The translations under genes and the position numbers were made by a program. From NCBI GenBank assembly GCA_041309605.1, contig JBFYZH010000115.1, positions 5,824 to 69,823 of the forward strand: a stretch of DNA of 64,000 bases, written 5' to 3'. This stretch comes from Candidatus Krumholzibacteriota bacterium. Its GTDB lineage: Bacteria > Krumholzibacteriota > Krumholzibacteriia > Krumholzibacteriales > Krumholzibacteriaceae. The notes below the pieces were generated by a model, which saw only the letters and a program-made list of their open reading frames with translations, ran no database searches and had not been told where the DNA came from. Shown here piece by piece: positions 1 through 64,000 of the stretch (position 1 is the first letter of the stretch; each line of letters begins with the position of its first letter).

Positions 1-2109
1 GATGTGACGGTCGCCGGCGATTACGCGTATGTCGCCGATCATGAAGCCGGACTCAAAATAATCGATATCGGCAATCCATGGGAACCGGAGCTGGAGGGAT
101 ATTACGATTCGCTCGGCACGGTCTACGATGTGGCGGTCTCGGGCGACTACGCCTATCTGGCGAACGGCCTTTCAGGTCTGCTGGTGGTGGATATATCCGA
201 TCCCGCCGGCCCGAAGCGCGCGGGGAGTTACGATACTCCCGGCAACGCCCAGGGTGTGGCGGTGTCCGGCGATTATGCTTATGTGGCTGATGGATCGGCG
301 GGGATACTGGTGGTCGATATTTCGGATCCGGCGGCTCCATCGTACGCGGACCTTCTCGGGACGAGCTACAATTCGAGAAATATCGCCATTTCCGGAGATC
401 GTGCCTATGTGGCGGACGGGACCGGCGGCCTGTGGGTCGTCGGCATCGCCGATCCGGCGGATATCCAGGACGTCGATAGAACAACGTTCAGCAGCGAAGC
501 GAAGGGAATTGCGCTGTCGGGCGATCACGCGTTTATCGCGAGCTCAAATCAGGGTCTCCGGGTTTTTGATATTTCGGATCCTGACAATCCGTTCCATGTG
601 GCCTCGGTACCCGTCCTGAATGCCGAGGATGTGGATATATCGGGCGATTATCTGTACCTTGCGGGCAATTACGAAGGACTTCATGTGTTCGATATAAGCG
701 ATGTCTCCAATCCGGTGAATATCGGTACGTGCGATACACCCGGCCTTGTCTTTGGAGCGGCCTTCTCGGGCGATCACGTATTTACGGCCGATTGGAACTC
801 CGGGCTTCAGGTGGTCGAGGTTTTCCGGAGAAGTTTTGACGAAGCGCGCGATATCGCGCAGTCGGTCGCCTTCGACGGCGGGGATGACGTGATAAGGTGG
901 GCGCGGCTCGAGAGCGACCAGCTCGACGGCGTCACGTGGGAACTGAGCGCCGACGGCGGCGGCAACTGGGAGGAGGTCCTTCCCGGCGCCGATTGGGTAA
1001 GGCTCGATCATCCGGGGACGGATCTTTTGTGGCGATCCACCCACTCGCATGTCGATTATCACGTCAACCCTTCCTGCACAAGCCTCGAACTAGAGTGGCT
1101 TAACGATTACGTGCTTATCGATGCAATCGCCGATGTTCCGAACGATCAGGGCGGGCAGGTGAGGATCGAATGGATGCGAAGCGCGCTGGACTACCGGGGC
1201 AGCACAACGCCGATAACCGGGTACTCGATATACCGGCGTATAGATCGGGAATTGACTCTGCCCGGGACGGCCGGAAACGCCGGCGATCCGGATCCGGCGA
1301 CGAAGGTCGATGAGCGTCCCAGGCCCCTGTATCCGCCGGGTGACTGGGATTTCGTCACGACGGTACCCGCGCGCCAGGAGGATATATATTCGGTGATCGT
1401 TTCCACGCTTGCCGACTCGACGATAACGGAAGGCATGTATTATTCGACATTTTTTATCAGCGCGCTGACTGAAACGATCTGGGTGTACTATGACTCGGCC
1501 CCGGACAGCGGTTATTCGGTGGACAACCTCTCTCCGCAGGTGCCGTTCGGTTTCGCGGTCGCCTACAACACCGGCGGCGGAAACGAACTCGCGTGGGAGG
1601 AATCCTCCGACGCGGATTTCATGTACTTCCGCATATACAGAAGCGAATCCGGGGAGTTCGTCGCGTCAGCGGAAAATTATATCCATGGCGTGACCGGCGC
1701 CGGATGGACCGATCCCGTGGAAGAGGGCTACAGGTATTTCTATAAAGTAAGCACCGTCGATTTTTCGGGTAACGAAAGCGAGGCGGTTTCACCCGCCTCG
1801 ATCACAGGAGAGGATCTACCACCCGCTCCGAAGACGTTCGCCCTTTACCAGAACGCGCCCAATCCGTTCAATCCGGCGACCACGATTGGATTCGACCTTC
1901 CCCGGACTGCGAACGTCAGCCTGACCGTCTATAATATCAAGGGCGAACTCGTCGCGATCCTGGAAGACGGGCAGATGACCGCGGGTCGCAAAGAGGTTTA
2001 CTGGGACGGGAAGAACGACAGGGGAGAGGCGGTCGCCAGCGGCGTCTACTTCTACCGTCTTGTCGCCGGCGATTTCGTGCAGACGAGGAAAATAGTGCTC
2101 CTTCGCTGA
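1..2109 (+). CDS. Secreted LVIVD-repeat (beta-propeller) protein, 5'-partial. It has an FN3-like middle region and a C-terminal FlgD-Ig-like/T9SS-type sorting domain.
   Basis: Repeated 'GDYAYVAD..GL.IIDIS(D)P' LVIVD-type motifs recur about 8 times. The C-terminal ~90 aa 'FALYQNAPNPFNPATTIGFDLP...VYNIKGELVAIL...WDGKNDRGEAVASGVYFYRLVAGDFVQTRKIVLL' matches the T9SS/FlgD-Ig CTD also present in the 8224 and 11930 genes. The ORF is open to the window edge. Confidence 0.75.
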   Translation, partial: DVTVAGDYAYVADHEAGLKIIDIGNPWEPELEGYYDSLGTVYDVAVSGDYAYLANGLSGLLVVDISDPAGPKRAGSYDTPGNAQGVAVSGDYAYVADGSAGILVVDISDPAAPSYADLLGTSYNSRNIAISGDRAYVADGTGGLWVVGIADPADIQDVDRTTFSSEAKGIALSGDHAFIASSNQGLRVFDISDPDNPFHVASVPVLNAEDVDISGDYLYLAGNYEGLHVFDISDVSNPVNIGTCDTPGLVFGAAFSGDHVFTADWNSGLQVVEVFRRSFDEARDIAQSVAFDGGDDVIRWARLESDQLDGVTWELSADGGGNWEEVLPGADWVRLDHPGTDLLWRSTHSHVDYHVNPSCTSLELEWLNDYVLIDAIADVPNDQGGQVRIEWMRSALDYRGSTTPITGYSIYRRIDRELTLPGTAGNAGDPDPATKVDERPRPLYPPGDWDFVTTVPARQEDIYSVIVSTLADSTITEGMYYSTFFISALTETIWVYYDSAPDSGYSVDNLSPQVPFGFAVAYNTGGGNELAWEESSDADFMYFRIYRSESGEFVASAENYIHGVTGAGWTDPVEEGYRYFYKVSTVDFSGNESEAVSPASITGEDLPPAPKTFALYQNAPNPFNPATTIGFDLPRTANVSLTVYNIKGELVAILEDGQMTAGRKEVYWDGKNDRGEAVASGVYFYRLVAGDFVQTRKIVLLR

Positions 2110-2254
2110 TATGGATCCGGGTGGTGTCAACCGGTATTTAAAAAGTTCTTCCATACGGTTGCCGACCAAAATACGATGCATCGCATAAAAGTCGTGACCA
2201 TTCTGCGAAACCAGGCCCAGTCGACGAGTGTCAACGTAGCCGGGGGCCTGCCCC

Positions 2255-3646
2255 TTAACTTGTCGCGCCTTCAATGATATCGGGCCAGGGGGGAACGGCT
2301 TTTGTCCTTATGCCGAAGATGTTTCCGAAGAGGCGCCACTCATTGATGATATCGTTGAATACATCGCCGAACTGTTTTTCCCCGACCATCAACCTCGTGA
2401 ACAGATCTTCGATAACGGGTTCGACGTCCATGAGACGACGAGAAAGGGGATTGTTCATGAGCCGGGCTATCCTTGACGACCATTGAAGTATTTGGGTCAG
2501 GGCAGCCACTTCGGGGGCGTCTGACAATCTTTCGTTGTTCTGGAAATGAAGCACGGCCAGGGACATATATTCGGGCAGTTTCCATTCCTGGAGCAGCCTG
2601 GCGGTCAGTTCCGTTTCGGCAAGAGGGAGCTTTTCGGGATAAAGTTCCATCATCGTCTTCTCAGAACCTTCCTTTCTGCGGAGAAGATAGTCGCCGTATT
2701 CGGCGGAGAAGGTCGATGCATAAGCGAGCTCGCCGATCCTGTGGAGCAGTCCCGCCGTCAAACAGTTTTCCGGGCTTATTTTGTTTGTAAAGATCTTCGA
2801 GATTCTGCGGGCGGCCGCGGCGCTGCTCTCACTCCAGAACGCCTCATAATCGAACCCTTCGCATTTCGGCATCTTTCTGGACATCAGGGCGACTTGAAGG
2901 GCTATTCTCATGAGAGGGCCGAGACCTGTATAAACGATGGCATCATGCAGGGATTCGATTTTTTCCCGCGAACCGCAATAGGCGGAACCAGCGTACTGGA
3001 TAACCCTCCCTGCAATCGCGGGGTCCTTTTCCACGATACTGGAAATCTGACCGATGGTAAGAGTGTCGCTTTTGCTGATCGAGATCACCTTCCATGCGGT
3101 GTCGTTGCTGGTGATAAGGCGGATTCCCGGCCTGATCCGGTTGTAAAGAAGCTCCTTCTCCGGTTTGAGCACGGATTGTTCCGGGAAGGTCGAACCGGAT
3201 CGGGCCTGTTCCAGAATCATCGCATGTTCCGGCAGGATGGACCTGTTAAGGGAGATCGATCCGATATACAACGTCCCGCCCTTGTCATTGATAGCGTCGA
3301 TGCGATCGTTAAGCTCGTCTATTTTGCGGCCTATATTATCAAGATATTCCTTAAATTCCGCGCTATCCGTTCCGGTTTTATTTATCGATATCGTAACTAT
3401 TGGAGACAGGATCCTGATTGTAGGGTTGATTGTGACGTTTTTAAACTCCGCGAGCTTTAGGTTGGAGAGCTTTTCCAGCAGATCCTTGAAACGGCCCTCA
3501 CGGAAAATCAGGCTGACGATCCCGTTGAACAGGCTGGCAATCTTTCGGAAACGGCCGTCGATTCCGCCGCCGAGCTTATGACGGGCACGATATTTCACCA
3601 TGCCGGAAGGATTCGATGAATAATCGTTTTTCTCTTTTTCGACCAT
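2255..3646 (-). CDS. HDOD-domain signalling protein with an uncharacterised N-terminal half
   Basis: C-terminal ~200 aa carry HDOD-like motifs: 'ISSIVEKDPAIAGRVIQYA', 'HDAIVYTGLGPLMRIALQVAL', 'HRIGELAYASTFSAEYG', 'LTARLLQEWKLPEYMSLAVLHF'. Its start overlaps the stop of the 91-aa gene (TGATG). Confidence 0.65.
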   Translation of the reverse strand: MVEKEKNDYSSNPSGMVKYRARHKLGGGIDGRFRKIASLFNGIVSLIFREGRFKDLLEKLSNLKLAEFKNVTINPTIRILSPIVTISINKTGTDSAEFKEYLDNIGRKIDELNDRIDAINDKGGTLYIGSISLNRSILPEHAMILEQARSGSTFPEQSVLKPEKELLYNRIRPGIRLITSNDTAWKVISISKSDTLTIGQISSIVEKDPAIAGRVIQYAGSAYCGSREKIESLHDAIVYTGLGPLMRIALQVALMSRKMPKCEGFDYEAFWSESSAAAARRISKIFTNKISPENCLTAGLLHRIGELAYASTFSAEYGDYLLRRKEGSEKTMMELYPEKLPLAETELTARLLQEWKLPEYMSLAVLHFQNNERLSDAPEVAALTQILQWSSRIARLMNNPLSRRLMDVEPVIEDLFTRLMVGEKQFGDVFNDIINEWRLFGNIFGIRTKAVPPWPDIIEGATS

Positions 3647-3921
3647 CAATCCTTCTCCTGTTTCGGATGTAACTTTTCGAAAACCATTCCTTCTCCGCCA
3701 AGAGCTTTGTTCAGTTCGGAAAATGCCCGGAAAAGAGCATCTATTTCTCCCGGGCTCGCGCTCCCCGGATCGATATAAAGGTCGAAGCCGGTATCTTTAT
3801 CGTTCATGGCATTGTTTGGTTTTCCTTGATCTAAAAGAACGGTGCCGGCAGGGTTGCGGGTTTTTTCATCGCTTGCTTTCTTTTTTTCTTCGATCTTTTC
3901 GTGAAGGTCCAGAGTAGCCAT
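3646..3921 (-). CDS. Small charged hypothetical protein (91 aa), translationally coupled to the HDOD gene
   Basis: Open frame with a stop/start overlap onto the downstream HDOD gene. Lys/Glu/Asp-rich. No recognisable domain. Confidence 0.4.
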   Translation of the reverse strand: MATLDLHEKIEEKKKASDEKTRNPAGTVLLDQGKPNNAMNDKDTGFDLYIDPGSASPGEIDALFRAFSELNKALGGEGMVFEKLHPKQEKD

Positions 3922-4079
3922 ACGATATCCTCTTTCTGCTTTTATCCAAAGGCATCCTTGTTGTGCGGTCGATGTTGTTTCCAGATAATATTAATCCCTT
4001 GCGCCTGACCCGGTTATCGGTCTTTTAAGGCGGGAATTTAGAAAAAACCGCACAAATGAGATATTGCAGGCTTGTTTAT

Positions 4080-4114
4080 ACATAGTATGTCGGGAAAATG
4101 ACGACATAGTATGT
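4080..4114. promoter_or_regulatory. Two copies of an 11-bp palindrome ACATAnTATGT, centres 24 bp apart, in an AT-rich divergent intergenic region
   Basis: Seen directly: acatagtatgt at 4080-4090 and 4104-4114. The AT-rich island (3950-4290) contrasts with the ~64 % GC context. It lies between the divergent HDOD operon (-) and the AsnB-like gene (+). Confidence 0.3.
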
Positions 4115-4293
4115 ATAAAAACGAGATTTCTTCCAGAATTCAGCCGATCAGTATTCGCGTGACATCCGGGCCTCTTTGGTGTACCATGATCTCTGATCTT
4201 TGGGCAAAATAACAATAAACATCATTGGCGAATAATACGTGAACGGGAAGAAAACCGGCCGGCCGGGATTGCCTCTTAGGAAAGGTGCGGAAT

Positions 4294-6186
4294 ATGCCGG
4301 GGATAAGCCTCGTCCATCGAAAGAACGGCATTGCGCCCATCGAACGCGCGCTGATCGGCGCGGCCCTCGGATCGGCGGTTCAACACGGGGGCTATCGGAA
4401 GAGCACCCTTGTCGACGGTAAGGATCTTTTCCTCGGCGCGACGCGGCATTCGAAATATCCGGTGACGGTGTTCGAAAGCGGGGAACTATTCGTTTGCGTC
4501 GAGGGGCGAATCTACGGCAAGCCGCCCGGTGTCGTCCGGCACGAGTTGCTGAATCTCTCGCCGTCGATCTTTGCCGGCAGCCGAGGCTATAAGGAACAAA
4601 TCGTCCGGTGGCTCTTCGATACGGACGGGGATTATATCGTCTTCATCCTCCACAAGCCCTCCGGGGAGCTATGCATCTTCAACGACGCTCTCGCGCGGCT
4701 CCCGCTTTTCTATCACAATTCGGGCGGCGCGCTCATTGTCTCGAGGGAGCCCCGCTTCATCACGAACGTGCTGGGCCGGGTGCAGTTCGACCGCGAGTCG
4801 ATCGCCCAGTACCTGCTGTTCGGTTATCCGCTCGGAGACAGGACGGTATTCAGCGACATCCATCAGATGTTTCCGGCATCGATCATCAGGGCTGGAGGTT
4901 TTAGGGGCGCAGGGGGCTCCGGCGGTGGGGACCGCACAGGTTTTTGTGTAGATGGCGCCGCCGGCGGGATAACCGTCGAGAGGCTGCACCGGCACAACTT
5001 CGAGGACCGGACCGGGAATGGCTCGGATGTCCGGGGATACGCCCGCGACCTGGCCGGGCTTTTCGAGAAGGCCTGCCGGGACCGCCACGATCAGGAGGAC
5101 CGGAACATCGTTGCCCTGAGCAGCGGGATGGATTCGCGAATGGTCGCCTCGTGTCTTGCGAGAACGGGCCTTCCGTTCTCCAGCGAAACATTTCGTTACG
5201 ACCATTTCGCGTATGAGAAGGACGTACGCACGGCGAAACTGGTGGCAGGGACCCTCGGCTGCGAATGGAAACTCCTTCAGATCGAGCCTGCAATGGGGAA
5301 GGATGTCCTTGATCTGCTGCGGATGAAGGACGGCCTGAATTTTCTCGGAATGAGTTTCTCGCTTCCGCTCTTCCGAAGGATCAGGGAGGCTTTCGGCGAA
5401 CGGGTTACCCTTTTCACCGGCGACGGCGGCGACAAGGTGCTCCGGGATATCAGGCCCGCCGTGCGGATCGGTGATATGGACGGATTCGTAAAATATGTCG
5501 TCGCGGCAAATCAACTGATGCCCATCGACCTGGTGGCGGAGACGGCCCATGTGCGAAGGGATGACATCGTCGAAGGGCTCAGGCGGCATTTCGAGTCGTA
5601 CGACGAGCGGGACCTGCGGCTGAAATACGTTCATTTCCTTATCTGCGAACGGTGCATGAAGTGGCTGTTCCACGGGGAGGATAGGAACCGGTGCGCCTTC
5701 TGGCAGGCGGCGCCGATGTACTCGATCCGGTTTTTCGAGCGCGTCATGGACTGTCCGTTCGAGTTCAAGAAAGGGTACCGTCTTTACCGGGAGATGCTCG
5801 TTCTCTTCTCGCGCGAGGCCGCCGATATAGTCAACACCGAGTGGAACCTCCCCGTCACATCCAGCAGGCTTCGCTGGTACTGGATGATGAGGGAGATCTA
5901 CCTTCGCCTGCCGGTACCGCTGCGAAAATTCGTCAGGTCGCGATACCGGTACCACAGAAGCGCCGGCGGTTACCCTGAGAACAGCGACGTCATGAGATGT
6001 TTCTTCGGGCAGTCGGCGAGTTGCGCCGCGATTTCCGAATATCTTTCGATCGACGCGATCCGCCGCAATCTCGGCCGCATCGACAGGTTGGGTTTCGATC
6101 ACCTTTTCACGCTGACCTCGATGATCGAGGACTTCACAGGGCCGCGAAGCTCGATCGAGGACTACTTCAACCGCGAACTCATATAA
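4294..6186 (+). CDS. Asparagine synthetase B-like PP-loop amidotransferase homologue lacking the N-terminal Cys nucleophile (McjC/lasso-cyclase-like architecture)
   Basis: PP-loop 'NIVALSSGMDSRMVAS' (SGGxDS variant). Degenerate GATase-II-like N-domain ('VCVEGRIYGKP' ~ NGEIYN) but Pro where Cys2 should be ('MPGIS'). RBS AGGAAAGG sits 10 nt before ATG 4294. GTG 4285 is an alternative start. Confidence 0.7.
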   Translation: MPGISLVHRKNGIAPIERALIGAALGSAVQHGGYRKSTLVDGKDLFLGATRHSKYPVTVFESGELFVCVEGRIYGKPPGVVRHELLNLSPSIFAGSRGYKEQIVRWLFDTDGDYIVFILHKPSGELCIFNDALARLPLFYHNSGGALIVSREPRFITNVLGRVQFDRESIAQYLLFGYPLGDRTVFSDIHQMFPASIIRAGGFRGAGGSGGGDRTGFCVDGAAGGITVERLHRHNFEDRTGNGSDVRGYARDLAGLFEKACRDRHDQEDRNIVALSSGMDSRMVASCLARTGLPFSSETFRYDHFAYEKDVRTAKLVAGTLGCEWKLLQIEPAMGKDVLDLLRMKDGLNFLGMSFSLPLFRRIREAFGERVTLFTGDGGDKVLRDIRPAVRIGDMDGFVKYVVAANQLMPIDLVAETAHVRRDDIVEGLRRHFESYDERDLRLKYVHFLICERCMKWLFHGEDRNRCAFWQAAPMYSIRFFERVMDCPFEFKKGYRLYREMLVLFSREAADIVNTEWNLPVTSSRLRWYWMMREIYLRLPVPLRKFVRSRYRYHRSAGGYPENSDVMRCFFGQSASCAAISEYLSIDAIRRNLGRIDRLGFDHLFTLTSMIEDFTGPRSSIEDYFNRELI

Positions 6187-6258
6187 CGAACCGGTTGGAT
6201 GTATGACTGCCGCAAGGCGCCGGAAGGTGGAATGCGCGAAAAACCATACTGTTTAGGA

Positions 6259-6287
6259 TTGACATTCCTGTATTGTACGATTTCAAT
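6259..6287 (+). promoter_or_regulatory. Putative sigma70-type promoter (TTGACA-N17-TTCAAT) upstream of the amidase gene
   Basis: TTGACA at 6259-6264, 17-nt spacer, TTCAAT at 6282-6287. Weak -10. Confidence 0.25.
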
Positions 6288-6320
6288 GGATTGAACTTTA
6301 TTCGGATCGAGAGGTGCATT

Positions 6321-7991
6321 ATGAGCGGAAGATACAGATTTGCGGCGGGCGTTCTATTAACGTCAATGGCGTTCGTTCTTACGGCTTTAATTCCTGCGGC
6401 GGGTGGCGCGGCCGCGCAGGAGATATCGAAGGAGAACCTATCCGGCGCCGAGAAAGTCATCGGGCTGGAATTCATCGATAGCGAACGCGACTCGATGCTG
6501 CAGGATCTGATCGACAACCTGCATGGCTATATGGCGCTGAGAGGAGTTGCGATTCCAAACCGGGTTCCGCCGGCGCTGGAGTTCAACCCGATCCCGGCCG
6601 GATTTAAATTCGAAACGAAGGAACGGAAATTCGTCTCGAGCAGGGCGCGAAAGCCCGAAAGGCCGGCGAATCTCGAGGAACTCGCGTTCTGGCCGGTCCG
6701 CGATCTCGCAGAGCTCGTTCGCACGAAGAAGGTCAGTTCGACCGAGCTTACGAAGTTATTCCTCGAACGCCTGAAGAAATACGGCCCGAAGCTGGAGTGC
6801 GTCATAACCCTCACAGAGGAACGGGCGCTGGAGAGCGCCGCGCACGCCGACAAGGAGATCGCGGCCGGGAAATACCGCGGCCTTCTCCACGGAATCCCGT
6901 ACGGGGCGAAGGACCTTCTCGCGGTCAAGGGATACCCGACGACGTGGGGCGCGATGCCGTACAGGGATCAGGCGATAGATGAGGACGCGTCCGTGATAAA
7001 AAAGCTCGACGAAGCCGGAGCCGTGCTCGTCGCCAAGCTTGCAATGGGCGCCCTCGCGTGGGGGGACGTCTGGTTCGGCGGCACCACGCATAATCCGTGG
7101 AACCTCGAGCAGGGATCGAGCGGCTCGTCGGCCGGATCGGCGTCGGCGACGGCGGCGGGGCTTGTCCCCTTCGCCATCGGGACGGAGACATGGGGCTCGA
7201 TCGTTTCCCCGTCGACGCGCTGCGGAGCGACGGGCCTGCGGCCCACGTACGGGCGGGTGAGCCGCGCGGGAGCGATGGCCTTGAGCTGGTCGATGGACAA
7301 GATCGGGCCGATCTGCCGTACCGTAGAGGATTGCGCGATCGTGTTCGACGCGATACGCGGCTCGGACGGGATCGACCGGACACTGATCGACGCGCCGTTC
7401 AACTACGATCATCGGATCGATATAAAAAAGCTTCGGATCGGTTACCTGAAGAAGCTATTCGAGGACGATTACGAGAACAGCGCTAACGATGCCGCGACGC
7501 TGGCGAAGCTGCGCGAACTCGGGTGCGATCTCGTCGCGATCGAGCTCCCCGACTACCCGGTCGGCTCGATCGCTTTCATCCTCAGCGCGGAGGCGGCTGC
7601 CGCCTTCGACGAGCTGACCCGCTCGGGGCGCGACGACCTGATGGTGAGGCAGACGAGGGACGCCTGGCCGAACGTCTTTCGCGCCTCCAGGCTCATCCCG
7701 GCGGTCGAATACATTCAGGCGAACCGCCTGCGGTATCTCATCATTCAGGATATGCAGAAGCTGGGCGTAGACGTCTGGCTGTCCCCTTCGTTCGAGGGAA
7801 GCAACCTGCTGCTCACAAATCTCACGGGACACCCCTGCGTCGTGCTGCCGAACGGATTCGACGAGAGGGGATGCCCGGCGAGCGTGACCTTTATGGGGAG
7901 GTTGTTCGGGGAGGCGGAGCTTCTCGCCGTCGCAGGGGCTTACCAGGACGCGACAGATTTTCATCTGAGGCATCCGCCGGACTTCAGGTAG
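6321..7991 (+). CDS. Amidase-signature (AS) family amidase, secreted (signal peptide)
   Basis: Gly/Ser-rich AS motif 'GSSGSSAGSASATAAGLVPFAIGTETWGSIVSPS'. N-terminal signal 'MSGRYRFAAGVLLTSMAFVLTALIPAAGGAAAQ'. RBS GAGAGG before ATG 6321. Confidence 0.8.
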   Translation: MSGRYRFAAGVLLTSMAFVLTALIPAAGGAAAQEISKENLSGAEKVIGLEFIDSERDSMLQDLIDNLHGYMALRGVAIPNRVPPALEFNPIPAGFKFETKERKFVSSRARKPERPANLEELAFWPVRDLAELVRTKKVSSTELTKLFLERLKKYGPKLECVITLTEERALESAAHADKEIAAGKYRGLLHGIPYGAKDLLAVKGYPTTWGAMPYRDQAIDEDASVIKKLDEAGAVLVAKLAMGALAWGDVWFGGTTHNPWNLEQGSSGSSAGSASATAAGLVPFAIGTETWGSIVSPSTRCGATGLRPTYGRVSRAGAMALSWSMDKIGPICRTVEDCAIVFDAIRGSDGIDRTLIDAPFNYDHRIDIKKLRIGYLKKLFEDDYENSANDAATLAKLRELGCDLVAIELPDYPVGSIAFILSAEAAAAFDELTRSGRDDLMVRQTRDAWPNVFRASRLIPAVEYIQANRLRYLIIQDMQKLGVDVWLSPSFEGSNLLLTNLTGHPCVVLPNGFDERGCPASVTFMGRLFGEAELLAVAGAYQDATDFHLRHPPDFR

Positions 7992-7992
7992 C

Positions 7993-8028
7993 GGGGCGGG
8001 ATGGCGGGGAAAATGCGCGCCCCGCCCC
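7993..8028 (+). terminator. GC-rich hairpin after the amidase stop (weak terminator candidate, no U tract)
   Basis: ggggcggg (7993-8000) pairs with cccgcccc (8021-8028). No T-run follows. Confidence 0.3.
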
Positions 8029-8223
8029 GACCGCAGACCTGATCATTCACAAAAAGTTTTTCAATAAAGTGTGAGCCGTTACGTGCCGACAATACCTGCG
8101 TGTAAAGGGCAGTGAACAAGGCACGGCATCCTTCGGCCCGGCACCTTCGGCAAATTACGCCCATTATCAGGAAAATACGATCGAAACAGGTCCTTATCGA
8201 ATCAGGTCCTTACCGGCAAGGAG

Positions 8224-10341
8224 ATGGCACCCATGAAAAAGCTGGTCATGTTGTCCGCAGCGATACTATTCGTCCTTCTGCCCGCGTCGTCGATGGCCGA
8301 ACAGCCGTTGTTCGGGCCGGTCACGATCAATTCGTCGTTTTCGAATCCATTCACGCTGTGCGCGGCGGATTTCGACGGCGACGGGCACGTCGACCTCGCG
8401 ACCGGCCTGTATTACAATTTAGAGGTGGGGATCCTGTTCAACGACGGCGAAGGAGGATTCGCCGACCTCCTGAGGATCTCGGATGCGTCGGGCGGAGCGC
8501 AGGCAGTAAGTTCGGCCGACTTCGACCGCGACGGCGACCAGGACCTTCTCCTCGTGTACCCGAATCTGGATGCCGTCGGCGTCATGTTCAACTCCGGCGG
8601 CCGGTCCTTTACGGTCGCATATTCATTTTCGGCCGGTGATTCTCCGAGGTCGGTCTGCGTCGCCGATTTCAACCTCGACGGCGCTCCGGACGTGGCCGCC
8701 GCCAACTACAGTTCGAACGACGTCTCCATACTGCTCAACAACGGGGCGGGTTCGTTCGATGCGGCGGTCGACTATGCCGGCGGGTCGGGCGCCCAGGGGA
8801 TCGCCGTCTCCGATCTCGACGGCGACAACGATCAGGATCTCGTCGTGGCCAATTTCATGAGCAACTCGTATTCGGTTCTTCTTAACGACGGAGACGGGAC
8901 CTTCGCCGGACAGGTCCTCTGCGAAGCCGGCGGCAGCCAGTACGGCGTCGCGGCGGCGGATCTCGACCTCGACGGCGATTGCGACCTCGCCTTTGCGATG
9001 GGCGAACTGAACGGCGCGGCGATATGCCTTAACAACGGGGACGGCACCTTCGCGGCCGCGGTCATGTATTCCTCGGGGAGTTATCCGTATTCGCTCGAGG
9101 CGGCCGACTTGGACGGCGACGGTCATTGCGATCTCGCGGTTCCGAACACGGCCACGGCCGATCTTTCCATACTGCTCAACGACGGCGATGGCACATTCGG
9201 ATTTCCCACAAAACATTCCGTCGGGATGAATCCGAGGGGGGTCGCTGCGGCGGACTTCGACGGCGACGGCGACAGGGACGTGGCCGTCGCGAACAGGAAC
9301 TCCAATTTCATATCGAAGATGTTCAACCTTTCGACTCCCGGGATCCAGGCTGTGCGCGACATCCCGGGCGACCAGGGCGGAAAGGTCTACCTGTCGTGGT
9401 CAGGCGCGCTGGCCGACGTCAACATGACGGGCGACGTGACGCGTTATTCGATATGGCGGGCGATCAGCCCCGAGGCGGCGATAGCCCGGATGGAGGCCGC
9501 GATGCCCCGAACCGGCGGCGATTTCGACCCGGTGAGGATGGATCTATCGGCATCCGGTACCCAATACTGGGAACTCGTCGAACTGATCGACGCGTACGGC
9601 ATGGAAGGGTACGGAAGGTCGGTCGCGACATATTTCGATTCGACGGCCGACTGTTCGGAGTACCATTACTTCCAGGTGATAGCGCACACGGCCGAGCCGG
9701 CAGTCTTCTGGAAAACCCCTCCCGACAGCGGGTATTCGGTCGACAACCTGTCGCCTTCGTTCCCGCCCGATCTTCAGGGCGTGCCGAGCGCCGATCCCGA
9801 GGGACTTCTGCTGAGCTGGAAACCGGGCGGCGAGGCCGACCTGGATCATTACGCAATATACAGGGGGACGGACCTTCGGTTCGACACCGGCGGTGGCAGC
9901 CTCGTTGCCGCCGTCTCCGATACGCTCTACTTCGACGGCGGCTGGAGAAGCGGCGCGGGCTATTATTACAAGGTGCGCGCCGTCGACACGCACGGCAATC
10001 AAGGCCCCTTCAGCCTGCTCAGGCCCGAGGACGTCGCCGGTTCCGATATCGACGGGATCCCGCAGGCGGCATTCCTGTACCAGAACTATCCGAACCCGTT
10101 CAACCCGGTCACGAGGGTCGTCTTCGGGCTTGACCGGCCGGAGAATGTGAACATTTCGATATACGATCCGGCGGGGCGGCTCGTGCGCGTTCTATTCGAC
10201 GGGCACAAGGGCGCGGGAAGGCATGAAATGATCTGGGACGGCCGAACAGGTTCCGGCCGCGCCGTCGCGAGCGGCGTTTATTTATACAGGCTCGTCGCTG
10301 GAACCTTTGAAGAGACCAGAAAAATGGTTCTTCTGAAATAG
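8224..10341 (+). CDS. Secreted FG-GAP (integrin-alpha-like) repeat protein with FN3-like region and T9SS/FlgD-Ig C-terminal domain
   Basis: About 9 repeats of 'xADFDGDGxxDLxxxN'. Signal peptide. C-terminal 'FLYQNYPNPFNPVTRVVFGL...ISIYDPAGRLV...WDGRTGSGRAVASGVYLYRLVAG'. RBS AAGGAG before ATG. Confidence 0.8.
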   Translation: MAPMKKLVMLSAAILFVLLPASSMAEQPLFGPVTINSSFSNPFTLCAADFDGDGHVDLATGLYYNLEVGILFNDGEGGFADLLRISDASGGAQAVSSADFDRDGDQDLLLVYPNLDAVGVMFNSGGRSFTVAYSFSAGDSPRSVCVADFNLDGAPDVAAANYSSNDVSILLNNGAGSFDAAVDYAGGSGAQGIAVSDLDGDNDQDLVVANFMSNSYSVLLNDGDGTFAGQVLCEAGGSQYGVAAADLDLDGDCDLAFAMGELNGAAICLNNGDGTFAAAVMYSSGSYPYSLEAADLDGDGHCDLAVPNTATADLSILLNDGDGTFGFPTKHSVGMNPRGVAAADFDGDGDRDVAVANRNSNFISKMFNLSTPGIQAVRDIPGDQGGKVYLSWSGALADVNMTGDVTRYSIWRAISPEAAIARMEAAMPRTGGDFDPVRMDLSASGTQYWELVELIDAYGMEGYGRSVATYFDSTADCSEYHYFQVIAHTAEPAVFWKTPPDSGYSVDNLSPSFPPDLQGVPSADPEGLLLSWKPGGEADLDHYAIYRGTDLRFDTGGGSLVAAVSDTLYFDGGWRSGAGYYYKVRAVDTHGNQGPFSLLRPEDVAGSDIDGIPQAAFLYQNYPNPFNPVTRVVFGLDRPENVNISIYDPAGRLVRVLFDGHKGAGRHEMIWDGRTGSGRAVASGVYLYRLVAGTFEETRKMVLLK

Positions 10342-10470
10342 AAGATATCGAACGGCCTACGGGCCTGTCAGGTTGCCGGTGCGGGCCGATGAAGGACGAT
10401 GGAAAATATCGAACGGCCGACGGGTCGGTCAGGCTGCCGGCGCAGGCCGATGAAGGACGATGGAGGCCGA
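10342..10470. repeat. Tandem direct repeat of about 60 bp, 2 units (about 85 % identical), immediately upstream of the repeat-protein gene
   Basis: 'atcgaacggcctacgggcctgtcaggttgccggtgcgggccgatgaaggacgatgg' is followed by 'atcgaacggccgacgggtcggtcaggctgccggcgcaggccgatgaaggacgatgg'. Confidence 0.6.
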
Positions 10471-10484
10471 AGGAGGAACTACAC

Positions 10485-11921
10485 GTGAAGAAAAGATCAA
10501 CGATCGCAATTCCGCTGACCCTGTTCATAGTATTTTACTATGCGTCATTTGCGGGGGCCGCTATTCCGAGGACGATCAACTATCAGGGTGTGTTAACCGA
10601 CGCGGGCGGGGCGGCGGTCGTCGACGGCGCGTACAATATCACGGCGAGGTTATACGCGGCGGCGTCCGGCGGGACGTCGTTGTGGGAGGAGACGCAGACC
10701 GTGGGCGTCGTCAAGTCGACCTTCTGTGTCGTTCTCGGGGCGGCGGTCGAACTGGATCTGCCTTTCGACGAGCAGTACTATCTAGGCATCTCAGTGAACG
10801 GCGGCGGCGAGCTCGCGCCGCGCACGGCGCTGACGGCGCTTCCATACAGCATGAACTCGGTCAATTCCGGGATGCTGGGCGGGAAGCCCGCCTCGCAGTT
10901 CGCCGATTCGGTCCACGCGCACGACGACCTCTACCATCTGAAAGCCGATCTTTATACGAGAGACGAACTGTACACGAGGGGCGAGTTGTATACGAGGAGC
11001 GATCTCTATACGAGGGACGAGCTGTACACTAAGGATGACCTGTTCACCAGGGACGAGCTGTATACGCAGGAGGTCCTGTATCGCAGGGACGAACTGAACC
11101 TCGCCGGAACGATCAACGACGATCTCAACCCGGTAGACTGGACAAGGCTCAGGAACGTCCCCGGCGACTTCGCCGACGGCGTCGACAACACGGGGCTCAC
11201 CTTCACCAACGCTCTCGACGCGGCCGACGGCAGTCCCGAGGATGTCGTATATGTGGACGATGACGGAAATGCCGGGGTCGGCACGATGTCGCCGGGCGCG
11301 AAGCTCGATGTGAACGGCGCCTTCATCGTGACGAACGAATCCGGTTTCATCGGAAGCCGCATATTCGTTCACGAGGAGGACGCGGGCGTGGTAAACACCT
11401 ACGGGCCGAACGGCAATCTCAACTGCTCCATCTCGGCCTATGCCGGCTACGAAAACTCGGGGTATATCTCGGTGTGCAATTCGACCGGCGCAAAGAAGGC
11501 CGCTGTCTACGTGGACGGGCCTACCGGGCAGGGCGTGATCACGGCCGACATAAAGAGCTTCAGGGTTGCCAACCCGGCTCTCGCGGGCACGGACATCTGC
11601 TACGCCTGCGTCGAGGGGCCGGAAGCGGCTGCTTACATACGCGGCACGGCGAGGCTCGCGGGCGGCGAGGCCTCCGTGGAATTCCCCAGGCATTTCGTCG
11701 ACGTTATCGTGCCCGGCGGGATGACCGTCCAGCTCACCCCGCTCAGCGCGGAGTCGCTCGGGCTCGCGGTGGTGGAAAAGGGCGTCGATCGATTCGTCGT
11801 ACGCGAACTGGGAGGCGGTACCGGCGGCTATGAATTCGATTACCTTGTGACTGCAGTGAGAAAAGGGCACGAATCGTACGAGGTCATAAGGCAGTCGCTC
11901 GACACGGGCGATCAGAGGTAG
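10485..11921 (+). CDS. Secreted protein with a run of 8-9 hexapeptide repeats ([DE]LYTR[DG]-like); tail-fibre-like N-terminal region
   Basis: GTG start 9 nt after AGGAGG. Signal peptide 'KKRSTIAIPLTLFIVFYYASFAGA'. 'AIPRTINYQGVLTDAGG...LWEETQTVGVV..FCVVLG' is followed by 'DLYHLKADLYTRDELYTRGELYTRSDLYTRDELYTKDDLFTRDELYTQEVLYRRDELN'. Confidence 0.6.
   Translation: MKKRSTIAIPLTLFIVFYYASFAGAAIPRTINYQGVLTDAGGAAVVDGAYNITARLYAAASGGTSLWEETQTVGVVKSTFCVVLGAAVELDLPFDEQYYLGISVNGGGELAPRTALTALPYSMNSVNSGMLGGKPASQFADSVHAHDDLYHLKADLYTRDELYTRGELYTRSDLYTRDELYTKDDLFTRDELYTQEVLYRRDELNLAGTINDDLNPVDWTRLRNVPGDFADGVDNTGLTFTNALDAADGSPEDVVYVDDDGNAGVGTMSPGAKLDVNGAFIVTNESGFIGSRIFVHEEDAGVVNTYGPNGNLNCSISAYAGYENSGYISVCNSTGAKKAAVYVDGPTGQGVITADIKSFRVANPALAGTDICYACVEGPEAAAYIRGTARLAGGEASVEFPRHFVDVIVPGGMTVQLTPLSAESLGLAVVEKGVDRFVVRELGGGTGGYEFDYLVTAVRKGHESYEVIRQSLDTGDQR
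10921..11094 (+). repeat. In-frame 18-bp tandem repeat, about 9 units, encoding the LYTRDE hexapeptide repeats
   Basis: Units such as gacgaactgtacacgagg / ggcgagttgtatacgagg / agcgatctctatacgagg / gacgagctgtacactaag are seen directly. Confidence 0.7.
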
Positions 11922-11929
11922 GAGCGGGG

Positions 11930-12871
11930 GTGCTCATGAGAATGGTCATTGAAGCGGTTCGTGTCACTGCGGCGTTCTTAAGGGCGGCGGCCGTCGGGGT
12001 CGTGACCGTCAGGACGGCGGTCGTCGGGGCGGCTGTCGCCGTGGCGGCGCTCATGCTTTTTTCACGCGGCGCCGGCGCGCAGTACCAGGTGCTGCACGGG
12101 TCGTTTAACAGCGGCGGAGGAGCCGCTTCGGGGAGCCATTATTCCTACCATACGACGGGGCAGGGCCCCGCAGGGGCGATGGGGGACGCTTCTTATGCGG
12201 TTGGCTCCGGATTCTGGTACGGTGCCGGGGTGTCGTCGACCGTCGATGTGACGGTTTCGTTTTTCGAAGGCGAGATCGCGGGATTCGCCGTGAAGCTGAA
12301 GTGGGATTTTTCGGCGGCGATCGTCTCGGGCGGGATCAACGTCTACAGGGCGGAGGCGGAGGCGGCGACCTCGCACCGAACACTTTCCGACGACGCCATG
12401 GATGACGTGGCGAAGGCGGGCGCGGCCGATGACGCGTTCGCAAGGCTAAACGGCGGACTTCTGCCGGCGGGCGATGCGCGCAGTTACATCGACGAGACGG
12501 CTGTCCCGGGAAGATCGTATCTTTACCGGATCGGCGTCGTCGACGGCGAAAGAGAGTCGATGTCGGCCGTCATACGGCTGTCGATCCCGCCGAGACCGAT
12601 GACCCTTTTCCAGAACTATCCCAATCCGTTCAACCCTTCGACGACGATAAGGTGTTTCCTGCCTTCCGACGGGCCGGCGAAACTCGTCATCTACGACGTC
12701 CAGGGGAGGAAAGTGGCGGTTCTTCTCGACGGGTGGGCGAAGGCCGGCAACCTGTCGGTCGTCTGGAACGGGACGAACGACCGGGGGAACAGGGTCGCGT
12801 CCGGGGTTTATTACTACAGGCTCGACGCAATGAAAAAGGTCGTCACGAAGAAACTGGTAGTGTTGAGGTGA
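11930..12871 (+). CDS. Secreted Gly/Ala-rich protein with T9SS/FlgD-Ig C-terminal domain
   Basis: N-terminal hydrophobic signal. C-terminal 'TLFQNYPNPFNPSTTIRCFLP...LVIYDVQGRKVAVLLDGW...WNGTNDRGNRVASGVYYYRL'. Confidence 0.65.
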   Translation: MLMRMVIEAVRVTAAFLRAAAVGVVTVRTAVVGAAVAVAALMLFSRGAGAQYQVLHGSFNSGGGAASGSHYSYHTTGQGPAGAMGDASYAVGSGFWYGAGVSSTVDVTVSFFEGEIAGFAVKLKWDFSAAIVSGGINVYRAEAEAATSHRTLSDDAMDDVAKAGAADDAFARLNGGLLPAGDARSYIDETAVPGRSYLYRIGVVDGERESMSAVIRLSIPPRPMTLFQNYPNPFNPSTTIRCFLPSDGPAKLVIYDVQGRKVAVLLDGWAKAGNLSVVWNGTNDRGNRVASGVYYYRLDAMKKVVTKKLVVLR

Positions 12872-12931
12872 TATCGGTGCGGGTTGAAGCACACCTAACA
12901 CCTCCTGAGGCGGGAGAATTCAAAACCCGTG

Positions 12932-14145
12932 TCACAACTTCGCCAGCGGCAAGGCGGTCACCCCTACGCCCAGGGGGAGATCGATATCACCCGGGTGGAT
13001 TACGTAACCCTTCAATACCCTCCTCACGATATCCGCTCGAAACGACCGGATCGGCGCTCCCATCGAAGGGCGCGGCGTAGCCGACGAATTGACCTCTATC
13101 GGAACAAGTTTGCCATTGTATTCGACAACGATATCCAGTTCGGACCCGGCGGATGTCTTCCAGAAATAAAGCCTGGGTTTCGAGCCGCGATGGACGAGCG
13201 TCTTGAGAATCTCCCCCAGGACGGCCGTTTCCAGAACGGGACCGCTCATCGGCCCGGCCGCCAGGCTCCCGGGGTCCCTTATTCCGGTGAGATGGCACAG
13301 GATCCCGGTATCCGAAAAATATACCCTGGGAGTTTTGACCAGCCGTTTGCCTGTGTCGGCGTGGTACGGGCGCAGGATATATACCTGGTGTGTCGCTTCC
13401 AGCACGGAAATCCAGGATTTCACCGTATTGAGGCTGACCCCTGTTTCCCTGGACAGGTCGGCGAGATTAAGGAGCCGGGTGCTGTGCGCCGCAAGGATTC
13501 GTAAAAATATCTGGAACTGCGTGAGGTCTCCCACCTGCCTGATCGAGCGGACGTCCCTCTCGAGATAGGTCTGGATATAAGACGAGTGCCATGACTGGAC
13601 GTCACGTTTCGGATCAACGGCCAGTTCGGGATAACCGCCTCGCAGGAAACGACTCCAAGCGGCCTGAAAAACCGTTCCAATCCTCTTCTTTCTTCCGCCA
13701 GTCTTCTCCCACGGCAAGCGGGCAGAAGGACAACCGTCCTCCTCGCGCCATGACAGCGGCATCAACCGGAGAACCGCCGCCCTGCCCGCCAGAGGATCGG
13801 ATATATTTCCGGAAAGAAGGATGTCCTGCGAGCCGGCGAGGAGGAATTGCCCGGCGCGGCTTCGATTCGCGTCGACAGCCTCCCTGATATACGAAAGCAG
13901 GTCTGGCGCGTGTTGGACCTCGTCGATTATTACAGGGGGTCTGTACTGATCGAGAAAGGCCCGCGGATCCTCGATGGACGCCAACCTGATGTCCGGCAAT
14001 TCGAGCGATACGTACCGGTATTCATCGCCGAAGAGACGCTTGAGAAGCGTCGTCTTGCCCGATTGTCTCGGCCCTGTCAGCACGATGACGGGGAAATCAC
14101 CTGCGGCCTTTTTCAGGACCGGTTCGAGGGATCTTTTTATGTACA
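12932..14145 (-). CDS. AAA-family ATPase with DUF4143-type C-terminal domain
   Basis: Walker A 'VIVLTGPRQSGKTTLLKRLF'. Start MYIKRS with AAGGAG RBS. C-terminal region typical of DUF4143 ATPases. Confidence 0.75.
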
Positions 14146-14349
14146 TATTGACGATTCTCCTTTTTTGCAATTATGCATTTGTAATGCATAATTGCAAATC
14201 ATTTGTCATCGTGAAAAAGCAATCATTAAGCTTTCACGGGTAACGCCTTTACAGTATCGGGGATCGCACGTAAAATCGCGCGATGGATTACCCGGCTCTT
14301 GCGGTTGACAAACCTCCCGCTTGAACATAGAATGAGCCGTGAGGCTCCG

Positions 14350-14440
14350 GGAAAGTCCATGAATGGATCCGGAAGGTCGGCGAACCGATCCGGGAAAGTC
14401 CATGAATGGATCCGGAGCTTCCGGAAAGACCCATGATTAT
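14350..14440. repeat. About 2.5 tandem copies of a ~36-bp unit (tccgggaaagtccatgaatggatccgga...) upstream of the propeller lipoprotein gene
   Basis: Unit at about 14350-14377 repeats at about 14386-14413. A degenerate third copy follows ('tccggaaagacccatgattatcc'). Confidence 0.4.
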
Positions 14441-14465
14441 CCAAGCGGGAAAGGAGCTCATTTCA

Positions 14466-16264
14466 TGAAGACGTCCTTCAACCGGGCTGCGGCGCTTCTT
14501 CTGCCGGCCGCGATGCTCGTCTTCGGCGCCACGGGCGGCTGTGATAATTCAGAGACGATCTGCGAGCCATGCGTCCGGCAGGAGCTGGCGTGGGAATCGC
14601 AGAAACCCGCGCCGTTCGGATCGATGAACTTCAGGGGCACGTTCGGAGTCGGCGGGCACATTTACATGTACGGCGATCTGGGAAGGATCGCGCATTTCGA
14701 CGGCACGGATTGGGAACTGATGCAGACGCCCACATCTTACAATCTGATAAACATGTGGGGTTCGTCCCCCGGCGATCTCTACGCGGTGAACGGCAATTAT
14801 CAGATGGTGCACTTTAACGGCACGTCATGGACGAGCCTGATTCTGCCGGCCCAGATGTACGCATATCCCAGGGCGGTGTGGGGATTGTCGGCGAGCGATG
14901 TATGGGTGCTGGGATATGGTTTCAGCGCGTACCATTACGATGGGACCGGCTGGAGCGACGAACTGCTCCCCGGTACGTACAATATGAACGAAATCTGGGG
15001 CAGTTCGGGTTCCAACGTCTACGCCGTGGGGTACAACGGCGATATCCTGCACTACAACGGTTCGTACTGGTCGGAGATCAATCACGGCCTTACCACCAAT
15101 CAACTCTACGGCATCTGGGGAAGCGGTTCGAACGATATCTGGGCGTTCGGGGACAACGGCACGCTGCTTCACTACAACGGTTCGATCTGGAGCGACCTTT
15201 CAGGCGATCCGCCGATGGGAGCGAATTTTATCTACGACGCTCAGGGCAACGCCGCCGACGACATATATTTCTGCGCGGGGAACCTGATCTACCACTACGA
15301 CGGATCGGATATTTCTCTCTTCGCGGACTGGCAGGATCTCTTCAACGGCGGGGAGGGGATCTGGGTCGAAGGCGACATTATCTATCAGTCAGGTTACTAT
15401 GGATGCATTTCGTTCTACGACGGATCGGAATGGTCGTTTGTCCAGGATGATTGCGACATTTCACTCAACGACATCTGGACCGACGGCCCGTCGAACGCGT
15501 GGGCCGTGGGCGGGATGAACACCGTTTATCGGTATGACGGAGTCGACTGGACGAAACAGCCGGCGCTCGCGATCCCCGGCGGCGATCTGAACTCGATAGA
15601 CGGCGAGGGCGGAGTGATTTACGCGTGCGGAGAGGGAGGGTCGATCGTCCGCCACAACGGAAGCGGATGGACCGATATCAGCGACGAGTCCGTCACGCAA
15701 CAGGACCTGACGGGCTGTTTTGTCACCGGGACGGAGGCCTTTTTCGTCGGGTATCAGGGCACGATCCTGCATTTCGACGGAACCACGCTCGCTGCGATGT
15801 CAAGCGGGACGACCGAATATTTCACGGCTGTATGGGGTTCGGGCGCCGACGACGTGTACGCCGCCGGACGGGACGGATCGATCCTGCATTACAACGGGAC
15901 CGCGTGGAGCGAGGTGTTCGCCAGTTCGGAAATCAGGTTCATCGATATATGGGGCTCTCCGGCAGGCCACGTCTACGCGTGCGGATCCCAGGGGGCCGTG
16001 GCTCATTGGGACGGCTCGACATGGACGATCGACAATGCGGATACCAGGGAGGAACTCCAGGGTATCTGGGGAAGCTCCGATACGGATATCTACGCCTCGG
16101 GGGGTTGGTCCATTTCTCATTTCGACGGCGAAAGGTGGACCGATCTCAACCTTTACCTGACCATCCCGGCCGGGAACATGCGTGCGATACATGGGAGCGC
16201 CGCCGACAACATCTTCGTCGCAGGCGCTTACGGTAACATCCTTCACTACGGACCGGAACGATAA
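14466..16264 (+). CDS. Secreted/lipoprotein with about 14 beta-propeller blade repeats (Ycf48/BNR-like 'GxxGxILHYNGSxWS' motif)
   Basis: Signal peptide 'MKTSFNRAAALLLPAAMLVFGATGGC'. Recurrent '..G.ILHYNGS.WS..' and 'IWG.S..D.YA.G' motifs. Confidence 0.6.
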
Positions 16265-16452
16265 TGAAGAGAATAAGAAGAATAATACTGGGTTTCGTCG
16301 GGCTGGCCTGCACGGGTTTCGCTGCGGCCATCGGAGCGTCGTCGCTGATGGAAAAGGGGGGAAGGGCGGAGGTAATGACCGTGCTCTTCACCTCCTTCGG
16401 CGCGGGCGCCGTGCTGGCGAACCTTATAAGGGACATCCGCAGTAAAAAATAG
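16264..16452 (+). CDS. Small 2-TM membrane protein (62 aa)
   Basis: Hydrophobic segments 'IILGFVGLACTGFAAAIGA' and 'VMTVLFTSFGAGAVLANLI'. ATG abuts the upstream stop. Confidence 0.35.
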   Translation: MKRIRRIILGFVGLACTGFAAAIGASSLMEKGGRAEVMTVLFTSFGAGAVLANLIRDIRSKK

Positions 16453-16502
16453 TCCTGCGGGCGGCGGACAAAGATAACGAAAACACTCGCCGCGGGCGGC
16501 CG

Positions 16503-17630
16503 ATGGAAAAAAAGAAGATCATCGTCATAACGAACGACATGGAGATCGGAGGCGTGCAGCGGATGCTCGTCGGCCTGCTGAAAGCCCTCGATCGCAAGCG
16601 GTTCGAACCGTACGTGGCGCTGGTCTGCGCCGGCGGCCCGCTGGCCGGCGAGCTTGAGAGCCTCGGCGTCGAGGTCGCGCGGTTCGACTGCATCAGGCGG
16701 ACGAGACTCGGCAAATGGATCGACCCGGTCATGGTGCTTCGCCTTGCCTTCTGGATGAGGAAGAAGCGGTTCGACGTCTGCCACACGCATCTTTTTCTCG
16801 GCAATCTCGTCGGCCGCGTCGCCGCGCTTCTCGCGCGCTGCCCGGTGATCATATCGACCGAGCACAACACCTACATAAACAAGGGGGCGGTGGCGAGGGG
16901 GATAGACCGCCTTCTCGCTCGTTCGACATGCACGATCGTCGCCGTATCCGCGGCGGTGGCCGATTTTACCAGCGCTCAGGAGTCGATCCCGAGGGGAAGG
17001 TTCACCGTGATACATAACGGAATCGACACATCCTTCTTCGATGTAATTCCAATGGACGGGCGGGCGCTGAGGGAAAGAATCGGCATTCCTCGAGATCATT
17101 TCGTCGTCGGGAGCGTCGGTCGCCTGGTGGAGCAGAAGGGGTACCCGCTTGTTCTCGAAATATTCCGGGATTTTCTGAGCGGTCACCCGCAGAGTTTCCT
17201 TGTCATCGTCGGGGACGGCGACCGGCGCGGGGATCTGGAGAAAAAGGCCGCCGATCTGAAAATCCAGGACAAGGTCTTCTTCGCGGGGTATCAGTTGGAT
17301 ATCCGGCCATGGTTGTCCATTTTCGATATCTATCTCACAACCCCTTTTCACGAAGGACTTGCCATGGTCTTTCCGGAGGCGATGGTGTCCGGTGTGCCCG
17401 TTGTCACAACGAGGTTCCCCGGCATATGCGAGGTGATCGAGGACGGGGTCACCGGCATATTGATAGACGGAAGGGCCCCCGGGCCCTACGCGGCGGCGCT
17501 TTCGTCGCTGCTGGGCGACCGGCGGAGAATGGCGGAGCTGGCCTCGCGCGCGAAAAGGCGCGCGCTCGAACGATTCACGATCGGGCGAATGGCCGGCGAA
17601 TATGAAGCACTCTACGACGGGAGGTTTTAA
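16503..17630 (+). CDS. Glycosyltransferase family 4 (GT-B)
   Basis: N-terminal 'IIVITNDMEIGGVQRML' and C-terminal 'EGLAMVFPEAMVSGVPVVTTRFPGICEVIEDGVTGILID' are typical GT4 features. Confidence 0.85.
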   Translation: MEKKKIIVITNDMEIGGVQRMLVGLLKALDRKRFEPYVALVCAGGPLAGELESLGVEVARFDCIRRTRLGKWIDPVMVLRLAFWMRKKRFDVCHTHLFLGNLVGRVAALLARCPVIISTEHNTYINKGAVARGIDRLLARSTCTIVAVSAAVADFTSAQESIPRGRFTVIHNGIDTSFFDVIPMDGRALRERIGIPRDHFVVGSVGRLVEQKGYPLVLEIFRDFLSGHPQSFLVIVGDGDRRGDLEKKAADLKIQDKVFFAGYQLDIRPWLSIFDIYLTTPFHEGLAMVFPEAMVSGVPVVTTRFPGICEVIEDGVTGILIDGRAPGPYAAALSSLLGDRRRMAELASRAKRRALERFTIGRMAGEYEALYDGRF

Positions 17631-17632
17631 AG

Positions 17633-17992
17633 ATGATTGTCAGAAGCATTATCCTGCTGCTGTCCGGCCTGATAATAGGGACGGCGGCCTCGTTCGCCGG
17701 CGTTGGCGGGGGATTTATCATCGTGCCGCTTCTGATGTTCCTCGGCTTTACGGCGCAGAACGCGGTGGGGACCTCCTTTCTCGCGATTCTCGTCATCTCC
17801 GTCACGGCCCTCATCGCGCACAACAAGCTGGCCAACGTCGATTACCGGACGGGCCTTCTAATCGGCGCGGGAGGCATGCTGGGCGTCCCGATCGGAGCCC
17901 GCCTGCTCGAGCATGTCTCGGACGCGAGCTTCAGGCGGATATTCGCCTTAGTGCTGATCGGAATTGCGGTCTACCTCTTTTTTAAAAAGTGA
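17633..17992 (+). CDS. TauE/SafE (TSUP) family membrane protein, half-size single-repeat form (119 aa)
   Basis: 'GVGGGFIIVPLLMFLGF....AVGTSFLAILVIS' motif. Four predicted TM helices. Confidence 0.55.
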   Translation: MIVRSIILLLSGLIIGTAASFAGVGGGFIIVPLLMFLGFTAQNAVGTSFLAILVISVTALIAHNKLANVDYRTGLLIGAGGMLGVPIGARLLEHVSDASFRRIFALVLIGIAVYLFFKK

Positions 17993-18053
17993 CCGGAGTT
18001 GCCCCGGCGACCGGAGCGGGCTCCGGCCGTTTTAACGACAGGGTACGGTGTGA

Positions 18054-18900
18054 AATGCCTTTCTTCCTGTTTGTATCGGACCTGCATGGAAAGACTCCCA
18101 GGTTCGAGAAACTGTTCGGCGCGATGGACGAGGGGAGGCCGGACGCCGTCTTCATCGGCGGGGACATTCTCCCGCATTTCCTGCACTCCGAGGCGGAGGA
18201 TTTCATCGAGGGATATTTCCTCAAACAGCTCGAGGCGCTCAGAGGCCGGATGAAGGAGTCTTATCCGCCGGTATTCGTCATCCTCGGAAACGACGACGGG
18301 AGGCTCGACGAGGAAATTCTTGTCGAGGCGGACGGGAAGGGGTTGATCAATTACGCCCACGACAGGAAAAAAGCCGTCGGGCGATGGACCGTTTACGGAT
18401 ATTCGTATGTCCCGCCGACGCCGTTCAGCCTGAAGGACTGGGAGAGGTACGACGTGTCGCGGTACGTCGATCCGGGGTGCATCTCGCCCGAGGAGGGTTC
18501 GCGTACGATCCCGGTCAGCGAGGACGAGGCCAGGTACTCGACGATACAGGACGATCTCGCGAAGCTCGCGCAGTCGGACGACATGGAGAACGCCATTTTC
18601 CTTTTCCACGCGCCGCCGTACAAAACCAATCTCGACAGGGCGGCCCTCGACGGAAGGACGGTCGACCACGTCCCGCTGGACGTGCATGTCGGCAGCATCG
18701 CCATCCGGCGCTTCATAGAATCGCGCCAGCCCCTCGTTACGCTGCACGGCCACATACACGAATCGCCGAGGATCACCCGCTCGTGGCGGGACCGTATCGG
18801 CCGCACGCACCTCTTTTCGGCGGCTCATGACGGGTCGCAGCTCGCCGTCATCAGCTTCGATCCGGAGGACCCGGGATCGGCTGAGCGCGCGCTTCTGTAA
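18054..18900 (+). CDS. Calcineurin-like metallophosphoesterase
   Basis: 'FLFVSDLHGK', 'VFIGGDILPH', 'VILGNDDG' and 'TLHGHIHE' motifs. Confidence 0.7.
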
Positions 18901-19003
18901 TCAACCGTGAAATCGCGGCGTCTTCCGGGCCAAGTGGCGCTCCGGAGGGTGTCTGAATCGGATCGATTCAGGGTTTGCCGAAGCTGCCGGGGCCGCGGGA
19001 GTT

Positions 19004-22000
19004 TCAGGGCTTGCCGGGGCTGCCGGGATTGCCGGGGCCGCCAGGGCCGCCAGGATTGCCGAAGCTGCCGGGGTTGCCGAGCGGGAGCGATCTCGCCGCA
19101 TCGGTGATCGCGCCTATCTTGACGGCGAAGCTCGTCCTGTTGGAGATGTCCTCGTCGGTCACGAAGTGCACGTCGAGAAGCCCTCCGGTGCGGTACCCCG
19201 TGCGAAGGTAGTTCAATTCGTCGAGGCAGAGGCTCCATCCCTCGAGCCAGTGCATGAGGTCGTCGCGCTGTTTCTTCTTTCCGCGGAAGTGTATGAGGAT
19301 GTCGATGTCGCTCGCGAGACCCGCCGTCGCGTTCTTGGTGCTGCCGAAGACGTAGAAGCCCTGGACGCCGAACCGCTGCGGATCGATCCGCGATGCGATG
19401 TGTTCGGCCATGCGGAGCCTCCATACCCACGACTGGTCGGCGGGATCCTCGTGGTCGAGCGGTTTGTCTGAAACCGGCTCCGAGGCCGAACCCGGTTCGG
19501 CCAGCACCCCGACCGCCTCGCCGATGTCGGCGTTCATAAGAACGCGCAGGACCAGGCCGCCGGTCACCTCCGGCACGTCGATCAACCTCACGGTGTCGGC
19601 GAGATGCTCGTACTCCAGCAGGACTTCGGCGAGGATGTTCTTGGAATTCCGGAGGAAATCCTCGTTGAAAACGATCCCGTCGTCGTCGGGGTAGAGTGGG
19701 AGGTAGCGTATGTGTCCCTCGACGAGGTCCTGGAAGAAATGTGTGCCGAAGGAAAGGTCGGGCAGGTAGTTACCCTTCTTTCTTGCGATCTCTATCAGCA
19801 CGGCCGTGTTGTTGATGTCCGAGTACGTGATGCTCACGCCGAGCTTGATGTCGCCGCGGCTTCCCCAGCGTCCAGGTCCCATGAGGATGAACTGCCTCTT
19901 GGGAAGCAGCTTGTTGAGCTTGCCGACCGCGCGGCCTACGGCGACGAGATCGTCCCTGTCGGAAAGTTCGCTGTATTTTTCGGGATCGATATAGACTACG
20001 TGCGTTATCTCCGGGACGCGCCCGTTCGACACGTACCGGTTCGCCGAGAAGATCTTCCTTTCCGGAGGCGTGTTCTGCGGGATGGGCGTGGCTACACTGT
20101 CTTCCGAATAGCTCTGCGGCCTGCACTGGAGAAGGTAGAGGTCCTTGCCGTCGTGCGCGAATTCTATATCGACGGGCGTGGAGAGTTTTTCCTCGAGGAG
20201 CTTGAGCATGCCGTCGATTTTTTTAACGAAGGGGGTGTCGGTCACGAGTCCCTCGAAGGTCGTATAGACCTCCGTCTCCGCGAAATCCAGCCTCATCGCG
20301 AACGCCTTGTGAAGGTGCCCGTTTTCGTAGACGGAGACGATCTTCTCTATCATCGGTATTTCGGCCCCGGTTTCCCTGAAAAAATCGCGCAGGACGACCG
20401 TCTCGAATGAATTCGTCTTCAGATTGATCACGTCGGCCATCCTCGGCGAATAGTAGATCGATTCCTCGGGGGTGACGTTTACGCGAAGGCTCGGATTGCC
20501 TGGCGCGAGAAGGATCGGGAAGTCGTCGCCGAGGCGGTCCACCGCCCTTGTGCCGAGGCCCGGCACCATCCTTATGAGCCCGTCCTCGCGCCTGATCCGC
20601 GGCGACCAGAGGAACTCGTTCCTGCTGAAGGCGACCCCCGAAAAAGCGGGCAGATAATAATCCCCGATGCGCCTTCCAACGACCTCCTGGATCATTATGC
20701 CCATTTCCTCGCTGAAGTCGAGAAGCCCTCGCTCGGACCTGTACTCGATCGGGTCGGGCCCGAAGGTCGAGGCGTAGACCTCCGCTATCGCGTCCATCAG
20801 GGCCTCGAGCCGTTTCTGCTTGCTCCCCTGGTTGGCGAGGAAGAGACTCTTGTACTTTCCCGAGAAAGCCGCCCCGAGGCTGTCCTCGAGAAGGCTCGAG
20901 CTTCGTATGATGAGCGGCGTGTATCCGAATTCGTCGAGCATCATCGACAGGCCCTGGACGATTTCTGGCGGGAAGCGGCCGTTCTTGAAGGTCCGTATCA
21001 CGTTCGGATACTCGAGCCGGATCTGGTTGATGTCCTTGTATTTCTGCTCGATGATCTCGTCGAGGTTGTTGTACCCGAGAAATACGAGGAGAAGGTCGCT
21101 CGTGAGGTGCCAGCTTCTCGGTATCTTTATCTGTTTGAGCAGATCGCCGGCTTCGTCCGATTTTTTTATGATATTGTATGCGAGGTGCAGTCCGGCGCAT
21201 TTGCCCCCGAGCCTTCCGTGGCTGTCCGAGCAGTAGACGATCCTGTCGATGACGTCGGAATAATCGCTTATCCCGATATATTTTTTCGCGATGTTGATGT
21301 GTTCGAGCTGCCCCGAATAGAACCGCCTGATCAGCGCGACTTCGACGCCGCTTTTTGTCGCCCCGGTGAGCTCGATCCCCTCGGGGGCGATGGCGCGGTA
21401 ATCCCTCAGGGTCGAGATCACGCCGGCCAGCGTCGTGTTGCGGTTTGTCAGCTGCATGAGGAACTTGAGCTTGTCCTCCTGTATCCATTTCTGAAGGTAG
21501 GCCATGATCTGGTTGTCGGTGAACTGCGTCGAGGCTATGTCGAATATCTCCGCGCTCAACTCATCGGTTATCCTGAGGGCCTTCCTCTTCTTCGGCTTGT
21601 TCGTCTCCGCGGGATTCTCGGCGTCCAGGTCGTTCGAGGCGCTGTTGCCGTCGCGCAGCCTGTCCGCCTTCTCGACGCCGGTCCAGCAGAGATGATTGAG
21701 CATTCTCTCGGAGATGTTGTTGAACAGGTTGCGGTCGGTGTTGCCCACCAGGTTCAGTATCGCGCGCCATTCCCTCTCGCCGTCGTCGGTCTTGAGCGCG
21801 CCCTTCTTCTCCGCGGCCCCCTTGAGCATCTGGTGTAGCATGAAACTGCCCAGCCTGGCGGCTATCGTCTGGAGCAGCCTCATTTCCTGCTTGAGGAAGG
21901 GGCATTCCTCCTTCTCCGGCGTGGTCTTGACGTAAAAAACGTGGATCTCGCCGGCCTTTTTCTCGTTTACGAGGATGTCGGCGCGCTGCATGCACTCGGT

Positions 22001-22231
22001 CTCCCTGAAGTCGGGGGGCTGGAAGACGCCGGTGCCCACCAATACCCTCGCGCGGCAGTCGTCCGGGTGCTGCCATCCCGACGGGATCGCCTCGGCGATA
22101 TCCATGCAGACCTGGTCGAGCTCGGCGTCATGCTTCTTCAGTATTTCCTCGACGCGGTAAAGGCACTCGAGTTCCTTCTCCCTTTCGCGGAAGAAGTGGA
22201 GCATGTCGTCGTTGTACTGTTCCTTATTCAT
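19004..22231 (-). CDS. Large multidomain protein (1075 aa). Domains in order: unknown N-domain, PEP-synthase/PPDK-type ATP-binding domain (PPDK_N), conserved middle domain shared with the neighbouring paralogue, C-terminal Pol-beta-type nucleotidyltransferase domain, Gly-Pro collagen-like tail.
   Basis: 'GGKCAGL', 'IRSSSLLEDSLGAAFSGKYKS' and 'VDIEFAHDGKDLYLLQCRPQ' are hallmarks of PF01326-type domains. Middle domain 'ILMGPGRWGS...SFGTHFF'. NTase motif 'FYVFGSTKNATAGLASDIDILIHF'. Tail 'GNPGSFGNPGGPGGPGNPGSPGKP'. Confidence 0.75.
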   Translation of the reverse strand: MNKEQYNDDMLHFFREREKELECLYRVEEILKKHDAELDQVCMDIAEAIPSGWQHPDDCRARVLVGTGVFQPPDFRETECMQRADILVNEKKAGEIHVFYVKTTPEKEECPFLKQEMRLLQTIAARLGSFMLHQMLKGAAEKKGALKTDDGEREWRAILNLVGNTDRNLFNNISERMLNHLCWTGVEKADRLRDGNSASNDLDAENPAETNKPKKRKALRITDELSAEIFDIASTQFTDNQIMAYLQKWIQEDKLKFLMQLTNRNTTLAGVISTLRDYRAIAPEGIELTGATKSGVEVALIRRFYSGQLEHINIAKKYIGISDYSDVIDRIVYCSDSHGRLGGKCAGLHLAYNIIKKSDEAGDLLKQIKIPRSWHLTSDLLLVFLGYNNLDEIIEQKYKDINQIRLEYPNVIRTFKNGRFPPEIVQGLSMMLDEFGYTPLIIRSSSLLEDSLGAAFSGKYKSLFLANQGSKQKRLEALMDAIAEVYASTFGPDPIEYRSERGLLDFSEEMGIMIQEVVGRRIGDYYLPAFSGVAFSRNEFLWSPRIRREDGLIRMVPGLGTRAVDRLGDDFPILLAPGNPSLRVNVTPEESIYYSPRMADVINLKTNSFETVVLRDFFRETGAEIPMIEKIVSVYENGHLHKAFAMRLDFAETEVYTTFEGLVTDTPFVKKIDGMLKLLEEKLSTPVDIEFAHDGKDLYLLQCRPQSYSEDSVATPIPQNTPPERKIFSANRYVSNGRVPEITHVVYIDPEKYSELSDRDDLVAVGRAVGKLNKLLPKRQFILMGPGRWGSRGDIKLGVSITYSDINNTAVLIEIARKKGNYLPDLSFGTHFFQDLVEGHIRYLPLYPDDDGIVFNEDFLRNSKNILAEVLLEYEHLADTVRLIDVPEVTGGLVLRVLMNADIGEAVGVLAEPGSASEPVSDKPLDHEDPADQSWVWRLRMAEHIASRIDPQRFGVQGFYVFGSTKNATAGLASDIDILIHFRGKKKQRDDLMHWLEGWSLCLDELNYLRTGYRTGGLLDVHFVTDEDISNRTSFAVKIGAITDAARSLPLGNPGSFGNPGGPGGPGNPGSPGKP

Positions 22232-23981
22232 GGAGTATCACCCCCCGGCCGCTTCGGCCGTCCACCCTGATTTCGAGAGGCCGGTCGAGCCTCACATGCC
22301 TGACGTGTTCGGTCGTCGCGGCGGGCGGCTGCGAGTCGAGCCACTTCCAGTCTATCAGATATTCTCCGTCATGTTGAACGGAGAAATAGAATATCCTGAA
22401 ACTCGTGACGTTGTGGAAAAAGTGCGATCCCTGGCTGAGGTTGAAATTCATGTCGGGAAGGGACGCTTCTACGATCACCTTCGCGCCGGAAATCTGGCTG
22501 AAATCGACCGGTATCCCGCCGGACGGGTCGGTCGTTCCCCAGCGCCCGAATCCTATCAGGATATAGGGCTTTTTAGCGCCGGTCAGTTCGCGGTTGAATC
22601 GCTCGATCTCCTTTGCGATCGCGCCGGTGCCGGCCGCGTCGAAACGTTCCGGATCGACGTAAAGTATGTCGGTAATGTCGCCCAGGGTGCCGTTGCCGAG
22701 GACCGTCTTCGAGGCGAGAACGGCCCGGGCGCTGGAAAGCTCCTCTTCGGGCACTTCGACCTTCGCGTCGGAAACGACCATCGGCCTTACCTGCAGAAAC
22801 CCGAAATGCGCCGGCGAGCAGTACTCCCGCTCGAGGGTCATGGCGAATTCGATCTCCACCATCGTCCCGATAGTGTCCTCGCAAAGCTTCAATACCGTCC
22901 TCAGGACCTCGGTGAGCGGTATGACGCCGGCCTTGAGGATCGGGGAGAAATCGAGGACACGAGGTCCCGCGGCCTCGATTCCCATCTCGATCCTCTCGTC
23001 GTACGGAAGGTATGTCGAGGCTATATGGCGCAGGGTCCCGTCGTATTCGCCGTCCTCGATACCGCACCTTACGAGGTACTCGGTCTCGAGTATCGGATTG
23101 TAGACCGGAGGCGCGCCCATGTTGACGGCCCAGAATCCGGTCTGCGAATTCTTGAGCATGTCGCCGATCGATTTGAACGGCGGGTTCGCCTGGGGCCAGG
23201 CCGGCGAGAAGGCCCACGACACCCCTTCGTCGACGATGGTCCGGCCGAGGCCGAGGGCCAGTTCGACGATCCCCTCGCCCGGCCGGGCGTTGCCGGTCGG
23301 ATAGAAATTGTACGAGCGCATGACCCCCGATATATGGGGGTAGAAACGGGTGTCGAACCTCGTCCCGACTATCTCCTGGACGATCACCGCCATCTTTTCG
23401 TCGATCGTCGCGTGGTGCGTCGCCTTCATGTAATTGCCCGCGGATTTGAAGAAAGTGGAGGCGTAGACGAACTTGATCGCCTCGGAGAGTTTCCTGAAAC
23501 GCGAATCGGCGTCGGGCTGGTTGTTGGAGACCATCTTCGTCGCGTAGACGCTGGCGAACGGTTCGAACATCGCGTCTTCCAGAAGGCTCGAGGAGCGTAT
23601 CGCCAGCGGCGAATGGACCTGCTCGACGAGGGAGCGCAGGTCTCCGACGAGGCGCACGGGGAGGGTCGCCTTCTGGAAGGCGTGCGCTATGAGGTCGTCG
23701 CGGTCTCCCGAGTAGGCGATATCGAAGAGATTGTTCTCCTTCATGAAAAGGTCGAAGAACTCGGTGGTAATCACGCTCAGGGTGGGGATCGTTATCGAAA
23801 TGTCGGGTTCGTACGATCTGCACGGCTTCGACTCGAGGATGGTCTTCATCCTTGCCAGGCCGTGCGCCTTGCCGCCGAGCTCGCCCGAACCCATGTAGGT
23901 GAAACGGTGGCTGCCGTCGAAAAAATGCCGGTCAAACCGGGTAAGGGAGGCGTGATGGGGGCTGTATTCTTTCCCGGGCAT
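22224..23981 (-). CDS. PPDK_N (PEP synthase ATP-binding)-domain protein (585 aa) plus the same middle domain. Paralogue of the adjacent gene; overlaps it by 8 bp.
   Basis: 'ELGGKAHGL', 'IRSSSLLEDAMFEPFASVYATKMV' and 'VEIEFAMT...GFLQVRPM'. Middle domain 'ILIGFGRWGTTDPSGG...SQGSHFFHN' is alignable to the 1075-aa protein. Confidence 0.75.
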   Translation of the reverse strand: MPGKEYSPHHASLTRFDRHFFDGSHRFTYMGSGELGGKAHGLARMKTILESKPCRSYEPDISITIPTLSVITTEFFDLFMKENNLFDIAYSGDRDDLIAHAFQKATLPVRLVGDLRSLVEQVHSPLAIRSSSLLEDAMFEPFASVYATKMVSNNQPDADSRFRKLSEAIKFVYASTFFKSAGNYMKATHHATIDEKMAVIVQEIVGTRFDTRFYPHISGVMRSYNFYPTGNARPGEGIVELALGLGRTIVDEGVSWAFSPAWPQANPPFKSIGDMLKNSQTGFWAVNMGAPPVYNPILETEYLVRCGIEDGEYDGTLRHIASTYLPYDERIEMGIEAAGPRVLDFSPILKAGVIPLTEVLRTVLKLCEDTIGTMVEIEFAMTLEREYCSPAHFGFLQVRPMVVSDAKVEVPEEELSSARAVLASKTVLGNGTLGDITDILYVDPERFDAAGTGAIAKEIERFNRELTGAKKPYILIGFGRWGTTDPSGGIPVDFSQISGAKVIVEASLPDMNFNLSQGSHFFHNVTSFRIFYFSVQHDGEYLIDWKWLDSQPPAATTEHVRHVRLDRPLEIRVDGRSGRGVILHE

Positions 23982-24121
23982 CGCAGGCGGCCTCGCTCCG
24001 AAAGGGTTGTCCGGCCGGTCATTGTCCCGTCGCGCGCGGCGTTTCTGTTTCGGCCGGATGCGAACCGTCCCGGCCGGTGCTGCCGGCCGGGACAGGCAAA
24101 TACCTTGAAAGGACGTCTCGT

Positions 24122-25408
24122 TTATACCCAGCCGCGGTCCTTGCAGGCCTGCGCCACGCGTCCGACCGCTATGACATAGGCCGCGTCGCGCATGTAGAGT
24201 TTCTTCTTCTTCGCAAGGTCGCTCACCGCGTTGAACGCCGAAGTCATCTTCGTGTCCAGTTTGCCGAGCACTTCGTCCTTTTCCCAGAAATAGTTCATGT
24301 TCGACTGAACCTGCTCGAAGTAGCTGCAGGTGACGCCGCCGGCGTTGGCCAGCAGGTCGGGGATCATGAAGATGCCGCGTTCGTGGATCGCCTTGTCCGC
24401 TTCGGGAGTGGTGGGGCCGTTGGCTCCCTCGGCTATTATCTTTACCGTCTTGCTTATCTTGTCCACGTTCTTGCCCGTGATCTGGTGTTCGAGAGCCGCC
24501 GGGATGAGTATGTCGACATCCTGTTCGATCCAGGCATCTCCGGGGAGCACCTCGTAACCGTGCTCCTTGGCGAGGGCCTTGTCGATCCCGCCGAAACGGT
24601 CGGTAATGCTCCTGAGGGTGGCAAGGTCGACTCCGTCCTCTTTATGGAATGAATAGGACGTCTGGTCCTTCTGGTCCCAGCTCGATACGCAGACGACCTT
24701 GCCCCAGATCTGGTTGTACAGATCGATCGCGTACTGGGCGACGTTGCCGAACCCCTGGACGCTCGCCTTCGTTTCGCTCGCGGGGATGTCGAGCTGTTTC
24801 AAAGCCTCGCGCACGGTGAAGATGACTCCGTACCCGGTCGCCTCTGTCCGGCCGAGCGATCCGCCCATGCCGACCGGCTTGCCGGTGATGAAGCCCGGAA
24901 GGCGCTGGCCGTGTATCGTTTCGAACTCGTCGAGCATCCAGAGCATGTGCTGGGCGCTCGTCATCACGTCGGGCGCGGGGACGTCCTTCAGGGGGCCCAT
25001 GTCTTTTGCGAGGTGGCGTATCCATCCGCGGCAGATCGCCTCCTGTTCGCGCATGCTCAGGTTGTGCGGATCGCAGATGATGCCGCCCTTGCCGCCCCCG
25101 AGCGGGATGTCCACGACGGAGCATTTCCAGGTCATCCACATCGCGAGCGCCCTTACCGTATCTATCGTTTCCATGGGATGGAAACGGATGCCGCCCTTGG
25201 CGGGGCCTCTCGCGTCGTTGTGCTGTACGCGGAATCCCCTGAAGACCTTTACGGTCCCGTCATCCATCCTCACGGGAATGCTTACGTGGTACTCTCTGAG
25301 GTTGTACCGTAACAATTCCTTCGTGCCCTGATCGAGATCGAGGATTTCCGCGACCTTGTCGAACTGGGCCTGGGCCATTTCGAAGGGATTGAACGATTTT
25401 TCTGCCAT
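24122..25408 (-). CDS. gdhA: Glutamate dehydrogenase (Glu/Leu/Phe/Val dehydrogenase family)
   Basis: 'GGKGGIICDP', 'GFGNVAQYA' and typical GDH length and order. Confidence 0.9.
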   Translation of the reverse strand: MAEKSFNPFEMAQAQFDKVAEILDLDQGTKELLRYNLREYHVSIPVRMDDGTVKVFRGFRVQHNDARGPAKGGIRFHPMETIDTVRALAMWMTWKCSVVDIPLGGGKGGIICDPHNLSMREQEAICRGWIRHLAKDMGPLKDVPAPDVMTSAQHMLWMLDEFETIHGQRLPGFITGKPVGMGGSLGRTEATGYGVIFTVREALKQLDIPASETKASVQGFGNVAQYAIDLYNQIWGKVVCVSSWDQKDQTSYSFHKEDGVDLATLRSITDRFGGIDKALAKEHGYEVLPGDAWIEQDVDILIPAALEHQITGKNVDKISKTVKIIAEGANGPTTPEADKAIHERGIFMIPDLLANAGGVTCSYFEQVQSNMNYFWEKDEVLGKLDTKMTSAFNAVSDLAKKKKLYMRDAAYVIAVGRVAQACKDRGWV

Positions 25409-25561
25409 GGTCTCACTCTCCTAAAAAAAATTGGTTAACAGACATGGTTAAATTAATGTTTTATTCCGTAATTGTCAAGGAGGATCGGATTTATTGAAGG
25501 GCCGGTTCCCGGAAGCGACGTAACTGTGCAACCGACTGTCATTAAATAATATATATACAAA

Positions 25562-25589
25562 GAGCGGAAGGCCGGACGGCCTTCCGCTC
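25562..25589 (-). terminator. Rho-independent terminator for the ECF/metal-stress operon
   Basis: Perfect 12-bp stem gagcggaaggcc/ggccttccgctc with a 4-nt loop. On the minus strand it is followed by a U-rich tract (plus-strand atatatacaaa at 25549-25561). Confidence 0.55.
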
Positions 25590-25638
25590 GATTGTCGCCC
25601 GAGAGGGGGCTCAGGCGGGGTCTCATGTGGGGTATTCA

Positions 25639-26367
25639 CTATTTCTTTTCTATGACCTTGATCTCCTGGCATTTCTTAAGGCATTCGTCCGTGCACTGGC
25701 TCTTGTCTGTATGGCCGCATCCCATCGTTTCGCACTGGACCTTTATGACCTTCATGTCGCATCCCATTTCTTTGCCGTCTCTGACGCCGCATCCGCCCGC
25801 GCCCATTCCTTCCCCGCGGCAGCCCGAGCCGCCCATGCGGGAGCGGCCGTCCTTGCCCATCGTGCAGCAATGGCCGCGCTCGCCCGACATGCTTCCGTGC
25901 CCCTCACGGCCCATCATGCAGCCGTGTCCGCCCATCTCACCCGTGCAACAGCCCCGGCCCATGCCGCATCCATGGTGGCTCATGAACGTCTTGAACTGAT
26001 CGGCTGAAAGGAGCTTGCGCACTTCAAGCAGGAAATCGTGGCGGTTGCTCATCAGCGCCGCCTGCACGTCGCGCATCTCGGCGGCGAGCTTGTCGATCGT
26101 CTTGCGGCCGGGATTGTCGGAAGTGAATTCCTTGAACAGCTGTTCGTGTATCCCGTCCCTCTTCTTTTCCAGATCGACGTTCCTGAGTTTGAGATCGATC
26201 CCGAGCTTTTCGATCTTCAGCGACGTTTCCTTGTCGAGTTTCTGCATAGATTCCTGGCAGCTCTTCTCGCATTCCTTCGCCTTCATCGGTTCGCCCTGCG
26301 CGAACAGGTAGACGGGAAGGACCGCCGCGATCATGATCGCGGTCAGGATAAACAGACCTTTTCTCAT
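25639..26367 (-). CDS. Periplasmic CpxP/Spy/ZraP-like (LTXXQ) protein with a long Cys/His/Met/Gly-rich metal-binding C-terminal tail
   Basis: Signal peptide 'MRKGLFILTAIMIAAVLPVYLFA'. 'LSADQFKTF' LTXXQ-like motif. Tail 'HHGCGMGRGCCTGEMGGHGCMMGREGHG...GHCCTMG...CETMGCGHTDKSQCTDEC'. Four-nt overlap with the upstream gene. Confidence 0.6.
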   Translation of the reverse strand: MRKGLFILTAIMIAAVLPVYLFAQGEPMKAKECEKSCQESMQKLDKETSLKIEKLGIDLKLRNVDLEKKRDGIHEQLFKEFTSDNPGRKTIDKLAAEMRDVQAALMSNRHDFLLEVRKLLSADQFKTFMSHHGCGMGRGCCTGEMGGHGCMMGREGHGSMSGERGHCCTMGKDGRSRMGGSGCRGEGMGAGGCGVRDGKEMGCDMKVIKVQCETMGCGHTDKSQCTDECLKKCQEIKVIEKK

Positions 26368-26897
26368 TTCGTTTCCTTTCCGAGCGAGTCGGCCCCGGAG
26401 CATTCTTTCTCCAGATACATGCACTTGCGGTCCGGACTGCACCCGATGAATAACATGAACCTTTCCCTCTCCGCCGGATCCAGGATCGAATGCGACCTAA
26501 GAAGCTTTCTCACGATCGACTTCTCGAGATCGCTCTGGAGGGTCGAAATGCCGTCCACCTTGTCCATGATCGCCTTGCTGTCGGGGCTGGCGGCATGAAA
26601 AAGGTCGAGCAGTTCGCTTCTCTCCCTGCCGATCCTTTCCCTGATCCCTTCCTCCGCGGAGCACGCTCTGAGCATCTCCCGCTCCACGAACTTCGTCTTG
26701 CTGTCGCAAAGACCGATTTCCGTCGCGAGGCGGTGACTTCTTTTCCTGCAGGATTCCTCGGGATCGCAGCGCCTGATCTCCATCCTGTCAGCGGCCTTCC
26801 CGTGCGCGCGCCAGTGAACGGCGACGGTCCCCAGAACCGCCGCGTTGAAGGACAGGGAGACGATGAGAGCGGCTTTCAGTTTCCAGCTAGACATCAT
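26364..26897 (-). CDS. Membrane-anchored periplasmic CpxP/heavy-metal-sensor-like protein
   Basis: N-terminal TM 'LKAALIVSLSFNAAVLGTVAV'. 'LDPAERERFMLF' LTXXQ-like motif. Confidence 0.5.
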   Translation of the reverse strand: MMSSWKLKAALIVSLSFNAAVLGTVAVHWRAHGKAADRMEIRRCDPEESCRKRSHRLATEIGLCDSKTKFVEREMLRACSAEEGIRERIGRERSELLDLFHAASPDSKAIMDKVDGISTLQSDLEKSIVRKLLRSHSILDPAERERFMLFIGCSPDRKCMYLEKECSGADSLGKETK

Positions 26898-27357
26898 CCC
26901 CTCCTTCCTCCGGCAGCAACAGTGTCTCTCCGAGCGATCCCGGAGGGAAGGCCCCGAGGTAATCCATTTCCGTCACTTCGGCCTGCTGAACGGAGGGCGC
27001 GGCGCCGAAATCCGCCATCACGTACCCGCCGGCCTTGACGCCGAGGAGTATCACGGCGGCGGCCGCCGCCGCTATTCCCGCCTTCCACCATGCGGAATGG
27101 CGACTTTCGAGGTCCGCCTGTCCCGGCATCCCTTCCACGCGACCCGCCAAAGCGAGGATCTTTTCCAGCAGGCCGGCCGACGGTTCGGTCCGCGCCAGGC
27201 CGCGATGAAGGCCGGTGATGGCGGCGAGGGACTCGTGAAACTCCCTGCATTCCCTGCATGATCCGAGGTGAAGCATGAGTTTTTCCTCCTCGGAGCGGGT
27301 CGCCTCGGCGTCGATCATCCTCGATACAAGTTTCCGGAAATCACGGCAATCCATCAA
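26887..27357 (-). CDS. Anti-sigma factor (zf-HC2 type) with one TM segment
   Basis: 'CRDFRKLVSRMID.......HLGSCRECREFHE' zinc-finger anti-sigma motif. TM 'AGIAAAAAAVILLGV'. Confidence 0.65.
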   Translation of the reverse strand: MMDCRDFRKLVSRMIDAEATRSEEEKLMLHLGSCRECREFHESLAAITGLHRGLARTEPSAGLLEKILALAGRVEGMPGQADLESRHSAWWKAGIAAAAAAVILLGVKAGGYVMADFGAAPSVQQAEVTEMDYLGAFPPGSLGETLLLPEEGGDDV

Positions 27358-27429
27358 AATTCCTCCTGCTATATGTGCAAACGGATCGTTTCTTAAAAAC
27401 TTGCTGAAAAAATCGCTCGCGCCATGAAT

Positions 27430-28005
27430 TTATTTGCCGCGCCGCCCTTCCGTCCTGAAATCCCCGAGCATCCTGCCGAGCCTTTCGCGTGCCCTGAAAA
27501 GGATCGATTCGACGGCCGGAACCGTAAGGCCGGTGCTTTCGGCGATCTGGGCGTAGGTCATTTCCGCCGTAACGCGCAGCTCCAGGACCGCCCGCCATGC
27601 GGCCGGAAGCTTTTCGAGCGCCCTGCCGTAACGCTCCTGGAGCTGGGCGGTTTCGGCGTTCTCGTCGGGAAGGGCCGTTCTGCTTCCGACCTGCAGGATT
27701 TCTTCATCCCCGGCGAGATCCTCGAAGCCGACGAAGTCGCCGCTTTTCTGTTTTCTCCTGTGGTCGATGAGCAGGTTTGCGGCGACCCTGTAAAGGTACG
27801 TCCTGAAGGTCGCGTTCTCGCGGATCTCGTAGGCGGCTCCGAGCAGTTTGATGAAAAGCTGCTGGGTGAGATCCTCGGAATCCTCGATCGAACAGCCGGA
27901 TCTCAGGAAAAAATTGTAGAAAGGCGTGCGGTACCGTTCTACGAGAATGCGGAAGGCGTGGGTGTCGCCCCTGCGGATCATTTTTATGAGAGTGCGGTCG
28001 TCCAA
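27430..28005 (-). CDS. ECF (sigma-70 family group IV) sigma factor
   Basis: Region 2 'FRILVERYRTPFYNFFLR....DSEDLTQQLFIKL' and region 4 'LPAAWRAVLELRVTAEMTYAQIAESTGLTVPAVESILFRARERL'. Confidence 0.8.
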   Translation of the reverse strand: MDDRTLIKMIRRGDTHAFRILVERYRTPFYNFFLRSGCSIEDSEDLTQQLFIKLLGAAYEIRENATFRTYLYRVAANLLIDHRRKQKSGDFVGFEDLAGDEEILQVGSRTALPDENAETAQLQERYGRALEKLPAAWRAVLELRVTAEMTYAQIAESTGLTVPAVESILFRARERLGRMLGDFRTEGRRGK

Positions 28006-28038
28006 TTCGGTATCCCCCGGCTCGATGATTTCGGAGGC

Positions 28039-29886
28039 TCAGAGGGCGCAGGAGGTGTCGGGAGGCGCGGTTCTGTACGTATTTCTTTTCTGCGCGGACA
28101 GGATCGTCTTTTTCAGCCTGATCGATTTCGGCGTTATTTCGACCATCTCGTCGTCACGGATAAAATCCAGGGCCCACTCGATCGTTATCGGTCTTACGGC
28201 CGTCAAAACGACCGCTTCGTCCTTTCCCGCGGCACGCATATTGGAGAGTTTCTTCTCCCTCGCCTGGTTCACGTTGAGGTCGCCGTCGCGGTTGTGCTCG
28301 CCGATGATCATTCCTTCGTAGGCGGGATCTCCGGGCCGCACGAAGATCTGCCCGCGCGGTTCCAGGTTGAACAGGGCGTACGCCACGGCATTGCCCGGCC
28401 TGTCGGCGACAAGGGAGCCGGTGAACCTGGACTGGAAATCCCCCCTGTACTCCTCGTAATCCTCGAGGTAAGAGTTCATGATTCCCGTCCCCTTCGTGTC
28501 GGTGAGAAAATCGTTGCGGTAACCGATCAGCGACCGTGAAGGGATGGAAAATTCGATCCTCACGCGCCCGCTTCCGTTGTTGACGAGATTTGTCATTTTT
28601 CCTTTTCGCTGGGACAGCTTTTCCGCGACAACCCCGAGAAAACCCTCGTCGCAGTCTATGAAGAGCCGCTCGATCGGTTCGAGTTTGCGGCCGTTCCTGT
28701 ATTTGTAAATGACATGGGGGCGGCCGACGCAGAACTCGAATCCTTCGCGCCGCATCGTCTCTATCAATATGGCGAGCTGAAATTCGCCGCGGCCCTTGAC
28801 TATCATGCTGTCCCTGTCCTCGGACTCCTCGACCTGTATGGCCACGTTCATAAGCGTTTCCTTGTACAGGCGCTCGCGTATTTTCGCCGACTGCACGAAT
28901 TTTCCCTCCAGGCCGCTGAAGGGGGAATCGTTGATCGTGAATCTCATCGAGATGGTCGGTTCGTCCACGGTGATCCGCTTGAGGGGCTTTGGAGATTCCT
29001 TCGTGCAGATCGTATCGCCGATCTTCACGTCGTCGATCCCCGAAAGAACGACGATATCGCCCGGCTCGATCGAAAGGGCCGGCTTGAAGGTCATCCCTTC
29101 GTATTTCTGGAGTTTTGTGACCTTCAGCGGGATCTGTTGGTTGTCCGAATTGATGCACACCAGGTTCTTGTTCGAGCTCACCGTCCCGTTGACGATCTTT
29201 CCGATCGCGAGCCTGCCGAGGTAGTCCGAATATCCGAGATCGGATACGAGCATCTGGAACGGTTCCCTGGGGTCGTGAACCGGTGGGGGGACCTCATGGA
29301 GTATCGTGTCGAAGAGGATGTGAAGGTCGCCCGTTTTATCCGATATCTTTTTCTTCGCGACGCCGTCGCGGCCGATCGCGTACATGTATGGGAAATCGAC
29401 CTGGCCTTCGCTCGCGCCGAGGTCTATGAAGAGATCGTAAATGGCGTCGAGAACGACATCGGGCTGAGCGTCCTTGCGGTCGATCTTGTTGATCACCACG
29501 ATGACCTTAAGACCCGATTCGAGAGCCTTCTTTAGCACGAAACGGGTCTGGGGCAGCGGGCCTTCGCAGGCGTCAACGAGGAGCAGCGCGCCGTCCACCA
29601 TCGAAAGCGCCCTTTCCACCTCGCCGCCGAAATCGGAGTGCCCGGGCGTGTCGACGATGTTGATCTTTACGCCCTTCCACGAGACGGAGCAGTTCTTCGC
29701 GGCGATCGTGATCCCTCTTTCGCGCTCCAGGTCCATCGTGTCCATCAGCCGTTCGTTGACCGCCTGTCCCTCGCGGAACATCCCGCTTTGCTTGAACATC
29801 GCGTCCACGAGCGTGGTCTTGCCATGATCGACATGGGCGATTATGGCGATATTCCTGATCCCCGTATTTTTAACAAGCCGTTTCAT
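28039..29886 (-). CDS. typA: Translational GTPase TypA/BipA
   Basis: 'IRNIAIIAHVDHGKTTLVD', 'DTPGHSDF' and full-length colinear BipA architecture. Confidence 0.9.
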   Translation of the reverse strand: MKRLVKNTGIRNIAIIAHVDHGKTTLVDAMFKQSGMFREGQAVNERLMDTMDLERERGITIAAKNCSVSWKGVKINIVDTPGHSDFGGEVERALSMVDGALLLVDACEGPLPQTRFVLKKALESGLKVIVVINKIDRKDAQPDVVLDAIYDLFIDLGASEGQVDFPYMYAIGRDGVAKKKISDKTGDLHILFDTILHEVPPPVHDPREPFQMLVSDLGYSDYLGRLAIGKIVNGTVSSNKNLVCINSDNQQIPLKVTKLQKYEGMTFKPALSIEPGDIVVLSGIDDVKIGDTICTKESPKPLKRITVDEPTISMRFTINDSPFSGLEGKFVQSAKIRERLYKETLMNVAIQVEESEDRDSMIVKGRGEFQLAILIETMRREGFEFCVGRPHVIYKYRNGRKLEPIERLFIDCDEGFLGVVAEKLSQRKGKMTNLVNNGSGRVRIEFSIPSRSLIGYRNDFLTDTKGTGIMNSYLEDYEEYRGDFQSRFTGSLVADRPGNAVAYALFNLEPRGQIFVRPGDPAYEGMIIGEHNRDGDLNVNQAREKKLSNMRAAGKDEAVVLTAVRPITIEWALDFIRDDEMVEITPKSIRLKKTILSAQKRNTYRTAPPDTSCAL

Positions 29887-30148
29887 CGACGAACCTTCAT
29901 GCGTTGAGATTCTTCATCCGCGCGGAACGGCCCGGCCTTTTGTCCCTGTCCGCCCGTTCCGCCTGTGGCCGGTAGGGGACAGCGCCGGTCCGCCCGAAGG
30001 GGCGGGAATTTGTCCACGAAAGATAAGCTTTTCCGGCGCCGTGTCAACAGCCAAGAAAAGGGAGCCGCCGGAGGAAGAAAGGGATTGCCCTCGGAAAAGG
30101 GGGGGGCGCCGCGTGATCCGGGGGGAGGTCGATCGGGGAGAGAGGCGC

Positions 30149-30964
30149 TCAGGCCCCTGAATTCTCCCGCCCCGCGATGAACCCCCGGACCGTCCGGTAA
30201 AGCCCTTCGGGGTTCTCCGTGGCCATGGAGTGTCCGGCCCCGGCTATGTAAAACAGGGGCACCCCCGAGGCCTGGAGCAGTTTCTCGGCCGGGTAAAGTC
30301 CCCGGTTTCTTTCTCCATATATATAGCACGCGTTTTTCAGCCGGGACAGCCTGCCGACGAGCGCCGAAGTGGAGCCTTCCACCGTGTGAACGGCGCTGCG
30401 ATACAGCGCGGTCCCTGAAGCGGTCGAAAAGGTTTCGAGGTATTCGAGGAGAACGGGGTCCTCCAGGCCGGCTTCCTCGAATTCCCTCTCGAGCTCCTCT
30501 CTTCCGAACCCGACGAAATCCTCCAGCGACATGTCGGCGACCCTTCCCGTCATGAAGCAGTCTTCCCGAAGCAGGTTCCCCTCCAGGTCGGCGAACGAAA
30601 GGACGCGGCCGGACGCCGTTTCGGCCATATTCATCCCCACAAGGCCGCCCATCGAATGCGCGACAAGGTGGAACGATTCGATTTTCAGTTCGTCGAGCGC
30701 CAGGAGCGTGACGCGGGCCTGTTCGTCCATCCCGTATCCGAAATCATCCGGGGCGCGGCTCCGGCCGAACCCGGGCAGGTCGATCGCCGCCAGCGTGAAA
30801 TCCTCGAGGAAGGGCGAATCGAAGGCGTGCCGGAAATGTTCCTTCGCCGATCCGAATCCGTGGATGAAAACAACGGTCCCGCCACGCCTTTCCGATACGC
30901 GGCAGGCGATCTCGAACCCTCCGGGGACTTTCAGGATTTTGTCGTTTGCGTTCATGCGCGTCAT
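30149..30964 (-). CDS. Alpha/beta hydrolase fold protein
   Basis: 'VVFIHGFGS' and nucleophile elbow 'AHSMGG'. Confidence 0.7.
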   Translation of the reverse strand: MTRMNANDKILKVPGGFEIACRVSERRGGTVVFIHGFGSAKEHFRHAFDSPFLEDFTLAAIDLPGFGRSRAPDDFGYGMDEQARVTLLALDELKIESFHLVAHSMGGLVGMNMAETASGRVLSFADLEGNLLREDCFMTGRVADMSLEDFVGFGREELEREFEEAGLEDPVLLEYLETFSTASGTALYRSAVHTVEGSTSALVGRLSRLKNACYIYGERNRGLYPAEKLLQASGVPLFYIAGAGHSMATENPEGLYRTVRGFIAGRENSGA

Positions 30965-31266
30965 GCCGATCCTTCCGTTCGAGGTTGCCGGGGATGCTGC
31001 CGCCCGGGCCGGTTATCATTGTAACACGCGGTGTCAAAGGGAGCGGAATGCATGTCAAGGCGGGCGGCGGCGCGGCAGGCGAACATCGTAACACGCCTCG
31101 CGGCCCATATATCTCTTGAATCGCCGACCATTTGGAGTACAATCCGTAAGGTTCAGGATATTTCGGCTTCGGGGGGTCCGAAAATCGTGAATAATCACGG
31201 GTCTTTTCTGTATATCTGTATATCAGTATGGAATCGACGCGGCAAACTTAAAAAAAGGGGGTCGAA

Positions 31267-32139
31267 ATGCTTTATTATGTCATCGGGGCGTTCGTGATTT
31301 TCATCTTCCTCTCCGGGATAAGGATAATCAGGCCGACGCACAGGGGACTGGTCGAACGGATGGGTAAATACCAGCGTTTCGGGCAGCCGGGATTTCACTG
31401 GATCATCCCCATCATCGACCGGATGGTCAGGATCAACGTCACCGAGCAGATGATCGACGCGCAGCCCCAGGAGATCATCACCAACGACAACCTGAACGCC
31501 CGCGTGGACGCGCAGGTCTATTTCAAGGTGAAACCGGACGAGGATAGCGTCAAGAGCTCTCAGTACAACGTGAACGATTACAAGTACCAGATCGTAAACC
31601 TGGCCAGAACGACCCTGAGGAACATCATCGGAACCCTCACTTTGAAATCGGCGAACAGCGAGAGGGACAAGATAAACGGCGAACTGCTCAATACCCTGGC
31701 GAAGGAGACGCAGAGCTGGGGGATGGAGATCGTGCGCACCGAGCTCAAGGAGATCGATCCGCCCAAGGACGTGCAGGAAACGATGAACAAGGTCGTCAAG
31801 GCGGAGAACGAAAAGATCGCCGCCCTCGACTTCGCGAACGCTGTGGAAAGGGAGGCGGACGGCACGAAGAGGTCGGAGATCAAGAAGGCCGAAGGTATAA
31901 GGCAGGCGAAGATCCTCGCCGCCGAGGGCGAAGCCGAGGCGATAAGGCTGGTCAACGAGGCGGCCAACAGGTATTTCGTCGGAAACGCGCAGCTTCTGCG
32001 CAAGCTCGAGGCGGTCGAGAACGCCCTTAGAAACAACGCGAAGATCGTCGTTCCGCTCGATTCGGAACTGGTCAACGTGATAGGGGACCTTTCCGGCGTG
32101 CTGCCTATGAGGCGCGGCGAGGGGAAACAGCAGCAGTAA
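31267..32139 (+). CDS. SPFH/band-7 (stomatin/prohibitin-like) membrane protein
   Basis: N-terminal TM, then 'RGLVERMGKYQR..GPGFHWIIPIIDRMVRINVTEQ' and a coiled-coil C-terminus. Confidence 0.85.
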   Translation: MLYYVIGAFVIFIFLSGIRIIRPTHRGLVERMGKYQRFGQPGFHWIIPIIDRMVRINVTEQMIDAQPQEIITNDNLNARVDAQVYFKVKPDEDSVKSSQYNVNDYKYQIVNLARTTLRNIIGTLTLKSANSERDKINGELLNTLAKETQSWGMEIVRTELKEIDPPKDVQETMNKVVKAENEKIAALDFANAVEREADGTKRSEIKKAEGIRQAKILAAEGEAEAIRLVNEAANRYFVGNAQLLRKLEAVENALRNNAKIVVPLDSELVNVIGDLSGVLPMRRGEGKQQQ

Positions 32140-32221
32140 GGCTGACAGGACATGGGCTCCGGACCGGATCGCCTGCGCGCGGATTCCGGTCCGGGGCGGC
32201 TACCCGCAGTGGAGGAGAGGC

Positions 32222-32437
32222 GTGAAACGAAACTCCGCTCTGAAGGCGGTCAACCTGATCGCAGCGGTAATGCTGCTCAACCAGGTCGTGACCGGGCTGG
32301 CCCACGAAAGCATCCCGTACGAAACCTTCGAACTGGTTCACGCATCGGCCGGGCTGGTCTTCGCCGCGGCCGCGATCGCGCACCTGATCCTTAACTGGAA
32401 TTGGGTGAAGACCAGTTATTTCAGGAGGACAAAATGA
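32222..32437 (+). CDS. Small 2-TM membrane protein (71 aa, DUF4405-like)
   Basis: Two hydrophobic helices. 'HLILNWNWV' motif. Confidence 0.35.
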   Translation: MKRNSALKAVNLIAAVMLLNQVVTGLAHESIPYETFELVHASAGLVFAAAAIAHLILNWNWVKTSYFRRTK

Positions 32438-32518
32438 CCTGCGGGCGGGGTGCGCGGTGACGACCTGTGCTTGAAGCGCGCCGCGAACGGCGCTCCCGGC
32501 GCGCCGCGAACGGCGCGG

Positions 32519-33313
32519 TCAGTCCCTTATCCCCATCCATTCAAGGGCTTTTTCCAGCGGCGCGCGCACGATCGTGTGTCCGCCGTCGAAAAGAACCAGT
32601 TCGACATCGTAGCCGAAATCTTTCAGCTTCTGTCCGGCGTTGACCGCCGCCTGGTATCCGATCGTATCGTCGTCGCGGCCGTGCGCGATGAAAACCTTGA
32701 GATTCCTGCCGTTTCTTATGATCTCGTCGGTCAGGAGCCAGTCGTACTCCGCGGGGTCGGGCATCTTCCCGCCGAAACATATTATCCCGTCGAATATCCC
32801 GGGATTCCGTATACCGGTCACGTAGGCCCAGCCGGCGCCCTGTGAAAATCCGAAGAGGCAGATTTTGTCGATGCGGTATTTACCGCAGAGGAAGTCGGCC
32901 ACCCTGACTATGAATTCGGGTATCCACGGATCGGCTTCCTTCCAGAGACCGGTGTCGTCGCCCTTGAATTCCCAAGAGTACTGGCGCGTCGATTCCATCG
33001 TGAGGTCGCTTAAGGGATATGGAGCCTCGGGCACCGCATAGATGAAGGATTGCGGTTCGAGATAATCCCATATCCTCGAAAAGCCCCTGGCGCTTCCGCC
33101 GTAGCCGTGAAGTCCGATCACGAGCGGATACGCCGTGGCCGAATCGTAATCCGCGGGAAAATAGACCCTGCACTTCTGCAGTTTCCTCACCTCGATGTGG
33201 AAGATCGTGCAATCGCTTTCAACGGTCGCCGCGGCTGGCCCGGTCGTTTCGGCCCGGGCGGCCGGAGCGAAGGCGAGAGGGCACAGGCAGAGAAAGAGTG
33301 CCGCGGTTATCAT
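32519..33313 (-). CDS. Secreted carboxylesterase/phospholipase-type alpha/beta hydrolase
   Basis: Signal 'MITAALFLCLCPLAFAPAARA', 'LHGYGGS', 'GFSQGAG' nucleophile elbow, 'HGRDDDTI'. The track's longer 677-aa ORF is an upstream in-frame extension antisense to the 33479 gene. Confidence 0.75.
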   Translation of the reverse strand: MITAALFLCLCPLAFAPAARAETTGPAAATVESDCTIFHIEVRKLQKCRVYFPADYDSATAYPLVIGLHGYGGSARGFSRIWDYLEPQSFIYAVPEAPYPLSDLTMESTRQYSWEFKGDDTGLWKEADPWIPEFIVRVADFLCGKYRIDKICLFGFSQGAGWAYVTGIRNPGIFDGIICFGGKMPDPAEYDWLLTDEIIRNGRNLKVFIAHGRDDDTIGYQAAVNAGQKLKDFGYDVELVLFDGGHTIVRAPLEKALEWMGIRD

Positions 33314-33478
33314 CGCATGTCCCAACGACGCCTCCCTGTATGGCGCAAAGTAAAACCAATTTCCATGTAAATATAACAGGCCCCGATCGATATTTCCCGT
33401 GGAAATTATCCTGTACATCGCCGCCCGTAAAACTGGTATAGTTTTCCCGGGGAGAGAATCCGGACAAGGAGGAGGACT

Positions 33479-34483
33479 ATGAAAAAAATCGTCATTGCGT
33501 GCCTGGTGTTCATTTCCTTTTTTACTGTGGCCGCCATCAAGGCGCGCGCCGGGGGCGATTCGGGAAAAGAGGCCGTGGTTTTCGCCACCTTCGCCGAAGA
33601 CGGCTCCCAGCTCGTCAATATCGCTATAATGGTCGAGAGCATCCGCGCATTCGCCGGCGCCTTCAGCGGCGCGCCGATCTGGCTGTACATGCCGGAAGAA
33701 CTGAAAGCGGCGCAGGGCGAATCGATAGAAAAACTCGCCGCGATGGGCGTGGAGGTAAGATTCGGCGAGGCTCCGCCGGACGCGCTGTGGCTGCCGTTCG
33801 CGCGCAAGGTGTTCGCCTCGGCGGCGGCGGAAAAGGCGGCGGCTGGAAGAGCCGATATCCTGGCCTGGCTCGACGACGACACGATCGTCCTCGCGCAACC
33901 GGACGATTTCATGCTTCCTGAAGGGAAATCCCTCGGTTACCGGCCGGTCATGCACAGGAATATAGGGCAGCTTTACGGCGAAACCCTCGACGCATTCTGG
34001 GGACGGGCTTTCGAACTGATGGGCGTCGGCGCAAACGCCTTCTTTCCGATGGTCACGCCGGCCGACTCCGACACGATACGGCCCTACTTCAACGCCGGAT
34101 GCCTGGCGGTCAGGCCGGAGCGCGGGTTGCTCGGAAAGTGGGCGGAGTTTTTCCCGGTCCTGTACGGGGACGAGGCTCTGGCCGGCATGTGCAGGGAGAA
34201 TGCGGGAAAAAGGATATTCATCCATCAGGCCGCCCTGGCGGGAGCGATACTGGAACATCTCGAACGCGGCGAAATGCTGGAACTTCCGGCAACGTTCAAT
34301 TATCCGGTTTTCTTCAAGGAGATGTTCGGAGCGAAGCGCGAGTTCGACGACCTTACGGGAGTAGTGACGCTGAGGCACGAGTCGTTTTTCAGGAACCCTT
34401 CGCCCGGCTGGCGCGAGAAGCTTCATGGCCCGGCCGGCAGGGTGGAGTGGATAAAAGAGCGGTTCGGCAGGAAGGTGAACTGA
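33479..34483 (+). CDS. Secreted hypothetical protein (334 aa)
   Basis: Strong RBS GGAGGAG and signal peptide 'MKKIVIACLVFISFFTVAAIKA'. No recognised domain. Confidence 0.5.
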   Translation: MKKIVIACLVFISFFTVAAIKARAGGDSGKEAVVFATFAEDGSQLVNIAIMVESIRAFAGAFSGAPIWLYMPEELKAAQGESIEKLAAMGVEVRFGEAPPDALWLPFARKVFASAAAEKAAAGRADILAWLDDDTIVLAQPDDFMLPEGKSLGYRPVMHRNIGQLYGETLDAFWGRAFELMGVGANAFFPMVTPADSDTIRPYFNAGCLAVRPERGLLGKWAEFFPVLYGDEALAGMCRENAGKRIFIHQAALAGAILEHLERGEMLELPATFNYPVFFKEMFGAKREFDDLTGVVTLRHESFFRNPSPGWREKLHGPAGRVEWIKERFGRKVN

Positions 34484-34577
34484 CCCGGTCCGCGTGAGAC
34501 CGGGAAGGGCATTTCGATGACTCCGCGAAAGGCGGATCTGCCGCCCGGACAATGGCTGCGCGCCGAGGGCGCCGGGG

Positions 34578-35939
34578 TTATTTCAATCCTGACGGCACTC
34601 GCGGAGTCGACAGGATTTCCCCGAATTCCCTCCACCGTTCGGCCCGCTGGTCCTCCGAAGGATACTTTCCCTCGATATATGCCTTCACCAGGTCGTACCC
34701 GACATAATAGTTGATTATGTAACTTCTGAACTGGTCGAAGAAGGTGACCAGCTTGCGCGCCCGGTCGGGCGACAGCAGCGCGTAGGAAGAAAGGTAACCG
34801 GCCGTTTCTTCGGCGCTCGCCTTCCCGTCGAGGTAGCGGCGCGCCGCCTCCATCCGGGATTGTCCCAGGAGTCTCGTCAGTTCCTGTATCTCCGAGTAGA
34901 TTTCAGCCTTTCCAGGATCCAGTCCGGCAAGGGGGTAGAGGATATCGCGTTCGTAGGCGAGCCGTTCTCCGCCGGGAAAGAGCATCTCGATGCCGTAGTT
35001 CGCCGTTCCTTCGGCAAGGAGCGACTGCGGGCTGAAAAGCGGGTAGACGGTGAATTCGACCCAGCCCCTCTTTTTCGACAGGTTCTCCTCGAGAAGGAGG
35101 TTGTAGACGTGATGTCCAGGGTATCCCTCGTGACAGGCGAGGCCCAGAGGCGCGTCGATATAGGTCGGAAGATCGGTGTTCACCTGAATCAGGCTGTGGC
35201 CGTTTCCCTTGTACCAGTTGTATGCACCCCACGAGGTTCCGGTGACATACTCGATGTCGAACGATTCCCCCTCGGGCAGGTCGATGAATTCCTTCGTCCT
35301 TTTCCTCGCTTCCTCGATGACGGTGGCGAAGACGGCGCCCAGTTTTTCCCCGGGTATGATGAAATCCTTCCTGAAGTTTTCGAGCCTTTCCGGCAGCGTG
35401 CCGTCCGACGGGGGCAGGAGCGATTCGATCCGTTCCAGCGCGCCCTTGAAAACGCCCTCATCGAAGGCGGGGATATCGACGTCGTAGAGGGCTTTCGATT
35501 CGGAGTCGAAATCGAGTCTCGCGCCGCCGAGTATCCTGGAATAAGTTAGCAGCGCCTCCACCTGCCTGACGAGAAATGCATGCCTGAGGCCCAACATTTT
35601 TTCGGCGCCGGCGATGTCCGGTTCGTTGAGCCGCGTCAGCAGGGAGGAGGCGTCTTTTTCTATGCTTTCAAGCGGAAGGCTGTCCCGGGCGGCCTCCTCC
35701 CGCCAGGACTCGGGGCCGTAGTAGGCGTCCACGTACATCCGGTCGTGGCAACCCGTGGCAAGAACCAGCTTCACGTATCGTTCCGCTATCAGGTTCATCG
35801 TCGACTCGCATTCGGTTACGGGTGAATGTTGCGGCGTTTCGCATTCCGGGCCCGCGAACGCGGCGAACGCGGCAAAAAAGAACGAAAACAGGATCGGCAG
35901 CAGAAGCGCCGAAAGGCGGGCGCGCGAGTGATTGGCCAT
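34578..35939 (-). CDS. DUF885-family putative metallopeptidase, secreted
   Basis: 'HEGYPGHHVY' DUF885 signature. Signal peptide. Confidence 0.6.
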   Translation of the reverse strand: MANHSRARLSALLLPILFSFFFAAFAAFAGPECETPQHSPVTECESTMNLIAERYVKLVLATGCHDRMYVDAYYGPESWREEAARDSLPLESIEKDASSLLTRLNEPDIAGAEKMLGLRHAFLVRQVEALLTYSRILGGARLDFDSESKALYDVDIPAFDEGVFKGALERIESLLPPSDGTLPERLENFRKDFIIPGEKLGAVFATVIEEARKRTKEFIDLPEGESFDIEYVTGTSWGAYNWYKGNGHSLIQVNTDLPTYIDAPLGLACHEGYPGHHVYNLLLEENLSKKRGWVEFTVYPLFSPQSLLAEGTANYGIEMLFPGGERLAYERDILYPLAGLDPGKAEIYSEIQELTRLLGQSRMEAARRYLDGKASAEETAGYLSSYALLSPDRARKLVTFFDQFRSYIINYYVGYDLVKAYIEGKYPSEDQRAERWREFGEILSTPRVPSGLK

Positions 35940-36118
35940 TTGAAATCATCCTCCGTGCTATATGCGTATACAAGGCCCGGCGCCCTCCCCGGCGGGAATC
36001 GCGGGGCGCCCGGGCGCCGGCGGGTCCGGGCGGATTATCCGTTGAATCCGCCGTCCGAGTCAATATGTATGCAAACTTCCTCTTGTACCTTTCCGGCAGG
36101 TGGAATTAGATTCATCCC

Positions 36119-37066
36119 ATGAGGGATTTCAGGGAAATGATGGAATCGTCCAGGGTCGTGCTCACCGAGGGCGGCGTGATAGAGAGGGTCCGAAGGAGCA
36201 ATCCCGCCCTGCTCGACCCTTTCATCCTGCACGCGGGGATGGTGTACGAGGAGGCGGGCAGAAAGATCCTCGGAAACATCTACAGGGAGTACATGGAAAT
36301 CGGCCGAATTTACGGCCTTCCGTTCATCAGCCTCGCGCCTACGTGGCGTGCGAATCCAGAACGCCTCGCGCTGTCGGGTTATTCCGGGCATCCCGACATC
36401 GTCTTCGACTGCGTCGATTTTATCGACGCGATAAGGCAGGATCGCGCGGATCAATCCCGGTCGATATTCATCGGAGGGATGATGGCCTGCAGGGGGGACG
36501 CGTACCGTCCTTCGGAGGCGTTGTCCAAAAAGGAGTCGATCATCTTCCACCAGCGGCAGGCAAAGGAGCTTGCCACCAGCGCCGCGGACTTCGTCATGGC
36601 GGCGACCCTGCCGGCATATTCCGAAGCCTGGGGTATCGCCTCGGTCCTTGCGCGCCACGACCGGCCGTACGTGTTGAGTTTTGTCGTGAGGTCCGACGGG
36701 ACACTTCTTGACGGGACTCCCCTGATCGAAGCGGTCGATTCGATAGATTCGCAGATCGATCCGCCGCCATTCTTCTACATGATAAACTGCGTACATCCGG
36801 CGATATTCGAAAAGGCCTTTCTCGCCGTACGGAAATCGTCGGAAGCCGCGGCGGGACGGATTCTCGGCCTGCAGGCAAACACCTCGGCGAGGGATCCCGG
36901 GGAACTCGAGGGTCTTCCATTCCTCGATACCTCGGAGCCGGGAGAGTTCGCGGATCTTATGGCGGGCGTTCACCGGAGTTTGGGAATAAAGGTTCTCGGC
37001 GGCTGCTGCGGCTCGGACGCGAGCCACATCGCCGCGATCGCCGAAAGGGTGTGCCGCGGGTCCTGA
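36119..37066 (+). CDS. Homocysteine S-methyltransferase
   Basis: 'LTEGGVIERV', 'GGCCGSDASHIAAI' C-terminal Zn/Cys motif. Confidence 0.8.
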   Translation: MRDFREMMESSRVVLTEGGVIERVRRSNPALLDPFILHAGMVYEEAGRKILGNIYREYMEIGRIYGLPFISLAPTWRANPERLALSGYSGHPDIVFDCVDFIDAIRQDRADQSRSIFIGGMMACRGDAYRPSEALSKKESIIFHQRQAKELATSAADFVMAATLPAYSEAWGIASVLARHDRPYVLSFVVRSDGTLLDGTPLIEAVDSIDSQIDPPPFFYMINCVHPAIFEKAFLAVRKSSEAAAGRILGLQANTSARDPGELEGLPFLDTSEPGEFADLMAGVHRSLGIKVLGGCCGSDASHIAAIAERVCRGS

Positions 37067-37116
37067 GGCGCGATCCCGCGCGGGGCCCGCGTAACGAAAA
37101 AAAAGGAGAGAACGGA

Positions 37117-37308
37117 ATGGGTATCCTATGGGAGATCGTTCAGTCGGGTTTTATTTACGGGCAGAAACGCAAGTCGGACACGATCGATGACAGGGTCCTC
37201 TTTCTCGAGCAGCAATTGTCGGCGACGCAGAAGACCATGCGCGATCTCGTCGCCAAGCTCGAGGAGATCCTGAAGACCGACGTCGACGGAAACGGAAGGG
37301 TCGGGTAG
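37117..37308 (+). CDS. Small hypothetical protein (63 aa)
   Basis: RBS AAAAGGAGAG before ATG. Coiled-coil-like 'LFLEQQLSATQKTMRDLVAKLEEILK'. Confidence 0.3.
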   Translation: MGILWEIVQSGFIYGQKRKSDTIDDRVLFLEQQLSATQKTMRDLVAKLEEILKTDVDGNGRVG

Positions 37309-37399
37309 CTCGTTCAACGAAGGTCCTTGCCGGCGGCTCTTTGCCCGGTCGCAAACCGGCACGGGAAGATTTCATGAGACATCATGCCCGAAAGGAGCG

Positions 37400-39211
37400 G
37401 TGATGAGAAAGTTTTCGATCCTTGTGGCCCTTGCCACGTTTTTCGTCGCGGTCCCTCGGCTTCCCGATGCACGTACGATCGACGTGCTGATGATCGTACC
37501 TCAGGATTATGGGGCGAATTTCCATTTATATTTGGATGATCTGTCGGCGAGAGGCTGGAATGTGACTACGGCGGGGACTTCGAGATCGCTCCGGCCCTGT
37601 CCGACCTTCGGCGATCCGGTAGCCGGGTGCCGGGAAATGGAGGTCGATCTTCTCATCGACGAGATAACGGATATATCCGGGTATGACTGCGTGGCCGTGA
37701 TGTCATCCTCGGCCTGGGTCGACAATCCTTACGGCGATCTTCTGGCGAGCGGGAAACTCCCCGCCCTGCTGAAAGAAGCGGACAGACGGGGGAAGATTAT
37801 ATGGGGGCAGTGCGGGGCGGTGAGGGTTCTGGCGGCGGCGGGAGTGATAAAGGGCCGAAGGGTCGTCGGGCATCCCAAGTTCAAGGATGAATACACGGCG
37901 GCGGGGGCGGAATTCCTGGGAAACAACCATCCGCCGGTGATCGACGGCAATATCGTTACGGGGGTCAGGGGACAGTACTATCACTTCCAGAATTCCAACG
38001 CGGTGATAACGGCCGTGGAACGGATGTTCCCGAAGGGCGATCCTGAAAGCGCCGATAACAATTCCGGCCGGATCGACGAGAGTGTTCTGAACATAAGCGG
38101 CGCCGTCTGGGCGAGGGCTTTCGGCGGCCGGGGATCCGAAGGGGCCGGGGCGGTCGCGCCTGCCGGGGACGGCGGATTTATTATCGCCGGATATACCGAT
38201 TCATGGGGAAACGGTTTTTCGGACCTGCTTCTTATCAGGACCGGGCCGGACGGAAAAAGGAAATGGGCGAAGACCTTCGGAGGGGCCGGCTGGGAATATG
38301 GAAACGCGGTTTGCGCGGCGTCTGACGGCGGGTATATCGTCGCAGGGAGCAGTTCTTCCTGGGGCAAAGGGTCGAGGGACGTTTTCGTTCTTCGCACGGA
38401 TTCCGATGGAAAGGCCCTCTGGTCCAGGACCCTCGGCGGTCCAGGGGCGGATGTGGCGGCGGCGGTATGCGAAACGGGAAACGGCGGGATACTGGTCTGT
38501 GGATATACCGACTCTTACGGCAGGGGCGAGGAAGATGTTTACCTCGCCGGAATGGATGGCGGCGGAAAGGTTCTCTGGACCAGGACGTTCGGATATGAAC
38601 GCTACGAGATGGGAAGTTCGGTCTTCGAAACGGACGGCGGCGATATTGTCGTGACAGGGTCGTCCGGTTCGCCGGAATTGAGCGGGGACAACGCGGATTT
38701 CTACCTTGTCCGCACCGACGCCCTGGGCAATCCGAAGTGGGAGAGAGCCTACGGAAATTCGGTCTCGAAACATCCCTTCGATTTCGGCAGGCATGGAATA
38801 AGGACTCGCGACGGGGGCTGCCTGGTCGTCGGCGACAGCGACGTCAACGCGCCGCTTGACCTTTACGTCCTTAAAACGGATTCCGCCGGAGAAAAGGAGT
38901 GGTTGAAGAATTACGGCGGCAGGTTCTACGAATACGCCTGCGCGGCGTATGAATCCGGGGACAACGAATTTCTGGTCTGTGGAACGAAGATAAATTCCGA
39001 TTCGGGCGACAGGGATATCTACATGGATATCATCGCCCCGGACGGAAGCGGGTTATCGATGATGGATTTCAGGATGGATGGCGGCGACCGGGCCGGGGGC
39101 ATCTGCCCCTCCGGCGACGGAGGTTGTGTGATCGTCGGGCAAACGGAATCCGGGAGAGCCGGCGGGTACGATCTTCTCATAATGAAAGTCGCCGGGCGGA
39201 TGGCGCGGTGA
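37400..39211 (+). CDS. Secreted fusion of a DJ-1/PfpI (class-I glutamine amidotransferase-like) domain with about 7 SBBP-type beta-propeller repeats
   Basis: Signal peptide. 'GQCGAVRVLAAAGVIKGRRVVGH' nucleophile-elbow region of DJ-1/PfpI. Repeated 'GG.G.D.G..V....DGGY.V.G.T.S.G.G..D..L.RTD..G...W..T.GG'. Confidence 0.7.
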   Translation: MMRKFSILVALATFFVAVPRLPDARTIDVLMIVPQDYGANFHLYLDDLSARGWNVTTAGTSRSLRPCPTFGDPVAGCREMEVDLLIDEITDISGYDCVAVMSSSAWVDNPYGDLLASGKLPALLKEADRRGKIIWGQCGAVRVLAAAGVIKGRRVVGHPKFKDEYTAAGAEFLGNNHPPVIDGNIVTGVRGQYYHFQNSNAVITAVERMFPKGDPESADNNSGRIDESVLNISGAVWARAFGGRGSEGAGAVAPAGDGGFIIAGYTDSWGNGFSDLLLIRTGPDGKRKWAKTFGGAGWEYGNAVCAASDGGYIVAGSSSSWGKGSRDVFVLRTDSDGKALWSRTLGGPGADVAAAVCETGNGGILVCGYTDSYGRGEEDVYLAGMDGGGKVLWTRTFGYERYEMGSSVFETDGGDIVVTGSSGSPELSGDNADFYLVRTDALGNPKWERAYGNSVSKHPFDFGRHGIRTRDGGCLVVGDSDVNAPLDLYVLKTDSAGEKEWLKNYGGRFYEYACAAYESGDNEFLVCGTKINSDSGDRDIYMDIIAPDGSGLSMMDFRMDGGDRAGGICPSGDGGCVIVGQTESGRAGGYDLLIMKVAGRMAR

Positions 39212-39478
39212 AACGCTACTTTTTTCGAGAGTTCCGTTGCGGTTTTTCCTCCGAAACGCCCGTCAGCAAGCCCGAAAAAACCGCCGATTTCTTCAAGGAA
39301 AGCCACGGTTTTCATAACTTCCGAGGCGCCACGGAAATGGTCCGTTTTTCCACAAAGTGGCCCTCTATTCTACGCTGAAAACGGCATAATTACGGAAATA
39401 GTACAGCCGGGTCGAAAACTTTCGAAAAACCCGCCCGAGGGTCCTTTAAAAATATTTTTAAAAAGCTCAATTTTTCCC

Positions 39479-39504
39479 TTGATTTTCCGAAAGTTGAGTA
39501 TAAT
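39479..39504 (+). promoter_or_regulatory. Sigma70-like promoter (TTGATT...TATAAT) of the TetR/biosynthetic operon
   Basis: TATAAT at 39499-39504 with TTGATT at 39479-39484 (short spacer), within an AT-rich island. Confidence 0.4.
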
Positions 39505-39514
39505 AATTCCGTCC

Positions 39515-39544
39515 GACTAACCGGTCAGTTCTGACCGGTTAGTC
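39515..39544. promoter_or_regulatory. Perfect 30-bp palindromic operator GACTAACCGGTCAG-TT-CTGACCGGTTAGTC between the -10 box and the TetR start
   Basis: Seen directly. 14-bp arms are exact reverse complements. Classic position for a TetR-family autoregulatory operator. Confidence 0.6.
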
Positions 39545-39553
39545 AAAACGAGG

Positions 39554-40240
39554 ATGGAGAAAGAATTGGTTAAAGGAACCAGAAAAAAAACCGTAAAGAA
39601 GAACAGGGCGGGATCGAAGTCCGAAGTGACCAGGCAGGTCCTGCTGGAAGCCGCCCAGGGAGTGTTCGCGGAGAAGGGTATGGATTCGTCCACAATCGAC
39701 AATATTACCGAGAGAGCGGACGTCGGGAAAGGCACGTTCTATTACCACTTCGAGAACAAGAACGAGATCATACTCGAACTTCTCGGCAGAATAATGGAGG
39801 AACTTACGGAAGCCATAGACGCCAAGTGCCGGGACCTCGAGGATCTCGAGGAACTCATCGACGCGCTGATAAAGGCTCACCTGGAGTTCTTCGCCACGAG
39901 GATGGATGATTTCATCCTCTACTTCCAGGGAAGGGCGGACCTGACGATAAAGGAAGGATACGAAGGCATAGATGAACCGATACTTGCATATCTTGACCAT
40001 ATCGCGGACCTGTTGGACGACGTGATCATGTATCGTCTCAAGAGGAATACATTAATAAGGATAGCGTGGGCCGTGGCGGGATTCGTCTCGGGATATTTTT
40101 CCTTCGCGGTCATTTCGTATGAGGAGGAAAAACTGGATGAAACTCTCGAGCCCGTGCGCAAAGCGCTTGTTGTAGGTCTTTCACGCTTTATAAAGGAGGC
40201 AATACCGAAGATAGCCGAATCACAGCAATCATTATTGTAA
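39554..40240 (+). CDS. TetR/AcrR-family transcriptional regulator
   Basis: N-terminal HTH 'TRQVLLEAAQGVFAEKGMDSSTIDNITERADVGKGTFYYHFENK'. Confidence 0.85.
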   Translation: MEKELVKGTRKKTVKKNRAGSKSEVTRQVLLEAAQGVFAEKGMDSSTIDNITERADVGKGTFYYHFENKNEIILELLGRIMEELTEAIDAKCRDLEDLEELIDALIKAHLEFFATRMDDFILYFQGRADLTIKEGYEGIDEPILAYLDHIADLLDDVIMYRLKRNTLIRIAWAVAGFVSGYFSFAVISYEEEKLDETLEPVRKALVVGLSRFIKEAIPKIAESQQSLL

Positions 40241-40319
40241 TGTCGAGATATAACCGGTTCCCGTCCCATGGACGTGGACAAAACCCGACTGGTCCTTAAA
40301 CAGACAGGAGTCTCATTAA

Positions 40320-40745
40320 ATGCCAGAAGAAAGCACGCTCGTAGCTGAGAAGCCCGCCTCCGGAAGAAATTTTTTCATGGAGGCGGTCGAGCAGAACGTT
40401 TGGGGCATTGCCTCAAGTATCGATATTTACGATTGCGATCCGGAAACCATCCGGGACGCGGAAAAAATAAAACAGTTCGTTCTCGAACTTTGCGAACTGA
40501 TCGAGATGAGACGTTTCGGAGAGACGGTGGTAGTCCACTTCGGCGAGAACGAAAAGGTCGCCGGATATTCGATGATACAGCTCATCGAAACGTCGCTCAT
40601 ATCGGCCCATTTCGCCAACCAGACGAATACGACCTACCTGGACGTATTCAGCTGCAAGCCTTACGACCCGCAGGTCGTCGTGGAATTTGCCCGGCGGTTC
40701 TTCGGGGGCGCATATTGCGCGACCAATGTTACGCTGAGGCGTTAG
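40320..40745 (+). CDS. Small pyruvoyl-dependent decarboxylase proenzyme of the SpeH/AdoMetDC class-1 family (S-adenosylmethionine or arginine decarboxylase-like)
   Basis: 141 aa. 'GYSMIQLIETSLISAHFANQ' aligns to the AdoMetDC self-cleavage/pyruvoyl site (xES-HISxHTxPE). Size and layout are typical of SpeH. Confidence 0.55.
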   Translation: MPEESTLVAEKPASGRNFFMEAVEQNVWGIASSIDIYDCDPETIRDAEKIKQFVLELCELIEMRRFGETVVVHFGENEKVAGYSMIQLIETSLISAHFANQTNTTYLDVFSCKPYDPQVVVEFARRFFGGAYCATNVTLRR

Positions 40746-40749
40746 CCGG

Positions 40750-41781
40750 ATGGTCCGCGCATATTCAGTGACCGATCAGGATGAGTGCCGGGCGCTCTGG
40801 GAGGAGAACATGCCCCGGCAATTCATTACTGACCTGTGGCCCGTGCGGGAATGTTTCCATGGCCGTTTCGGCCGCGATCCCAATTTCATCGTGGCGGAGG
40901 AATCAGGGAAAGTCGTCGGCCTTATTCCGACAAGCTGGGTTCCCGAGAGTCGCTGTTACTGCTATTTCCCGGGCGAGACATGGCACGGAAAAACCTGGCT
41001 CGAACAGAACCGGATCCTCGCGAGGGACGGAAATGTTCTGGGTGAGATGCTCCATTGCCTGGAAGGTTCGGGGGCGGACTATCACCTGAGATACCTTCTG
41101 CCTTTCCGGCAGGGGATTTCCACGGCCGTTTCCGAACGGGAGAAACGCGAAAAAAAGGAATGCCTGCTCGATGAGACAGGCTATCTTTTCCGCGGCGCAT
41201 CTCACGGGCACGATTTCGACCGCTATTTCAGCAGTTTTTCCGGCAAGAGGGCCAAGAAGATAAGGCGGGAAATGGAGGCCCTGGAATCCAGGGATCTCGT
41301 CGCAAGACCCGGCGGACCGGATGATTTCGATACCCTTGTCGGCATGAACATCGACCGGTACGGGAATGATTCCTACTTCGCCGACGGGCGTTTCGCGGGC
41401 GGATTCCGCGACCTGATGCTCCTGCTTGCCGGCAGGGGATGGATGCGGATGACGGTAATCACGGTGGAGGGGCAGCCCGCCGCGGTCGATCTGGGATGCG
41501 TTTTCGACGGCTCTTATACCCTGCTCGCCGGCGGCACCGACGCCCGTTTTCCCGGGATAGCCAAATATATCAACCTCTATCATATACGCAGAGCCTGCGA
41601 GGAGAGATTCGAAACGGTCGATTTTCTGTGCGGGGAATTTGCATGGAAGGACACCTTCCATCTTTCGGCGCGCCCGCTTTTCAAGATTACGAATATGGAC
41701 GAGACCCTTCTCGGCTCGTTCAGCGAAAGCGGTCTGCGGCAAGCCGGGGAAAACGATCCGGCGGAAACGGCCCGGGGTTGA
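40750..41781 (+). CDS. GNAT-fold acyltransferase of the FemAB/CelD-like (Acetyltransf_6) type
   Basis: 'FSSFSGKRAKKIRREMEALE' and C-terminal 'VDLGCVFDGSYTLLAGGTDARFPGIAKYINLYHIRRACEERFETVDFLCG' are characteristic of PF13480-type proteins. Confidence 0.6.
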   Translation: MVRAYSVTDQDECRALWEENMPRQFITDLWPVRECFHGRFGRDPNFIVAEESGKVVGLIPTSWVPESRCYCYFPGETWHGKTWLEQNRILARDGNVLGEMLHCLEGSGADYHLRYLLPFRQGISTAVSEREKREKKECLLDETGYLFRGASHGHDFDRYFSSFSGKRAKKIRREMEALESRDLVARPGGPDDFDTLVGMNIDRYGNDSYFADGRFAGGFRDLMLLLAGRGWMRMTVITVEGQPAAVDLGCVFDGSYTLLAGGTDARFPGIAKYINLYHIRRACEERFETVDFLCGEFAWKDTFHLSARPLFKITNMDETLLGSFSESGLRQAGENDPAETARG

Positions 41782-41785
41782 AATC

Positions 41786-43063
41786 ATGTCCGACAGGCGA
41801 GTGATGGTGGTCGGGACGACCGCCGACTACATAGAGATCATCTCGAATAGATATCCCGGCAGGTGTGTTTTCGTAACCGATCCGGCGGAAAGGCGAAGGC
41901 ATCCGGAAAACGCGCCGGAGCCGGCAGGCGAACTCCTGTGCGACCTGGAGGATGACGGCGCGGCCCGGCGCGCGCTGCCGGATCATCTCGCCGCGCATGA
42001 CATCGAAGCGTCGGGGATCACCTCTTTCGATTGCGAATCGCTCATGCTCGCCGCGCTCCTCGCCCGGTCCCTCGATCTGAAGTTTCCGTCGCCGGAAAGC
42101 GTAGCCGTCTGCCGGTCGAAATACTCCACCAGGAAAAGATGGATGGACTCCGGGGTCCTGTGCCCGGAAACGGCGCTCGTTCGAACGATGGCGGAGGCGG
42201 CCGATTTCTTCGAGAGGACCGCCGCGCCGGTCGTGATGAAGCCTCTTTCGGGAAGCGGGAGCGAGCTTGTCACCCTCTGCCGGGACAGGTCGGAATGCGA
42301 GATCGCATTCGCCCTGATTTCGGAACGGATGGCGGGGCACAAGAACGCCAGGATGTATTCCTCCATCGGGCCCGGGGACGGGAACGATCCGAGGACCGCG
42401 TTCGTCATCGAGGGCTATATCCAGGGAGTCGAGTTCAGTTGTGACTTCGCCATGGACGGACCGGACCTGGAGATCATAAGGATAGCGAGGAAGATACCCG
42501 CCCCCGGCCAGCCCCTGGGCACGACGCTGGCCTATATCCTGCCGTCCGAGCTACCCGGCGGGCTGGATCGAAAGGCACTGGCGGCCGTGCTTCTTAAGGC
42601 GGCGCGGGCCCTGGGCCTGGAGCGGACGATGGCGATGGTCGACATGATCGTTTCCGAAGACGGGATTTACCTGCTCGAGATGACTCCGAGGCCGGGGGGC
42701 GATTGCCTTCCCGACCTGATTATGGAGAGCAGCGGGTTCGACACCCTCGGCGCCGCCCTGGATTTCGCGGAGGGGAAAAGGTTGAATGTGCCGCCGGCCG
42801 GCGCCTGGCGCAGCCTCACCGGCCTGAGACTGATCGCTTCGCGGGAGGGGACGCTGAAAAGGCTCGATTGCGCCGGGATCGCCTCCGACAGGCGGGTCCG
42901 TTCATGCCATCTCAAGCGCGCTCCGGGGGACAGGGTGGTCCTTCCGCCGCTCGATTACGATTCCCGCATCCTGGGGCATGTGATATACGATACTGCGCGG
43001 GAGGAGCGCCGCGATCTCGATATGAAGGAGATCGGTTCCAAACTGGGCGTCGAGATCGTCTGA
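41786..43063 (+). CDS. ATP-grasp family ligase
   Basis: 'PVVMKPLSGSGSELVTLC', 'VIEGYIQGVEFSCDF' and 'IYLLEMTPRPGG' ATP-grasp core motifs. Confidence 0.75.
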   Translation: MSDRRVMVVGTTADYIEIISNRYPGRCVFVTDPAERRRHPENAPEPAGELLCDLEDDGAARRALPDHLAAHDIEASGITSFDCESLMLAALLARSLDLKFPSPESVAVCRSKYSTRKRWMDSGVLCPETALVRTMAEAADFFERTAAPVVMKPLSGSGSELVTLCRDRSECEIAFALISERMAGHKNARMYSSIGPGDGNDPRTAFVIEGYIQGVEFSCDFAMDGPDLEIIRIARKIPAPGQPLGTTLAYILPSELPGGLDRKALAAVLLKAARALGLERTMAMVDMIVSEDGIYLLEMTPRPGGDCLPDLIMESSGFDTLGAALDFAEGKRLNVPPAGAWRSLTGLRLIASREGTLKRLDCAGIASDRRVRSCHLKRAPGDRVVLPPLDYDSRILGHVIYDTAREERRDLDMKEIGSKLGVEIV

Positions 43064-43086
43064 CGGCGCTGCGGATGGCGGTTCAT

Positions 43087-44382
43087 ATGGGAAAATCATC
43101 TTCAAATAATCCTCCGGCGGCCCCCCTTCTTCTGGGGAGGAAGGTTCTCGAGGATCATGTCTCGACGTTCATCGGGCGAAAGGAAACATTCCTCGCCCTG
43201 AGGGCCGGGAACGGGTCGCCCCTCTACATAATCGAAAAGGGCGTCCTTATCGGCAGGGCGGGCCGTTTCCGGGCCGCTTTTGAAAAGCATCTGCCCGGCT
43301 CGTCGTTCTACTACGCCATGAAGAGCAACAACCATCCGGTCGTCGCGGAAACGATTCTGGGCGCCGGATTCGGAATCGACGTGTCGAGCGGGCTGGAACT
43401 TCAGGCGGCGCTCGACCTTGACGCCCCGGACATAATTTTCAGCGGCCCGGGGAAAACTCCGGCCGAGCTCGGGCTGGCCGTCGCAAACGTCGGCCGCGTG
43501 ACGGTCCTGGCGGACAGCTTCGATGAGATACGCCGTCTCGACGCGGCGGCGCGCGGGGAAGGCGTGGTGGCAAGGGCGGGCGTAAGGCTGACCTCCGGCG
43601 AGCATGGGTTGTGGAGGAAGTTCGGGATACCGCTGGAGGACCTGGGGCGTTTTTTCTCCTTGTCGGACGGACTGGAGAACGTTTGCCTGTGCGGCTTGCA
43701 GTTCCATTCGAGCTGGAACATGGACCCGGGCAAACAGACGGCCTTCATAGGCCGGGTGGGGGAGGCTCTTCGCGGCCTTCAGCAGAAGCACCTTCGACGG
43801 ATCGAATTCATGGACATCGGCGGCGGGTACTGGCCGCCGCAGGGCGAATGGCTTCATCCGCCCGGGATAATGGACGGCCTGGAACCGGGGGAAAACCGGA
43901 TGGGTCTCCACGAGGTTCCGGAGCACAGGTGGGTGGCCGCCTCGCCGATCGAGGAGTTCGCCGATTCGATAGGACGGGCCGTCCGGGAGAGGATATTCCC
44001 GTCGATCGATTGCAGGATATGCCTGGAACCGGGGCGGTGGATCTGCAACGACGCGATGCACATCCTGCTGACTGTAATCGACCGCAAGGGCGAGGGCCTC
44101 GTCATCACCGATGCGGGGACGAACGCGATCGGATGGGAGAGGTTCGAGACGGATTATTTTCCGTTGATAAACTTGAGCCGGCCCTCCCTGACCGAGCGCG
44201 GATGCCTCGTGCTGGGATCCCTCTGCACGCCTCACGACGTATGGGGATTCAGTTATTTCGGGGAGGGGATCGGACCCGGCGACGTCCTTCTTCTGCCGTG
44301 TCAGGGCGCATACACATACAGCCTGCGCCAGCACTTCATAAAACCTTTGCCGGAGGTTGTTTTTATCGGAGAATCAAGGTAA
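43087..44382 (+). CDS. PLP-dependent fold-III decarboxylase (Orn/DAP/Arg/carboxy(nor)spermidine decarboxylase family)
   Basis: PLP-Lys motif 'YYAMKSNNHPVV', 'DIGGGYW', 'CLEPGRWICNDA', catalytic Cys region 'GSLCTPHDVWG'. Confidence 0.8.
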   Translation: MGKSSSNNPPAAPLLLGRKVLEDHVSTFIGRKETFLALRAGNGSPLYIIEKGVLIGRAGRFRAAFEKHLPGSSFYYAMKSNNHPVVAETILGAGFGIDVSSGLELQAALDLDAPDIIFSGPGKTPAELGLAVANVGRVTVLADSFDEIRRLDAAARGEGVVARAGVRLTSGEHGLWRKFGIPLEDLGRFFSLSDGLENVCLCGLQFHSSWNMDPGKQTAFIGRVGEALRGLQQKHLRRIEFMDIGGGYWPPQGEWLHPPGIMDGLEPGENRMGLHEVPEHRWVAASPIEEFADSIGRAVRERIFPSIDCRICLEPGRWICNDAMHILLTVIDRKGEGLVITDAGTNAIGWERFETDYFPLINLSRPSLTERGCLVLGSLCTPHDVWGFSYFGEGIGPGDVLLLPCQGAYTYSLRQHFIKPLPEVVFIGESR

Positions 44383-44458
44383 AATTATACATGGGTCGAA
44401 TGGATCGGAGCATAGGGGGGGACAAGGGTAACCATTAAGGCAGGAGAGAAACCAGGAC

Positions 44459-44635
44459 ATGTCGAAATCCCTACCAACCAAGTGTCCGAAATGCGGAAGC
44501 AGGAACATTCAATCGGCCGAATACGGGTCCAAGAAGAAGAGGGTCGTCGTTTATTGCGCCGACTGCGATTATGAATTCGAGATCAGGGGTGGTGTGAAGG
44601 AAACCGACAACCCCTCCCACAAATATGACCAATAA
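44459..44635 (+). CDS. Unlisted 57-aa zinc-ribbon protein (CxxC...CxxC)
   Basis: AGGAGAG RBS 8 nt upstream. 'MSKSLPTKCPKCGSRNIQSAEYGSKKKRVVVYCADCDYEFEIRGG...'. Below the 60-aa ORF-track cutoff. Confidence 0.4.
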   Translation: MSKSLPTKCPKCGSRNIQSAEYGSKKKRVVVYCADCDYEFEIRGGVKETDNPSHKYDQ

Positions 44636-44723
44636 GGGCTGAAGCGATATTGACCGGTCGCTTCGGAGGAGTATTTCCCTGCCTTCACAATGAACCCGGG
44701 CGTGTTGATGGAATGGCTACGCC

Positions 44724-45553
44724 TCATTTCCCGGCGGTCATTCCTTCGACCGCCTCCTCGAGGAGCGCGTTGAACGCGGCCGGATATTCCAGCATCAGAA
44801 AATGGCCGTATCCGGTCATGACCTTCACTTCGAAAGATTTGAACAGTTGCTTTCCGGCCTCGACATCGGTCGGCGGACGGTCAGTGTTGACGGCGGCGAC
44901 GGGAACCGTGACGGCGCCGAAGGCCTTACGCGCATCCAGCCTCAGCATGCTTTCCATCGCCCCGATGCCGACCTCGGGCGGAGCCGAGGCCATGTCGTCG
45001 GCGACCGATTTCACTAGGGTAGTGTCGGCGCCCGCCGGGAACATCGAGCCCACGAAGTTCCTTGTGAAGGATTTGAAGTCGCTTCGGAACTGCTGAAGAA
45101 AATAGTTTATCTGTTCTTCCGCAAATTTCGTCCCGAGATTCTTGAATGTGTCGACCCCGATAATGCCCGTTACGCGTCCCTGTAAAAGCGGGCTCGCAAG
45201 AGCCGCGACAGGGCCGCCCATCGAGTGCCCGATCAGGATGACATTCTTCAGATCGAGGGCCCTGACCACGGCCGCCACGTCGGCGCCGAACGCCTCGATC
45301 GACCAGTTCTCACGTTCGAGACCGGACTTGCCGTGTCCCCCCAGGTCGATGGCGACGACCGTGTGATCCTTCGAGAAATGGGATACCTGGTCCTTCCAGT
45401 AACTTCTGTCGCAGCACCACCCGTGCACGAAGACCAACGCCGGTTCGCCGCTGCCTAAGACCTCGTAGCTGATCGTCAGGCCGTCATCCGATTTGACCGT
45501 CGCCTCGCCGGCAAAAATGCCGCCTGACAGGAAAACCACAAGGAGGATTGTCA
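44724..45553 (-). CDS. Secreted alpha/beta hydrolase
   Basis: Signal/TM 'MTILLVVFLSGGIFAGEA', 'LVFVHGWCCD', 'GHSMGG'. Confidence 0.7.
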
Positions 45554-45640
45554 TCGCCGTTTTCGGTAATATCGCCGTTCTCACTCTCTCACTTCCTTTC
45601 TTGAGTTTCGTGGCGGGTTGCTCAGCTCCGCCTCGACAAG

Positions 45641-45862
45641 TTATTCGGCCCTGCCGTCGCCTTTCCGGTCCGAAATGGCATAGATCAGCCCCGCCGTGCA
45701 TGCCGTTATGCCGAGCCCCAGGAAAAGTCCCTCGAGGAACGCGCCGATCCCGAAGGAGGCGCTGAACCTGCCGAGAAGAAGGGACAGCCCGACACAGAGG
45801 GCGCCGAGCGGGGTGAAAACCTTCCAATGTCCGGTATCGTTGCACGAGCGTCTTAAAAGCAT
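45641..45862 (-). CDS. Small 2-TM membrane protein (73 aa)
   Basis: AAGGAG RBS. Two hydrophobic helices. Confidence 0.4.
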   Translation of the reverse strand: MLLRRSCNDTGHWKVFTPLGALCVGLSLLLGRFSASFGIGAFLEGLFLGLGITACTAGLIYAISDRKGDGRAE

Positions 45863-46014
45863 GGTTTTCTCCTTTTTAAAGCCTCCGTCATGCCATCACG
45901 GCCTCTGCTGCCGTGGCAGATTAAGTAAAGCCGACTTTACAATTTCAATTATACACCGTGCGCGCAATATGTCAAGCACGCTTTACATTAATTTTTATTT
46001 TTTTTGATGGGAAG

Positions 46015-46043
46015 GGAACCCGGAGAGGGATCTTCCTGTCGAA
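46015..46043 (+). promoter_or_regulatory. Candidate ECF-type promoter (GGAAC-N18-GTCGAA) upstream of the second ECF sigma gene
   Basis: GGAAC at 46015-46019 and GTCGAA at 46038-46043. Resembles the GGAAC...CGTC autoregulatory consensus. Spacing is slightly long. Confidence 0.25.
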
Positions 46044-46104
46044 GAGACAGGAAGGCGGGCAGGGTTATCTGGAAAAAGAAGGCGAATGGATGTAAAGTGA
46101 TCTG

Positions 46105-46725
46105 ATGCAGGAACCCGGGAACGATCGGACCGACATGGAGCGGGAGAGCGAAAGGCTGGCGGTGATGTTTCTGGAAGGAGACCGCGAGGCCTTCAACCGG
46201 CTTGTCCTGATGCATCAGGAGATGGTTTTCAGTCTCTGCTTCAGGCTGACAGGAGATTATGACGACGCCGACGATTGCGCGCAGGAGGTATTTATAAAGG
46301 TGCACCGGCACCTCAAGGGATTCAGGTTCGAGTCGTCATTCAGGACCTGGCTGTACAGGGTGACGGTCAACACATGCAGGAACAGGATCGATTCGCTGGA
46401 GTACCGTATGAGAAAAAAGAAGGTCAGCATCTACGCGGGACCGGGGGACAACGGGCAGGCGGCCCCCGTGGAAATACCGGACAGGGGGGAATCCGCACTG
46501 GACGGACTTCGCAGGAAAGAGGTCGGGCGCATCATCCAGAAGGCGCTGGACGCCCTTCCCGGGAGCCAGAAAACGGTGGTCGTCCTGAGGGATATCGAAG
46601 GCCGGTCTTACGAGGAAATAGAATGGATGACCGGGCTCAACTCCGGCACGGTGAAATCGAAGTTGTCGCGCGCCAGGTCGAAACTGCGGGAAGCCCTGCG
46701 GGGGAAGATTGATGAAGAACTGTAA
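46105..46725 (+). CDS. ECF sigma factor (RpoE-like)
   Basis: 'FNRLVLMHQEMVFSLCFRLTGDYDDADDCAQEVFIKV' region 2. 'VVVLRDIEGRSYEEIEWMTGLNSGTVKSKLSRAR' region 4. Confidence 0.85.
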   Translation: MQEPGNDRTDMERESERLAVMFLEGDREAFNRLVLMHQEMVFSLCFRLTGDYDDADDCAQEVFIKVHRHLKGFRFESSFRTWLYRVTVNTCRNRIDSLEYRMRKKKVSIYAGPGDNGQAAPVEIPDRGESALDGLRRKEVGRIIQKALDALPGSQKTVVVLRDIEGRSYEEIEWMTGLNSGTVKSKLSRARSKLREALRGKIDEEL

Positions 46726-47758
46726 AATCGTGCGGAAGATGCTCTCGGAATATATCGACGGAGTTCTGCCGGAGGGCGGGACCAGGACCGTAAAAGAGCA
46801 TATGGAACAGTGCGATGAATGCCGCGAGGTCCATGATTCGATGAAGGCGATCATAGCCTCGATGAACGATATGGAAACGGTCGCACCCCCCGCCGATTTT
46901 CTCGAAAAGGTCAATTCGAGGCTCGAACGCCGATCTTCGGCCGCCGGTTTTCTGCGCGGGATATTCCTTCCCCTGAGATTCAAGTTGCCGCTCGAGCTGG
47001 CCGGCCTCGCCGCCGCCGTAATGCTGATCGTTTATGTCTCGGGTTTTCTCGGGAAGGAAGGGATAGAGAAGATGGCTCCGGACGGGCGGATCGCCGGCCG
47101 GACGGAGGAGATTGTCGTCGAAGCCGAAGCGAAACGGGTCGAAGTCAGGGACAGCGGCGTCAAAAACGATCCGACGAAACCGGAGGAGCTCCCTGCAGAA
47201 CCCGAAGAGCTCCCTGTGGACGATGTGGTCGGGGCAACCGCGCTTAAGAACGGTGTTGTCAGGAAGGGCGGCGATCTGCGGGTGAGGGGCGGGCGCAGGG
47301 GCGAGACGCAGGTCGGTCGAGTGGAAGATTCACCCGAAGACGATGGAACGGTTTCGAATGAAGTCGCGACTTTGGCGTACAGCCTCGACCGGACGGATGG
47401 GGTTGCGAAGATTGAAGGAAAGGCGGCGGCCGGCCCGGCCTTTTCGGTCAATCCGCCGTCAGACCGGTTCGACAGCCTTCTTGCGGTATGTGAAGACCCC
47501 GGTGAAGAACTCGAAGCCTTCGTCGCGTCGATCGGCGGGAGGATCGTCTCCGTGCCCGAAACGATGATACTTGATGCCTCCTTGAAGGCGGCGAGAAGCG
47601 ACAGGCGGGCGATCCGGCCTCTGACGGTCGTCGTCCCGGGCGATTCTCTGCGGGTATTTTTCGATGGGCTCGGGAGGCTGGAAAAGATACGCCCGATCGA
47701 CTCCTGGATCGTCTCGCAGACGAGCGACAGCGCTACGGTGAGGATCGATTTCAGATAA
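46709..47758 (+). CDS. Anti-sigma factor (zf-HC2) with TM segment and a ~230-aa extracytoplasmic domain. Overlaps the sigma gene by 17 bp.
   Basis: 'CKIVRKMLSEYIDGVL.......HMEQCDECREVHDS'. TM 'LELAGLAAAVMLIVYVSGFL'. Confidence 0.65.
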   Translation: MMKNCKIVRKMLSEYIDGVLPEGGTRTVKEHMEQCDECREVHDSMKAIIASMNDMETVAPPADFLEKVNSRLERRSSAAGFLRGIFLPLRFKLPLELAGLAAAVMLIVYVSGFLGKEGIEKMAPDGRIAGRTEEIVVEAEAKRVEVRDSGVKNDPTKPEELPAEPEELPVDDVVGATALKNGVVRKGGDLRVRGGRRGETQVGRVEDSPEDDGTVSNEVATLAYSLDRTDGVAKIEGKAAAGPAFSVNPPSDRFDSLLAVCEDPGEELEAFVASIGGRIVSVPETMILDASLKAARSDRRAIRPLTVVVPGDSLRVFFDGLGRLEKIRPIDSWIVSQTSDSATVRIDFR

Positions 47759-47847
47759 TGATTCTTACCGGGATGGGCCGGGCAGGGATGACGGGTTGCA
47801 TGAAATAGAGATTACAGGGACGGCATGGGTGATGTTATCATTGCGCG

Positions 47848-49422
47848 ATGATATCCGTGCATGAAACAGGCGGTAACGCTGTACCGGGAAAGAAGAGTCT
47901 TTACAGAAGCGGTTTCTTCGTGGCGCTCGTATCCCTGCTCAGCAAGGGGCTCGGATACCTGCGCGAGATCGTCCTCGCTTATTATTTCGGCACCGGCGCG
48001 GTCGTCGACGCTTTCAGGATAGCGCTCACTGCGGTCCTCCTTCCGGTCAATGTCATCGCCGGCAGCGGTCTTCAGAACTCGTTCATCCCGGTCTTCCAGA
48101 CCCTGCTCGCCAAAAAGAGGAGAAGACTCGCCTGGCTCTTCGCCAATCAGCTCTTTTTCATGCTGATCGTCCTTGGACTCGTCATCTTCGTTCTCGAATA
48201 TTTCTTCGCCGAAAGATGGGTCTACCTGCTCGCCCCCGGGTTCAACGCGGAGCAGGCCCGGCACGCGGTCTTCTTTACACGGATCATGAGCTTTTCCGTC
48301 CCTCTGATGACGGCATGTTCCGTCGCCTTCGTCCTGAACTGTTTCTATATATTCAGGATCCCCTCGCTGCGACCGGTGGTGCAGAATGTCTTTCTGCTCG
48401 CCGGGGTGCTCCTGACGGTATACAGGGACAGGTTTGTCTTCATGGGGATCATGTTCCCGATCGCCTACGTCGTGTTTTTTCTCATGCTCGCGGGCAGCCT
48501 CAAGAATTACTGGGAGTTCAGGTTCACTCCGGCGATCAAAAGGTCGCTGGCCGTCTGGTCTGAGTTTGTACCGGTATGGCTGCCTCTTCTCGGCATGGTC
48601 CTGGTCGCGCAGCTCAACGTCTACGTCGACCGCGTCATCGGTTCGCTTCTCGCGGAGGGTTCGGTGGCTGCGCTGGAATATTCACGTTTCCTGGTGGAGA
48701 CCCCGGGGATCACTATCGGGATGGGATTCATGAGCGTTTTCCTTCCATACTTCAGCGAACTTTCGGCCAGGGACGACACGATCCGCCTTCGCCGCGACAT
48801 CGAACAGATGCTGATTCTCTCCGTCTATATAATGCTCCCGGTCAGTCTCGTCCTTTTCATCTGCGGCGAAGAGGTGATCCGCCTGGTTTACGGGTACGGA
48901 AAATTCGGCGACGCCAGCGTCGCGCTGACGGCGGGCGCGCTCAGGGGGTACTCGATCGGAACCTGGGCCTATTTTCTCTACATCCCCATTTCCAAGTATT
49001 ACCAGGCGGTGAAACGGAACGTTCTGCTTCTCGTATGTTTTACGATATCGCTCGCCGTGAACCTCGCCCTGAACCTGATGCTCTACAAGCGGTACGGCAT
49101 ATGGGGGATCGCCCTTGCGACGAGCGTCTCGCAGATCCTTCTTTTCGCCATGCTGTTTTATTTTATGCGCCTTATCGACAGGAAAAGGATCGCGGGGATC
49201 ATCCTTTACATGACCGTTTCGGCGGCGGTGTCGGGCCTCGCCGCGTGGAGGGTCATGATTCATTTCGAAAATCATATAGCCCGTGTCGCCGTCGCCGTCG
49301 CCGTCGTGGCCGTATCGTGGGTGCTTCTCAACCTGGGGATCGCTCAGATAAGGGAAAGGATATACGTTTTGCTGCGCGGCCTTCTGCGCGGGAGGAAGGC
49401 GGGTCCGGGCCGCAGGCCCTGA
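47848..49422 (+). CDS. murJ: Lipid II flippase MurJ/MviN
   Basis: 14-TM polytopic protein. 'SLLSKGLGYLREIVLAYYFGTGAVVDAFRIALTAVLLPVNV' matches the MurJ N-terminus. Confidence 0.8.
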   Translation: MISVHETGGNAVPGKKSLYRSGFFVALVSLLSKGLGYLREIVLAYYFGTGAVVDAFRIALTAVLLPVNVIAGSGLQNSFIPVFQTLLAKKRRRLAWLFANQLFFMLIVLGLVIFVLEYFFAERWVYLLAPGFNAEQARHAVFFTRIMSFSVPLMTACSVAFVLNCFYIFRIPSLRPVVQNVFLLAGVLLTVYRDRFVFMGIMFPIAYVVFFLMLAGSLKNYWEFRFTPAIKRSLAVWSEFVPVWLPLLGMVLVAQLNVYVDRVIGSLLAEGSVAALEYSRFLVETPGITIGMGFMSVFLPYFSELSARDDTIRLRRDIEQMLILSVYIMLPVSLVLFICGEEVIRLVYGYGKFGDASVALTAGALRGYSIGTWAYFLYIPISKYYQAVKRNVLLLVCFTISLAVNLALNLMLYKRYGIWGIALATSVSQILLFAMLFYFMRLIDRKRIAGIILYMTVSAAVSGLAAWRVMIHFENHIARVAVAVAVVAVSWVLLNLGIAQIRERIYVLLRGLLRGRKAGPGRRP

Positions 49423-49471
49423 TTCGCGGAATGGATGGAGGGGCGGGCCGCTCGCCCCCGGGGAGTCGAAT

Positions 49472-50632
49472 ATGAAGATCCTGCTCGTGACAAGGGGTTT
49501 CGGTAAAAGCGGAGGGATATCGCGGACCTCGCTGGAGGCGGCTGAGCAGCTTGCCCGCAGGGGCCACTTCGTCACCGTAATCGCCAGCCAGGCGGACCGC
49601 GGTTACCGCTTTCCGAATATCAGGATCGTCCGCATTCGCCTCCTGAAAATCCCCTTCGCCCGCGGAACGAAGCTGAAGAATCTCGTCGAGGTTCCGCAAT
49701 TCGTCTTCCTCAGCACCCTGCGCGTGCTCATGATGAGGAAGAGGTACGATGTCGTCTGGAACAAGGGGAACGCCCAGTGCCTCCTCCAGGACGTGATCAC
49801 CGCGGAGAGCTGCCACCATGCCTGGATCAGGGAGAAGGAGGTGGCCGGCGAAAAGAAACACCGTTGGTATCCCCTTCACAGGTTCGTCCTGTGGGCGGAG
49901 CGGAGGAACTACGGTCCGGGCCGGTTCAGGAGGATAACCGCGATATCGCGGATGCTTAAAAGGGACATAATGGAAAGTTACCCGTTTCTATCCCCGGACG
50001 ACATCGAAGTGATCCGAAACGGCGTCAACTTCAAGGATTTCGCCTTCGACGAAACCGCCGGCAGGGAGGTTCGGAGAAGCCACTCGATCCCCGAAGACCA
50101 TTTTGTTCTGCTCTTCGTCGGCTGGGAGTTCGACCGCAAGGGGCTTGGGCATGTTATAAGGGCCCTTCCGCTGATCAGGGGAGGCCGCGTCAGGCTTCTC
50201 GTTGTCGGCGCCTCGAAAAATCGAAAGTACGAATCGATCGCCGAAGCGGCGGGGGTGTCGAATATGATCGCATGGTGCGGAGCGGTCGAAGATACGCGCG
50301 GGTTTTACAGCGCGGCCGATTTCTTCGTTTTCCCGACGAGGATGGACGCCTTCGGCCTTGTCGTGCTGGAGGCGATGTGCGCGGGAAATATCGTCATTAC
50401 TTCGAGGATGGCCGGCGCCTCCGAACTGATACTGAACGGGGAGAACGGATTCATCCTCGAGGACTACGAGTCGGCCGCTGGAATAGCGGAGGCGATCGAC
50501 CGCGTGATCGCCGACGAGGCTCTGCGCTCGATGATCAGCGAGAAAGCTGTTATCACCGCGGCGGAAAACGATTGGGAAAAGATCGCCGGACGGTATGAAA
50601 GGCTTTTCGAATCTCTTCGCTCAACGGTATAA
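49472..50632 (+). CDS. Glycosyltransferase family 4
   Basis: 'KILLVTRGFGKSGGISRT' and 'FGLVVLEAMCAGNIVITSRMAGASELILNGENGFIL'. Confidence 0.85.
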   Translation: MKILLVTRGFGKSGGISRTSLEAAEQLARRGHFVTVIASQADRGYRFPNIRIVRIRLLKIPFARGTKLKNLVEVPQFVFLSTLRVLMMRKRYDVVWNKGNAQCLLQDVITAESCHHAWIREKEVAGEKKHRWYPLHRFVLWAERRNYGPGRFRRITAISRMLKRDIMESYPFLSPDDIEVIRNGVNFKDFAFDETAGREVRRSHSIPEDHFVLLFVGWEFDRKGLGHVIRALPLIRGGRVRLLVVGASKNRKYESIAEAAGVSNMIAWCGAVEDTRGFYSAADFFVFPTRMDAFGLVVLEAMCAGNIVITSRMAGASELILNGENGFILEDYESAAGIAEAIDRVIADEALRSMISEKAVITAAENDWEKIAGRYERLFESLRSTV

Positions 50633-51793
50633 CGTCTTGACGGCCCCCCAGGTCGATTCCCGGGCGGAAACGGTTCCGCAACCGGCGTTGAATGCCCCGA
50701 TGATCGAACAGAAGGGCGCGCCCGGCACGTTCCCGGGGAAACACGGGGAGTCTCTCCTGAGCTGGAAGTTCCTCGAATCGACGCTGCCGCAGAAAAGGGG
50801 ATCTGCCGAGAAGTTGCCCCCCTCGTCCGCCAGAAGGCCCGGCAGGGCGTCTCCCCCCGCATTACCGAAAAGATCGCTGCATCCGATGCTACCGGTCGAT
50901 CCGGACCCCATATCGAAAAGATACCCGTGGTTGAAGGCCAGTATCGACCTGTAGATATTTATACCGGAAGTATTGGAGATCGTGACCACCGCCCCGCCGT
51001 TGGAATCGTCGCATATCGTGCATTCGCTCATGTCCATGTAGCCGTTACCGAAGTTGAAGACCGCGCTGCCCCCGTTTTCGGCCTTGTTCCCATGGAAGAC
51101 GCAATCGGTGACGCTGGCCGTGCAATTATAGACCAGAATCGCCCCTCCTCCGCCGGCCGCGGTATTGCCATCCAGGGTGCACCCGGTTATGTTTATCGAG
51201 CCTGTCCCGTTCCAGAGCGATATCGCCCCTCCGGAGTCGTAGGCCGTGTTGTTCCTGAAAAGACAGTTTTCCGCCTTGAAATTCTGGTCGTTGATGACGC
51301 AGGAAATCCCTCCTCCGTACAGGGCCCGGTTGGCGACGAAGATGCAGTCGCGAACCGTCTCGCCCGGGATGTGAGTGAAGAAGCCTCCACCGACGTTGTC
51401 TCCGAAATCGGGAGCCTCGCCCCCCGTTATCGTGAATCCTTCGACGGTGACATGGTTCATGGCGTGGCAGTAGATCACCCTCGACTGGTACTCTGCGTCG
51501 AGCGTGGTCGCTTCGGGCCCCATCTCGCTGCGGAGGGTCAGATAATGGTTCCTCGTTCTGAATCTGATCATGCCGGCCTCTTCGCCGTTTCCCTGGCTCG
51601 TCCACGAATAATAACCGGGGCCGACAAGTATCTCGTCGCCGACTCCGGCCGTGTCTATCGCCGCCTGTATGGTGGGCATGTCTCCGGAACCGTCCGAACT
51701 GACGTACCATACGCGTGCCAGCGCTCCGGCGGGCTGCAGAGTGTCAACAATCAAGGGCAGCATTGACAGGATGAACAGGCGAAGATTATTCAT
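50621..51793 (-). CDS. Secreted right-handed parallel beta-helix (PbH1) repeat protein (pectate-lyase-fold, possible polysaccharide lyase/hydrolase)
   Basis: Signal 'MNNLRLFILSMLPLIVDTLQPAGALA'. Repeated 'N.A..GGGI........I..C.F..N.A..GGA.' coils. Convergent 12-bp overlap with the GT4 gene. Confidence 0.65.
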   Translation of the reverse strand: MNNLRLFILSMLPLIVDTLQPAGALARVWYVSSDGSGDMPTIQAAIDTAGVGDEILVGPGYYSWTSQGNGEEAGMIRFRTRNHYLTLRSEMGPEATTLDAEYQSRVIYCHAMNHVTVEGFTITGGEAPDFGDNVGGGFFTHIPGETVRDCIFVANRALYGGGISCVINDQNFKAENCLFRNNTAYDSGGAISLWNGTGSINITGCTLDGNTAAGGGGAILVYNCTASVTDCVFHGNKAENGGSAVFNFGNGYMDMSECTICDDSNGGAVVTISNTSGINIYRSILAFNHGYLFDMGSGSTGSIGCSDLFGNAGGDALPGLLADEGGNFSADPLFCGSVDSRNFQLRRDSPCFPGNVPGAPFCSIIGAFNAGCGTVSARESTWGAVKTLYR

Positions 51794-52029
51794 GGAGGGC
51801 CCCTTTCCTTTGACCAAAAGATACCGATTCGGCCGGGCCCGGTCAAGACGGATACAATACCATCGGTGACACTACGGCGGAGTCTCGTTTCCACGACCGC
51901 TACGGGGATAAATCGGATTTGAAACGCTCCCAACGACGAAACCGGTCTTTTTTTTGAATAAAAATCCACCGCCGGCGGTATTCTATCCGGGTATCAGAGG
52001 GACCTTTTCATGATGGAGGAGATGTCGAG

Positions 52030-53325
52030 ATGCCAGTCGGGAAGAAGACACTGCTGAAGGTTCTATTGGCGGTCGTCGCGGTGTTCGTCATATTGAGCGG
52101 ATCCATTTTCGCCCTGATCTATTTTCAGGTAAGCCGTCTGAAGGGCACAATCGGCAGTTGCGAACTGGAAAGCTCGCGATTCGTCGAGGAGATACCCTTC
52201 TCCTATATCAACGGTGTTATCGTGGTAAAGGCGAGGGTCAACGGTAGTGCCAGGGATTTGGAATTCATCCTCGACACGGGAGCTCCGACGATCCTTTCCT
52301 CGGCCGCCGTCAAGGAATTGGGCATAGAGGACATCACCCCATCCTTCGTCACGGAACGTTCGACGGGGACGCTCGTCGAAAGCAGGTTTTACAGGATAGA
52401 CAGGCTCGAGCTGGGGGATGCCGTTTTTTCGGATGTCGGCGCCATGTCGATGGACAGCTCGATGATGGGAAGACTCTCCTGCATGGCGGCGGACGGGATC
52501 CTCGGATGCAACCTGGCGGGCGCCTGCTGCATGCGGATCGATTACAAGGCGAAAAAGATCGTTATCACCGACGACATCGGTAGACTGGGGAAGGTTGCCG
52601 GAGCCTTCGACGTCGGTTTCAGGACCGAAACACAGAAGACCCCCATCGTGCGGATCGTACTCTGCGACAGCATCCCGGTCGACGTCACGTTCGACACAGG
52701 CTGCAACGGCACTCTCAGGCTCCATTCGCCCGAGATCTGCTCGCGGTTGACGGTCGACCGGCCCAGCCGGTGCGCCCGCAGGATAGGCAGGCCGGCGTTC
52801 ACGGTAAAAGGCGAAAGCCCGCCCGATTCGACGGTGGCGGAGATCCTTTTTCTCGCCGACAGGGTGTCCCTCGGGGACACCGTTTTGACCGATATTCCCC
52901 TCGAACTGTCGATGGGGACGGTCGAGGGCGGGAAAAACCTTCTCGGAAACAGGTTTCTCGAGAATTTCATCGTGACACTCGATTACCTGAACGAACGGAT
53001 ATGGTTTGCGCCCGCCGCGGAGGTGGGATTCTTCCTCGTCGAGCCGGTTACGGGGCTCGGTTTCGGCCCTTCCGGGGGCGTCGTGCTGGTGAGTACGGTA
53101 TACGAAGGCTCCCAGGCGGCCGCCTGCGGGATAAGCCCGGGCGACACGGTCGCCTCGATAAACGGCAGAGACGTATCGCGCCTTTCCCCGGAGGAGGAAT
53201 GCGGAATGTTCAGGGGCGAGCTTAAATTTGTCGATGACGGCGAGGAATCCGTTTCCATCGGGATCGTCAAAAACGGAAAACGGGATCTTTTCATTCTGGC
53301 ACGGTTCGACCCGCTGGGAAGGTAG
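52030..53325 (+). CDS. Membrane-anchored retropepsin-like aspartic protease with C-terminal PDZ domain
   Basis: N-terminal TM. Two Asp-protease half-sites 'FILDTGAPTIL' and 'VTFDTGCNGTL'. PDZ-like 'GVVLVSTVYEGSQAAACGISPGDTVASINGRDV'. Confidence 0.6.
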   Translation: MPVGKKTLLKVLLAVVAVFVILSGSIFALIYFQVSRLKGTIGSCELESSRFVEEIPFSYINGVIVVKARVNGSARDLEFILDTGAPTILSSAAVKELGIEDITPSFVTERSTGTLVESRFYRIDRLELGDAVFSDVGAMSMDSSMMGRLSCMAADGILGCNLAGACCMRIDYKAKKIVITDDIGRLGKVAGAFDVGFRTETQKTPIVRIVLCDSIPVDVTFDTGCNGTLRLHSPEICSRLTVDRPSRCARRIGRPAFTVKGESPPDSTVAEILFLADRVSLGDTVLTDIPLELSMGTVEGGKNLLGNRFLENFIVTLDYLNERIWFAPAAEVGFFLVEPVTGLGFGPSGGVVLVSTVYEGSQAAACGISPGDTVASINGRDVSRLSPEEECGMFRGELKFVDDGEESVSIGIVKNGKRDLFILARFDPLGR

Positions 53326-53531
53326 AAATTCTCAGACCCCGGATATGCGATACTGACATGCGGACAATCGGCCCGCGCTTTGCCGCGGCCGGGGGGCGGC
53401 AGGTTCGGCGGTGCGACCATGCGTCCAGCGCGACCATGCGTCCGCACTTGACCGCCGTCTTTTCTTCTGATACCTTCGTAATCCTTGTCGAAAAAGGTAT
53501 GAAATCCACCTGTCGATGACTGAACAGGAGG

Positions 53532-55226
53532 TTGGCCGTGAGGAAACTGCGCTTGTCCATGATCCTGTTGACGGTCGTATCAATCTCATCCGGGTTTGTT
53601 TCATGCGGGAAGGATTACAACATGGAATTCAGGCAATTCGTCGAAAACCATACATTGAAGGTCAGTCAACTGGAGAAGCAGGGGAGCCTCGCCTACTGGG
53701 AAGCCTCGAGGAGCGGAAGGGAGGAGGATTTCCTGGAGTTTTCGCGCGTGCAGATGGAGCTTGAAAAGATTTATACCAGCAGCGCGGAATTCGAATACAT
53801 AAAGGAGATCAGGGCGGGAAGACGTCTCGGGGACCCGCAGCTCAAGCGCATCGCCGACCTTCTGTACCTGAAGTACGTCGGCAACCAGGTCGATCCGGCC
53901 ATCCTCCAGAGGATCGTCGACCTGTCGAGCAGGGTCGAGAATCGTTTCAGCGTCTACAGGCCGGTCGTCGACGGGAAGGAACTGACGACGAACGAGGTCT
54001 ATTCGATCCTCAGGGAGAGTACGGACAGCGCCTGGAGGAAAAAGGTCTGGGAGGCGAGCAAAAGGGTCGGACCGGTTGTGATCGAAGATCTTATGGAACT
54101 TGTAAGGGCCAGGAACGAATCGGCCAGGGCCGCCGGGTTCGATAATTACTACCAGATGTCGATGACCCTTTCGGAACAGGACGAGGAAAAGCTCGCCGCG
54201 GTTTTCGAGGAGCTCGAAAGGCTTACGCGCGAGCCTTTTCTCGCCCTGAAGAAGGAACTCGATTCCGAACTGTCGAAAAGGTACGGGATCGGTCCGGAAG
54301 AGATGCGCCCCTGGCACTACCAGGACCCGTATTTCCAGGAAGCGCCGGCTGTCGGCGAGGTCGATTTCGACAGGTACTACAAGGGAAAGGATATAGCGGA
54401 GCTGGCGACCGCCTTCTACGCGGGGCTGGGCATGCCCGTCGAGGATATCATCTCGCGAAGCGACCTCTACGAGCGCGAAGGGAAAAATCCCCACGCCTTC
54501 TGTACCGACATCGACAGGTTGGGGGACATAAGGATCCTCTGCAACCTCGCAGGCAACAGCCAGTGGATGGAGACGATGCTCCACGAGCTGGGACACGGGG
54601 TGTACGACAAGTACATAGACAGGACGCTTCCATGGCTTCTCAGAAGTTTTCCGCACCTGTGCCTTACCGAAGCGTCAGCCATGTTTTTCGGACGGCTCTC
54701 GCAGGATCCGGGATGGATGAAATCCACCCTCGGGCTGGGCGGTGAAGAAATAGCCAGGATAACCCCGGCGCTGAAAAAATCGCTTCGAACCAAGCAGCTG
54801 ATCTTCGCGCGCTGGGTGCAGGTGATGTTCAATTTCGAGAGGGAACTCTACAGGAATCCCGACCAGGATCTCAACAAGCTCTGGTGGGACCTCAAGGAAA
54901 AATACCAGTTCGTCAAAAGGCCCGAAGGGCGCGACGAGCCCGATTTCGCGGCCAAGATTCATATCATCTCCTCGCCGGTTTATTACCACAATTACATGCT
55001 GGGCGAGATGATCGCTTCGCAGCTCGGGGATTTTCTGCAAAGGCGCCTTGCCGAAGAAGGCGGCGCGGCGGGTATATACGGCAACAGGGCGGTCGGTGAC
55101 TTCTTCAGGGAAAAGGTATACGGGCCGGGCAATATCCTCCCATGGGACGAGCATGTGAAGAAGGTGACCGGAGAACAGCTGACGGCGAAGTATTTCGTCG
55201 GGCAGTTCGTGGAGGGACAGGATTGA
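53532..55226 (+). CDS. Gluzincin lipoprotein peptidase (HExxH...E), best guess M2 (ACE-like peptidyl-dipeptidase), possibly M3
   Basis: Lipobox 'SISSGFVSC'. 'MLHELGHGVYD' plus downstream 'LTEASAMFFG' Glu ligand. About 560 aa, typical of bacterial ACE homologues. Confidence 0.5.
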   Translation: MAVRKLRLSMILLTVVSISSGFVSCGKDYNMEFRQFVENHTLKVSQLEKQGSLAYWEASRSGREEDFLEFSRVQMELEKIYTSSAEFEYIKEIRAGRRLGDPQLKRIADLLYLKYVGNQVDPAILQRIVDLSSRVENRFSVYRPVVDGKELTTNEVYSILRESTDSAWRKKVWEASKRVGPVVIEDLMELVRARNESARAAGFDNYYQMSMTLSEQDEEKLAAVFEELERLTREPFLALKKELDSELSKRYGIGPEEMRPWHYQDPYFQEAPAVGEVDFDRYYKGKDIAELATAFYAGLGMPVEDIISRSDLYEREGKNPHAFCTDIDRLGDIRILCNLAGNSQWMETMLHELGHGVYDKYIDRTLPWLLRSFPHLCLTEASAMFFGRLSQDPGWMKSTLGLGGEEIARITPALKKSLRTKQLIFARWVQVMFNFERELYRNPDQDLNKLWWDLKEKYQFVKRPEGRDEPDFAAKIHIISSPVYYHNYMLGEMIASQLGDFLQRRLAEEGGAAGIYGNRAVGDFFREKVYGPGNILPWDEHVKKVTGEQLTAKYFVGQFVEGQD

Positions 55227-56065
55227 TCTGGCTTCTTCCGGCAGCCGCATGTTCGATATTGATCGCCGTGATCCTCAAGATAAACGAGGGCCGGGGCGGC
55301 GACAGGCTGCTGATGGCCGGGGCGAACTATATAACGGCCTCCCTGCTCGGTCTTCTGCTTCTGAGCGGCAGGCCGGGAACACCCTCGGGCGCCACACTGG
55401 GTCTTGGAGCGGTGACGGGCGTCGACTACGTACTGGCCATACTTGTCCTTATGACCGGAATATCGAGAGGCCCGCTGGCCGTGCCGGTCACGGTAATGAG
55501 GCTGTCGGTGGCCGTCCCGGTTGTCGCCTCGATCTTCCTGTGGAACGAAAAACCTTCGCCGGCACAGTGGGGCGGGATAGCGCTCGGCATCGTCGCGATT
55601 ACACTGTTCGGCATGGGGATTTCGCCCGGGGCGGGTAAAACGGGCGCGAAACGGGGTTTCTGGCCGCTCATGCTTGCGATCTTCGTCCTGACGGGGCTTG
55701 CCAGCGTTCTTCTAAAGACCTTCAGCGAGATTTCATCCGACTCCGAACGCCTCCAGTTCACCTGGATTCTCTTCACCTTCGCGGGGCTGTTCACATGGCT
55801 GCTCATCTTGAGCATCAGGATCCCCTTTGATCGAAGGACATTCATTCTGGGGATGCTGCTCGGCGTGCCGAACCTTTTCAGCACCTTCTTTACGCTCAAA
55901 GCGCTCCAGGGAGTACCCGCCTCGATCGTATTTCCTTTTATCAACGTTACGGTTATATTCGGGGCGACCGTGCTTGGATTCGTCATATGGAGGGAGCGTT
56001 TAGGCGGCAGGGCGATCGCGGGACTGGTGCTCGCGGCCGCCGCACTCGTGTTATTGCCTCTGTAA
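55223..56065 (+). CDS. Polytopic membrane protein (about 9-10 TM, DMT/EamA-like)
   Basis: TTG start overlapping the upstream stop. Uniformly hydrophobic helices. Confidence 0.45.
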   Translation: MIWLLPAAACSILIAVILKINEGRGGDRLLMAGANYITASLLGLLLLSGRPGTPSGATLGLGAVTGVDYVLAILVLMTGISRGPLAVPVTVMRLSVAVPVVASIFLWNEKPSPAQWGGIALGIVAITLFGMGISPGAGKTGAKRGFWPLMLAIFVLTGLASVLLKTFSEISSDSERLQFTWILFTFAGLFTWLLILSIRIPFDRRTFILGMLLGVPNLFSTFFTLKALQGVPASIVFPFINVTVIFGATVLGFVIWRERLGGRAIAGLVLAAAALVLLPL

Positions 56066-56203
56066 CGGCGTTATTGCCCCCATAACCGCGCCGGTCCGTC
56101 AAAAGGGGAAAATGAGAAGAATTGTCATTTCAAAATCGGGTTTTTACACGATTCTTGCAGGAATACTTCCGTGGAAGTATTATCTTTTGCGGGAGGATCA
56201 AGA

Positions 56204-57127
56204 ATGAGACAAATAATGAATAATAGATGGACCGCGATGGTCGCCGCGGCAGTGTTGTTCCTTATGGTGACCTCGATTGCCTCGTGCGGCAGCGAAGATC
56301 CCGCCTCCCCCGATCCGACCGGCGATGACACGACCATGGTCGGGGATACAACAATGATAATCGACCATACGTGCTGCGATATATCTCTGATCCCGCGGCA
56401 GGCGATCCAGGATGCCATAGATACTCTTGTCATTGCGTATGGACACACCTCGCACGGAAGCCAGCTCGTTACCGGAATGGATGGTCTCGCCGATTTTCTC
56501 GGCGACGACCTGTATTCCTGGTCGTCGAATGGCGCGAACGGGACTTTGCAACTGAGGGACAAACCGTTTCCCAACGATCTTGGATATTCATCCTGGGAAC
56601 CGGATACAAGATCTTATCTCAACAGCCATCCCGAGGTGAACGTGATCATATGGTCCTGGTGCGGGCAGGTCTCCTACGCTTCGGAAGCCGTGATCGATCA
56701 ATATCTCGACGATATGACCGCTCTCGAGAACGATTATCCGAACGTCAGTTTCGTTTACATGACCGGCCACCTCGACGGATCGGCGTACGGGAGCAATACG
56801 TTCCTGCGCAACCGGCAGATACGCGAATACTGCCTGGCCAACGACAAGATTCTCTACGACTTCAACGATATCGAATCTTACGATCCCGACGGCGTCTACT
56901 ACGCGAACCGCAGGGCGAACGATAACTGCGATTACGACAGCGACGGCGATGGAACGCTTAAAATCGGCGTGGACGCCAATTGGGCCGTCGACTGGCAGAA
57001 CGCGCATACGGGCGAGTGGTACGATTGCGCGGCTGCTCATACCCGGCCGCTTAACGGAAATCTCAAAGCCTACGCCGCCTGGTGGTTGTGGGCGAGGCTC
57101 GGAGGATGGGACGGTTCCACCGAATAA
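56204..57127 (+). CDS. Hypothetical lipoprotein
   Basis: Canonical lipobox 'VTSIASCGS'. Asp-rich C-terminal half 'NDNCDYDSDGDGT'. No recognised domain. Confidence 0.5.
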   Translation: MRQIMNNRWTAMVAAAVLFLMVTSIASCGSEDPASPDPTGDDTTMVGDTTMIIDHTCCDISLIPRQAIQDAIDTLVIAYGHTSHGSQLVTGMDGLADFLGDDLYSWSSNGANGTLQLRDKPFPNDLGYSSWEPDTRSYLNSHPEVNVIIWSWCGQVSYASEAVIDQYLDDMTALENDYPNVSFVYMTGHLDGSAYGSNTFLRNRQIREYCLANDKILYDFNDIESYDPDGVYYANRRANDNCDYDSDGDGTLKIGVDANWAVDWQNAHTGEWYDCAAAHTRPLNGNLKAYAAWWLWARLGGWDGSTE

Positions 57128-57180
57128 TCGAAGCTTCGCGGGAATGCCCGAGCCGGGGGCGGATAAGTCGATTTTTACTC

Positions 57181-57209
57181 TTGACTTGGAGCCGGACGTT
57201 TGTTATAAA
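57181..57209 (+). promoter_or_regulatory. Sigma70-type promoter TTGACT-N17-TATAAA for rplU-rpmA
   Basis: -35 at 57181-57186, -10 at 57204-57209. AGGAGG RBS at 57231-57236. GTG start at 57246. Confidence 0.45.
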
Positions 57210-57245
57210 TGTATCTCTTTGTGGTATTTCAGGAGGTCAGGATAA

Positions 57246-57557
57246 GTGTACGCGGTCATAAATCTGGCTGGCAAACAGTTTACGGTAAAACCTGAGGACA
57301 AAATCCGGGTTCCTCTGCTCGACGCCGAGGTCGGGAGTGTCATAAGATGCGATAATGTGCTCCTTTATTCGGATGGGGACGATATACGTATCGGAAAACC
57401 GAAGCTCGATAATATCAATGTGACGGCCGAGATCGTGAGCCACGGCCGGGAAAAGAAGATCCTCGTATTCAAGATGAAGCGAAGGAAGAATTACCGAAAA
57501 AAGAATGGCCACCGCCAGGATTTCACCCTTTTGAAGATAAAAGGGATAGAGGTATAG
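57246..57557 (+). CDS. rplU: 50S ribosomal protein L21
   Basis: 'MYAVINLAGKQFTVKPEDKIRVP' is the canonical L21 N-terminus. Confidence 0.9.
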   Translation: MYAVINLAGKQFTVKPEDKIRVPLLDAEVGSVIRCDNVLLYSDGDDIRIGKPKLDNINVTAEIVSHGREKKILVFKMKRRKNYRKKNGHRQDFTLLKIKGIEV

Positions 57558-57580
57558 GCGGCAGGGGGAGCTGAAACGAT

Positions 57581-57835
57581 ATGGCACATAAAAAAGGTGT
57601 CGGCAGTTCTAAAAACGGGCGCGACAGTCATTCTCAGCGGCTGGGCGCGAAGCGAACCTCCGGCCAGAACGTCCTGGCGGGAACGATACTTGTACGCCAG
57701 CGCGGAACGAAGATACACCCGGGCACCAACGTCGCCAGGGGCGGCGACGACACGCTCTTTGCCCTCGTCGACGGAAAGGTGCAGTTCGAACGTTTCGGAA
57801 GAACCAAGAAAAAGGTGAGTGTTTACGGCGAATAA
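57581..57835 (+). CDS. rpmA: 50S ribosomal protein L27
   Basis: '[45 protein letters not shown]' is canonical L27. Confidence 0.9.
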
Positions 57836-57866
57836 AAGCCGTAATTGAAATATTGAAAGCAAGTTG

Positions 57867-57910
57867 GAGCCCGGCGGAACGAAAGTTCCCTCCGGGCTCT
57901 TCTCTTTTCC
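57867..57910 (+). terminator. Rho-independent terminator after rpmA
   Basis: gagcccggcggaac-gaaa-gttccctccgggctc hairpin (GNRA-like loop) followed by ttctcttttcc. Confidence 0.6.
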
Positions 57911-57922
57911 GGCAGGCGCATG

Positions 57923-58142
57923 TATAATGGGCAGCGGCCGGTTTGCCGTGAATACGAAAATCTCGTCGCGAGTTGCACGGGGAGATGTGGCGGGGAGATG
58001 CAAGTCTGACCTGCGCTGCGCGGCGTGGCGGTGTACTGCGGGGAAGTCACAAGTCTCGTCGCGAGTTCCGCAGCGTGGCGCGTAGCGCCGCGCGAGGACT
58101 GTCCGAGCAGGAGACTTGTGACGCCCCCGCCCTTTTTCACGA
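57923..58142 (+). ncRNA. Candidate small RNA or structured leader: TATAAT box, duplicated 14-mer, 12-bp inverted repeat enclosing ~53 nt, then T5
   Basis: TATAAT at 57923-57928. 'tctcgtcgcgagtt' at 57961-57974 and 58055-58068. gtcacaagtctc (58046-58057) pairs with gagacttgtgac (58111-58122). ttttt at 58134-58138. No ORF of significance. Confidence 0.2.
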
Positions 58143-58204
58143 GGACTGGTTGAGCTGTATGCATTTGTTTTGCCGGCTGCATGGATTCTGCAGGGGGTGA
58201 TGAA

Positions 58205-58861
58205 ATGAAACTGAAATATCTCGGTCACTCCGCCTTCTCGATCATTCTCGGGGACGGCAGGAGGATACTCTTCGATCCCTACGAACCGGGAGCCTACGAT
58301 GGGGCTGTCGGATTCGCCGCGATAAAAGGCGTATTCGACCTTGTCATCGTAAGTCACTCCCATCCCGACCACAGGTGGGAAAAGGCGGTCGCAGGCGCCG
58401 CAGACGTTGTCGACAGGGCCGGAGAATACGAATTCGGCGGTATCAGGGTGACGTCGCTGGCCACATTTCACGATGAATCGGAAGGCCGCGAGAGGGGAAT
58501 CAATCTCGTCTCGATTGTCGAAACCGAGGGTGTGAAGGTGGCTCATCTTGGAGATATTGGTCACATGATAACGATCGACGAGATGCCGGCTCTCGCCGGC
58601 GTGGACGTCGTGATGATCCCCGTGGGGGGGCATTTCACGATAGATGCGAAAACCGCCTCGGATATTATCGGCGAGATCAGACCGAAAATTGCGGTGCCGA
58701 TGCATTTCAAGACGGCCAAACTGGGATTTCCAATAGCGACGGTGGACAAGTTCGTCGAATTGATGGATAATGTCGAAACGGCCGACCGGAGCGAGCTGGA
58801 CATTTCGGCGTCCAGCCTCCCGGTGTCGCCGAAAGTCGTCGTGCTGAAGCCGGCGATGTAG
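58205..58861 (+). CDS. MBL-fold metallo-hydrolase
   Basis: 'MKLKYLGHSAF', 'IVSHSHPDH', 'HLGDIGH'. Confidence 0.75.
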   Translation: MKLKYLGHSAFSIILGDGRRILFDPYEPGAYDGAVGFAAIKGVFDLVIVSHSHPDHRWEKAVAGAADVVDRAGEYEFGGIRVTSLATFHDESEGRERGINLVSIVETEGVKVAHLGDIGHMITIDEMPALAGVDVVMIPVGGHFTIDAKTASDIIGEIRPKIAVPMHFKTAKLGFPIATVDKFVELMDNVETADRSELDISASSLPVSPKVVVLKPAM

Positions 58862-58877
58862 CCTTAAGAAGAGAGGA

Positions 58878-59726
58878 ATGAAAGTGAGAGAGGTCAAAGC
58901 TGCAAGGATAACCGAAGAGGTGGCGCGGCTGTGCATGGAGGCCAATTTCGAGCTCGAGGACGATATACAGAAGGCGCTCGAAAAGGCTTATGCCGGGGAG
59001 GAGTCCGAGGCGGGCCGGGAAGTCCTGCGCCAGATACTCGAAAATTCGGGGATTGCCCGCTCGGAGAAGATGCCGATCTGCCAGGACACCGGGTTGGCCG
59101 TGATCTTCGTCGAACTGGGTCAGGAAGTCCACATAACGGGCGGCGGATTCGAGGACGCCGTCAACCAGGGCGTCCGCAAGGGTTATACGGACGGGTACCT
59201 GAGAAAATCGAGCCTTGCCGACCCGGTCAGGGGCGGCAACACCGGCGACAACACGCCCGCGGTGATCCATCTGACGCTGGTTCCGGGTGACGCTCTGAAG
59301 CTCTGGGTGGTTCCCAAGGGGGGCGGAAGCGAGAACATGAGCAGGGTGGCGATGATGAAGCCGGCGGACGGAGTCGAAGGGATAAAGAAGTTCGTCGTAG
59401 ACAACATCAGGGCCGCGGGTGGAAACCCGTGCCCGCCTATAATCATCGGCATCGGGATAGGCGGGACCTTCGAACGATGCGCCTTTCTCGCGAAGAAGGC
59501 ACTGCTGCGGGAGATCGGGAGCGCGCATGGCGACCCGTTCTACGCGGCGCTCGAGAAGGAGATACTCGGTCTGGTGAACGATACCGGAGTGGGGCCGATG
59601 GGACTCGGTGGAAGAACGACCGCACTCGCCGTTCACATCGAGGCGGCGCCGAGGCACATTGCCTCCTTCCCCGTGGCGATGAACGTGAACTGTCACGCCG
59701 CCAGGCACAAATATATCGAGCTGTAG
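58878..59726 (+). CDS. Class-I (Fe-S) fumarate hydratase / tartrate dehydratase, alpha subunit
   Basis: 'MPICQDTGLAVIFVELGQ' and 'VVPKGGGSENMS' are typical of FumA N-domain/TtdA. Confidence 0.8.
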   Translation: MKVREVKAARITEEVARLCMEANFELEDDIQKALEKAYAGEESEAGREVLRQILENSGIARSEKMPICQDTGLAVIFVELGQEVHITGGGFEDAVNQGVRKGYTDGYLRKSSLADPVRGGNTGDNTPAVIHLTLVPGDALKLWVVPKGGGSENMSRVAMMKPADGVEGIKKFVVDNIRAAGGNPCPPIIIGIGIGGTFERCAFLAKKALLREIGSAHGDPFYAALEKEILGLVNDTGVGPMGLGGRTTALAVHIEAAPRHIASFPVAMNVNCHAARHKYIEL

Positions 59727-59759
59727 TCCACAACGGATCCAGACGGAGGCAGGTTCAAG

Positions 59760-60311
59760 ATGGCCGAATATTCGCTTACCACTCCCCTGAAGGACGGGGA
59801 TATCATGAAACTGAAGGCGGGAGACAAGGTCTCCCTCTCGGGAACGGTCTACACCGCGAGGGACGCCGCTCACAAGAGGCTTGTCGATCTTCTCGACGAA
59901 GGCAAAAAGCTTCCGATCCCCATCGAGGGGCAGGTGATCTATTATGTCGGGCCGTCCCCGACCCCGCCGGGCAGGGCGATCGGCTCGGCCGGGCCGACGA
60001 CGAGTTACAGGATGGACCCGTACGCGCCGAGACTTCTCGAAAACGGCCTGAAAGGTATGATCGGCAAGGGCGCAAGGAACGAAGCGGTTGTCGAGGCGAT
60101 GAAGAAAAACACGGCGGTTTATTTCGCCGCGACAGGGGGTGCCGCCGCCCTCATATCGCGAAGCATCACCGCCGCGGAAGTGGTCGCCTACGACGATCTC
60201 GGCGCGGAGGCGATAAGAAAACTCACGGTGAAGGATTTCCCGCTGATAGTCGCGCAGGACTGCCACGGGGCCAATGTATACGAAGAGGGACAGAAGAAGT
60301 ACCGGCGGTAG
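59760..60311 (+). CDS. Class-I fumarate hydratase, beta subunit
   Basis: 'GTVYTARDAAHKRL' and 'IYYVGPSPTPPG' match FumA C-domain/TtdB. Confidence 0.8.
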   Translation: MAEYSLTTPLKDGDIMKLKAGDKVSLSGTVYTARDAAHKRLVDLLDEGKKLPIPIEGQVIYYVGPSPTPPGRAIGSAGPTTSYRMDPYAPRLLENGLKGMIGKGARNEAVVEAMKKNTAVYFAATGGAAALISRSITAAEVVAYDDLGAEAIRKLTVKDFPLIVAQDCHGANVYEEGQKKYRR

Positions 60312-60434
60312 AACGGTCCGCGGGGTATAATTCAAGGGGCGCCGGTCTGCATTTCCGCCCGGAATCTTCCGGTTCCCGCCATCCCGACGGCGGGGGCGGC
60401 CTCGGCGTTTCACATCCTCATATGGAGGTGTCGT

Positions 60435-61157
60435 TTGCCTTCCACGAAAGTGCTCGCCGTCATACCGGCCCGTTTCGGCTCGAAGCGTTTCCCCGGCAAG
60501 CCCCTCGCCCCGATAGGCGGCGTTCCGATGATCCTGCGCGTCCTGCGGCGTGTCCGGGCGGTCAGGGGTGTCGACAGGGTCGTCGTGGCGACCGACGACG
60601 AACGGATCGCGGATGTCGTTTTCGGTGACGGCGGTGAAGCGATGATGACGTCGAAGACTCATCGCTCGGGCACCTCGCGCGTGGCCGAAGTGGCCGCGAA
60701 ATACAGGTACGGGCTGGTACTGAACGTGCAGGGGGATGAGCCTCTTCTGCCGGTCGGCGGCGTCGAGCGACTTCTCAAGGTCATGGCCGCCGAGAAGCGC
60801 AGCGTGATGGGGACCCTGGCGACCAGGGTCGACGATCCGGAAATGGCCGCCCGGGCCGACGTCGTCAAGGTCGCCTGCGCCCGGGACGGCACGGCCCTCT
60901 ACTTCTCCCGATGCGCGCTGCCGCACGGCCCCGGATCGTTTCTTCAGCACATAGGCGTGTATGTATACAGGCGCTCCTTCCTGCTGGGCTACGGCTCGCT
61001 AAGGCGCGGCCCACTGGAGAAAAGGGAGGATCTCGAACAGCTCAGGGCCCTCGAAAACGGATTCGGTATAAGGGTGGTCGAGTGCAGGGGAAAAAGTCTC
61101 GGCGTGGACCGGCCGGACGACATAAAAAGAGTTGAAAACCGGATTGAAAGCGGTTAA
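60435..61157 (+). CDS. kdsB: 3-deoxy-manno-octulosonate cytidylyltransferase
   Basis: 'VIPARFGSKRFPGKPLAPIGGVPMI' and 'GTSRVAE'. Confidence 0.85.
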   Translation: MPSTKVLAVIPARFGSKRFPGKPLAPIGGVPMILRVLRRVRAVRGVDRVVVATDDERIADVVFGDGGEAMMTSKTHRSGTSRVAEVAAKYRYGLVLNVQGDEPLLPVGGVERLLKVMAAEKRSVMGTLATRVDDPEMAARADVVKVACARDGTALYFSRCALPHGPGSFLQHIGVYVYRRSFLLGYGSLRRGPLEKREDLEQLRALENGFGIRVVECRGKSLGVDRPDDIKRVENRIESG

Positions 61158-61223
61158 GGTGGGTCGGGTGGTTTTTCGGTCGCGTCGACACTTGTTTCAC
61201 CGGATACGTGGGCAGAGGGCAGA

Positions 61224-62876
61224 TTGGGCGAGAAGACGAAATATATCTTTGTAACCGGCGGTGTGGTCTCTTCTCTCGGAAAAGGAATCGCCGCTTCCTC
61301 CCTCGGTCTTCTTCTCAAGCAGCGCGGCCTCAAGGTGGTCCTCCAGAAATTCGATCCCTATCTCAACGTCGATCCCGGGACGATGAGTCCATTCCAGCAC
61401 GGAGAGGTCTTCGTCACCGACGACGGCGCCGAGACCGATCTCGATCTCGGGCACTACGAGCGTTTCATCGACCGCAATCTCAGCAGGAGATCGAACGTCA
61501 CCACGGGCCAGGTCTACGAGGCGATAATAAACAGGGAAAGGGCCGGAGGTTACCTTGGAAGGACCGTCCAGGTGGTCCCCCACGTCACCGACGAGATCAA
61601 GAGCCGGATACTTGCCGCGGCGCAGAACGGAAACGGTGTGGACGTCGTGATAACAGAGGTCGGCGGCACCACCGGGGACATCGAGGGTCTGCCCTTTCTG
61701 GAGGCGATCCGCCAGCTCAGGATGGATCTCGGCAGGGAAAACGTCCTCTACATACACCTTACGCTGGTTCCTTATATCAAGGCGGCCCATGAGATCAAGA
61801 CCAAACCGACGCAGCACAGCGTGAAGGGTCTCAGGGAGATCGGTATTCAGCCCCACATACTTCTCTGTCGTTCGGAGGGTCCCCTCGCCAGAGAGATCCG
61901 CGACAAGATAGCCCTTTTCTGCAACGTCGAGGAACAGGACGTCATCGAGGCGCTCGACGCCAGGTCGATCTACCAGGTGCCCATTCAGTTCCACAGGCAG
62001 GGACTCGACGACAGCGTCGTCGAAAAGCTCGGTCTCCAGTGCCCGCAGCCCGACCTTGCCGAGTGGGAAAAAATGGTGGAAAAGATATTCACGATGAAAG
62101 AGGACGTGGACATCGCGGTCTGCGGGAAATATATCCAGATAGTCGACGCGTACAAAAGCATCATAGAGTCGTTCACCCACGCGGGGGTGGCGAACGACGT
62201 TCGCGTCAACATCAGGTGGGTTGACGCCGAGAACATAGAGAAGGACGGGCCGCAGGCGCACCTGAGCGGAGTACACGGTGTGCTCGTTCCCGGGGGTTTC
62301 GGGGACAGGGGAATCGAGGGAAAGATCGGGGCCGTGCGGTATGCAAGGGAGAACGGCATCCCCTTCCTCGGTATCTGCCTGGGGCTGCAGTGCGCCGTGA
62401 TAGAATTCGCGAGGAACGTCTGCGGGATCGAAGCGGGCAGCAGCGAATTCGATCCCGACTGTACAAATCCCGTGATCGACCTGATGCTGGAACAGAGAAG
62501 CCGTTCGAAGATGGGCGGCACGATGAGGCTGGGAGCCTATCCGTGTCACCTCAGGGAAGGTTCTCTGGCCGAAAAACTCTACGGCGAGCGGGAGATCAGC
62601 GAGAGGCACAGGCACCGCTGGGAGGTCAACAACGGGTATCGCGCGGTGCTGGAGGAAAACGGGCTCTCGATCTCGGGCCTTTCGCCCGACGGAGATCTCG
62701 TCGAAATGGTCGAATTGCCGGAACATCCATATTTTATCGCCGCCCAGTTCCATCCCGAACTGAAATCACGTCCCATGCGCTCTCACCCGCTCTTCAGGGG
62801 GCTTGTATCCGCCGCTAAAAGGTTGATGAGAGGCGAGCATTGCGGGGAAGGTGCCACCGCTCGCGGCAAGACCTGA
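61224..62876 (+). CDS. pyrG: CTP synthase
   Basis: '[20 protein letters not shown]...[13 protein letters not shown]' and GATase 'GICLGLQ'. Confidence 0.95.
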
Positions 62877-62888
62877 TCTGGAGGGTCC

Positions 62889-63719
62889 ATGGAATCCCTT
62901 GAAATCGGAGATCGTACCTACGATCCGGGAAAAGGGCCGTTGCTCATAGCGGGGCCCTGCGTCCTCGAAGACGAGGATGACGCCCTGAGCGTCGCCCGCG
63001 AGTGCATGGAAGCCGCCGCCAGGGCCGGATTTTTTTACATTTTCAAATCCAGCTATCTCAAGGACAACAGATCCTCGGTCGATTCGTACACCGGGCCGGG
63101 GCTGGAGAAGGGCCTTCGCGCGCTAAGCCGGATATCGGACACGCTGAAGGTGCCGGTGCTGACCGATGTGCATTGCAGGGAGGAGGTCGGTCCGGTCGCC
63201 GAGGTCTGCGATGTGATACAGATCCCCGCCTTCCTGGCCAGGCAGACGAGGCTCATTACCGCGGCGGCATCAACCGGGAAGGTGATCAATCTCAAGAAAG
63301 GGCAATTCCTCTCGCCCGAGGAGATGGGACACGCCGTCGAGAAGGCGAGAAGAGGAGGAGCGGGGGGAGTGATGATCACCGAGAGGGGAACTTTCTTCGG
63401 GTACAACAATCTGGTCGTCGATATGACCGCCTTCGAGAGGATGAAGTCTTTCGGTGTTCCCCTTGTATTCGACGCGACACATTCCCTGCAGCTTCCGGGA
63501 GGTCTCGGGGACAGGTCCGGAGGCAGGCCCCAGTATGCGGCCGCGCTCGCGAAGGCGGCCGCGGCGGCCGGATGTCACGGGCTATTCGTCGAAACCCATT
63601 TCGCTCCGCTCAGGTGCAGATGCGATGCCGAGGTGATGCTGCCGATCGATCGGCTGGACGATCTTCTGGCGCAGACGGGCCGGATATTCGGGATGCGGGA
63701 AGAATCCCCCGGCGGTTGA
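62889..63719 (+). CDS. kdsA: 3-deoxy-8-phosphooctulonate (KDO8P) synthase
   Basis: 'LIAGPCVLE', '[12 protein letters not shown]', '[13 protein letters not shown]'. Confidence 0.9.
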
Positions 63720-63730
63720 TGGCGGGAGAT

Positions 63731-64000
63731 ATGAAAAAAACCGATCTGAAGGATATTGTTGCCATCGGGCGGGAAGTCATAGCCCTTGAGATCGAGGGCC
63801 TTAAGGAACTTGAAAGCTCGATAGGGGAAGATTTCGAGAAGGCGGTGCGCCTGATCCTGGAATGCAGGGGTAAGGTCGTCGTCTGCGGGATCGGCAAATC
63901 CGGGATAGTGGCGAAAAAAATCGCCGCCACTCTCAGCAGCACGGGAACGCCCTCGGTCTTTCTTCATCCGGTCGAGGCGGCCCACGGAGACATGGGCATG
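63731..64000 (+). CDS. kdsD: Arabinose-5-phosphate isomerase (SIS domain), 3'-partial
   Basis: '[43 protein letters not shown]' is the KpsF/GutQ N-terminal SIS motif. Runs off the window. Confidence 0.8.

Follow-up and report, generated by a model that had tools for sequence, protein, structure and literature searches.

What do two overlapping genes on the minus strand of a Candidatus Krumholzibacteriota genome encode, and on what might their products act? The genes, here termed A and B, lie within a window of 64,000 nucleotides (contig JBFYZH010000115.1, positions 5,824 to 69,823). A sequence-only reading had described them as paralogues with the ATP-binding domain of PEP synthases, PPDK_N, and a shared module containing an invariant His, one of them fused to a nucleotidyltransferase (NTase), and had proposed a nucleotide- or polymer-modifying system. 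The two open reading frames and their 8-bp overlap are confirmed (Table 1). Both genes follow a glutamate dehydrogenase (GDH) gene, and a terminator-like hairpin marks the upstream edge of the GDH-A-B unit; a terminator search found no convincing terminator between GDH and A in the window.

Table 1. Features of the GDH-A-B locus, in window coordinates
Feature	Position	Strand	Description
Strong intrinsic-terminator-like hairpin	25562..25589	-	ends preceding gene; 12-bp stem, 9 GC pairs, then T-run
GDH	24122..25408	-	428 aa, hexameric ELFV type; first gene of operon
Perfect GC-rich hairpin	24067..24093	-	just 3' of GDH stop codon; no U-tract
Gene A	22224..23981	-	585 aa; PPDK_N ATP-grasp and His domain; without sensor or NTase
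A PPDK_N (PEP-synthase-type ATP-grasp), residues 34-413	22743..23882	-	Pfam E 7.3e-32
A His domain, residues 414-585	22227..22742	-	aligns with B718-912; GFGRWG 477-482
A stop/B start overlap	22224..22231	-	8 bp; predicted translational coupling
Gene B	19004..22231	-	1075 aa; GAF, helical region, PPDK_N, His domain, minimal NTase
B GAF-fold sensor domain, residues 1-142	21806..22231	-	N-terminal
B all-helical region, residues 154-332	21236..21772	-	AF2 secondary structure, pLDDT about 65-88
B PPDK_N ATP-grasp, residues 340-717	20081..21214	-	Pfam E 2.9e-56
B His domain, residues 718-912	19496..20080	-	GPGRWGS 785-791, D794, E814, SFGTH831FFQDLVE
B minimal Pol-beta-type NTase, residues about 929-1050	19082..19447	-	G963-S964, D975-I-D977, D1020
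B C-terminal tail	19007..19078	-	Gly/Pro/Asn-rich, low complexity; specific to this genome, homologues stop at ~1057 aa
Metallophosphoesterase	17989..18900	+	303-aa ORF, calcineurin-like; convergent with B; Pfam Metallophos E 3e-10

Judged by their sequences, A and B are paralogues whose translation is coupled, and some loci carry them as a fusion. BLASTP aligns B339-854 with A33-543 (E 8e-41, 27% identity), far beyond chance, and the alignment extends past PPDK_N into the downstream region, which bears out the proposed kinship. The pair recurs in other genomes: A immediately precedes B in 61 of 83 related loci, and where the two are separate genes (59 loci) an overlap occurs in 40, of 8 bp in 20 and of 4 bp in the other 20. 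In two of the 83 loci the genes are fused. The fusion proteins P0083 (1633 aa) and P0110 (1634 aa) begin with A and continue into B. A is missing from about a quarter of the loci. Homologues of A of 585 aa share about 60-72% identity across phyla, and those of B (~1057 aa) 52-92% over 97-98% of the length of B.

Pfam recovers the domains that had been anticipated, PPDK_N in both proteins and NTP_transf_2 in B. The ATP-grasp domain is apparently intact in each: A keeps the GGK, RSSSLLED and EIEFA...LQVRP motifs, and an alignment of homologues shows GGK344, R443-SSSLLED450, D688-x-E690 and Q702-x-R704 to be invariant in B. The motifs ascribed earlier to both genes, RSSSLLED...F[AS]G and V[DE]IEFA...LQ.RP, are present, except that the last part of the former does not hold for A, which reads FAS. 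B does possess an additional N-terminal region, but this comprises ~335 aa, made up of a GAF-fold domain (invariant residues E16, R17, K19, E20, C23, Y25, P50, G52, Q54, P56 and C59) and a helical region that has no Pfam match, rather than ~270 aa of unknown nature. The C-terminal minimal NTase is likewise real, although its spacing is GS-x10-DID and not x9: residues 952-990 match NTP_transf_2 (E 7.4e-6, 26.7 bits against a cut-off of 21), with weaker Pfam matches to Polbeta and MTPAP-like and a weak match to GLD-2. None of 24 homologues departs from its GS, DxD and third Asp, which supports the NTase assignment.

The shared module spans ~170-195 aa after PPDK_N rather than the ~120 aa first estimated, and is characterized by the signature GxGRWG...E...SxG[TS]HFF. 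Its His (B His831, nt 19739-19741; A His520, nt 22422-22424) is invariant in 40 A and B homologues, as had been claimed, and 99% conserved among 150 representatives of the wider superfamily; the A/B alignment shows G, R, W, G, D, E, S, G, H, F, F and Y to be invariant. Neither protein has a canonical phospho-His domain, as PEP-utilizers (PF00391) and PEP-utilizers_C find no Pfam match in A or B. The module itself matches nothing in Pfam, NCBIfam or PDB sequences, and a Foldseek search with its model returned no match, so that the domain is new at the sequence level. The model is of high confidence and of alpha/beta type, and places His831 at the start of a helix after a strand and a loop, a predicted position that resembles the TSH motif of PPDK, where the His also opens a helix after a strand and a loop.

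The conserved third partner sought for the pair is GDH. The window GDH is identified by sequence matches (Pfam ELFV_dehydrog E 4e-71, plus ELFV_dehydrog_N; NCBIfam GdhA_Arch E 2e-142; Thermococcus profundus GDH 1euz, E 2e-125 in a PDB sequence search). The 83 B-family loci surveyed cover Krumholzibacteriota, Zixibacteria, Ignavibacteria, Calditrichota, Planctomycetota, Acidobacteriota, Bacteroidota, Eisenbacteria, Cloacimonadota, Spirochaetes and others, and 74 are informative for GDH. A same-strand GDH lies directly upstream in 68 of these and a divergent, adjacent one in three; some GDH is nearby in 73, locus L048 being the only one without. In L045 and L071 an E. coli-type GDH is found downstream instead, and eight loci contain both GDH types; the two GDH families linked to A/B-type genes are only about 30% identical. 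In many phyla, B-family genes almost always have GDH as a neighbour.

A metallophosphoesterase gene is a frequent fourth partner of GDH-A-B: it comes right after B in 34 of 50 loci with A, against 2 of 18 without A (Fisher p 5e-5). It is encoded on the strand of B in L045, L056, L062 and L076, and in L114 it directly follows, on the same strand, a gene of a second family.

This family 2, the response-regulator branch, is abundant in gut Bacteroides and consists of receiver-like domains, PPDK_N and the His domain (about 990 aa) without an NTase. A shares 46% identity with the C-terminal 569 aa of a receiver-containing member and 39% with the Bacteroides fragilis protein. Receiver matches are weak in profile searches; PF00072 is precomputed for nearly all Bacteroides family-2 proteins among the matches listed, and the A5 consensus contains the motifs VEDS, ISD, S and K-x-SP, which read like phospho-acceptor receiver hallmarks. 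GDH is the most frequent neighbour here as well, within the flank in 43 of 80 metagenome loci against a chance expectation below 1 in 80 (estimated from 1-2 GDH genes per 3-5 Mb genome), an independent replication of the link seen in the B family. About half of the family-2 loci are devoid of GDH up to a distance of 6 kb. In B. fragilis (CP103381.1) the gene is divergent from a GDH, and in the Bacteroides orders inspected it lies upstream of and divergent from gdh (L169, L139), a downstream position, convergent with an NADP-GDH, being found only in Jilunia (L151). In L094 and L099 a PAS-HisKA_3-HATPase kinase adjoins the family-2 gene between two GDH genes. A 1996 Bacteroides paper, going by its title, reportedly dealt with genes close to gdhA that influence GDH activity in trans; given the upstream, divergent position of the family-2 gene in the Bacteroides orders inspected, it is at most a candidate for such a trans-acting gene.

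The position of the A/B pair directly behind GDH in hundreds of bacterial species from many phyla makes an undescribed switch for this enzyme the most likely explanation, with a probability of roughly 0.45: A and B would together use ATP, under the control of a sensor, to adjust the activity of their co-encoded GDH post-translationally. The sensor domains, GAF in B and receiver in the Bacteroides-type family, point to regulation with GDH as either target or partner, and GDH-A-B, usually with the convergent metallophosphoesterase, would constitute one functional module. The GAF domain of B may bind a metabolite reporting nitrogen or carbon status, as in PtsP and NifA. With ATP as donor, the ATP-grasp domain would phosphorylate (or pyrophosphorylate) the invariant His in the domain that follows it, a domain which would stand in for the swivelling phospho-His domain of PEP synthase, and the group would be handed on to GDH or the partner subunit. 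The NTase of B could nucleotidylylate GDH or the partner (with AMP or UMP), and the metallophosphoesterase would strip off the modification, a reversing role proposed because it co-occurs with A, is co-directional with B in four loci and directly follows the family-2 gene in L114. Where two GDH isoenzymes flank the system, they might be set reciprocally. Both chemistry and target are inferred, the target from gene order alone, and the same order fits equally well a metabolic link via glutamate, 2-oxoglutarate, ammonium or NAD(P)H. Nor is GDH necessarily the sole partner, given the loci without A and the family-2 loci without a nearby GDH. A regulator co-transcribed with an abundant target, at potentially similar levels, would be unusual. 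No description of this system was found in the searchable literature; if the proposal is correct, it would represent an undescribed control switch on a central nitrogen enzyme.

An unlikely alternative is that A and B are a two-subunit metabolic dikinase/NTase activating a small-molecule product or substrate of GDH. The activated compound would derive from glutamate or 2-oxoglutarate, the role of the GAF domain would be confined to allosteric tuning, and catalysis would resemble that of phenylphosphate synthase, rifampin phosphotransferase (RPH) or PigC on their substrates. Characterized PPDK_N enzymes, those acting on glucan aside, all phosphorylate small molecules, the partial NCBIfam matches are to PEPS, RPH and PigC/RedH, genes of one pathway typically show such close operon linkage to a metabolic enzyme, and small-molecule nucleotidyltransferases occur among minimal NTases. 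However, Pfam reveals no recognizable acceptor-binding domain, neither TIM barrel nor RIF-binding insert, no further pathway genes are conserved around A/B in the surveyed loci, the linkage embraces two dissimilar GDH families, sometimes in one locus, and receiver-like fusions beside a histidine kinase are unusual for pathway enzymes. A further, improbable reading has the system producing or breaking down a signal derived from a nucleotide, which would control GDH allosterically, with the B NTase, or the ATP-grasp/His module as pyrophosphoryl donor, acting as synthase and the metallophosphoesterase as the phosphodiesterase that removes the signal. Family 2 is linked to GDH despite lacking the NTase, the phosphoesterase is missing from many loci, the NTase belongs with the minimal MNT enzymes and not with the cGAS/CD-NTase or GGDEF types, and the window GDH aligns end to end with ordinary hexameric GDHs, no effector-binding domain being evident. 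In favour of this reading are a layout of sensor, nucleotide-handling enzyme and phosphodiesterase that is standard for second messengers, a weak match of the window phosphoesterase to a phosphodiesterase model (NCBIfam), the invariant NTase residues and the allosteric nucleotide control known for GDHs of other organisms.

The modification of a nucleic acid or polysaccharide by dikinase and nucleotidylylation, as first proposed for the locus, is very improbable and gained no support: the sole conserved partner is GDH and sensor domains are present, Pfam finds no carbohydrate- or nucleic-acid-binding domain, and polymer-synthesis genes are not conserved around A/B in the surveyed loci, and the glycosyltransferase at 16503-17630 of the window is no conserved neighbour in the others. 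Glucan water dikinases do phosphorylate a polymer via PPDK_N, and Pol-beta NTases often act on RNA 3' ends, in keeping with the weak MTPAP-like and GLD-2 matches. Hardly credible, and refuted by membership tests (Pfam, NCBIfam, PADLOC), is the notion of ordinary pyruvate,phosphate dikinase/PEP synthase genes, or of an NTase marking a toxin-antitoxin or defence module. Database names include 'pyruvate, phosphate dikinase' and 'phosphoenolpyruvate synthase', but no PEP/pyruvate-binding domain accompanies PPDK_N, and NCBIfam scores for PEPS, RPH and PigC (33-54 bits against cut-offs of 598-1300) fall 10-20 times below the family thresholds, in agreement with the earlier view that no characterized family fits. 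The NTase is weakly similar to MntA and PADLOC PDC-S09 models; nevertheless, A has no PADLOC match, B matches only across the 40-residue NTase core, no HEPN partner is present, and the genes keep their place beside a housekeeping gene from phylum to phylum.

Among known systems, PEP synthase, PPDK and RPH share with A and B a homologous ATP-grasp with its key motifs and the order of ATP-grasp, small alpha/beta domain with an apparently essential His at a helix N-terminus, and third domain; the predicted fold class of the middle domain is compatible. They differ in that the A/B middle domain is unrelated in sequence to PF00391 and bears its own GxGRWG/E/SxGxHFF signature, and in the N-terminal sensors, the paired paralogues and the partnership with GDH instead of gluconeogenesis or resistance genes. 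Where PEP synthase has a pyruvate-binding TIM barrel as its third domain, B has the NTase and A nothing. Phenylphosphate synthase and acetovanillone phosphotransferase (AcvAB) are PEP-synthase-like and, as with A and B, have separate subunits encoded side by side; in these enzymes, which phosphorylate phenols, the ATP-binding and canonical His parts are split between subunits, whereas A and B each hold both parts, with a non-canonical His domain and an added sensor and NTase. PtsP/Enzyme I-Ntr uses PEP via a TIM barrel and a canonical PF00391 domain to phosphorylate NPr, in contrast to B, which uses the PPDK_N ATP-grasp and is without an HPr-like partner. GlnE (glutamine synthetase adenylyltransferase) and GlnD (PII uridylyltransferase) offer the closest functional analogy to the proposed switch: these Pol-beta-fold NTases reversibly nucleotidylylate nitrogen-assimilation targets according to 2-oxoglutarate/glutamine status. 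Homology is limited to the NTase core, with no match of A or B to the NCBIfam GlnE and GlnD models at E<0.1; the presumed target is GDH and not GS or PII, and both lack the ATP-grasp/His module. Minimal NTases of the MntA type (HEPN-MNT systems) can AMPylate proteins. Mammalian GDH is inactivated through AMPylation by SelO (PMC12375108), a protein of pseudokinase fold unrelated to A and B.

A minor feature of the locus is the hairpin between GDH and A, whose stem measures 11 bp in the centroid and 13 bp in the minimum-energy structure. The overall folding z-score of the surrounding region is not significant; the hairpin is a possible candidate for an attenuator or RNA-stability element.

Genes A and B are two minus-strand reading frames; the stop codon of A and the start codon of B overlap by 8 bp, as the sequence-only reading had described. 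Pfam places the ATP-grasp domain PPDK_N in both proteins and a Pol-beta nucleotidyltransferase (NTase) in B, bearing out the domain assignments made from the bare sequence. A BLASTP match between the two (E 8e-41, 27% identity across ∼540 residues) continues past PPDK_N and runs through the region that follows it, which identifies A and B as paralogues. The region shared after PPDK_N, hereafter the His domain, measures ∼170–195 aa and not the ∼120 aa first estimated; likewise, the extra N-terminal part of B extends to ∼335 aa instead of ∼270, and the NTase motif is spaced GS-x10-DID rather than GS-x9-DIDI. B has thousands of close homologues with a full-length identity of 52–92%, and at least 547 carriers were detected when GTDB was scanned with a single genome for each species. 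A–B fusion proteins of ∼1630 aa are also present in the protein database. The C-terminus of B (19007–19078, minus strand) consists of a Gly/Pro/Asn-rich low-complexity tail, GNPGSFGNPGGPGGPGNPGSPGKP; homologues stop at ∼1057 aa and do not have this tail, which may be a lineage-specific extension or the outcome of read-through of an ancestral stop codon. A 658-aa reading frame on the plus strand (22203–24179) lies antisense to gene A, and further antisense frames of 243–421 aa cover B. These were set aside as genes: they look like high-GC artefacts, since full-length homologues of the genes on the minus strand number in the thousands.

Features of the locus and of the encoded proteins (nucleotide positions in the window, or residues where stated)
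Feature	Position	Strand	Remarks
Metallophosphoesterase, calcineurin-like	17989..18900	+	convergent with B
Gene B	19004..22231	-	ORF of 1075 aa
PPDK_N (PF01326) in B	residues 340-717	-	Pfam E 2.9e-56
NTP_transf_2 core in B	residues 952-990	-	Pfam 26.7 bits, gathering score 21
Gene A	22224..23981	-	ORF of 585 aa
PPDK_N (PF01326) in A	residues 34-413	-	Pfam E 7.3e-32
GDH, hexameric	24122..25408	-	directly upstream of A; Pfam E 4e-71; Thermococcus profundus GDH E 2e-125
Strong terminator	25562-25589	-	upstream of GDH, after Metal_resist ORFs

PPDK_N is the nucleotide-binding domain of PEP synthase (PEPS) and PPDK, and the ATP-grasp domains of these enzymes and of rifampin phosphotransferase (RPH) are homologous to those of A and B. 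Neither protein matches in Pfam the mobile phospho-His domain (PEP-utilizers, PF00391, GGxTSHAA motif), whose absence had been noticed from the sequence, or the TIM-barrel PEP/pyruvate-binding domain PEP-utilizers_C. As two of the three defining domains are absent, A and B are not members of the PEPS, PPDK or RPH families. The NCBIfam models for PEPS, PPDK, RPH and PigC/RedH return only partial ATP-grasp matches of 33–54 bits against cut-offs of 598–1300: the PEP synthase models reach 53.5 bits (cut-off 598) on no more than a portion of the domain, and RIF_Ptrans_rph (33.7 bits, cut-off 999) and PigC (41.5 bits, cut-off 1300) align over stretches of only 130–195 residues. No full-length colinear match to RPH or PigC-RedH that includes the C-terminal canonical His domain was found in NCBIfam, and a canonical dikinase identity was ruled out on these Pfam and NCBIfam tests. 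The order of domains in PEPS is mirrored in B (ATP-grasp, His domain, third domain), with the NTase taking the place of the pyruvate-binding barrel.

The NTase of B retains G963-S964, D975-x-D977 and D1020 as invariant positions among 24 homologues. Its hG[GS] and DxD motifs, third carboxylate and score above threshold assign it, at the level of sequence, to the minimal Pol-beta class, and it appears to fall outside the MntA, GlnE and GlnD families: MntA_antitoxin scores 17.1 bits against a cut-off of 60, and no GlnE or GlnD model is among the NCBIfam and Pfam matches of A and B at E<0.1. HEPN-MNT modules consist of a small stand-alone MNT protein beside a HEPN toxin, whereas the domain considered here occupies the C-terminal end of a protein of 1075 aa, whose gene has glutamate dehydrogenase (GDH) and phosphoesterase genes as neighbours. 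PADLOC matches were restricted to the NTase core, and a defence or toxin–antitoxin assignment was rejected.

The His domain is highly conserved. Among 24 homologues of B, GPGRWGS (785–791), D794, E814 and SFGTH831FFQDLVE are invariant, and the set that is invariant across both paralogue families comprises G, N, GxGRWG, D, G, E, SxGxHFF, Y and G. A profile search recovered 2277 clusters (50% identity) among 1.84 billion representatives; in the best 150 of these 2277, conservation reaches 99% for the His and 100% for both the Arg and the Glu. The domain follows PPDK_N in all ten of the other architectures inspected, nine scanned against Pfam and one taken from precomputed hits. Pfam yields no match to it at E 10, phmmer and profile searches against PDB sequences return only noise, and Foldseek finds nothing in the PDB at E<0.001 for its model; for these reasons the structural and profile searches lead us to regard it as a novel domain at the level of sequence. 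The folds listed for it are the extra C-terminal domain of pyruvate kinase, chaperonin apical domains, LD-carboxypeptidase and cyclases. In the confident model of B705–915 (pLDDT 88, pTM 0.88) a strand and a loop lead into a helix with His831 at its N-terminus, the same local setting as that of the TSH histidine in PPDK. A very divergent version of the phospho-His swivel domain is a plausible, though not a demonstrable, identity for the modelled His domain. No TSH-type motif was found in a scan of 2.06 Mb of fetched DNA.

The N-terminal part of B, to which no Pfam model matches, was modelled with AlphaFold2 (B1–340, mean pLDDT 75.5; block means mostly 84–92 at residues 21–130, lower N-terminally and around 101–110). 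The core of the model is arranged as helix/helix/four-strand/helix, and the predicted fold is that of a GAF domain, an antiparallel sheet flanked by helices; among the matches are GAF domains from PtsP (Enzyme I-Ntr) and from NifA. An all-helical stretch follows at residues 154–332. Two cysteines of the GAF domain, at residues 23 and 59 (window ∼22163–22165 and ∼22055–22057), are invariant in all B homologues examined and may form a redox-sensitive or ligand-binding site.

A census covered 83 B-family loci from many phyla, 74 of them informative, and the conserved third partner that the sequence-only reading proposed to look for proved to be GDH: its gene lies directly upstream on the same strand in 68 of the 74, is divergent and adjacent in three, is located elsewhere in the flank in one, and was not seen with the GDH query used in two. 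One of these two apparent exceptions, L071, has an E. coli-type GDH of ∼450 aa downstream of B, as does L045, a locus whose upstream flank is too short to score. A GDH within 6 kb is absent at only one informative locus, L048. Conservation of A and B as neighbours, which that reading proposed to test, is borne out by 61 of the 83 loci, in which A directly precedes B (two as fusions and 59 as separate genes, 40 of the latter overlapping by exactly 4 or 8 bp); at the remaining 22 the place immediately before B is not taken by A, and in most cases it is GDH that stands there. A phosphoesterase follows B in 34/50 loci with A versus 2/18 without (Fisher p 5e-5), and is on the same strand as B in four loci.

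Both GDH types occur together at eight further loci. Two different GDH genes, encoding a 428-aa and a ∼450-aa E. coli-type enzyme, surround the module in L010, L015, L039, L044, L054, L068, L073 and L075, and also in L090, L094 and L099, an arrangement suggesting that an anabolic and a catabolic isoenzyme are controlled in concert.

The GDH link is a property of the PPDK_N plus His-domain module and not of the B architecture alone, as it recurs in a second branch of the superfamily (family 2). These proteins of ∼990 aa comprise two receiver-like domains, a weak DUF5752-like stretch, PPDK_N and the His domain, and have no NTase. Their consensus motifs (VEDS, ISD, S and K-x-SP) are, in our interpretation of the sequences, hallmarks of a phospho-acceptor receiver, and PF00072 is precomputed for nearly all listed Bacteroides members. 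GDH is found in the flank of the family-2 gene in 43 of 80 metagenome loci, mostly directly upstream. Gene orders vary: L090 presents GDH, the family-2 gene, an overlapping 771-aa PPDK_N paralogue and a second GDH; L095 the family-2 gene, GDH and a 933-aa PPDK_N+NTase protein; and in L114 GDH, the family-2 gene and a phosphoesterase on one strand converge with an A-like/B-like pair. In L094 and L099 GDH and the family-2 gene are followed by a PAS histidine kinase and, further on, a second GDH. The kinase, a soluble PAS-PAS-HisKA_3-HATPase protein directly after the family-2 gene (L094 5542–6984, L099 5145–6608), is likely the cognate kinase, and would feed a two-component signal into the GDH-linked module. 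Compared with the catalytic part of a family-2 protein, A shows 46% identity (39% in the case of the B. fragilis protein) and B only 26–28%; A is therefore a family-2 module without receivers, and B the divergent partner with sensor and NTase.

Family 2 occurs ubiquitously among the Bacteroides of the gut, with B. fragilis, B. finegoldii, B. salyersiae, B. intestinalis and B. ovatus among its carriers; cluster look-ups for a B. thetaiotaomicron copy returned other Bacteroides species only. The gene is divergent from that of GDH in B. fragilis CP103381.1 and convergent with NADP-GDH in Jilunia laotingensis. In the former (L169, 8191–9565) the neighbouring GDH matches in two frames, 9565–9164 and 9201–8191, and is an assembly frameshift or a pseudogene.

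Bacterial glutamine synthetase is governed by a textbook covalent-modification cascade, in which GlnE and GlnD offer a precedent for control by nucleotidylation. GDH is placed where carbon metabolism meets nitrogen metabolism, and the hexameric bacterial enzyme is not known to have a dedicated post-translational regulator. AMPylation by SelO inhibits mammalian GDH (PMC12375108), a further precedent. The reading that we favour, at a probability of roughly 0.45, is that A and B constitute a post-translational regulator of GDH; any particular chemistry would be far less secure. Marginally more tentative is the fuller proposal that the PPDK_N+His superfamily is an unrecognized, very widespread GDH switch, a sensor-gated His-phosphorelay dikinase, with an NTase in B, that turns the enzyme on and off covalently and is reset by the phosphoesterase. 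The domain anatomy is established, as are the coupling between A and B, a GDH neighbour that is near-universal in the B family, and the presence of sensor domains; from these we infer a cycle of gating, His loading, delivery, nucleotidylation, reversal and reciprocal control. The GAF domain, or the receiver in family 2, would gate the enzyme by nitrogen or carbon status; the ATP-grasp domain would load the invariant His of the next domain from ATP, as in PEP synthase, and the phosphoryl-type group would be handed to GDH or to a partner subunit. The NTase of B would attach a nucleotidyl group and the phosphoesterase undo the modification. Where anabolic and catabolic isoenzymes occur together, reciprocal control would avert a futile NADPH/NADH cycle.

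Several other readings merit consideration. A small-molecule dikinase/NTase with a metabolic tie to glutamate or 2-oxoglutarate would agree with the activity of characterized PPDK_N enzymes, but it accords poorly with the coupling to receiver, kinase and GAF domains, and neither an acceptor-binding domain in A or B nor other conserved pathway genes were found; we consider it unlikely. A nucleotide second messenger acting on GDH would give the NTase a role, and is weakened because family 2 keeps the GDH link without any NTase, which makes this account rather improbable. The nucleotide- or polymer-modifying system suggested by the sequence-only reading finds neither a supporting domain nor a supporting conserved neighbour, so that modification of a polymer or nucleic acid is very improbable, and an ordinary PEPS/PPDK or a toxin–antitoxin or defence module, having failed the membership tests, is hardly credible.

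No characterized family with the A/B architecture was found. Nor did the searchable literature contain a paper that describes it or links PPDK_N proteins or DUF5752 to GDH, or anything on 'reversible inactivation' of Bacteroides GDH. Judged by comparative genomics and models, A/B probably lies outside the known kinds of system. The association with GDH is a strong one, seen independently in two architectures and spread very widely, as far as tractable gut bacteria: the module occurs in at least 547 GTDB species representatives from many phyla, and its sister form is found in the Bacteroides that dominate the human gut, its metagenomic copies running into thousands. If the regulatory reading is true, the module would be to the GDH route of ammonium assimilation what GlnE/GlnD are to glutamine synthetase, and would add a new signalling chemistry in which a PEP-synthase-type dikinase serves regulation; a new protein domain would be defined, thousands of 'PEP synthase' and 'PPDK' annotations corrected, and the old question of ammonia-dependent GDH inactivation in Bacteroides opened to direct tests in an organism amenable to genetics. 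Even with a metabolite as target, both the family of enzymes and what it makes would be novel. In Bacteroides, Baggio and Morrison reportedly observed in 1996 that a 3-kb fragment downstream of gdhA restored GdhA activity in E. coli, and a 1987 report is said to have described reversible inactivation of B. fragilis GDH in vivo. Such a switch would explain both the trans-acting gene near gdhA and the reported inactivation; the family-2 gene is a candidate for the trans-acting gene.

Some minor features of the locus complete the picture. No convincing terminator separates GDH, A and B in the window. A GC-rich perfect hairpin without a U-tract (24067–24093, minus strand) directly follows the GDH stop codon, with 11 bp in the centroid and 13 bp in the minimum-energy structure; the fold z-score of the region is not significant, and the hairpin could lower A/B expression relative to GDH. 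Two plus-strand reading frames, 14363–16264 (633 aa) and 27424–28539 (371 aa), have no Pfam match at E<0.001; near them lie a GT4 glycosyltransferase (16503–17630) and BipA/TypA (28039–29886), and none of the four is conserved beside the module elsewhere. Just upstream of the GDH operon, two adjacent and slightly overlapping minus-strand frames (25639–26442 and 26364–26897) both match the Metal_resist family of Spy/CpxP/ZraP-like periplasmic stress proteins.

Follow-up and report, generated by a model that had tools for sequence, protein, structure and literature searches.

A conserved operon linking a SpeDC-type ornithine decarboxylase to amide-forming enzymes and a FigC-clade decarboxylase: a candidate pathway to putrescine conjugates

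In a 64,000-nucleotide stretch of DNA from a Candidatus Krumholzibacteriota bacterium (the window) we identify a module of four genes, g1 to g4, whose operon order is conserved across more than 10 bacterial phyla. With the TetR-family regulator gene directly upstream, these genes may define a TetR-controlled, NRPS-independent route to a small putrescine conjugate with amide linkage, assembled by a ligate-then-decarboxylate logic; this is our preferred model, to which we give about even chances. An earlier note on this DNA had suggested, in broad terms, an amine conjugated to an acyl or aminoacyl group, and this fits the family evidence for g1-g4, the product itself being a prediction. The earlier note did not recognize the gene set as a described pathway, and our literature search likewise found no published pathway with this set.

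Organization and conservation of the module

Positions 40320-44382 of the plus strand are filled exactly by four intact ORFs, namely g1 (40320-40745, 141 aa), assigned as a SpeDC-type pyruvoyl-dependent L-ornithine decarboxylase proenzyme; g2 (40750-41781, 343 aa), a tandem-GNAT, Fem-type transferase; g3 (41786-43063, 425 aa from the ATG at 41786), an ATP-grasp ligase of the L-amino-acid-ligase type; and g4 (43087-44382, 431 aa), a fold-III PLP decarboxylase of the FigC/SbnH/BtrK/DAPDC clade. The mechanically called ORF of g3 starts at TTG 41639 and overlaps g2, while g4 has a second possible start at ATG 43075. The spacers measure 4, 4 and 23 (or 11) nt, the previously given values of 5, 5 and 24 bp being off by one, and some 10 nt 5' of the g1 and g2 starts there are AGGAG and GAGG motifs. 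In a terminator scan of the region no plus-strand terminator-like site was found from the g1 start to the g4 stop, the only plus-strand matches being upstream, at 39201 and, inside tetR, at 40077. Co-transcription of the four genes is likely, as had been supposed.

The operon probably begins further upstream, with the tetR gene (39554-40240, plus strand; PF00440, 8.8e-15), which lay outside the region covered by the earlier note. Its orthologues (42-97% identity) are found directly 5' of g1 in 20 genome loci and about 55 of 80 metagenome loci, and in Desulfobacterota loci a divergent sigma-54 activator takes its place; such a regulator, TetR as here or a sigma-54 activator, is the sole other conserved neighbor of g1-g4. 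Ending 9 nt 5' of the tetR start is a perfect palindrome, GACTAACCGGTCAG-TT-CTGACCGGTTAGTC (39515-39544, no strand), whose 14-nt arms are 100% complementary and whose core, CCGGTCAGTTCTGACCGG, is kept in the closest relative (locus L007). We infer that it is a probable TetR operator. A consensus scan also returned a sigma-70-like promoter candidate, TTGATT-17-AATAAT (39479-39507, plus strand), which is weak alone, such sites being no more numerous in the region than in shuffled sequence, and which is listed because it adjoins the palindrome.

We compared 80 genome loci seeded on g1 and 80 metagenome loci seeded on g3. The order g1-g2-g3-g4 occurs in 61 of the genome loci, from many phyla, and every metagenome contig of sufficient length has g2 on the upstream and g4 on the downstream side of g3; the search for conserved synteny that the earlier note had suggested thus confirms that the adjacency is more than chance. 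Furthermore, the pairwise-identity matrices of the four proteins are correlated (r = 0.49-0.83), implying that g1-g4 are inherited as a unit. The remaining flanking genes vary from locus to locus; the MurJ and glycosyltransferase genes found 3.5-6 kb downstream are particular to this window. An MFS transporter gene is present 3' of g4 in 7 genome and 3 metagenome loci, and an exporter is conserved in a minority of loci only. Two sub-variants, g1-g2 alone in Desulfobacula and tetR-g2-g3-g4 without g1 (L122 and L152), suggest g2 as the core that the variants share and g1 as a source of amine that can be dispensed with. The reported absence of an aminopropyltransferase (SpeE) holds, with no spermidine synthase in the cluster or its conserved neighborhood. 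Across the loci, no carrier-protein gene is conserved in or beside the module, and no hydrolase or amidase for conjugate release is conserved with it. Siderophore uptake genes are absent here.

Downstream of g4 the window also carries a 58-aa zinc-ribbon ORF (44459-44635, plus strand), whose homologues lie directly 3' of g4 in three loci (L009, L031 and L065) and after the MFS transporter in five (L018, L024, L035, L051 and L054). It is possibly a lineage-specific accessory gene, its membership in the system being uncertain because it is missing from most loci.

The four enzymes

All four domain assignments of the earlier note were upheld by the Pfam profile searches that it had proposed (PF02675, PF13480, ATP-grasp_4 and ATP-grasp_3, PF02784), with PF00278 falling just below its gathering score in g4 (5.8e-4). 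The g1 protein matches PF02675 AdoMet_dc (1.6e-23), and its Ser92, His97 and Cys112 align with the ES-H...H...C residues of a canonical SpeD; the self-cleavage serine whose presence was in question is therefore there (codon 40593-40595), with cleavage predicted at Thr91|Ser92. The earlier note would have given up its SpeH-like assignment on a failure to match AdoMetDC-family models: the Pfam model is matched, but the NCBIfam AdoMetDC equivalog cut-off is missed (32 vs 75.65 bits). Identity to a canonical SpeD is 27%, the cleavage motif is Thr-Ser rather than Glu-Ser, and the HFANQ segment lacks the Pro that marks bona fide AdoMetDC. The SpeDC-diagnostic residues Gln87, Thr91, Phe98 and Tyr106 are all present and near-invariant among the orthologues, and in the Omnitrophica OLB16 fusion protein the half validated as an ODC shares 56% identity with g1. 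SpeDC is a pyruvoyl L-ornithine decarboxylase neofunctionalized from class 1b AdoMetDC (Li, Liang, Baniasadi, Phillips, Michael, J Biol Chem 2023; PMC10407285), and validated members of the g1 sequence type lack AdoMetDC, ADC and LDC activity. Homology thus gives good support to g1 as a SpeDC-type L-ornithine decarboxylase making putrescine, and we reject its earlier description as AdoMetDC- or arginine-decarboxylase-like where function is concerned. While g1 shares the SpeDC fold and processing residues, the characterized SpeDC genes stand alone or cluster with the polyamine genes speD/speE, casdh/casdc and hss, whereas g1 is followed in its operon by genes for a Fem-type GNAT, an ATP-grasp ligase and a FigC-clade decarboxylase. 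The SpeDC paper makes no mention of such an operon context, the terms 'ATP-grasp', 'GNAT' and 'acetyltransferase' being absent from its text (PMC10407285).

The g3 protein matches ATP-grasp_4 (7e-14) and ATP-grasp_3 (2.5e-09), and a profile of 25 orthologues aligns over nearly its full length with 4dim (3e-30) and BL00235 (1e-27), as well as with RizA and BacD; Ddl, RimK and LysX are weaker matches. With K152, E209, D286, E298, R302, G304 and G305 invariant, g3 is by its profile matches an L-amino-acid-ligase-type ATP-grasp enzyme.

The g4 protein matches PF02784 (1.1e-21) and retains all catalytic motifs: AMK79, containing the PLP lysine Lys79 (codon 43321-43323), FH207S, G245-G-G, E314-P-G-R317 and C380-T-P-H-D384. 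The best and only full-length PDB match of its profile is FigC/FslC (1e-39); among NCBIfam models lysA is best (4e-31), followed by the exosortase-associated decarboxylase TIGR03099, and the FslC model gives 70 bits against a cut-off of 500 bits. Its C-loop, C-T-P-H-D, compares with C-M-Q-H-D in FigC, CTPED in BtrK and CTPKD in SbnH. The g4 protein thus has every catalytic element of a fold-III PLP decarboxylase. It falls in the FigC/SbnH/BtrK/DAPDC clade, which is termed polyamine-unrelated in the FigC paper (PMC7857480), and the previous suggestion of a diamine-forming or carboxy(nor)spermidine enzyme does not hold. The known non-DAPDC members of this clade decarboxylate already-ligated amino acids, and the acidic residue next to Cys with which ODC and DAPDC bind free basic amino acids is missing from g4. 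The acidic specificity helix of g4, G-W-E-R-F/Y-E-x-D-Y, hardly varies and would fit a cationic distal group on the substrate; given the invariant Arg352 on this helix, as in DAPDC, the substrate may alternatively be free and bear a carboxylate.

The g2 protein matches PF13480 Acetyltransf_6 (1.4e-21) and has no NCBIfam match, the PEP-CTERM FemAB model included. Its AF2 model (pLDDT 86.9) finds Sbb17/Sba18, FemX and the MprF C-domain as best Foldseek PDB matches, with TM 0.53-0.65 to aminoacyl-tRNA-dependent transferases vs 0.40-0.46 to the acetyl-CoA enzyme VipF. It has a basic helix (165-179) and an invariant W299-K300 near the C-terminus, where the catalytic Lys of FemX/DhpH-C lies. The modelled fold suggests that the acyl donor is probably aminoacyl-tRNA; it may also be an acyl-CoA, because the G-x-A element at the beta4-alpha3 junction is kept and CBG, an acetyl-CoA-binding tandem GNAT, reaches TM 0.52, about level with FemX.

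Proposed pathway and its precedents

We propose that g1 processes itself at Thr91|Ser92 to the pyruvoyl enzyme and converts L-ornithine to putrescine, a step well supported by homology. With ATP, g3 would activate the carboxylate of an amino acid as an acyl-phosphate and couple it to putrescine or to the side-chain amine of ornithine, giving an amide with a free alpha-amino-acid end; the reaction is that of its family and the substrates are our suggestion. From this amide, its presumed substrate, g4 would strip the alpha-carboxylate to yield a new primary amine, in the manner of its clade members FigC, SbnH and BtrK. Finally, g2 would cap the free primary amine with an aminoacyl group, its fold pointing to aminoacyl-tRNA as the most likely donor. 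The pathway would end in a polycationic pseudopeptide of one or two decarboxylated amino-acid units and one or two amino acids, which the TetR repressor would sense and, in some lineages, the adjacent MFS transporter would export. The order of steps and the amino-acid identities are guesses. A side-chain linkage must be assumed because g3-like ligases activate alpha-carboxylates and a plain alpha-dipeptide would be no substrate for a PLP decarboxylase; if g3 and g4 made acyl-putrescine straight from ornithine by the FigC logic, a dedicated ODC would look redundant.

In the butirosin side-chain module BtrJ is an ATP-grasp enzyme. BtrK, a fold-III clade-2 PLP decarboxylase, converts tethered Glu to GABA (as summarized in PMC7857480). 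ATP-grasp ligation there precedes PLP decarboxylation of a tethered amino acid, as proposed here; BtrK is among the best PDB matches of g4 and shares its C-T-P-x-D loop. Unlike butirosin biosynthesis, with its carrier protein BtrI, our module lacks a conserved carrier-protein gene and an aminoglycoside context. In Francisella rhizoferrin biosynthesis (FigA/FslA and FigC/FslC) ornithine is ligated via its side chain and then decarboxylated by a fold-III PLP enzyme to a putrescine unit (PMC7857480). Among solved structures FigC is the nearest to g4 and has the C-x-x-H-D loop in common with it, but the ligase there is an IucA/IucC NIS synthetase rather than an ATP-grasp enzyme, the acidic helix residues E351/E354/D356 of g4 are Thr/Thr/Tyr in FigC, and the citrate-binding Arg387 position of FigC is Leu in g4; the low FslC score, the missing uptake genes and the additional free-ornithine decarboxylase are further differences. 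The best structural matches of g2, Orf11/Sba18/Sbb17 (BD-12/glycylthricin) and FemX, share its tandem-GNAT fold and transfer aminoacyl groups from tRNA to a small-molecule primary amine (review PMC12945691), but are 11-16% identical to g2, which matches PF13480 and not PF02388; in the literature that we consulted on this enzyme type we found no polyamine acceptor described. By analogy, the nearest precedent for the proposed kind of product is phevamine of Pseudomonas syringae, whose three-gene NRPS-independent operon HsvA-C uses ATP-grasp enzymes to aminoacylate a polyamine, with L-Val placed onto amidinospermidine (PMC6187163). HsvC thereby shows that ligation of an amino acid to a polyamine is within the reach of an ATP-grasp enzyme, although HsvA-C include an amidinotransferase, lack decarboxylases and a Fem-type transferase, and draw the polyamine from primary metabolism.

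Alternative readings

The view that g1 is a true AdoMet or arginine decarboxylase feeding an aminopropyl- or agmatine-based pathway has behind it the PF02675 match, the PHROG annotation 'S-adenosylmethionine decarboxylase' and the same wording in public annotations of the orthologues; the subthreshold equivalog score, the Thr-Ser motif, the missing Pro, the four diagnostic residues and the activities of validated members all speak against it, as does a conserved neighborhood free of aminopropyltransferase and agmatinase, and we consider it very improbable. Intracellular polyamine homeostasis or storage, in which g1 would make diamines for general use, g4 possibly act on a second free amino acid, and g2 and g3 buffer or detoxify the pool by reversible conjugation to amino acids, as with glutathionylspermidine and gamma-glutamyl- or acetyl-polyamines, appears unlikely. 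In its favor, CPR bacteria and Omnitrophota do use stand-alone g1 orthologues (about 70% identical) for primary polyamine synthesis, one of them adjoining a canonical SpeD (L073), most loci have no conserved exporter, and control by sigma-54, as in Desulfobacterota, would be apt for nitrogen or stress physiology. This reading is, however, hard to square with a g4 that lacks the acidic residue of free basic amino-acid decarboxylases and belongs to a polyamine-unrelated clade, with the missing release enzyme, and with the variants lacking g1.

We also doubt that the module decorates the envelope or another macromolecule, be it a peptidoglycan precursor, a polysaccharide or a protein, instead of making a free metabolite. 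In that case g2 would modify a stem peptide as FemX does, g3 would attach putrescine or an amino acid in the manner of Ddl or RimK, and g4 would decarboxylate the free D-center of peptide-bound diaminopimelate or a similar residue. Consistent with such roles, the folds nearest to g2 include FemX, FemA and the MprF C-domain, lysA and TIGR03099 lead the NCBIfam matches of g4, Ddl, RimK and LysX recur among the weaker matches of g3, and MurJ and glycosyltransferase genes lie downstream in this window. Yet no cell-wall, EPS or exosortase gene is conserved beside the module in about 160 loci, and g1-g4 all fall under every curated NCBIfam cut-off for those families, whereas TetR or sigma-54 control and an occasional MFS exporter suit a small molecule better.

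Organization and conservation of the gene cluster

The cluster comprises four intact genes, all on the forward strand (40320-44382), which respectively encode a SpeDC-type pyruvoyl decarboxylase (g1; 40320-40745, an ORF of 141 aa), a Fem-type tandem-GNAT protein (g2; 40750-41781, 343 aa), an ATP-grasp ligase (g3; 41786-43063, 425 aa from the ATG at 41786) and a fold-III PLP decarboxylase (g4; 43087-44382, 431 aa). For g3 a mechanical ORF call from the TTG at 41639 runs into g2, and the layout is compact if the ATG at 41786 is taken as the start; the start of g4 is that of the public gene call, with a further ATG at 43075. As the gaps are 4, 4 and 23 (or 11) nucleotides, the tight packing described in an earlier note on this DNA stands, although its values of 5, 5 and 24 were each one too high. 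AGGAG and GAGG precede the starts of g1 and g2 respectively, and no terminator-like sites were found on the forward strand from the g1 start to the g4 stop. Long antisense ORFs over the four genes are shadows of high-GC genes. Pfam searches bore out the families named in the earlier note (PF02675, PF13480, ATP-grasp_4/3 and PF02784, with PF00278 slightly under threshold).

A TetR-family gene (39554-40240, forward strand) lies 79 nucleotides 5' of g1, and the gap between them contains no promoter-like site or palindrome. Instead, a perfect palindrome of 30 nucleotides (39515-39544; 14-nucleotide arms GACTAACCGGTCAG/CTGACCGGTTAGTC), which adjoins a promoter-like site and is a probable TetR operator, ends 9 nucleotides 5' of the tetR start codon. 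Because both features precede tetR and neither occurs between tetR and g1, we read the transcription unit as tetR-g1-g2-g3-g4, which is probably auto-repressed. The core of the palindrome is kept solely in the nearest relative, a Krumholzibacteriia MAG (L007) with 89% identity in g1 and 97% in TetR; at the other loci perfect palindromes with arms of 7 nucleotides or more are lacking, and L020 has a different palindrome.

Searches of a collection of 5.8 billion proteins recovered 4,221 relatives of g1 (E <= 1e-3), the best 120 of which show 67-100% identity; when public sequences are clustered at 90% identity, the family spans more than 4,000 clusters. Conservation of the gene set was assessed in 80 genome loci fetched with g1 as seed and 80 further metagenome loci fetched independently with g3. 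The synteny that the earlier note had recommended looking for is present: the order g1-g2-g3-g4 occurs in 61 of the 80 genome loci and recurs in the metagenome loci. The remaining genome loci include six in which the cluster starts and the contig then ends, five with g1-g2 only (all Desulfobacula), four with g1 alone (Saccharibacteria, Paceibacteria and Omnitrophota) and four that are undecidable. Among the hosts are members of Krumholzibacteria, Zixibacteria, Ignavibacteria, Planctomycetota (Phycisphaerae, Brocadiaceae, Pirellulales), Thermodesulfobacteriota, Armatimonadota, Lentisphaerota, Nitrospirae, Omnitrophota and Syntrophales. Two of the Thermodesulfobacteriota hosts are cultured strains, namely Desulfobacter curvatus DSM 3379 (NZ_KB893114.1, locus L055) and D. 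latus AcRS2 (locus L064). At every sufficiently long metagenome contig g2 lies upstream and g4 downstream of g3. Of the 80 metagenome loci, L122 (345-4849) and L152 (2195-6522) are the only two to lack g1; they have the arrangement tetR-g2-g3-g4, with no substitute for g1 in the gap of about 160-180 nucleotides between the tetR and g2 matches. The Desulfobacula loci (L045, L047, L050, L053 and L058; around 8000-9320) have g1 and g2 alone downstream of the sigma-54 activator described below, and a DEAD-box helicase gene in convergent orientation comes next.

All-against-all clustering of the flanking ORFs in the two independent locus sets (about 160 loci) identified few recurrent neighbors. An upstream TetR gene is found in 20 genome and about 55 metagenome loci, and in Desulfobacterota a divergently transcribed sigma-54 activator takes its place in 39 loci (L002, 6102-7523, and 38 others). 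The N-terminal region of this activator, of about 140 aa, has no Pfam match and may be a receiver or sensor domain that has degenerated. A gene for an MFS transporter straight after g4 is seen in a minority of cases (7 genome and 3 metagenome loci). Beyond these three, the flanks of both sets yielded no other conserved biosynthetic gene or transporter, and in particular no conserved carrier protein, NIS synthetase, reductase, aminopropyltransferase or hydrolase. When matrices of pairwise identity are compared between the four proteins, they correlate with each other (r = 0.49-0.83), which indicates that the genes are inherited jointly; chance adjacency is excluded. We also considered a defense system or phage module and rejected it, since no PADLOC model matches the four proteins and no relative of g2 occurs in IMG/VR viral contigs; a PHROG family was matched by g1 only. 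An exact-sequence look-up of the four proteins returned no names or accessions.

Predicted activities of the four enzymes

The earlier note read the product of g1 as an enzyme akin to AdoMet decarboxylase (AdoMetDC) or arginine decarboxylase. Membership of the superfamily is upheld, with a match to PF02675 (1.6e-23, profile positions 4-106 of 107), whereas the AdoMetDC equivalog TIGR03330 is missed by a wide interval (32.3 bits, the cut-off being 75.65), and the function now indicated is a different one. In an alignment with the canonical SpeD of L073, an Acidobacteria MAG (27% identity), the canonical E-S-H-F-S-V-H-T-W-P-E...C corresponds to T-S-L-I-S-A-H-F-A-N-Q...C in g1. The pyruvoyl-precursor serine, which the note had singled out for inspection, is retained as Ser92 together with His97, five residues on, and Cys112; these are equivalent to S63, H68 and C83 of the Thermotoga maritima enzyme and show no variation across 62 orthologues. 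Such AdoMetDC homologues have been shown to be L-ornithine decarboxylases (ODCs) inactive on AdoMet, arginine and lysine, with diagnostic Gln, Thr, Phe and Tyr residues in the central region (PMC10407285, Fig. 8). By matching to the sequences of supplementary Fig. S5 of that study, we assigned these positions in g1 to Gln87, Thr91, Phe98 and Tyr106, within the segment QLIETSLISAHFAN..YLDVFSC, which is near-invariant across the 62 orthologues. The same motif is present in the validated ODC halves of SpeD1-SpeD2 fusion proteins (supplementary Fig. S5, PMC10407285), and g1 shows 56% identity over 113 residues to the OCR-corrected sequence of the ODC half from Omnitrophica OLB16. Hence g1 is predicted by homology to convert L-ornithine into putrescine. 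Stand-alone orthologues from CPR bacteria are about 70% identical to g1, which makes a change of specificity within the operon unlikely. A bona fide AdoMetDC (SpeD/SpeH) was rejected on account of the TIGR03330 score, Thr-Ser in place of Glu-Ser, and SAHFANQ in place of S(I/V)HTWPE. Direct sequence searches of PDB with g1 gave no meaningful match. In L073 (4087-4892) the canonical SpeD gene, with its ESH motif, lies just upstream of a g1-type SpeDC gene with an overlap of 4 nucleotides, a pairing of the SpeD/SpeD2 type known from PMC10407285 (Li et al. 2023); only 0.5 kb of contig remains beyond it.

The g4 protein has a complete set of fold-III catalytic motifs, namely A-M-K79 with the PLP lysine, the ring-stacking His207, the G245-G-G phosphate loop, E314-P-G-R317 and the trans-subunit Cys380; sets of 23-51 orthologues show no variation at K79, H207, G245-247, E314/R317 and C380. 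Its placement within the superfamily was obtained from a 23-sequence profile search of PDB ranked by E-value. The best match, and the sole single full-length one, is FigC/FslC (1e-39), followed by the diaminopimelate decarboxylase (DAPDC) of Aquifex (2.6e-35), SbnH (7e-34) and BtrK (1.7e-33), with L/ODC (4e-25) and ODC (4e-24) trailing by about ten orders of magnitude. These relationships favor an active decarboxylase of the FigC/SbnH/AcsE/MccE/BtrK/DAPDC clade, and displace the diamine-forming or carboxy(nor)spermidine-decarboxylating subtype suggested earlier. FigC, SbnH, AcsE, MccE and BtrK group with DAPDC in a clade without a role in polyamine biosynthesis, whose members other than DAPDC decarboxylate amino acids already linked through the side chain to another moiety (PMC7857480). 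Decarboxylases of free basic amino acids have an acidic residue beside the catalytic cysteine, and the corresponding loop of FigC is C-M-Q-H-D (PMC7857480). In g4 it is an invariant C-T-P-H-D, comparable to CTPED in BtrK and CTPKD in SbnH; this absence of an acidic residue beside the cysteine points to a conjugated substrate. The specificity helix, which in FigC offers Thr, Thr and Tyr to the citryl group (PMC7857480), is in g4 an almost invariant G-W-E351-R352-F/Y-E354-x-D356-Y357. Judged from the alignment, the three acidic residues would suit a substrate whose distal group is positively charged, and the invariant Arg352 may leave room for a carboxylate. Two specific assignments were rejected: diaminopimelate decarboxylase LysA (108 bits with TIGR01048, where the cut-off is 297.9; loop C-T-P-H-D and not C-E-S-G-D) and N-citrylornithine decarboxylase FslC/FigC (NF041039, 70 bits against 500; helix W-E-R-F-E-x-D-Y; Leu413 at the position of Arg387). 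Genes for IucA/IucC, the partner NIS synthetase of the latter, were found in no neighborhood of either locus set.

A profile of 25 g3 sequences recovered from PDB 4dim (2.9e-30, residues 62-423), 3vot (9.6e-28, residues 78-426), 4wd3 (6.5e-14) and BacD (1e-12). The matches to L-amino-acid ligases (4dim, BL00235 at 1e-27, RizA and BacD) extend over almost the full length, those to Ddl, RimK and LysX lag far behind, and the nucleotide- and Mg-binding residues are invariant. These matches and residues identify g3 as a predicted L-amino-acid-ligase-type ATP-grasp enzyme, an ATP-dependent carboxylate-amine ligase. Precedent for the acylation of a polyamine with an amino acid by such an enzyme is provided by HsvC of phevamine biosynthesis (PMC6187163).

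The g2 sequence matched nothing in NCBIfam and gave no meaningful match in PDB, which necessitated a fold search. Its AF2 model is a tandem GNAT with two lobes (pLDDT 86.9, pTM 0.84), and Foldseek related it with a probability of 1.00 to Sbb17, Sba18, FemX, FemA and the MprF C-terminal domain. The TM scores are up to 0.65 for the aminoacyl-tRNA-dependent Sbb17 and Sba18, about 0.55 for FemX and about 0.53 for the aminoacyl-PG synthase domain of MprF; a CBG tandem GNAT scores similarly (0.52), and the acetyl-CoA enzyme VipF is a poorer fit (0.40-0.46). FemX and DhpH-C possess a catalytic aromatic-Lys pair (F304-K305 and F328-K329, respectively) and a basic tRNA-binding helix (PMC12945691). These features may have counterparts in g2 in W299-K300 near the C-terminus, invariant in 35 sequences, and in a Lys/Arg-rich helix at 165-179. 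Aminoacyl-tRNA is somewhat the more likely donor, though it may be acyl-CoA.

A candidate pathway to amide-linked putrescine conjugates

The catalytic residues of g1, g3 and g4 are intact, and the four enzymes are conserved, co-inherited and linked to regulators. We propose a pathway in which g1 would supply putrescine, g3 would join the carboxylate of an amino acid to an amine such that a free alpha-amino-acid end is left, g4 would decarboxylate this end following the logic of FigC, SbnH and BtrK, and g2 would aminoacylate a free primary amine. This model requires an amine or side-chain nucleophile for g3 and not the formation of an alpha-dipeptide from two free L-amino acids. Two versions of it fit, in neither of which can the amino acids be named. 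In one, putrescine would be ligated to the side-chain carboxylate of Glu or Asp to give gamma-Glu- or beta-Asp-putrescine, and decarboxylation would then yield 4-aminobutanoyl- or beta-alanyl-putrescine, to be capped by g2. In the other, an amino acid would be placed onto the N-delta of ornithine, decarboxylation would yield an aminoacyl-putrescine, and g2 would act on the newly formed amine. The variants with g1-g2 only in Desulfobacula and tetR-g2-g3-g4 in L122 and L152 suggest that g2 is the common element, its amine coming either from g1 or from g3 and g4 acting together; the latter variants also imply that the pathway can do without g1 when putrescine comes from elsewhere.

As a class of explanation, the synthesis of an amide-linked putrescine conjugate by g1-g4 appears to us evenly poised between right and wrong. 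The interpretation in the earlier note is partly supported: it was right on the enzyme families and in broadly supposing an amine conjugate, and wrong on the likely function of the pyruvoyl enzyme and on the subtype of the PLP enzyme. A tentative, more specific proposal is that the operon directs the synthesis of novel small polycationic pseudopeptides, consisting of an aminoacyl-putrescine to which another amino acid, itself decarboxylated, has been added. Such products would be widespread among bacteria from anaerobic sediments and groundwater, across more than 10 phyla; g2 would then be the first Fem-type aminoacyl-tRNA-dependent enzyme acting on a polyamine, and cationic amide conjugates would be a new substrate class for the FigC/BtrK clade. 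The TetR regulator and the occasional MFS exporter fit a small molecule that some hosts would secrete. Modification of the envelope or of a macromolecule seems improbable, and intracellular polyamine buffering we likewise judge rather unlikely. A genuine AdoMetDC- or arginine decarboxylase-based route is very improbable: g1 carries the SpeDC signature, and in contrast to the canonical spermidine pathways (SpeD with SpeE, and CASDH with CASDC), which contain an aminopropyltransferase or a carboxyspermidine dehydrogenase with its decarboxylase, g1-g4 has neither. Consistent with the earlier remark that SpeE is absent, no aminopropyltransferase or carboxyspermidine dehydrogenase was detected in the operon, its conserved neighbors or the 28 window ORFs scanned.

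The chemical logic of the conjugate pathway has precedents in rhizoferrin of Francisella, the butirosin side chain, phevamine and the tRNA-dependent glycylation of BD-12. However, the g1-g4 set matches none of these systems, being devoid of an NIS synthetase, a carrier protein, an amidinotransferase and an aminopropyltransferase. Unlike the butirosin BtrI/J/K module, which has an acyl-carrier protein gene, the g1-g4 module has none, and no conserved small ORF of at least 50-70 aa that might encode a BtrI-like carrier was found in or beside it in about 160 loci. Furthermore, g2, g3 and g4 miss every curated family cut-off for orthology to a characterized enzyme. The impression in the earlier note that this is not a described pathway agrees with our literature search, which found no account of the gene set, though absence is unproven as many subscription papers lay outside the search. 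In the literature searched there was no joint mention of "ATP-grasp" and "pyruvoyl" in a polyamine context, and neighbors of the g2-g4 type are unmentioned in the SpeDC study (PMC10407285). The cluster is thus an uncharacterized and very widespread small biosynthetic operon, each of whose enzymes comes from a known superfamily.

If the conjugate pathway is correct, SpeDC would often serve not in polyamine "housekeeping" but at the start of a regulated pathway of its own, whose product would be common in anoxic environments. It would also bring tRNA-dependent aminoacyl transfer into polyamine chemistry, extend the "ligate-then-decarboxylate" logic past siderophores and butirosin, and correct the widespread misannotation of g1 as "S-adenosylmethionine decarboxylase". 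Being compact (about 4.8 kb) and present in cultured hosts (D. curvatus DSM 3379 and D. latus AcRS2), the operon is directly testable by heterologous expression.

Surroundings of the cluster in the window

A small ORF on the forward strand (44459-44635, 58 aa), 76 nucleotides 3' of g4, encodes a zinc ribbon (CPKC...CADC) with a basic tail. Homologues are found directly after g4 or after the MFS transporter in L009, L018, L024, L031, L035, L051, L054 and L065 (Zixibacteria and Ignavibacteria). We rejected it as a LysW-like amino-group carrier for the ATP-grasp enzyme because it occurs in only about 10 loci, has a basic rather than acidic tail and is missing from most clusters; it is not part of the operon core.

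The other genes of the window are ordinary chromosomal ones, coding for CTP synthase, KdsA, BipA, glutamate dehydrogenase, MurJ, glycosyltransferases and an ECF sigma/anti-sigma pair, and the 28 window ORFs scanned include no further polyamine gene. The composition of the cluster (GC 0.604, against 0.586 for the window) shows no sign of recent horizontal transfer. Upstream, a forward-strand gene (37400-39211) encodes a protein of 603 aa with a hydrophobic, signal-like N-terminus and an unusual fusion of a DJ-1/PfpI domain to beta-propeller repeats of the SBBP/delta-60 type. On the reverse strand (19004-23981) two adjoining genes code for PPDK_N (PEP-utilizing, ATP-binding) domains, and the larger product (1075 aa) has a C-terminal nucleotidyltransferase domain too. 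Downstream of the cluster (46105-47758, forward strand) the genes for the ECF sigma factor and its zf-HC2 anti-sigma factor overlap by 17 nucleotides and are followed by those for MurJ and a GT4 glycosyltransferase.
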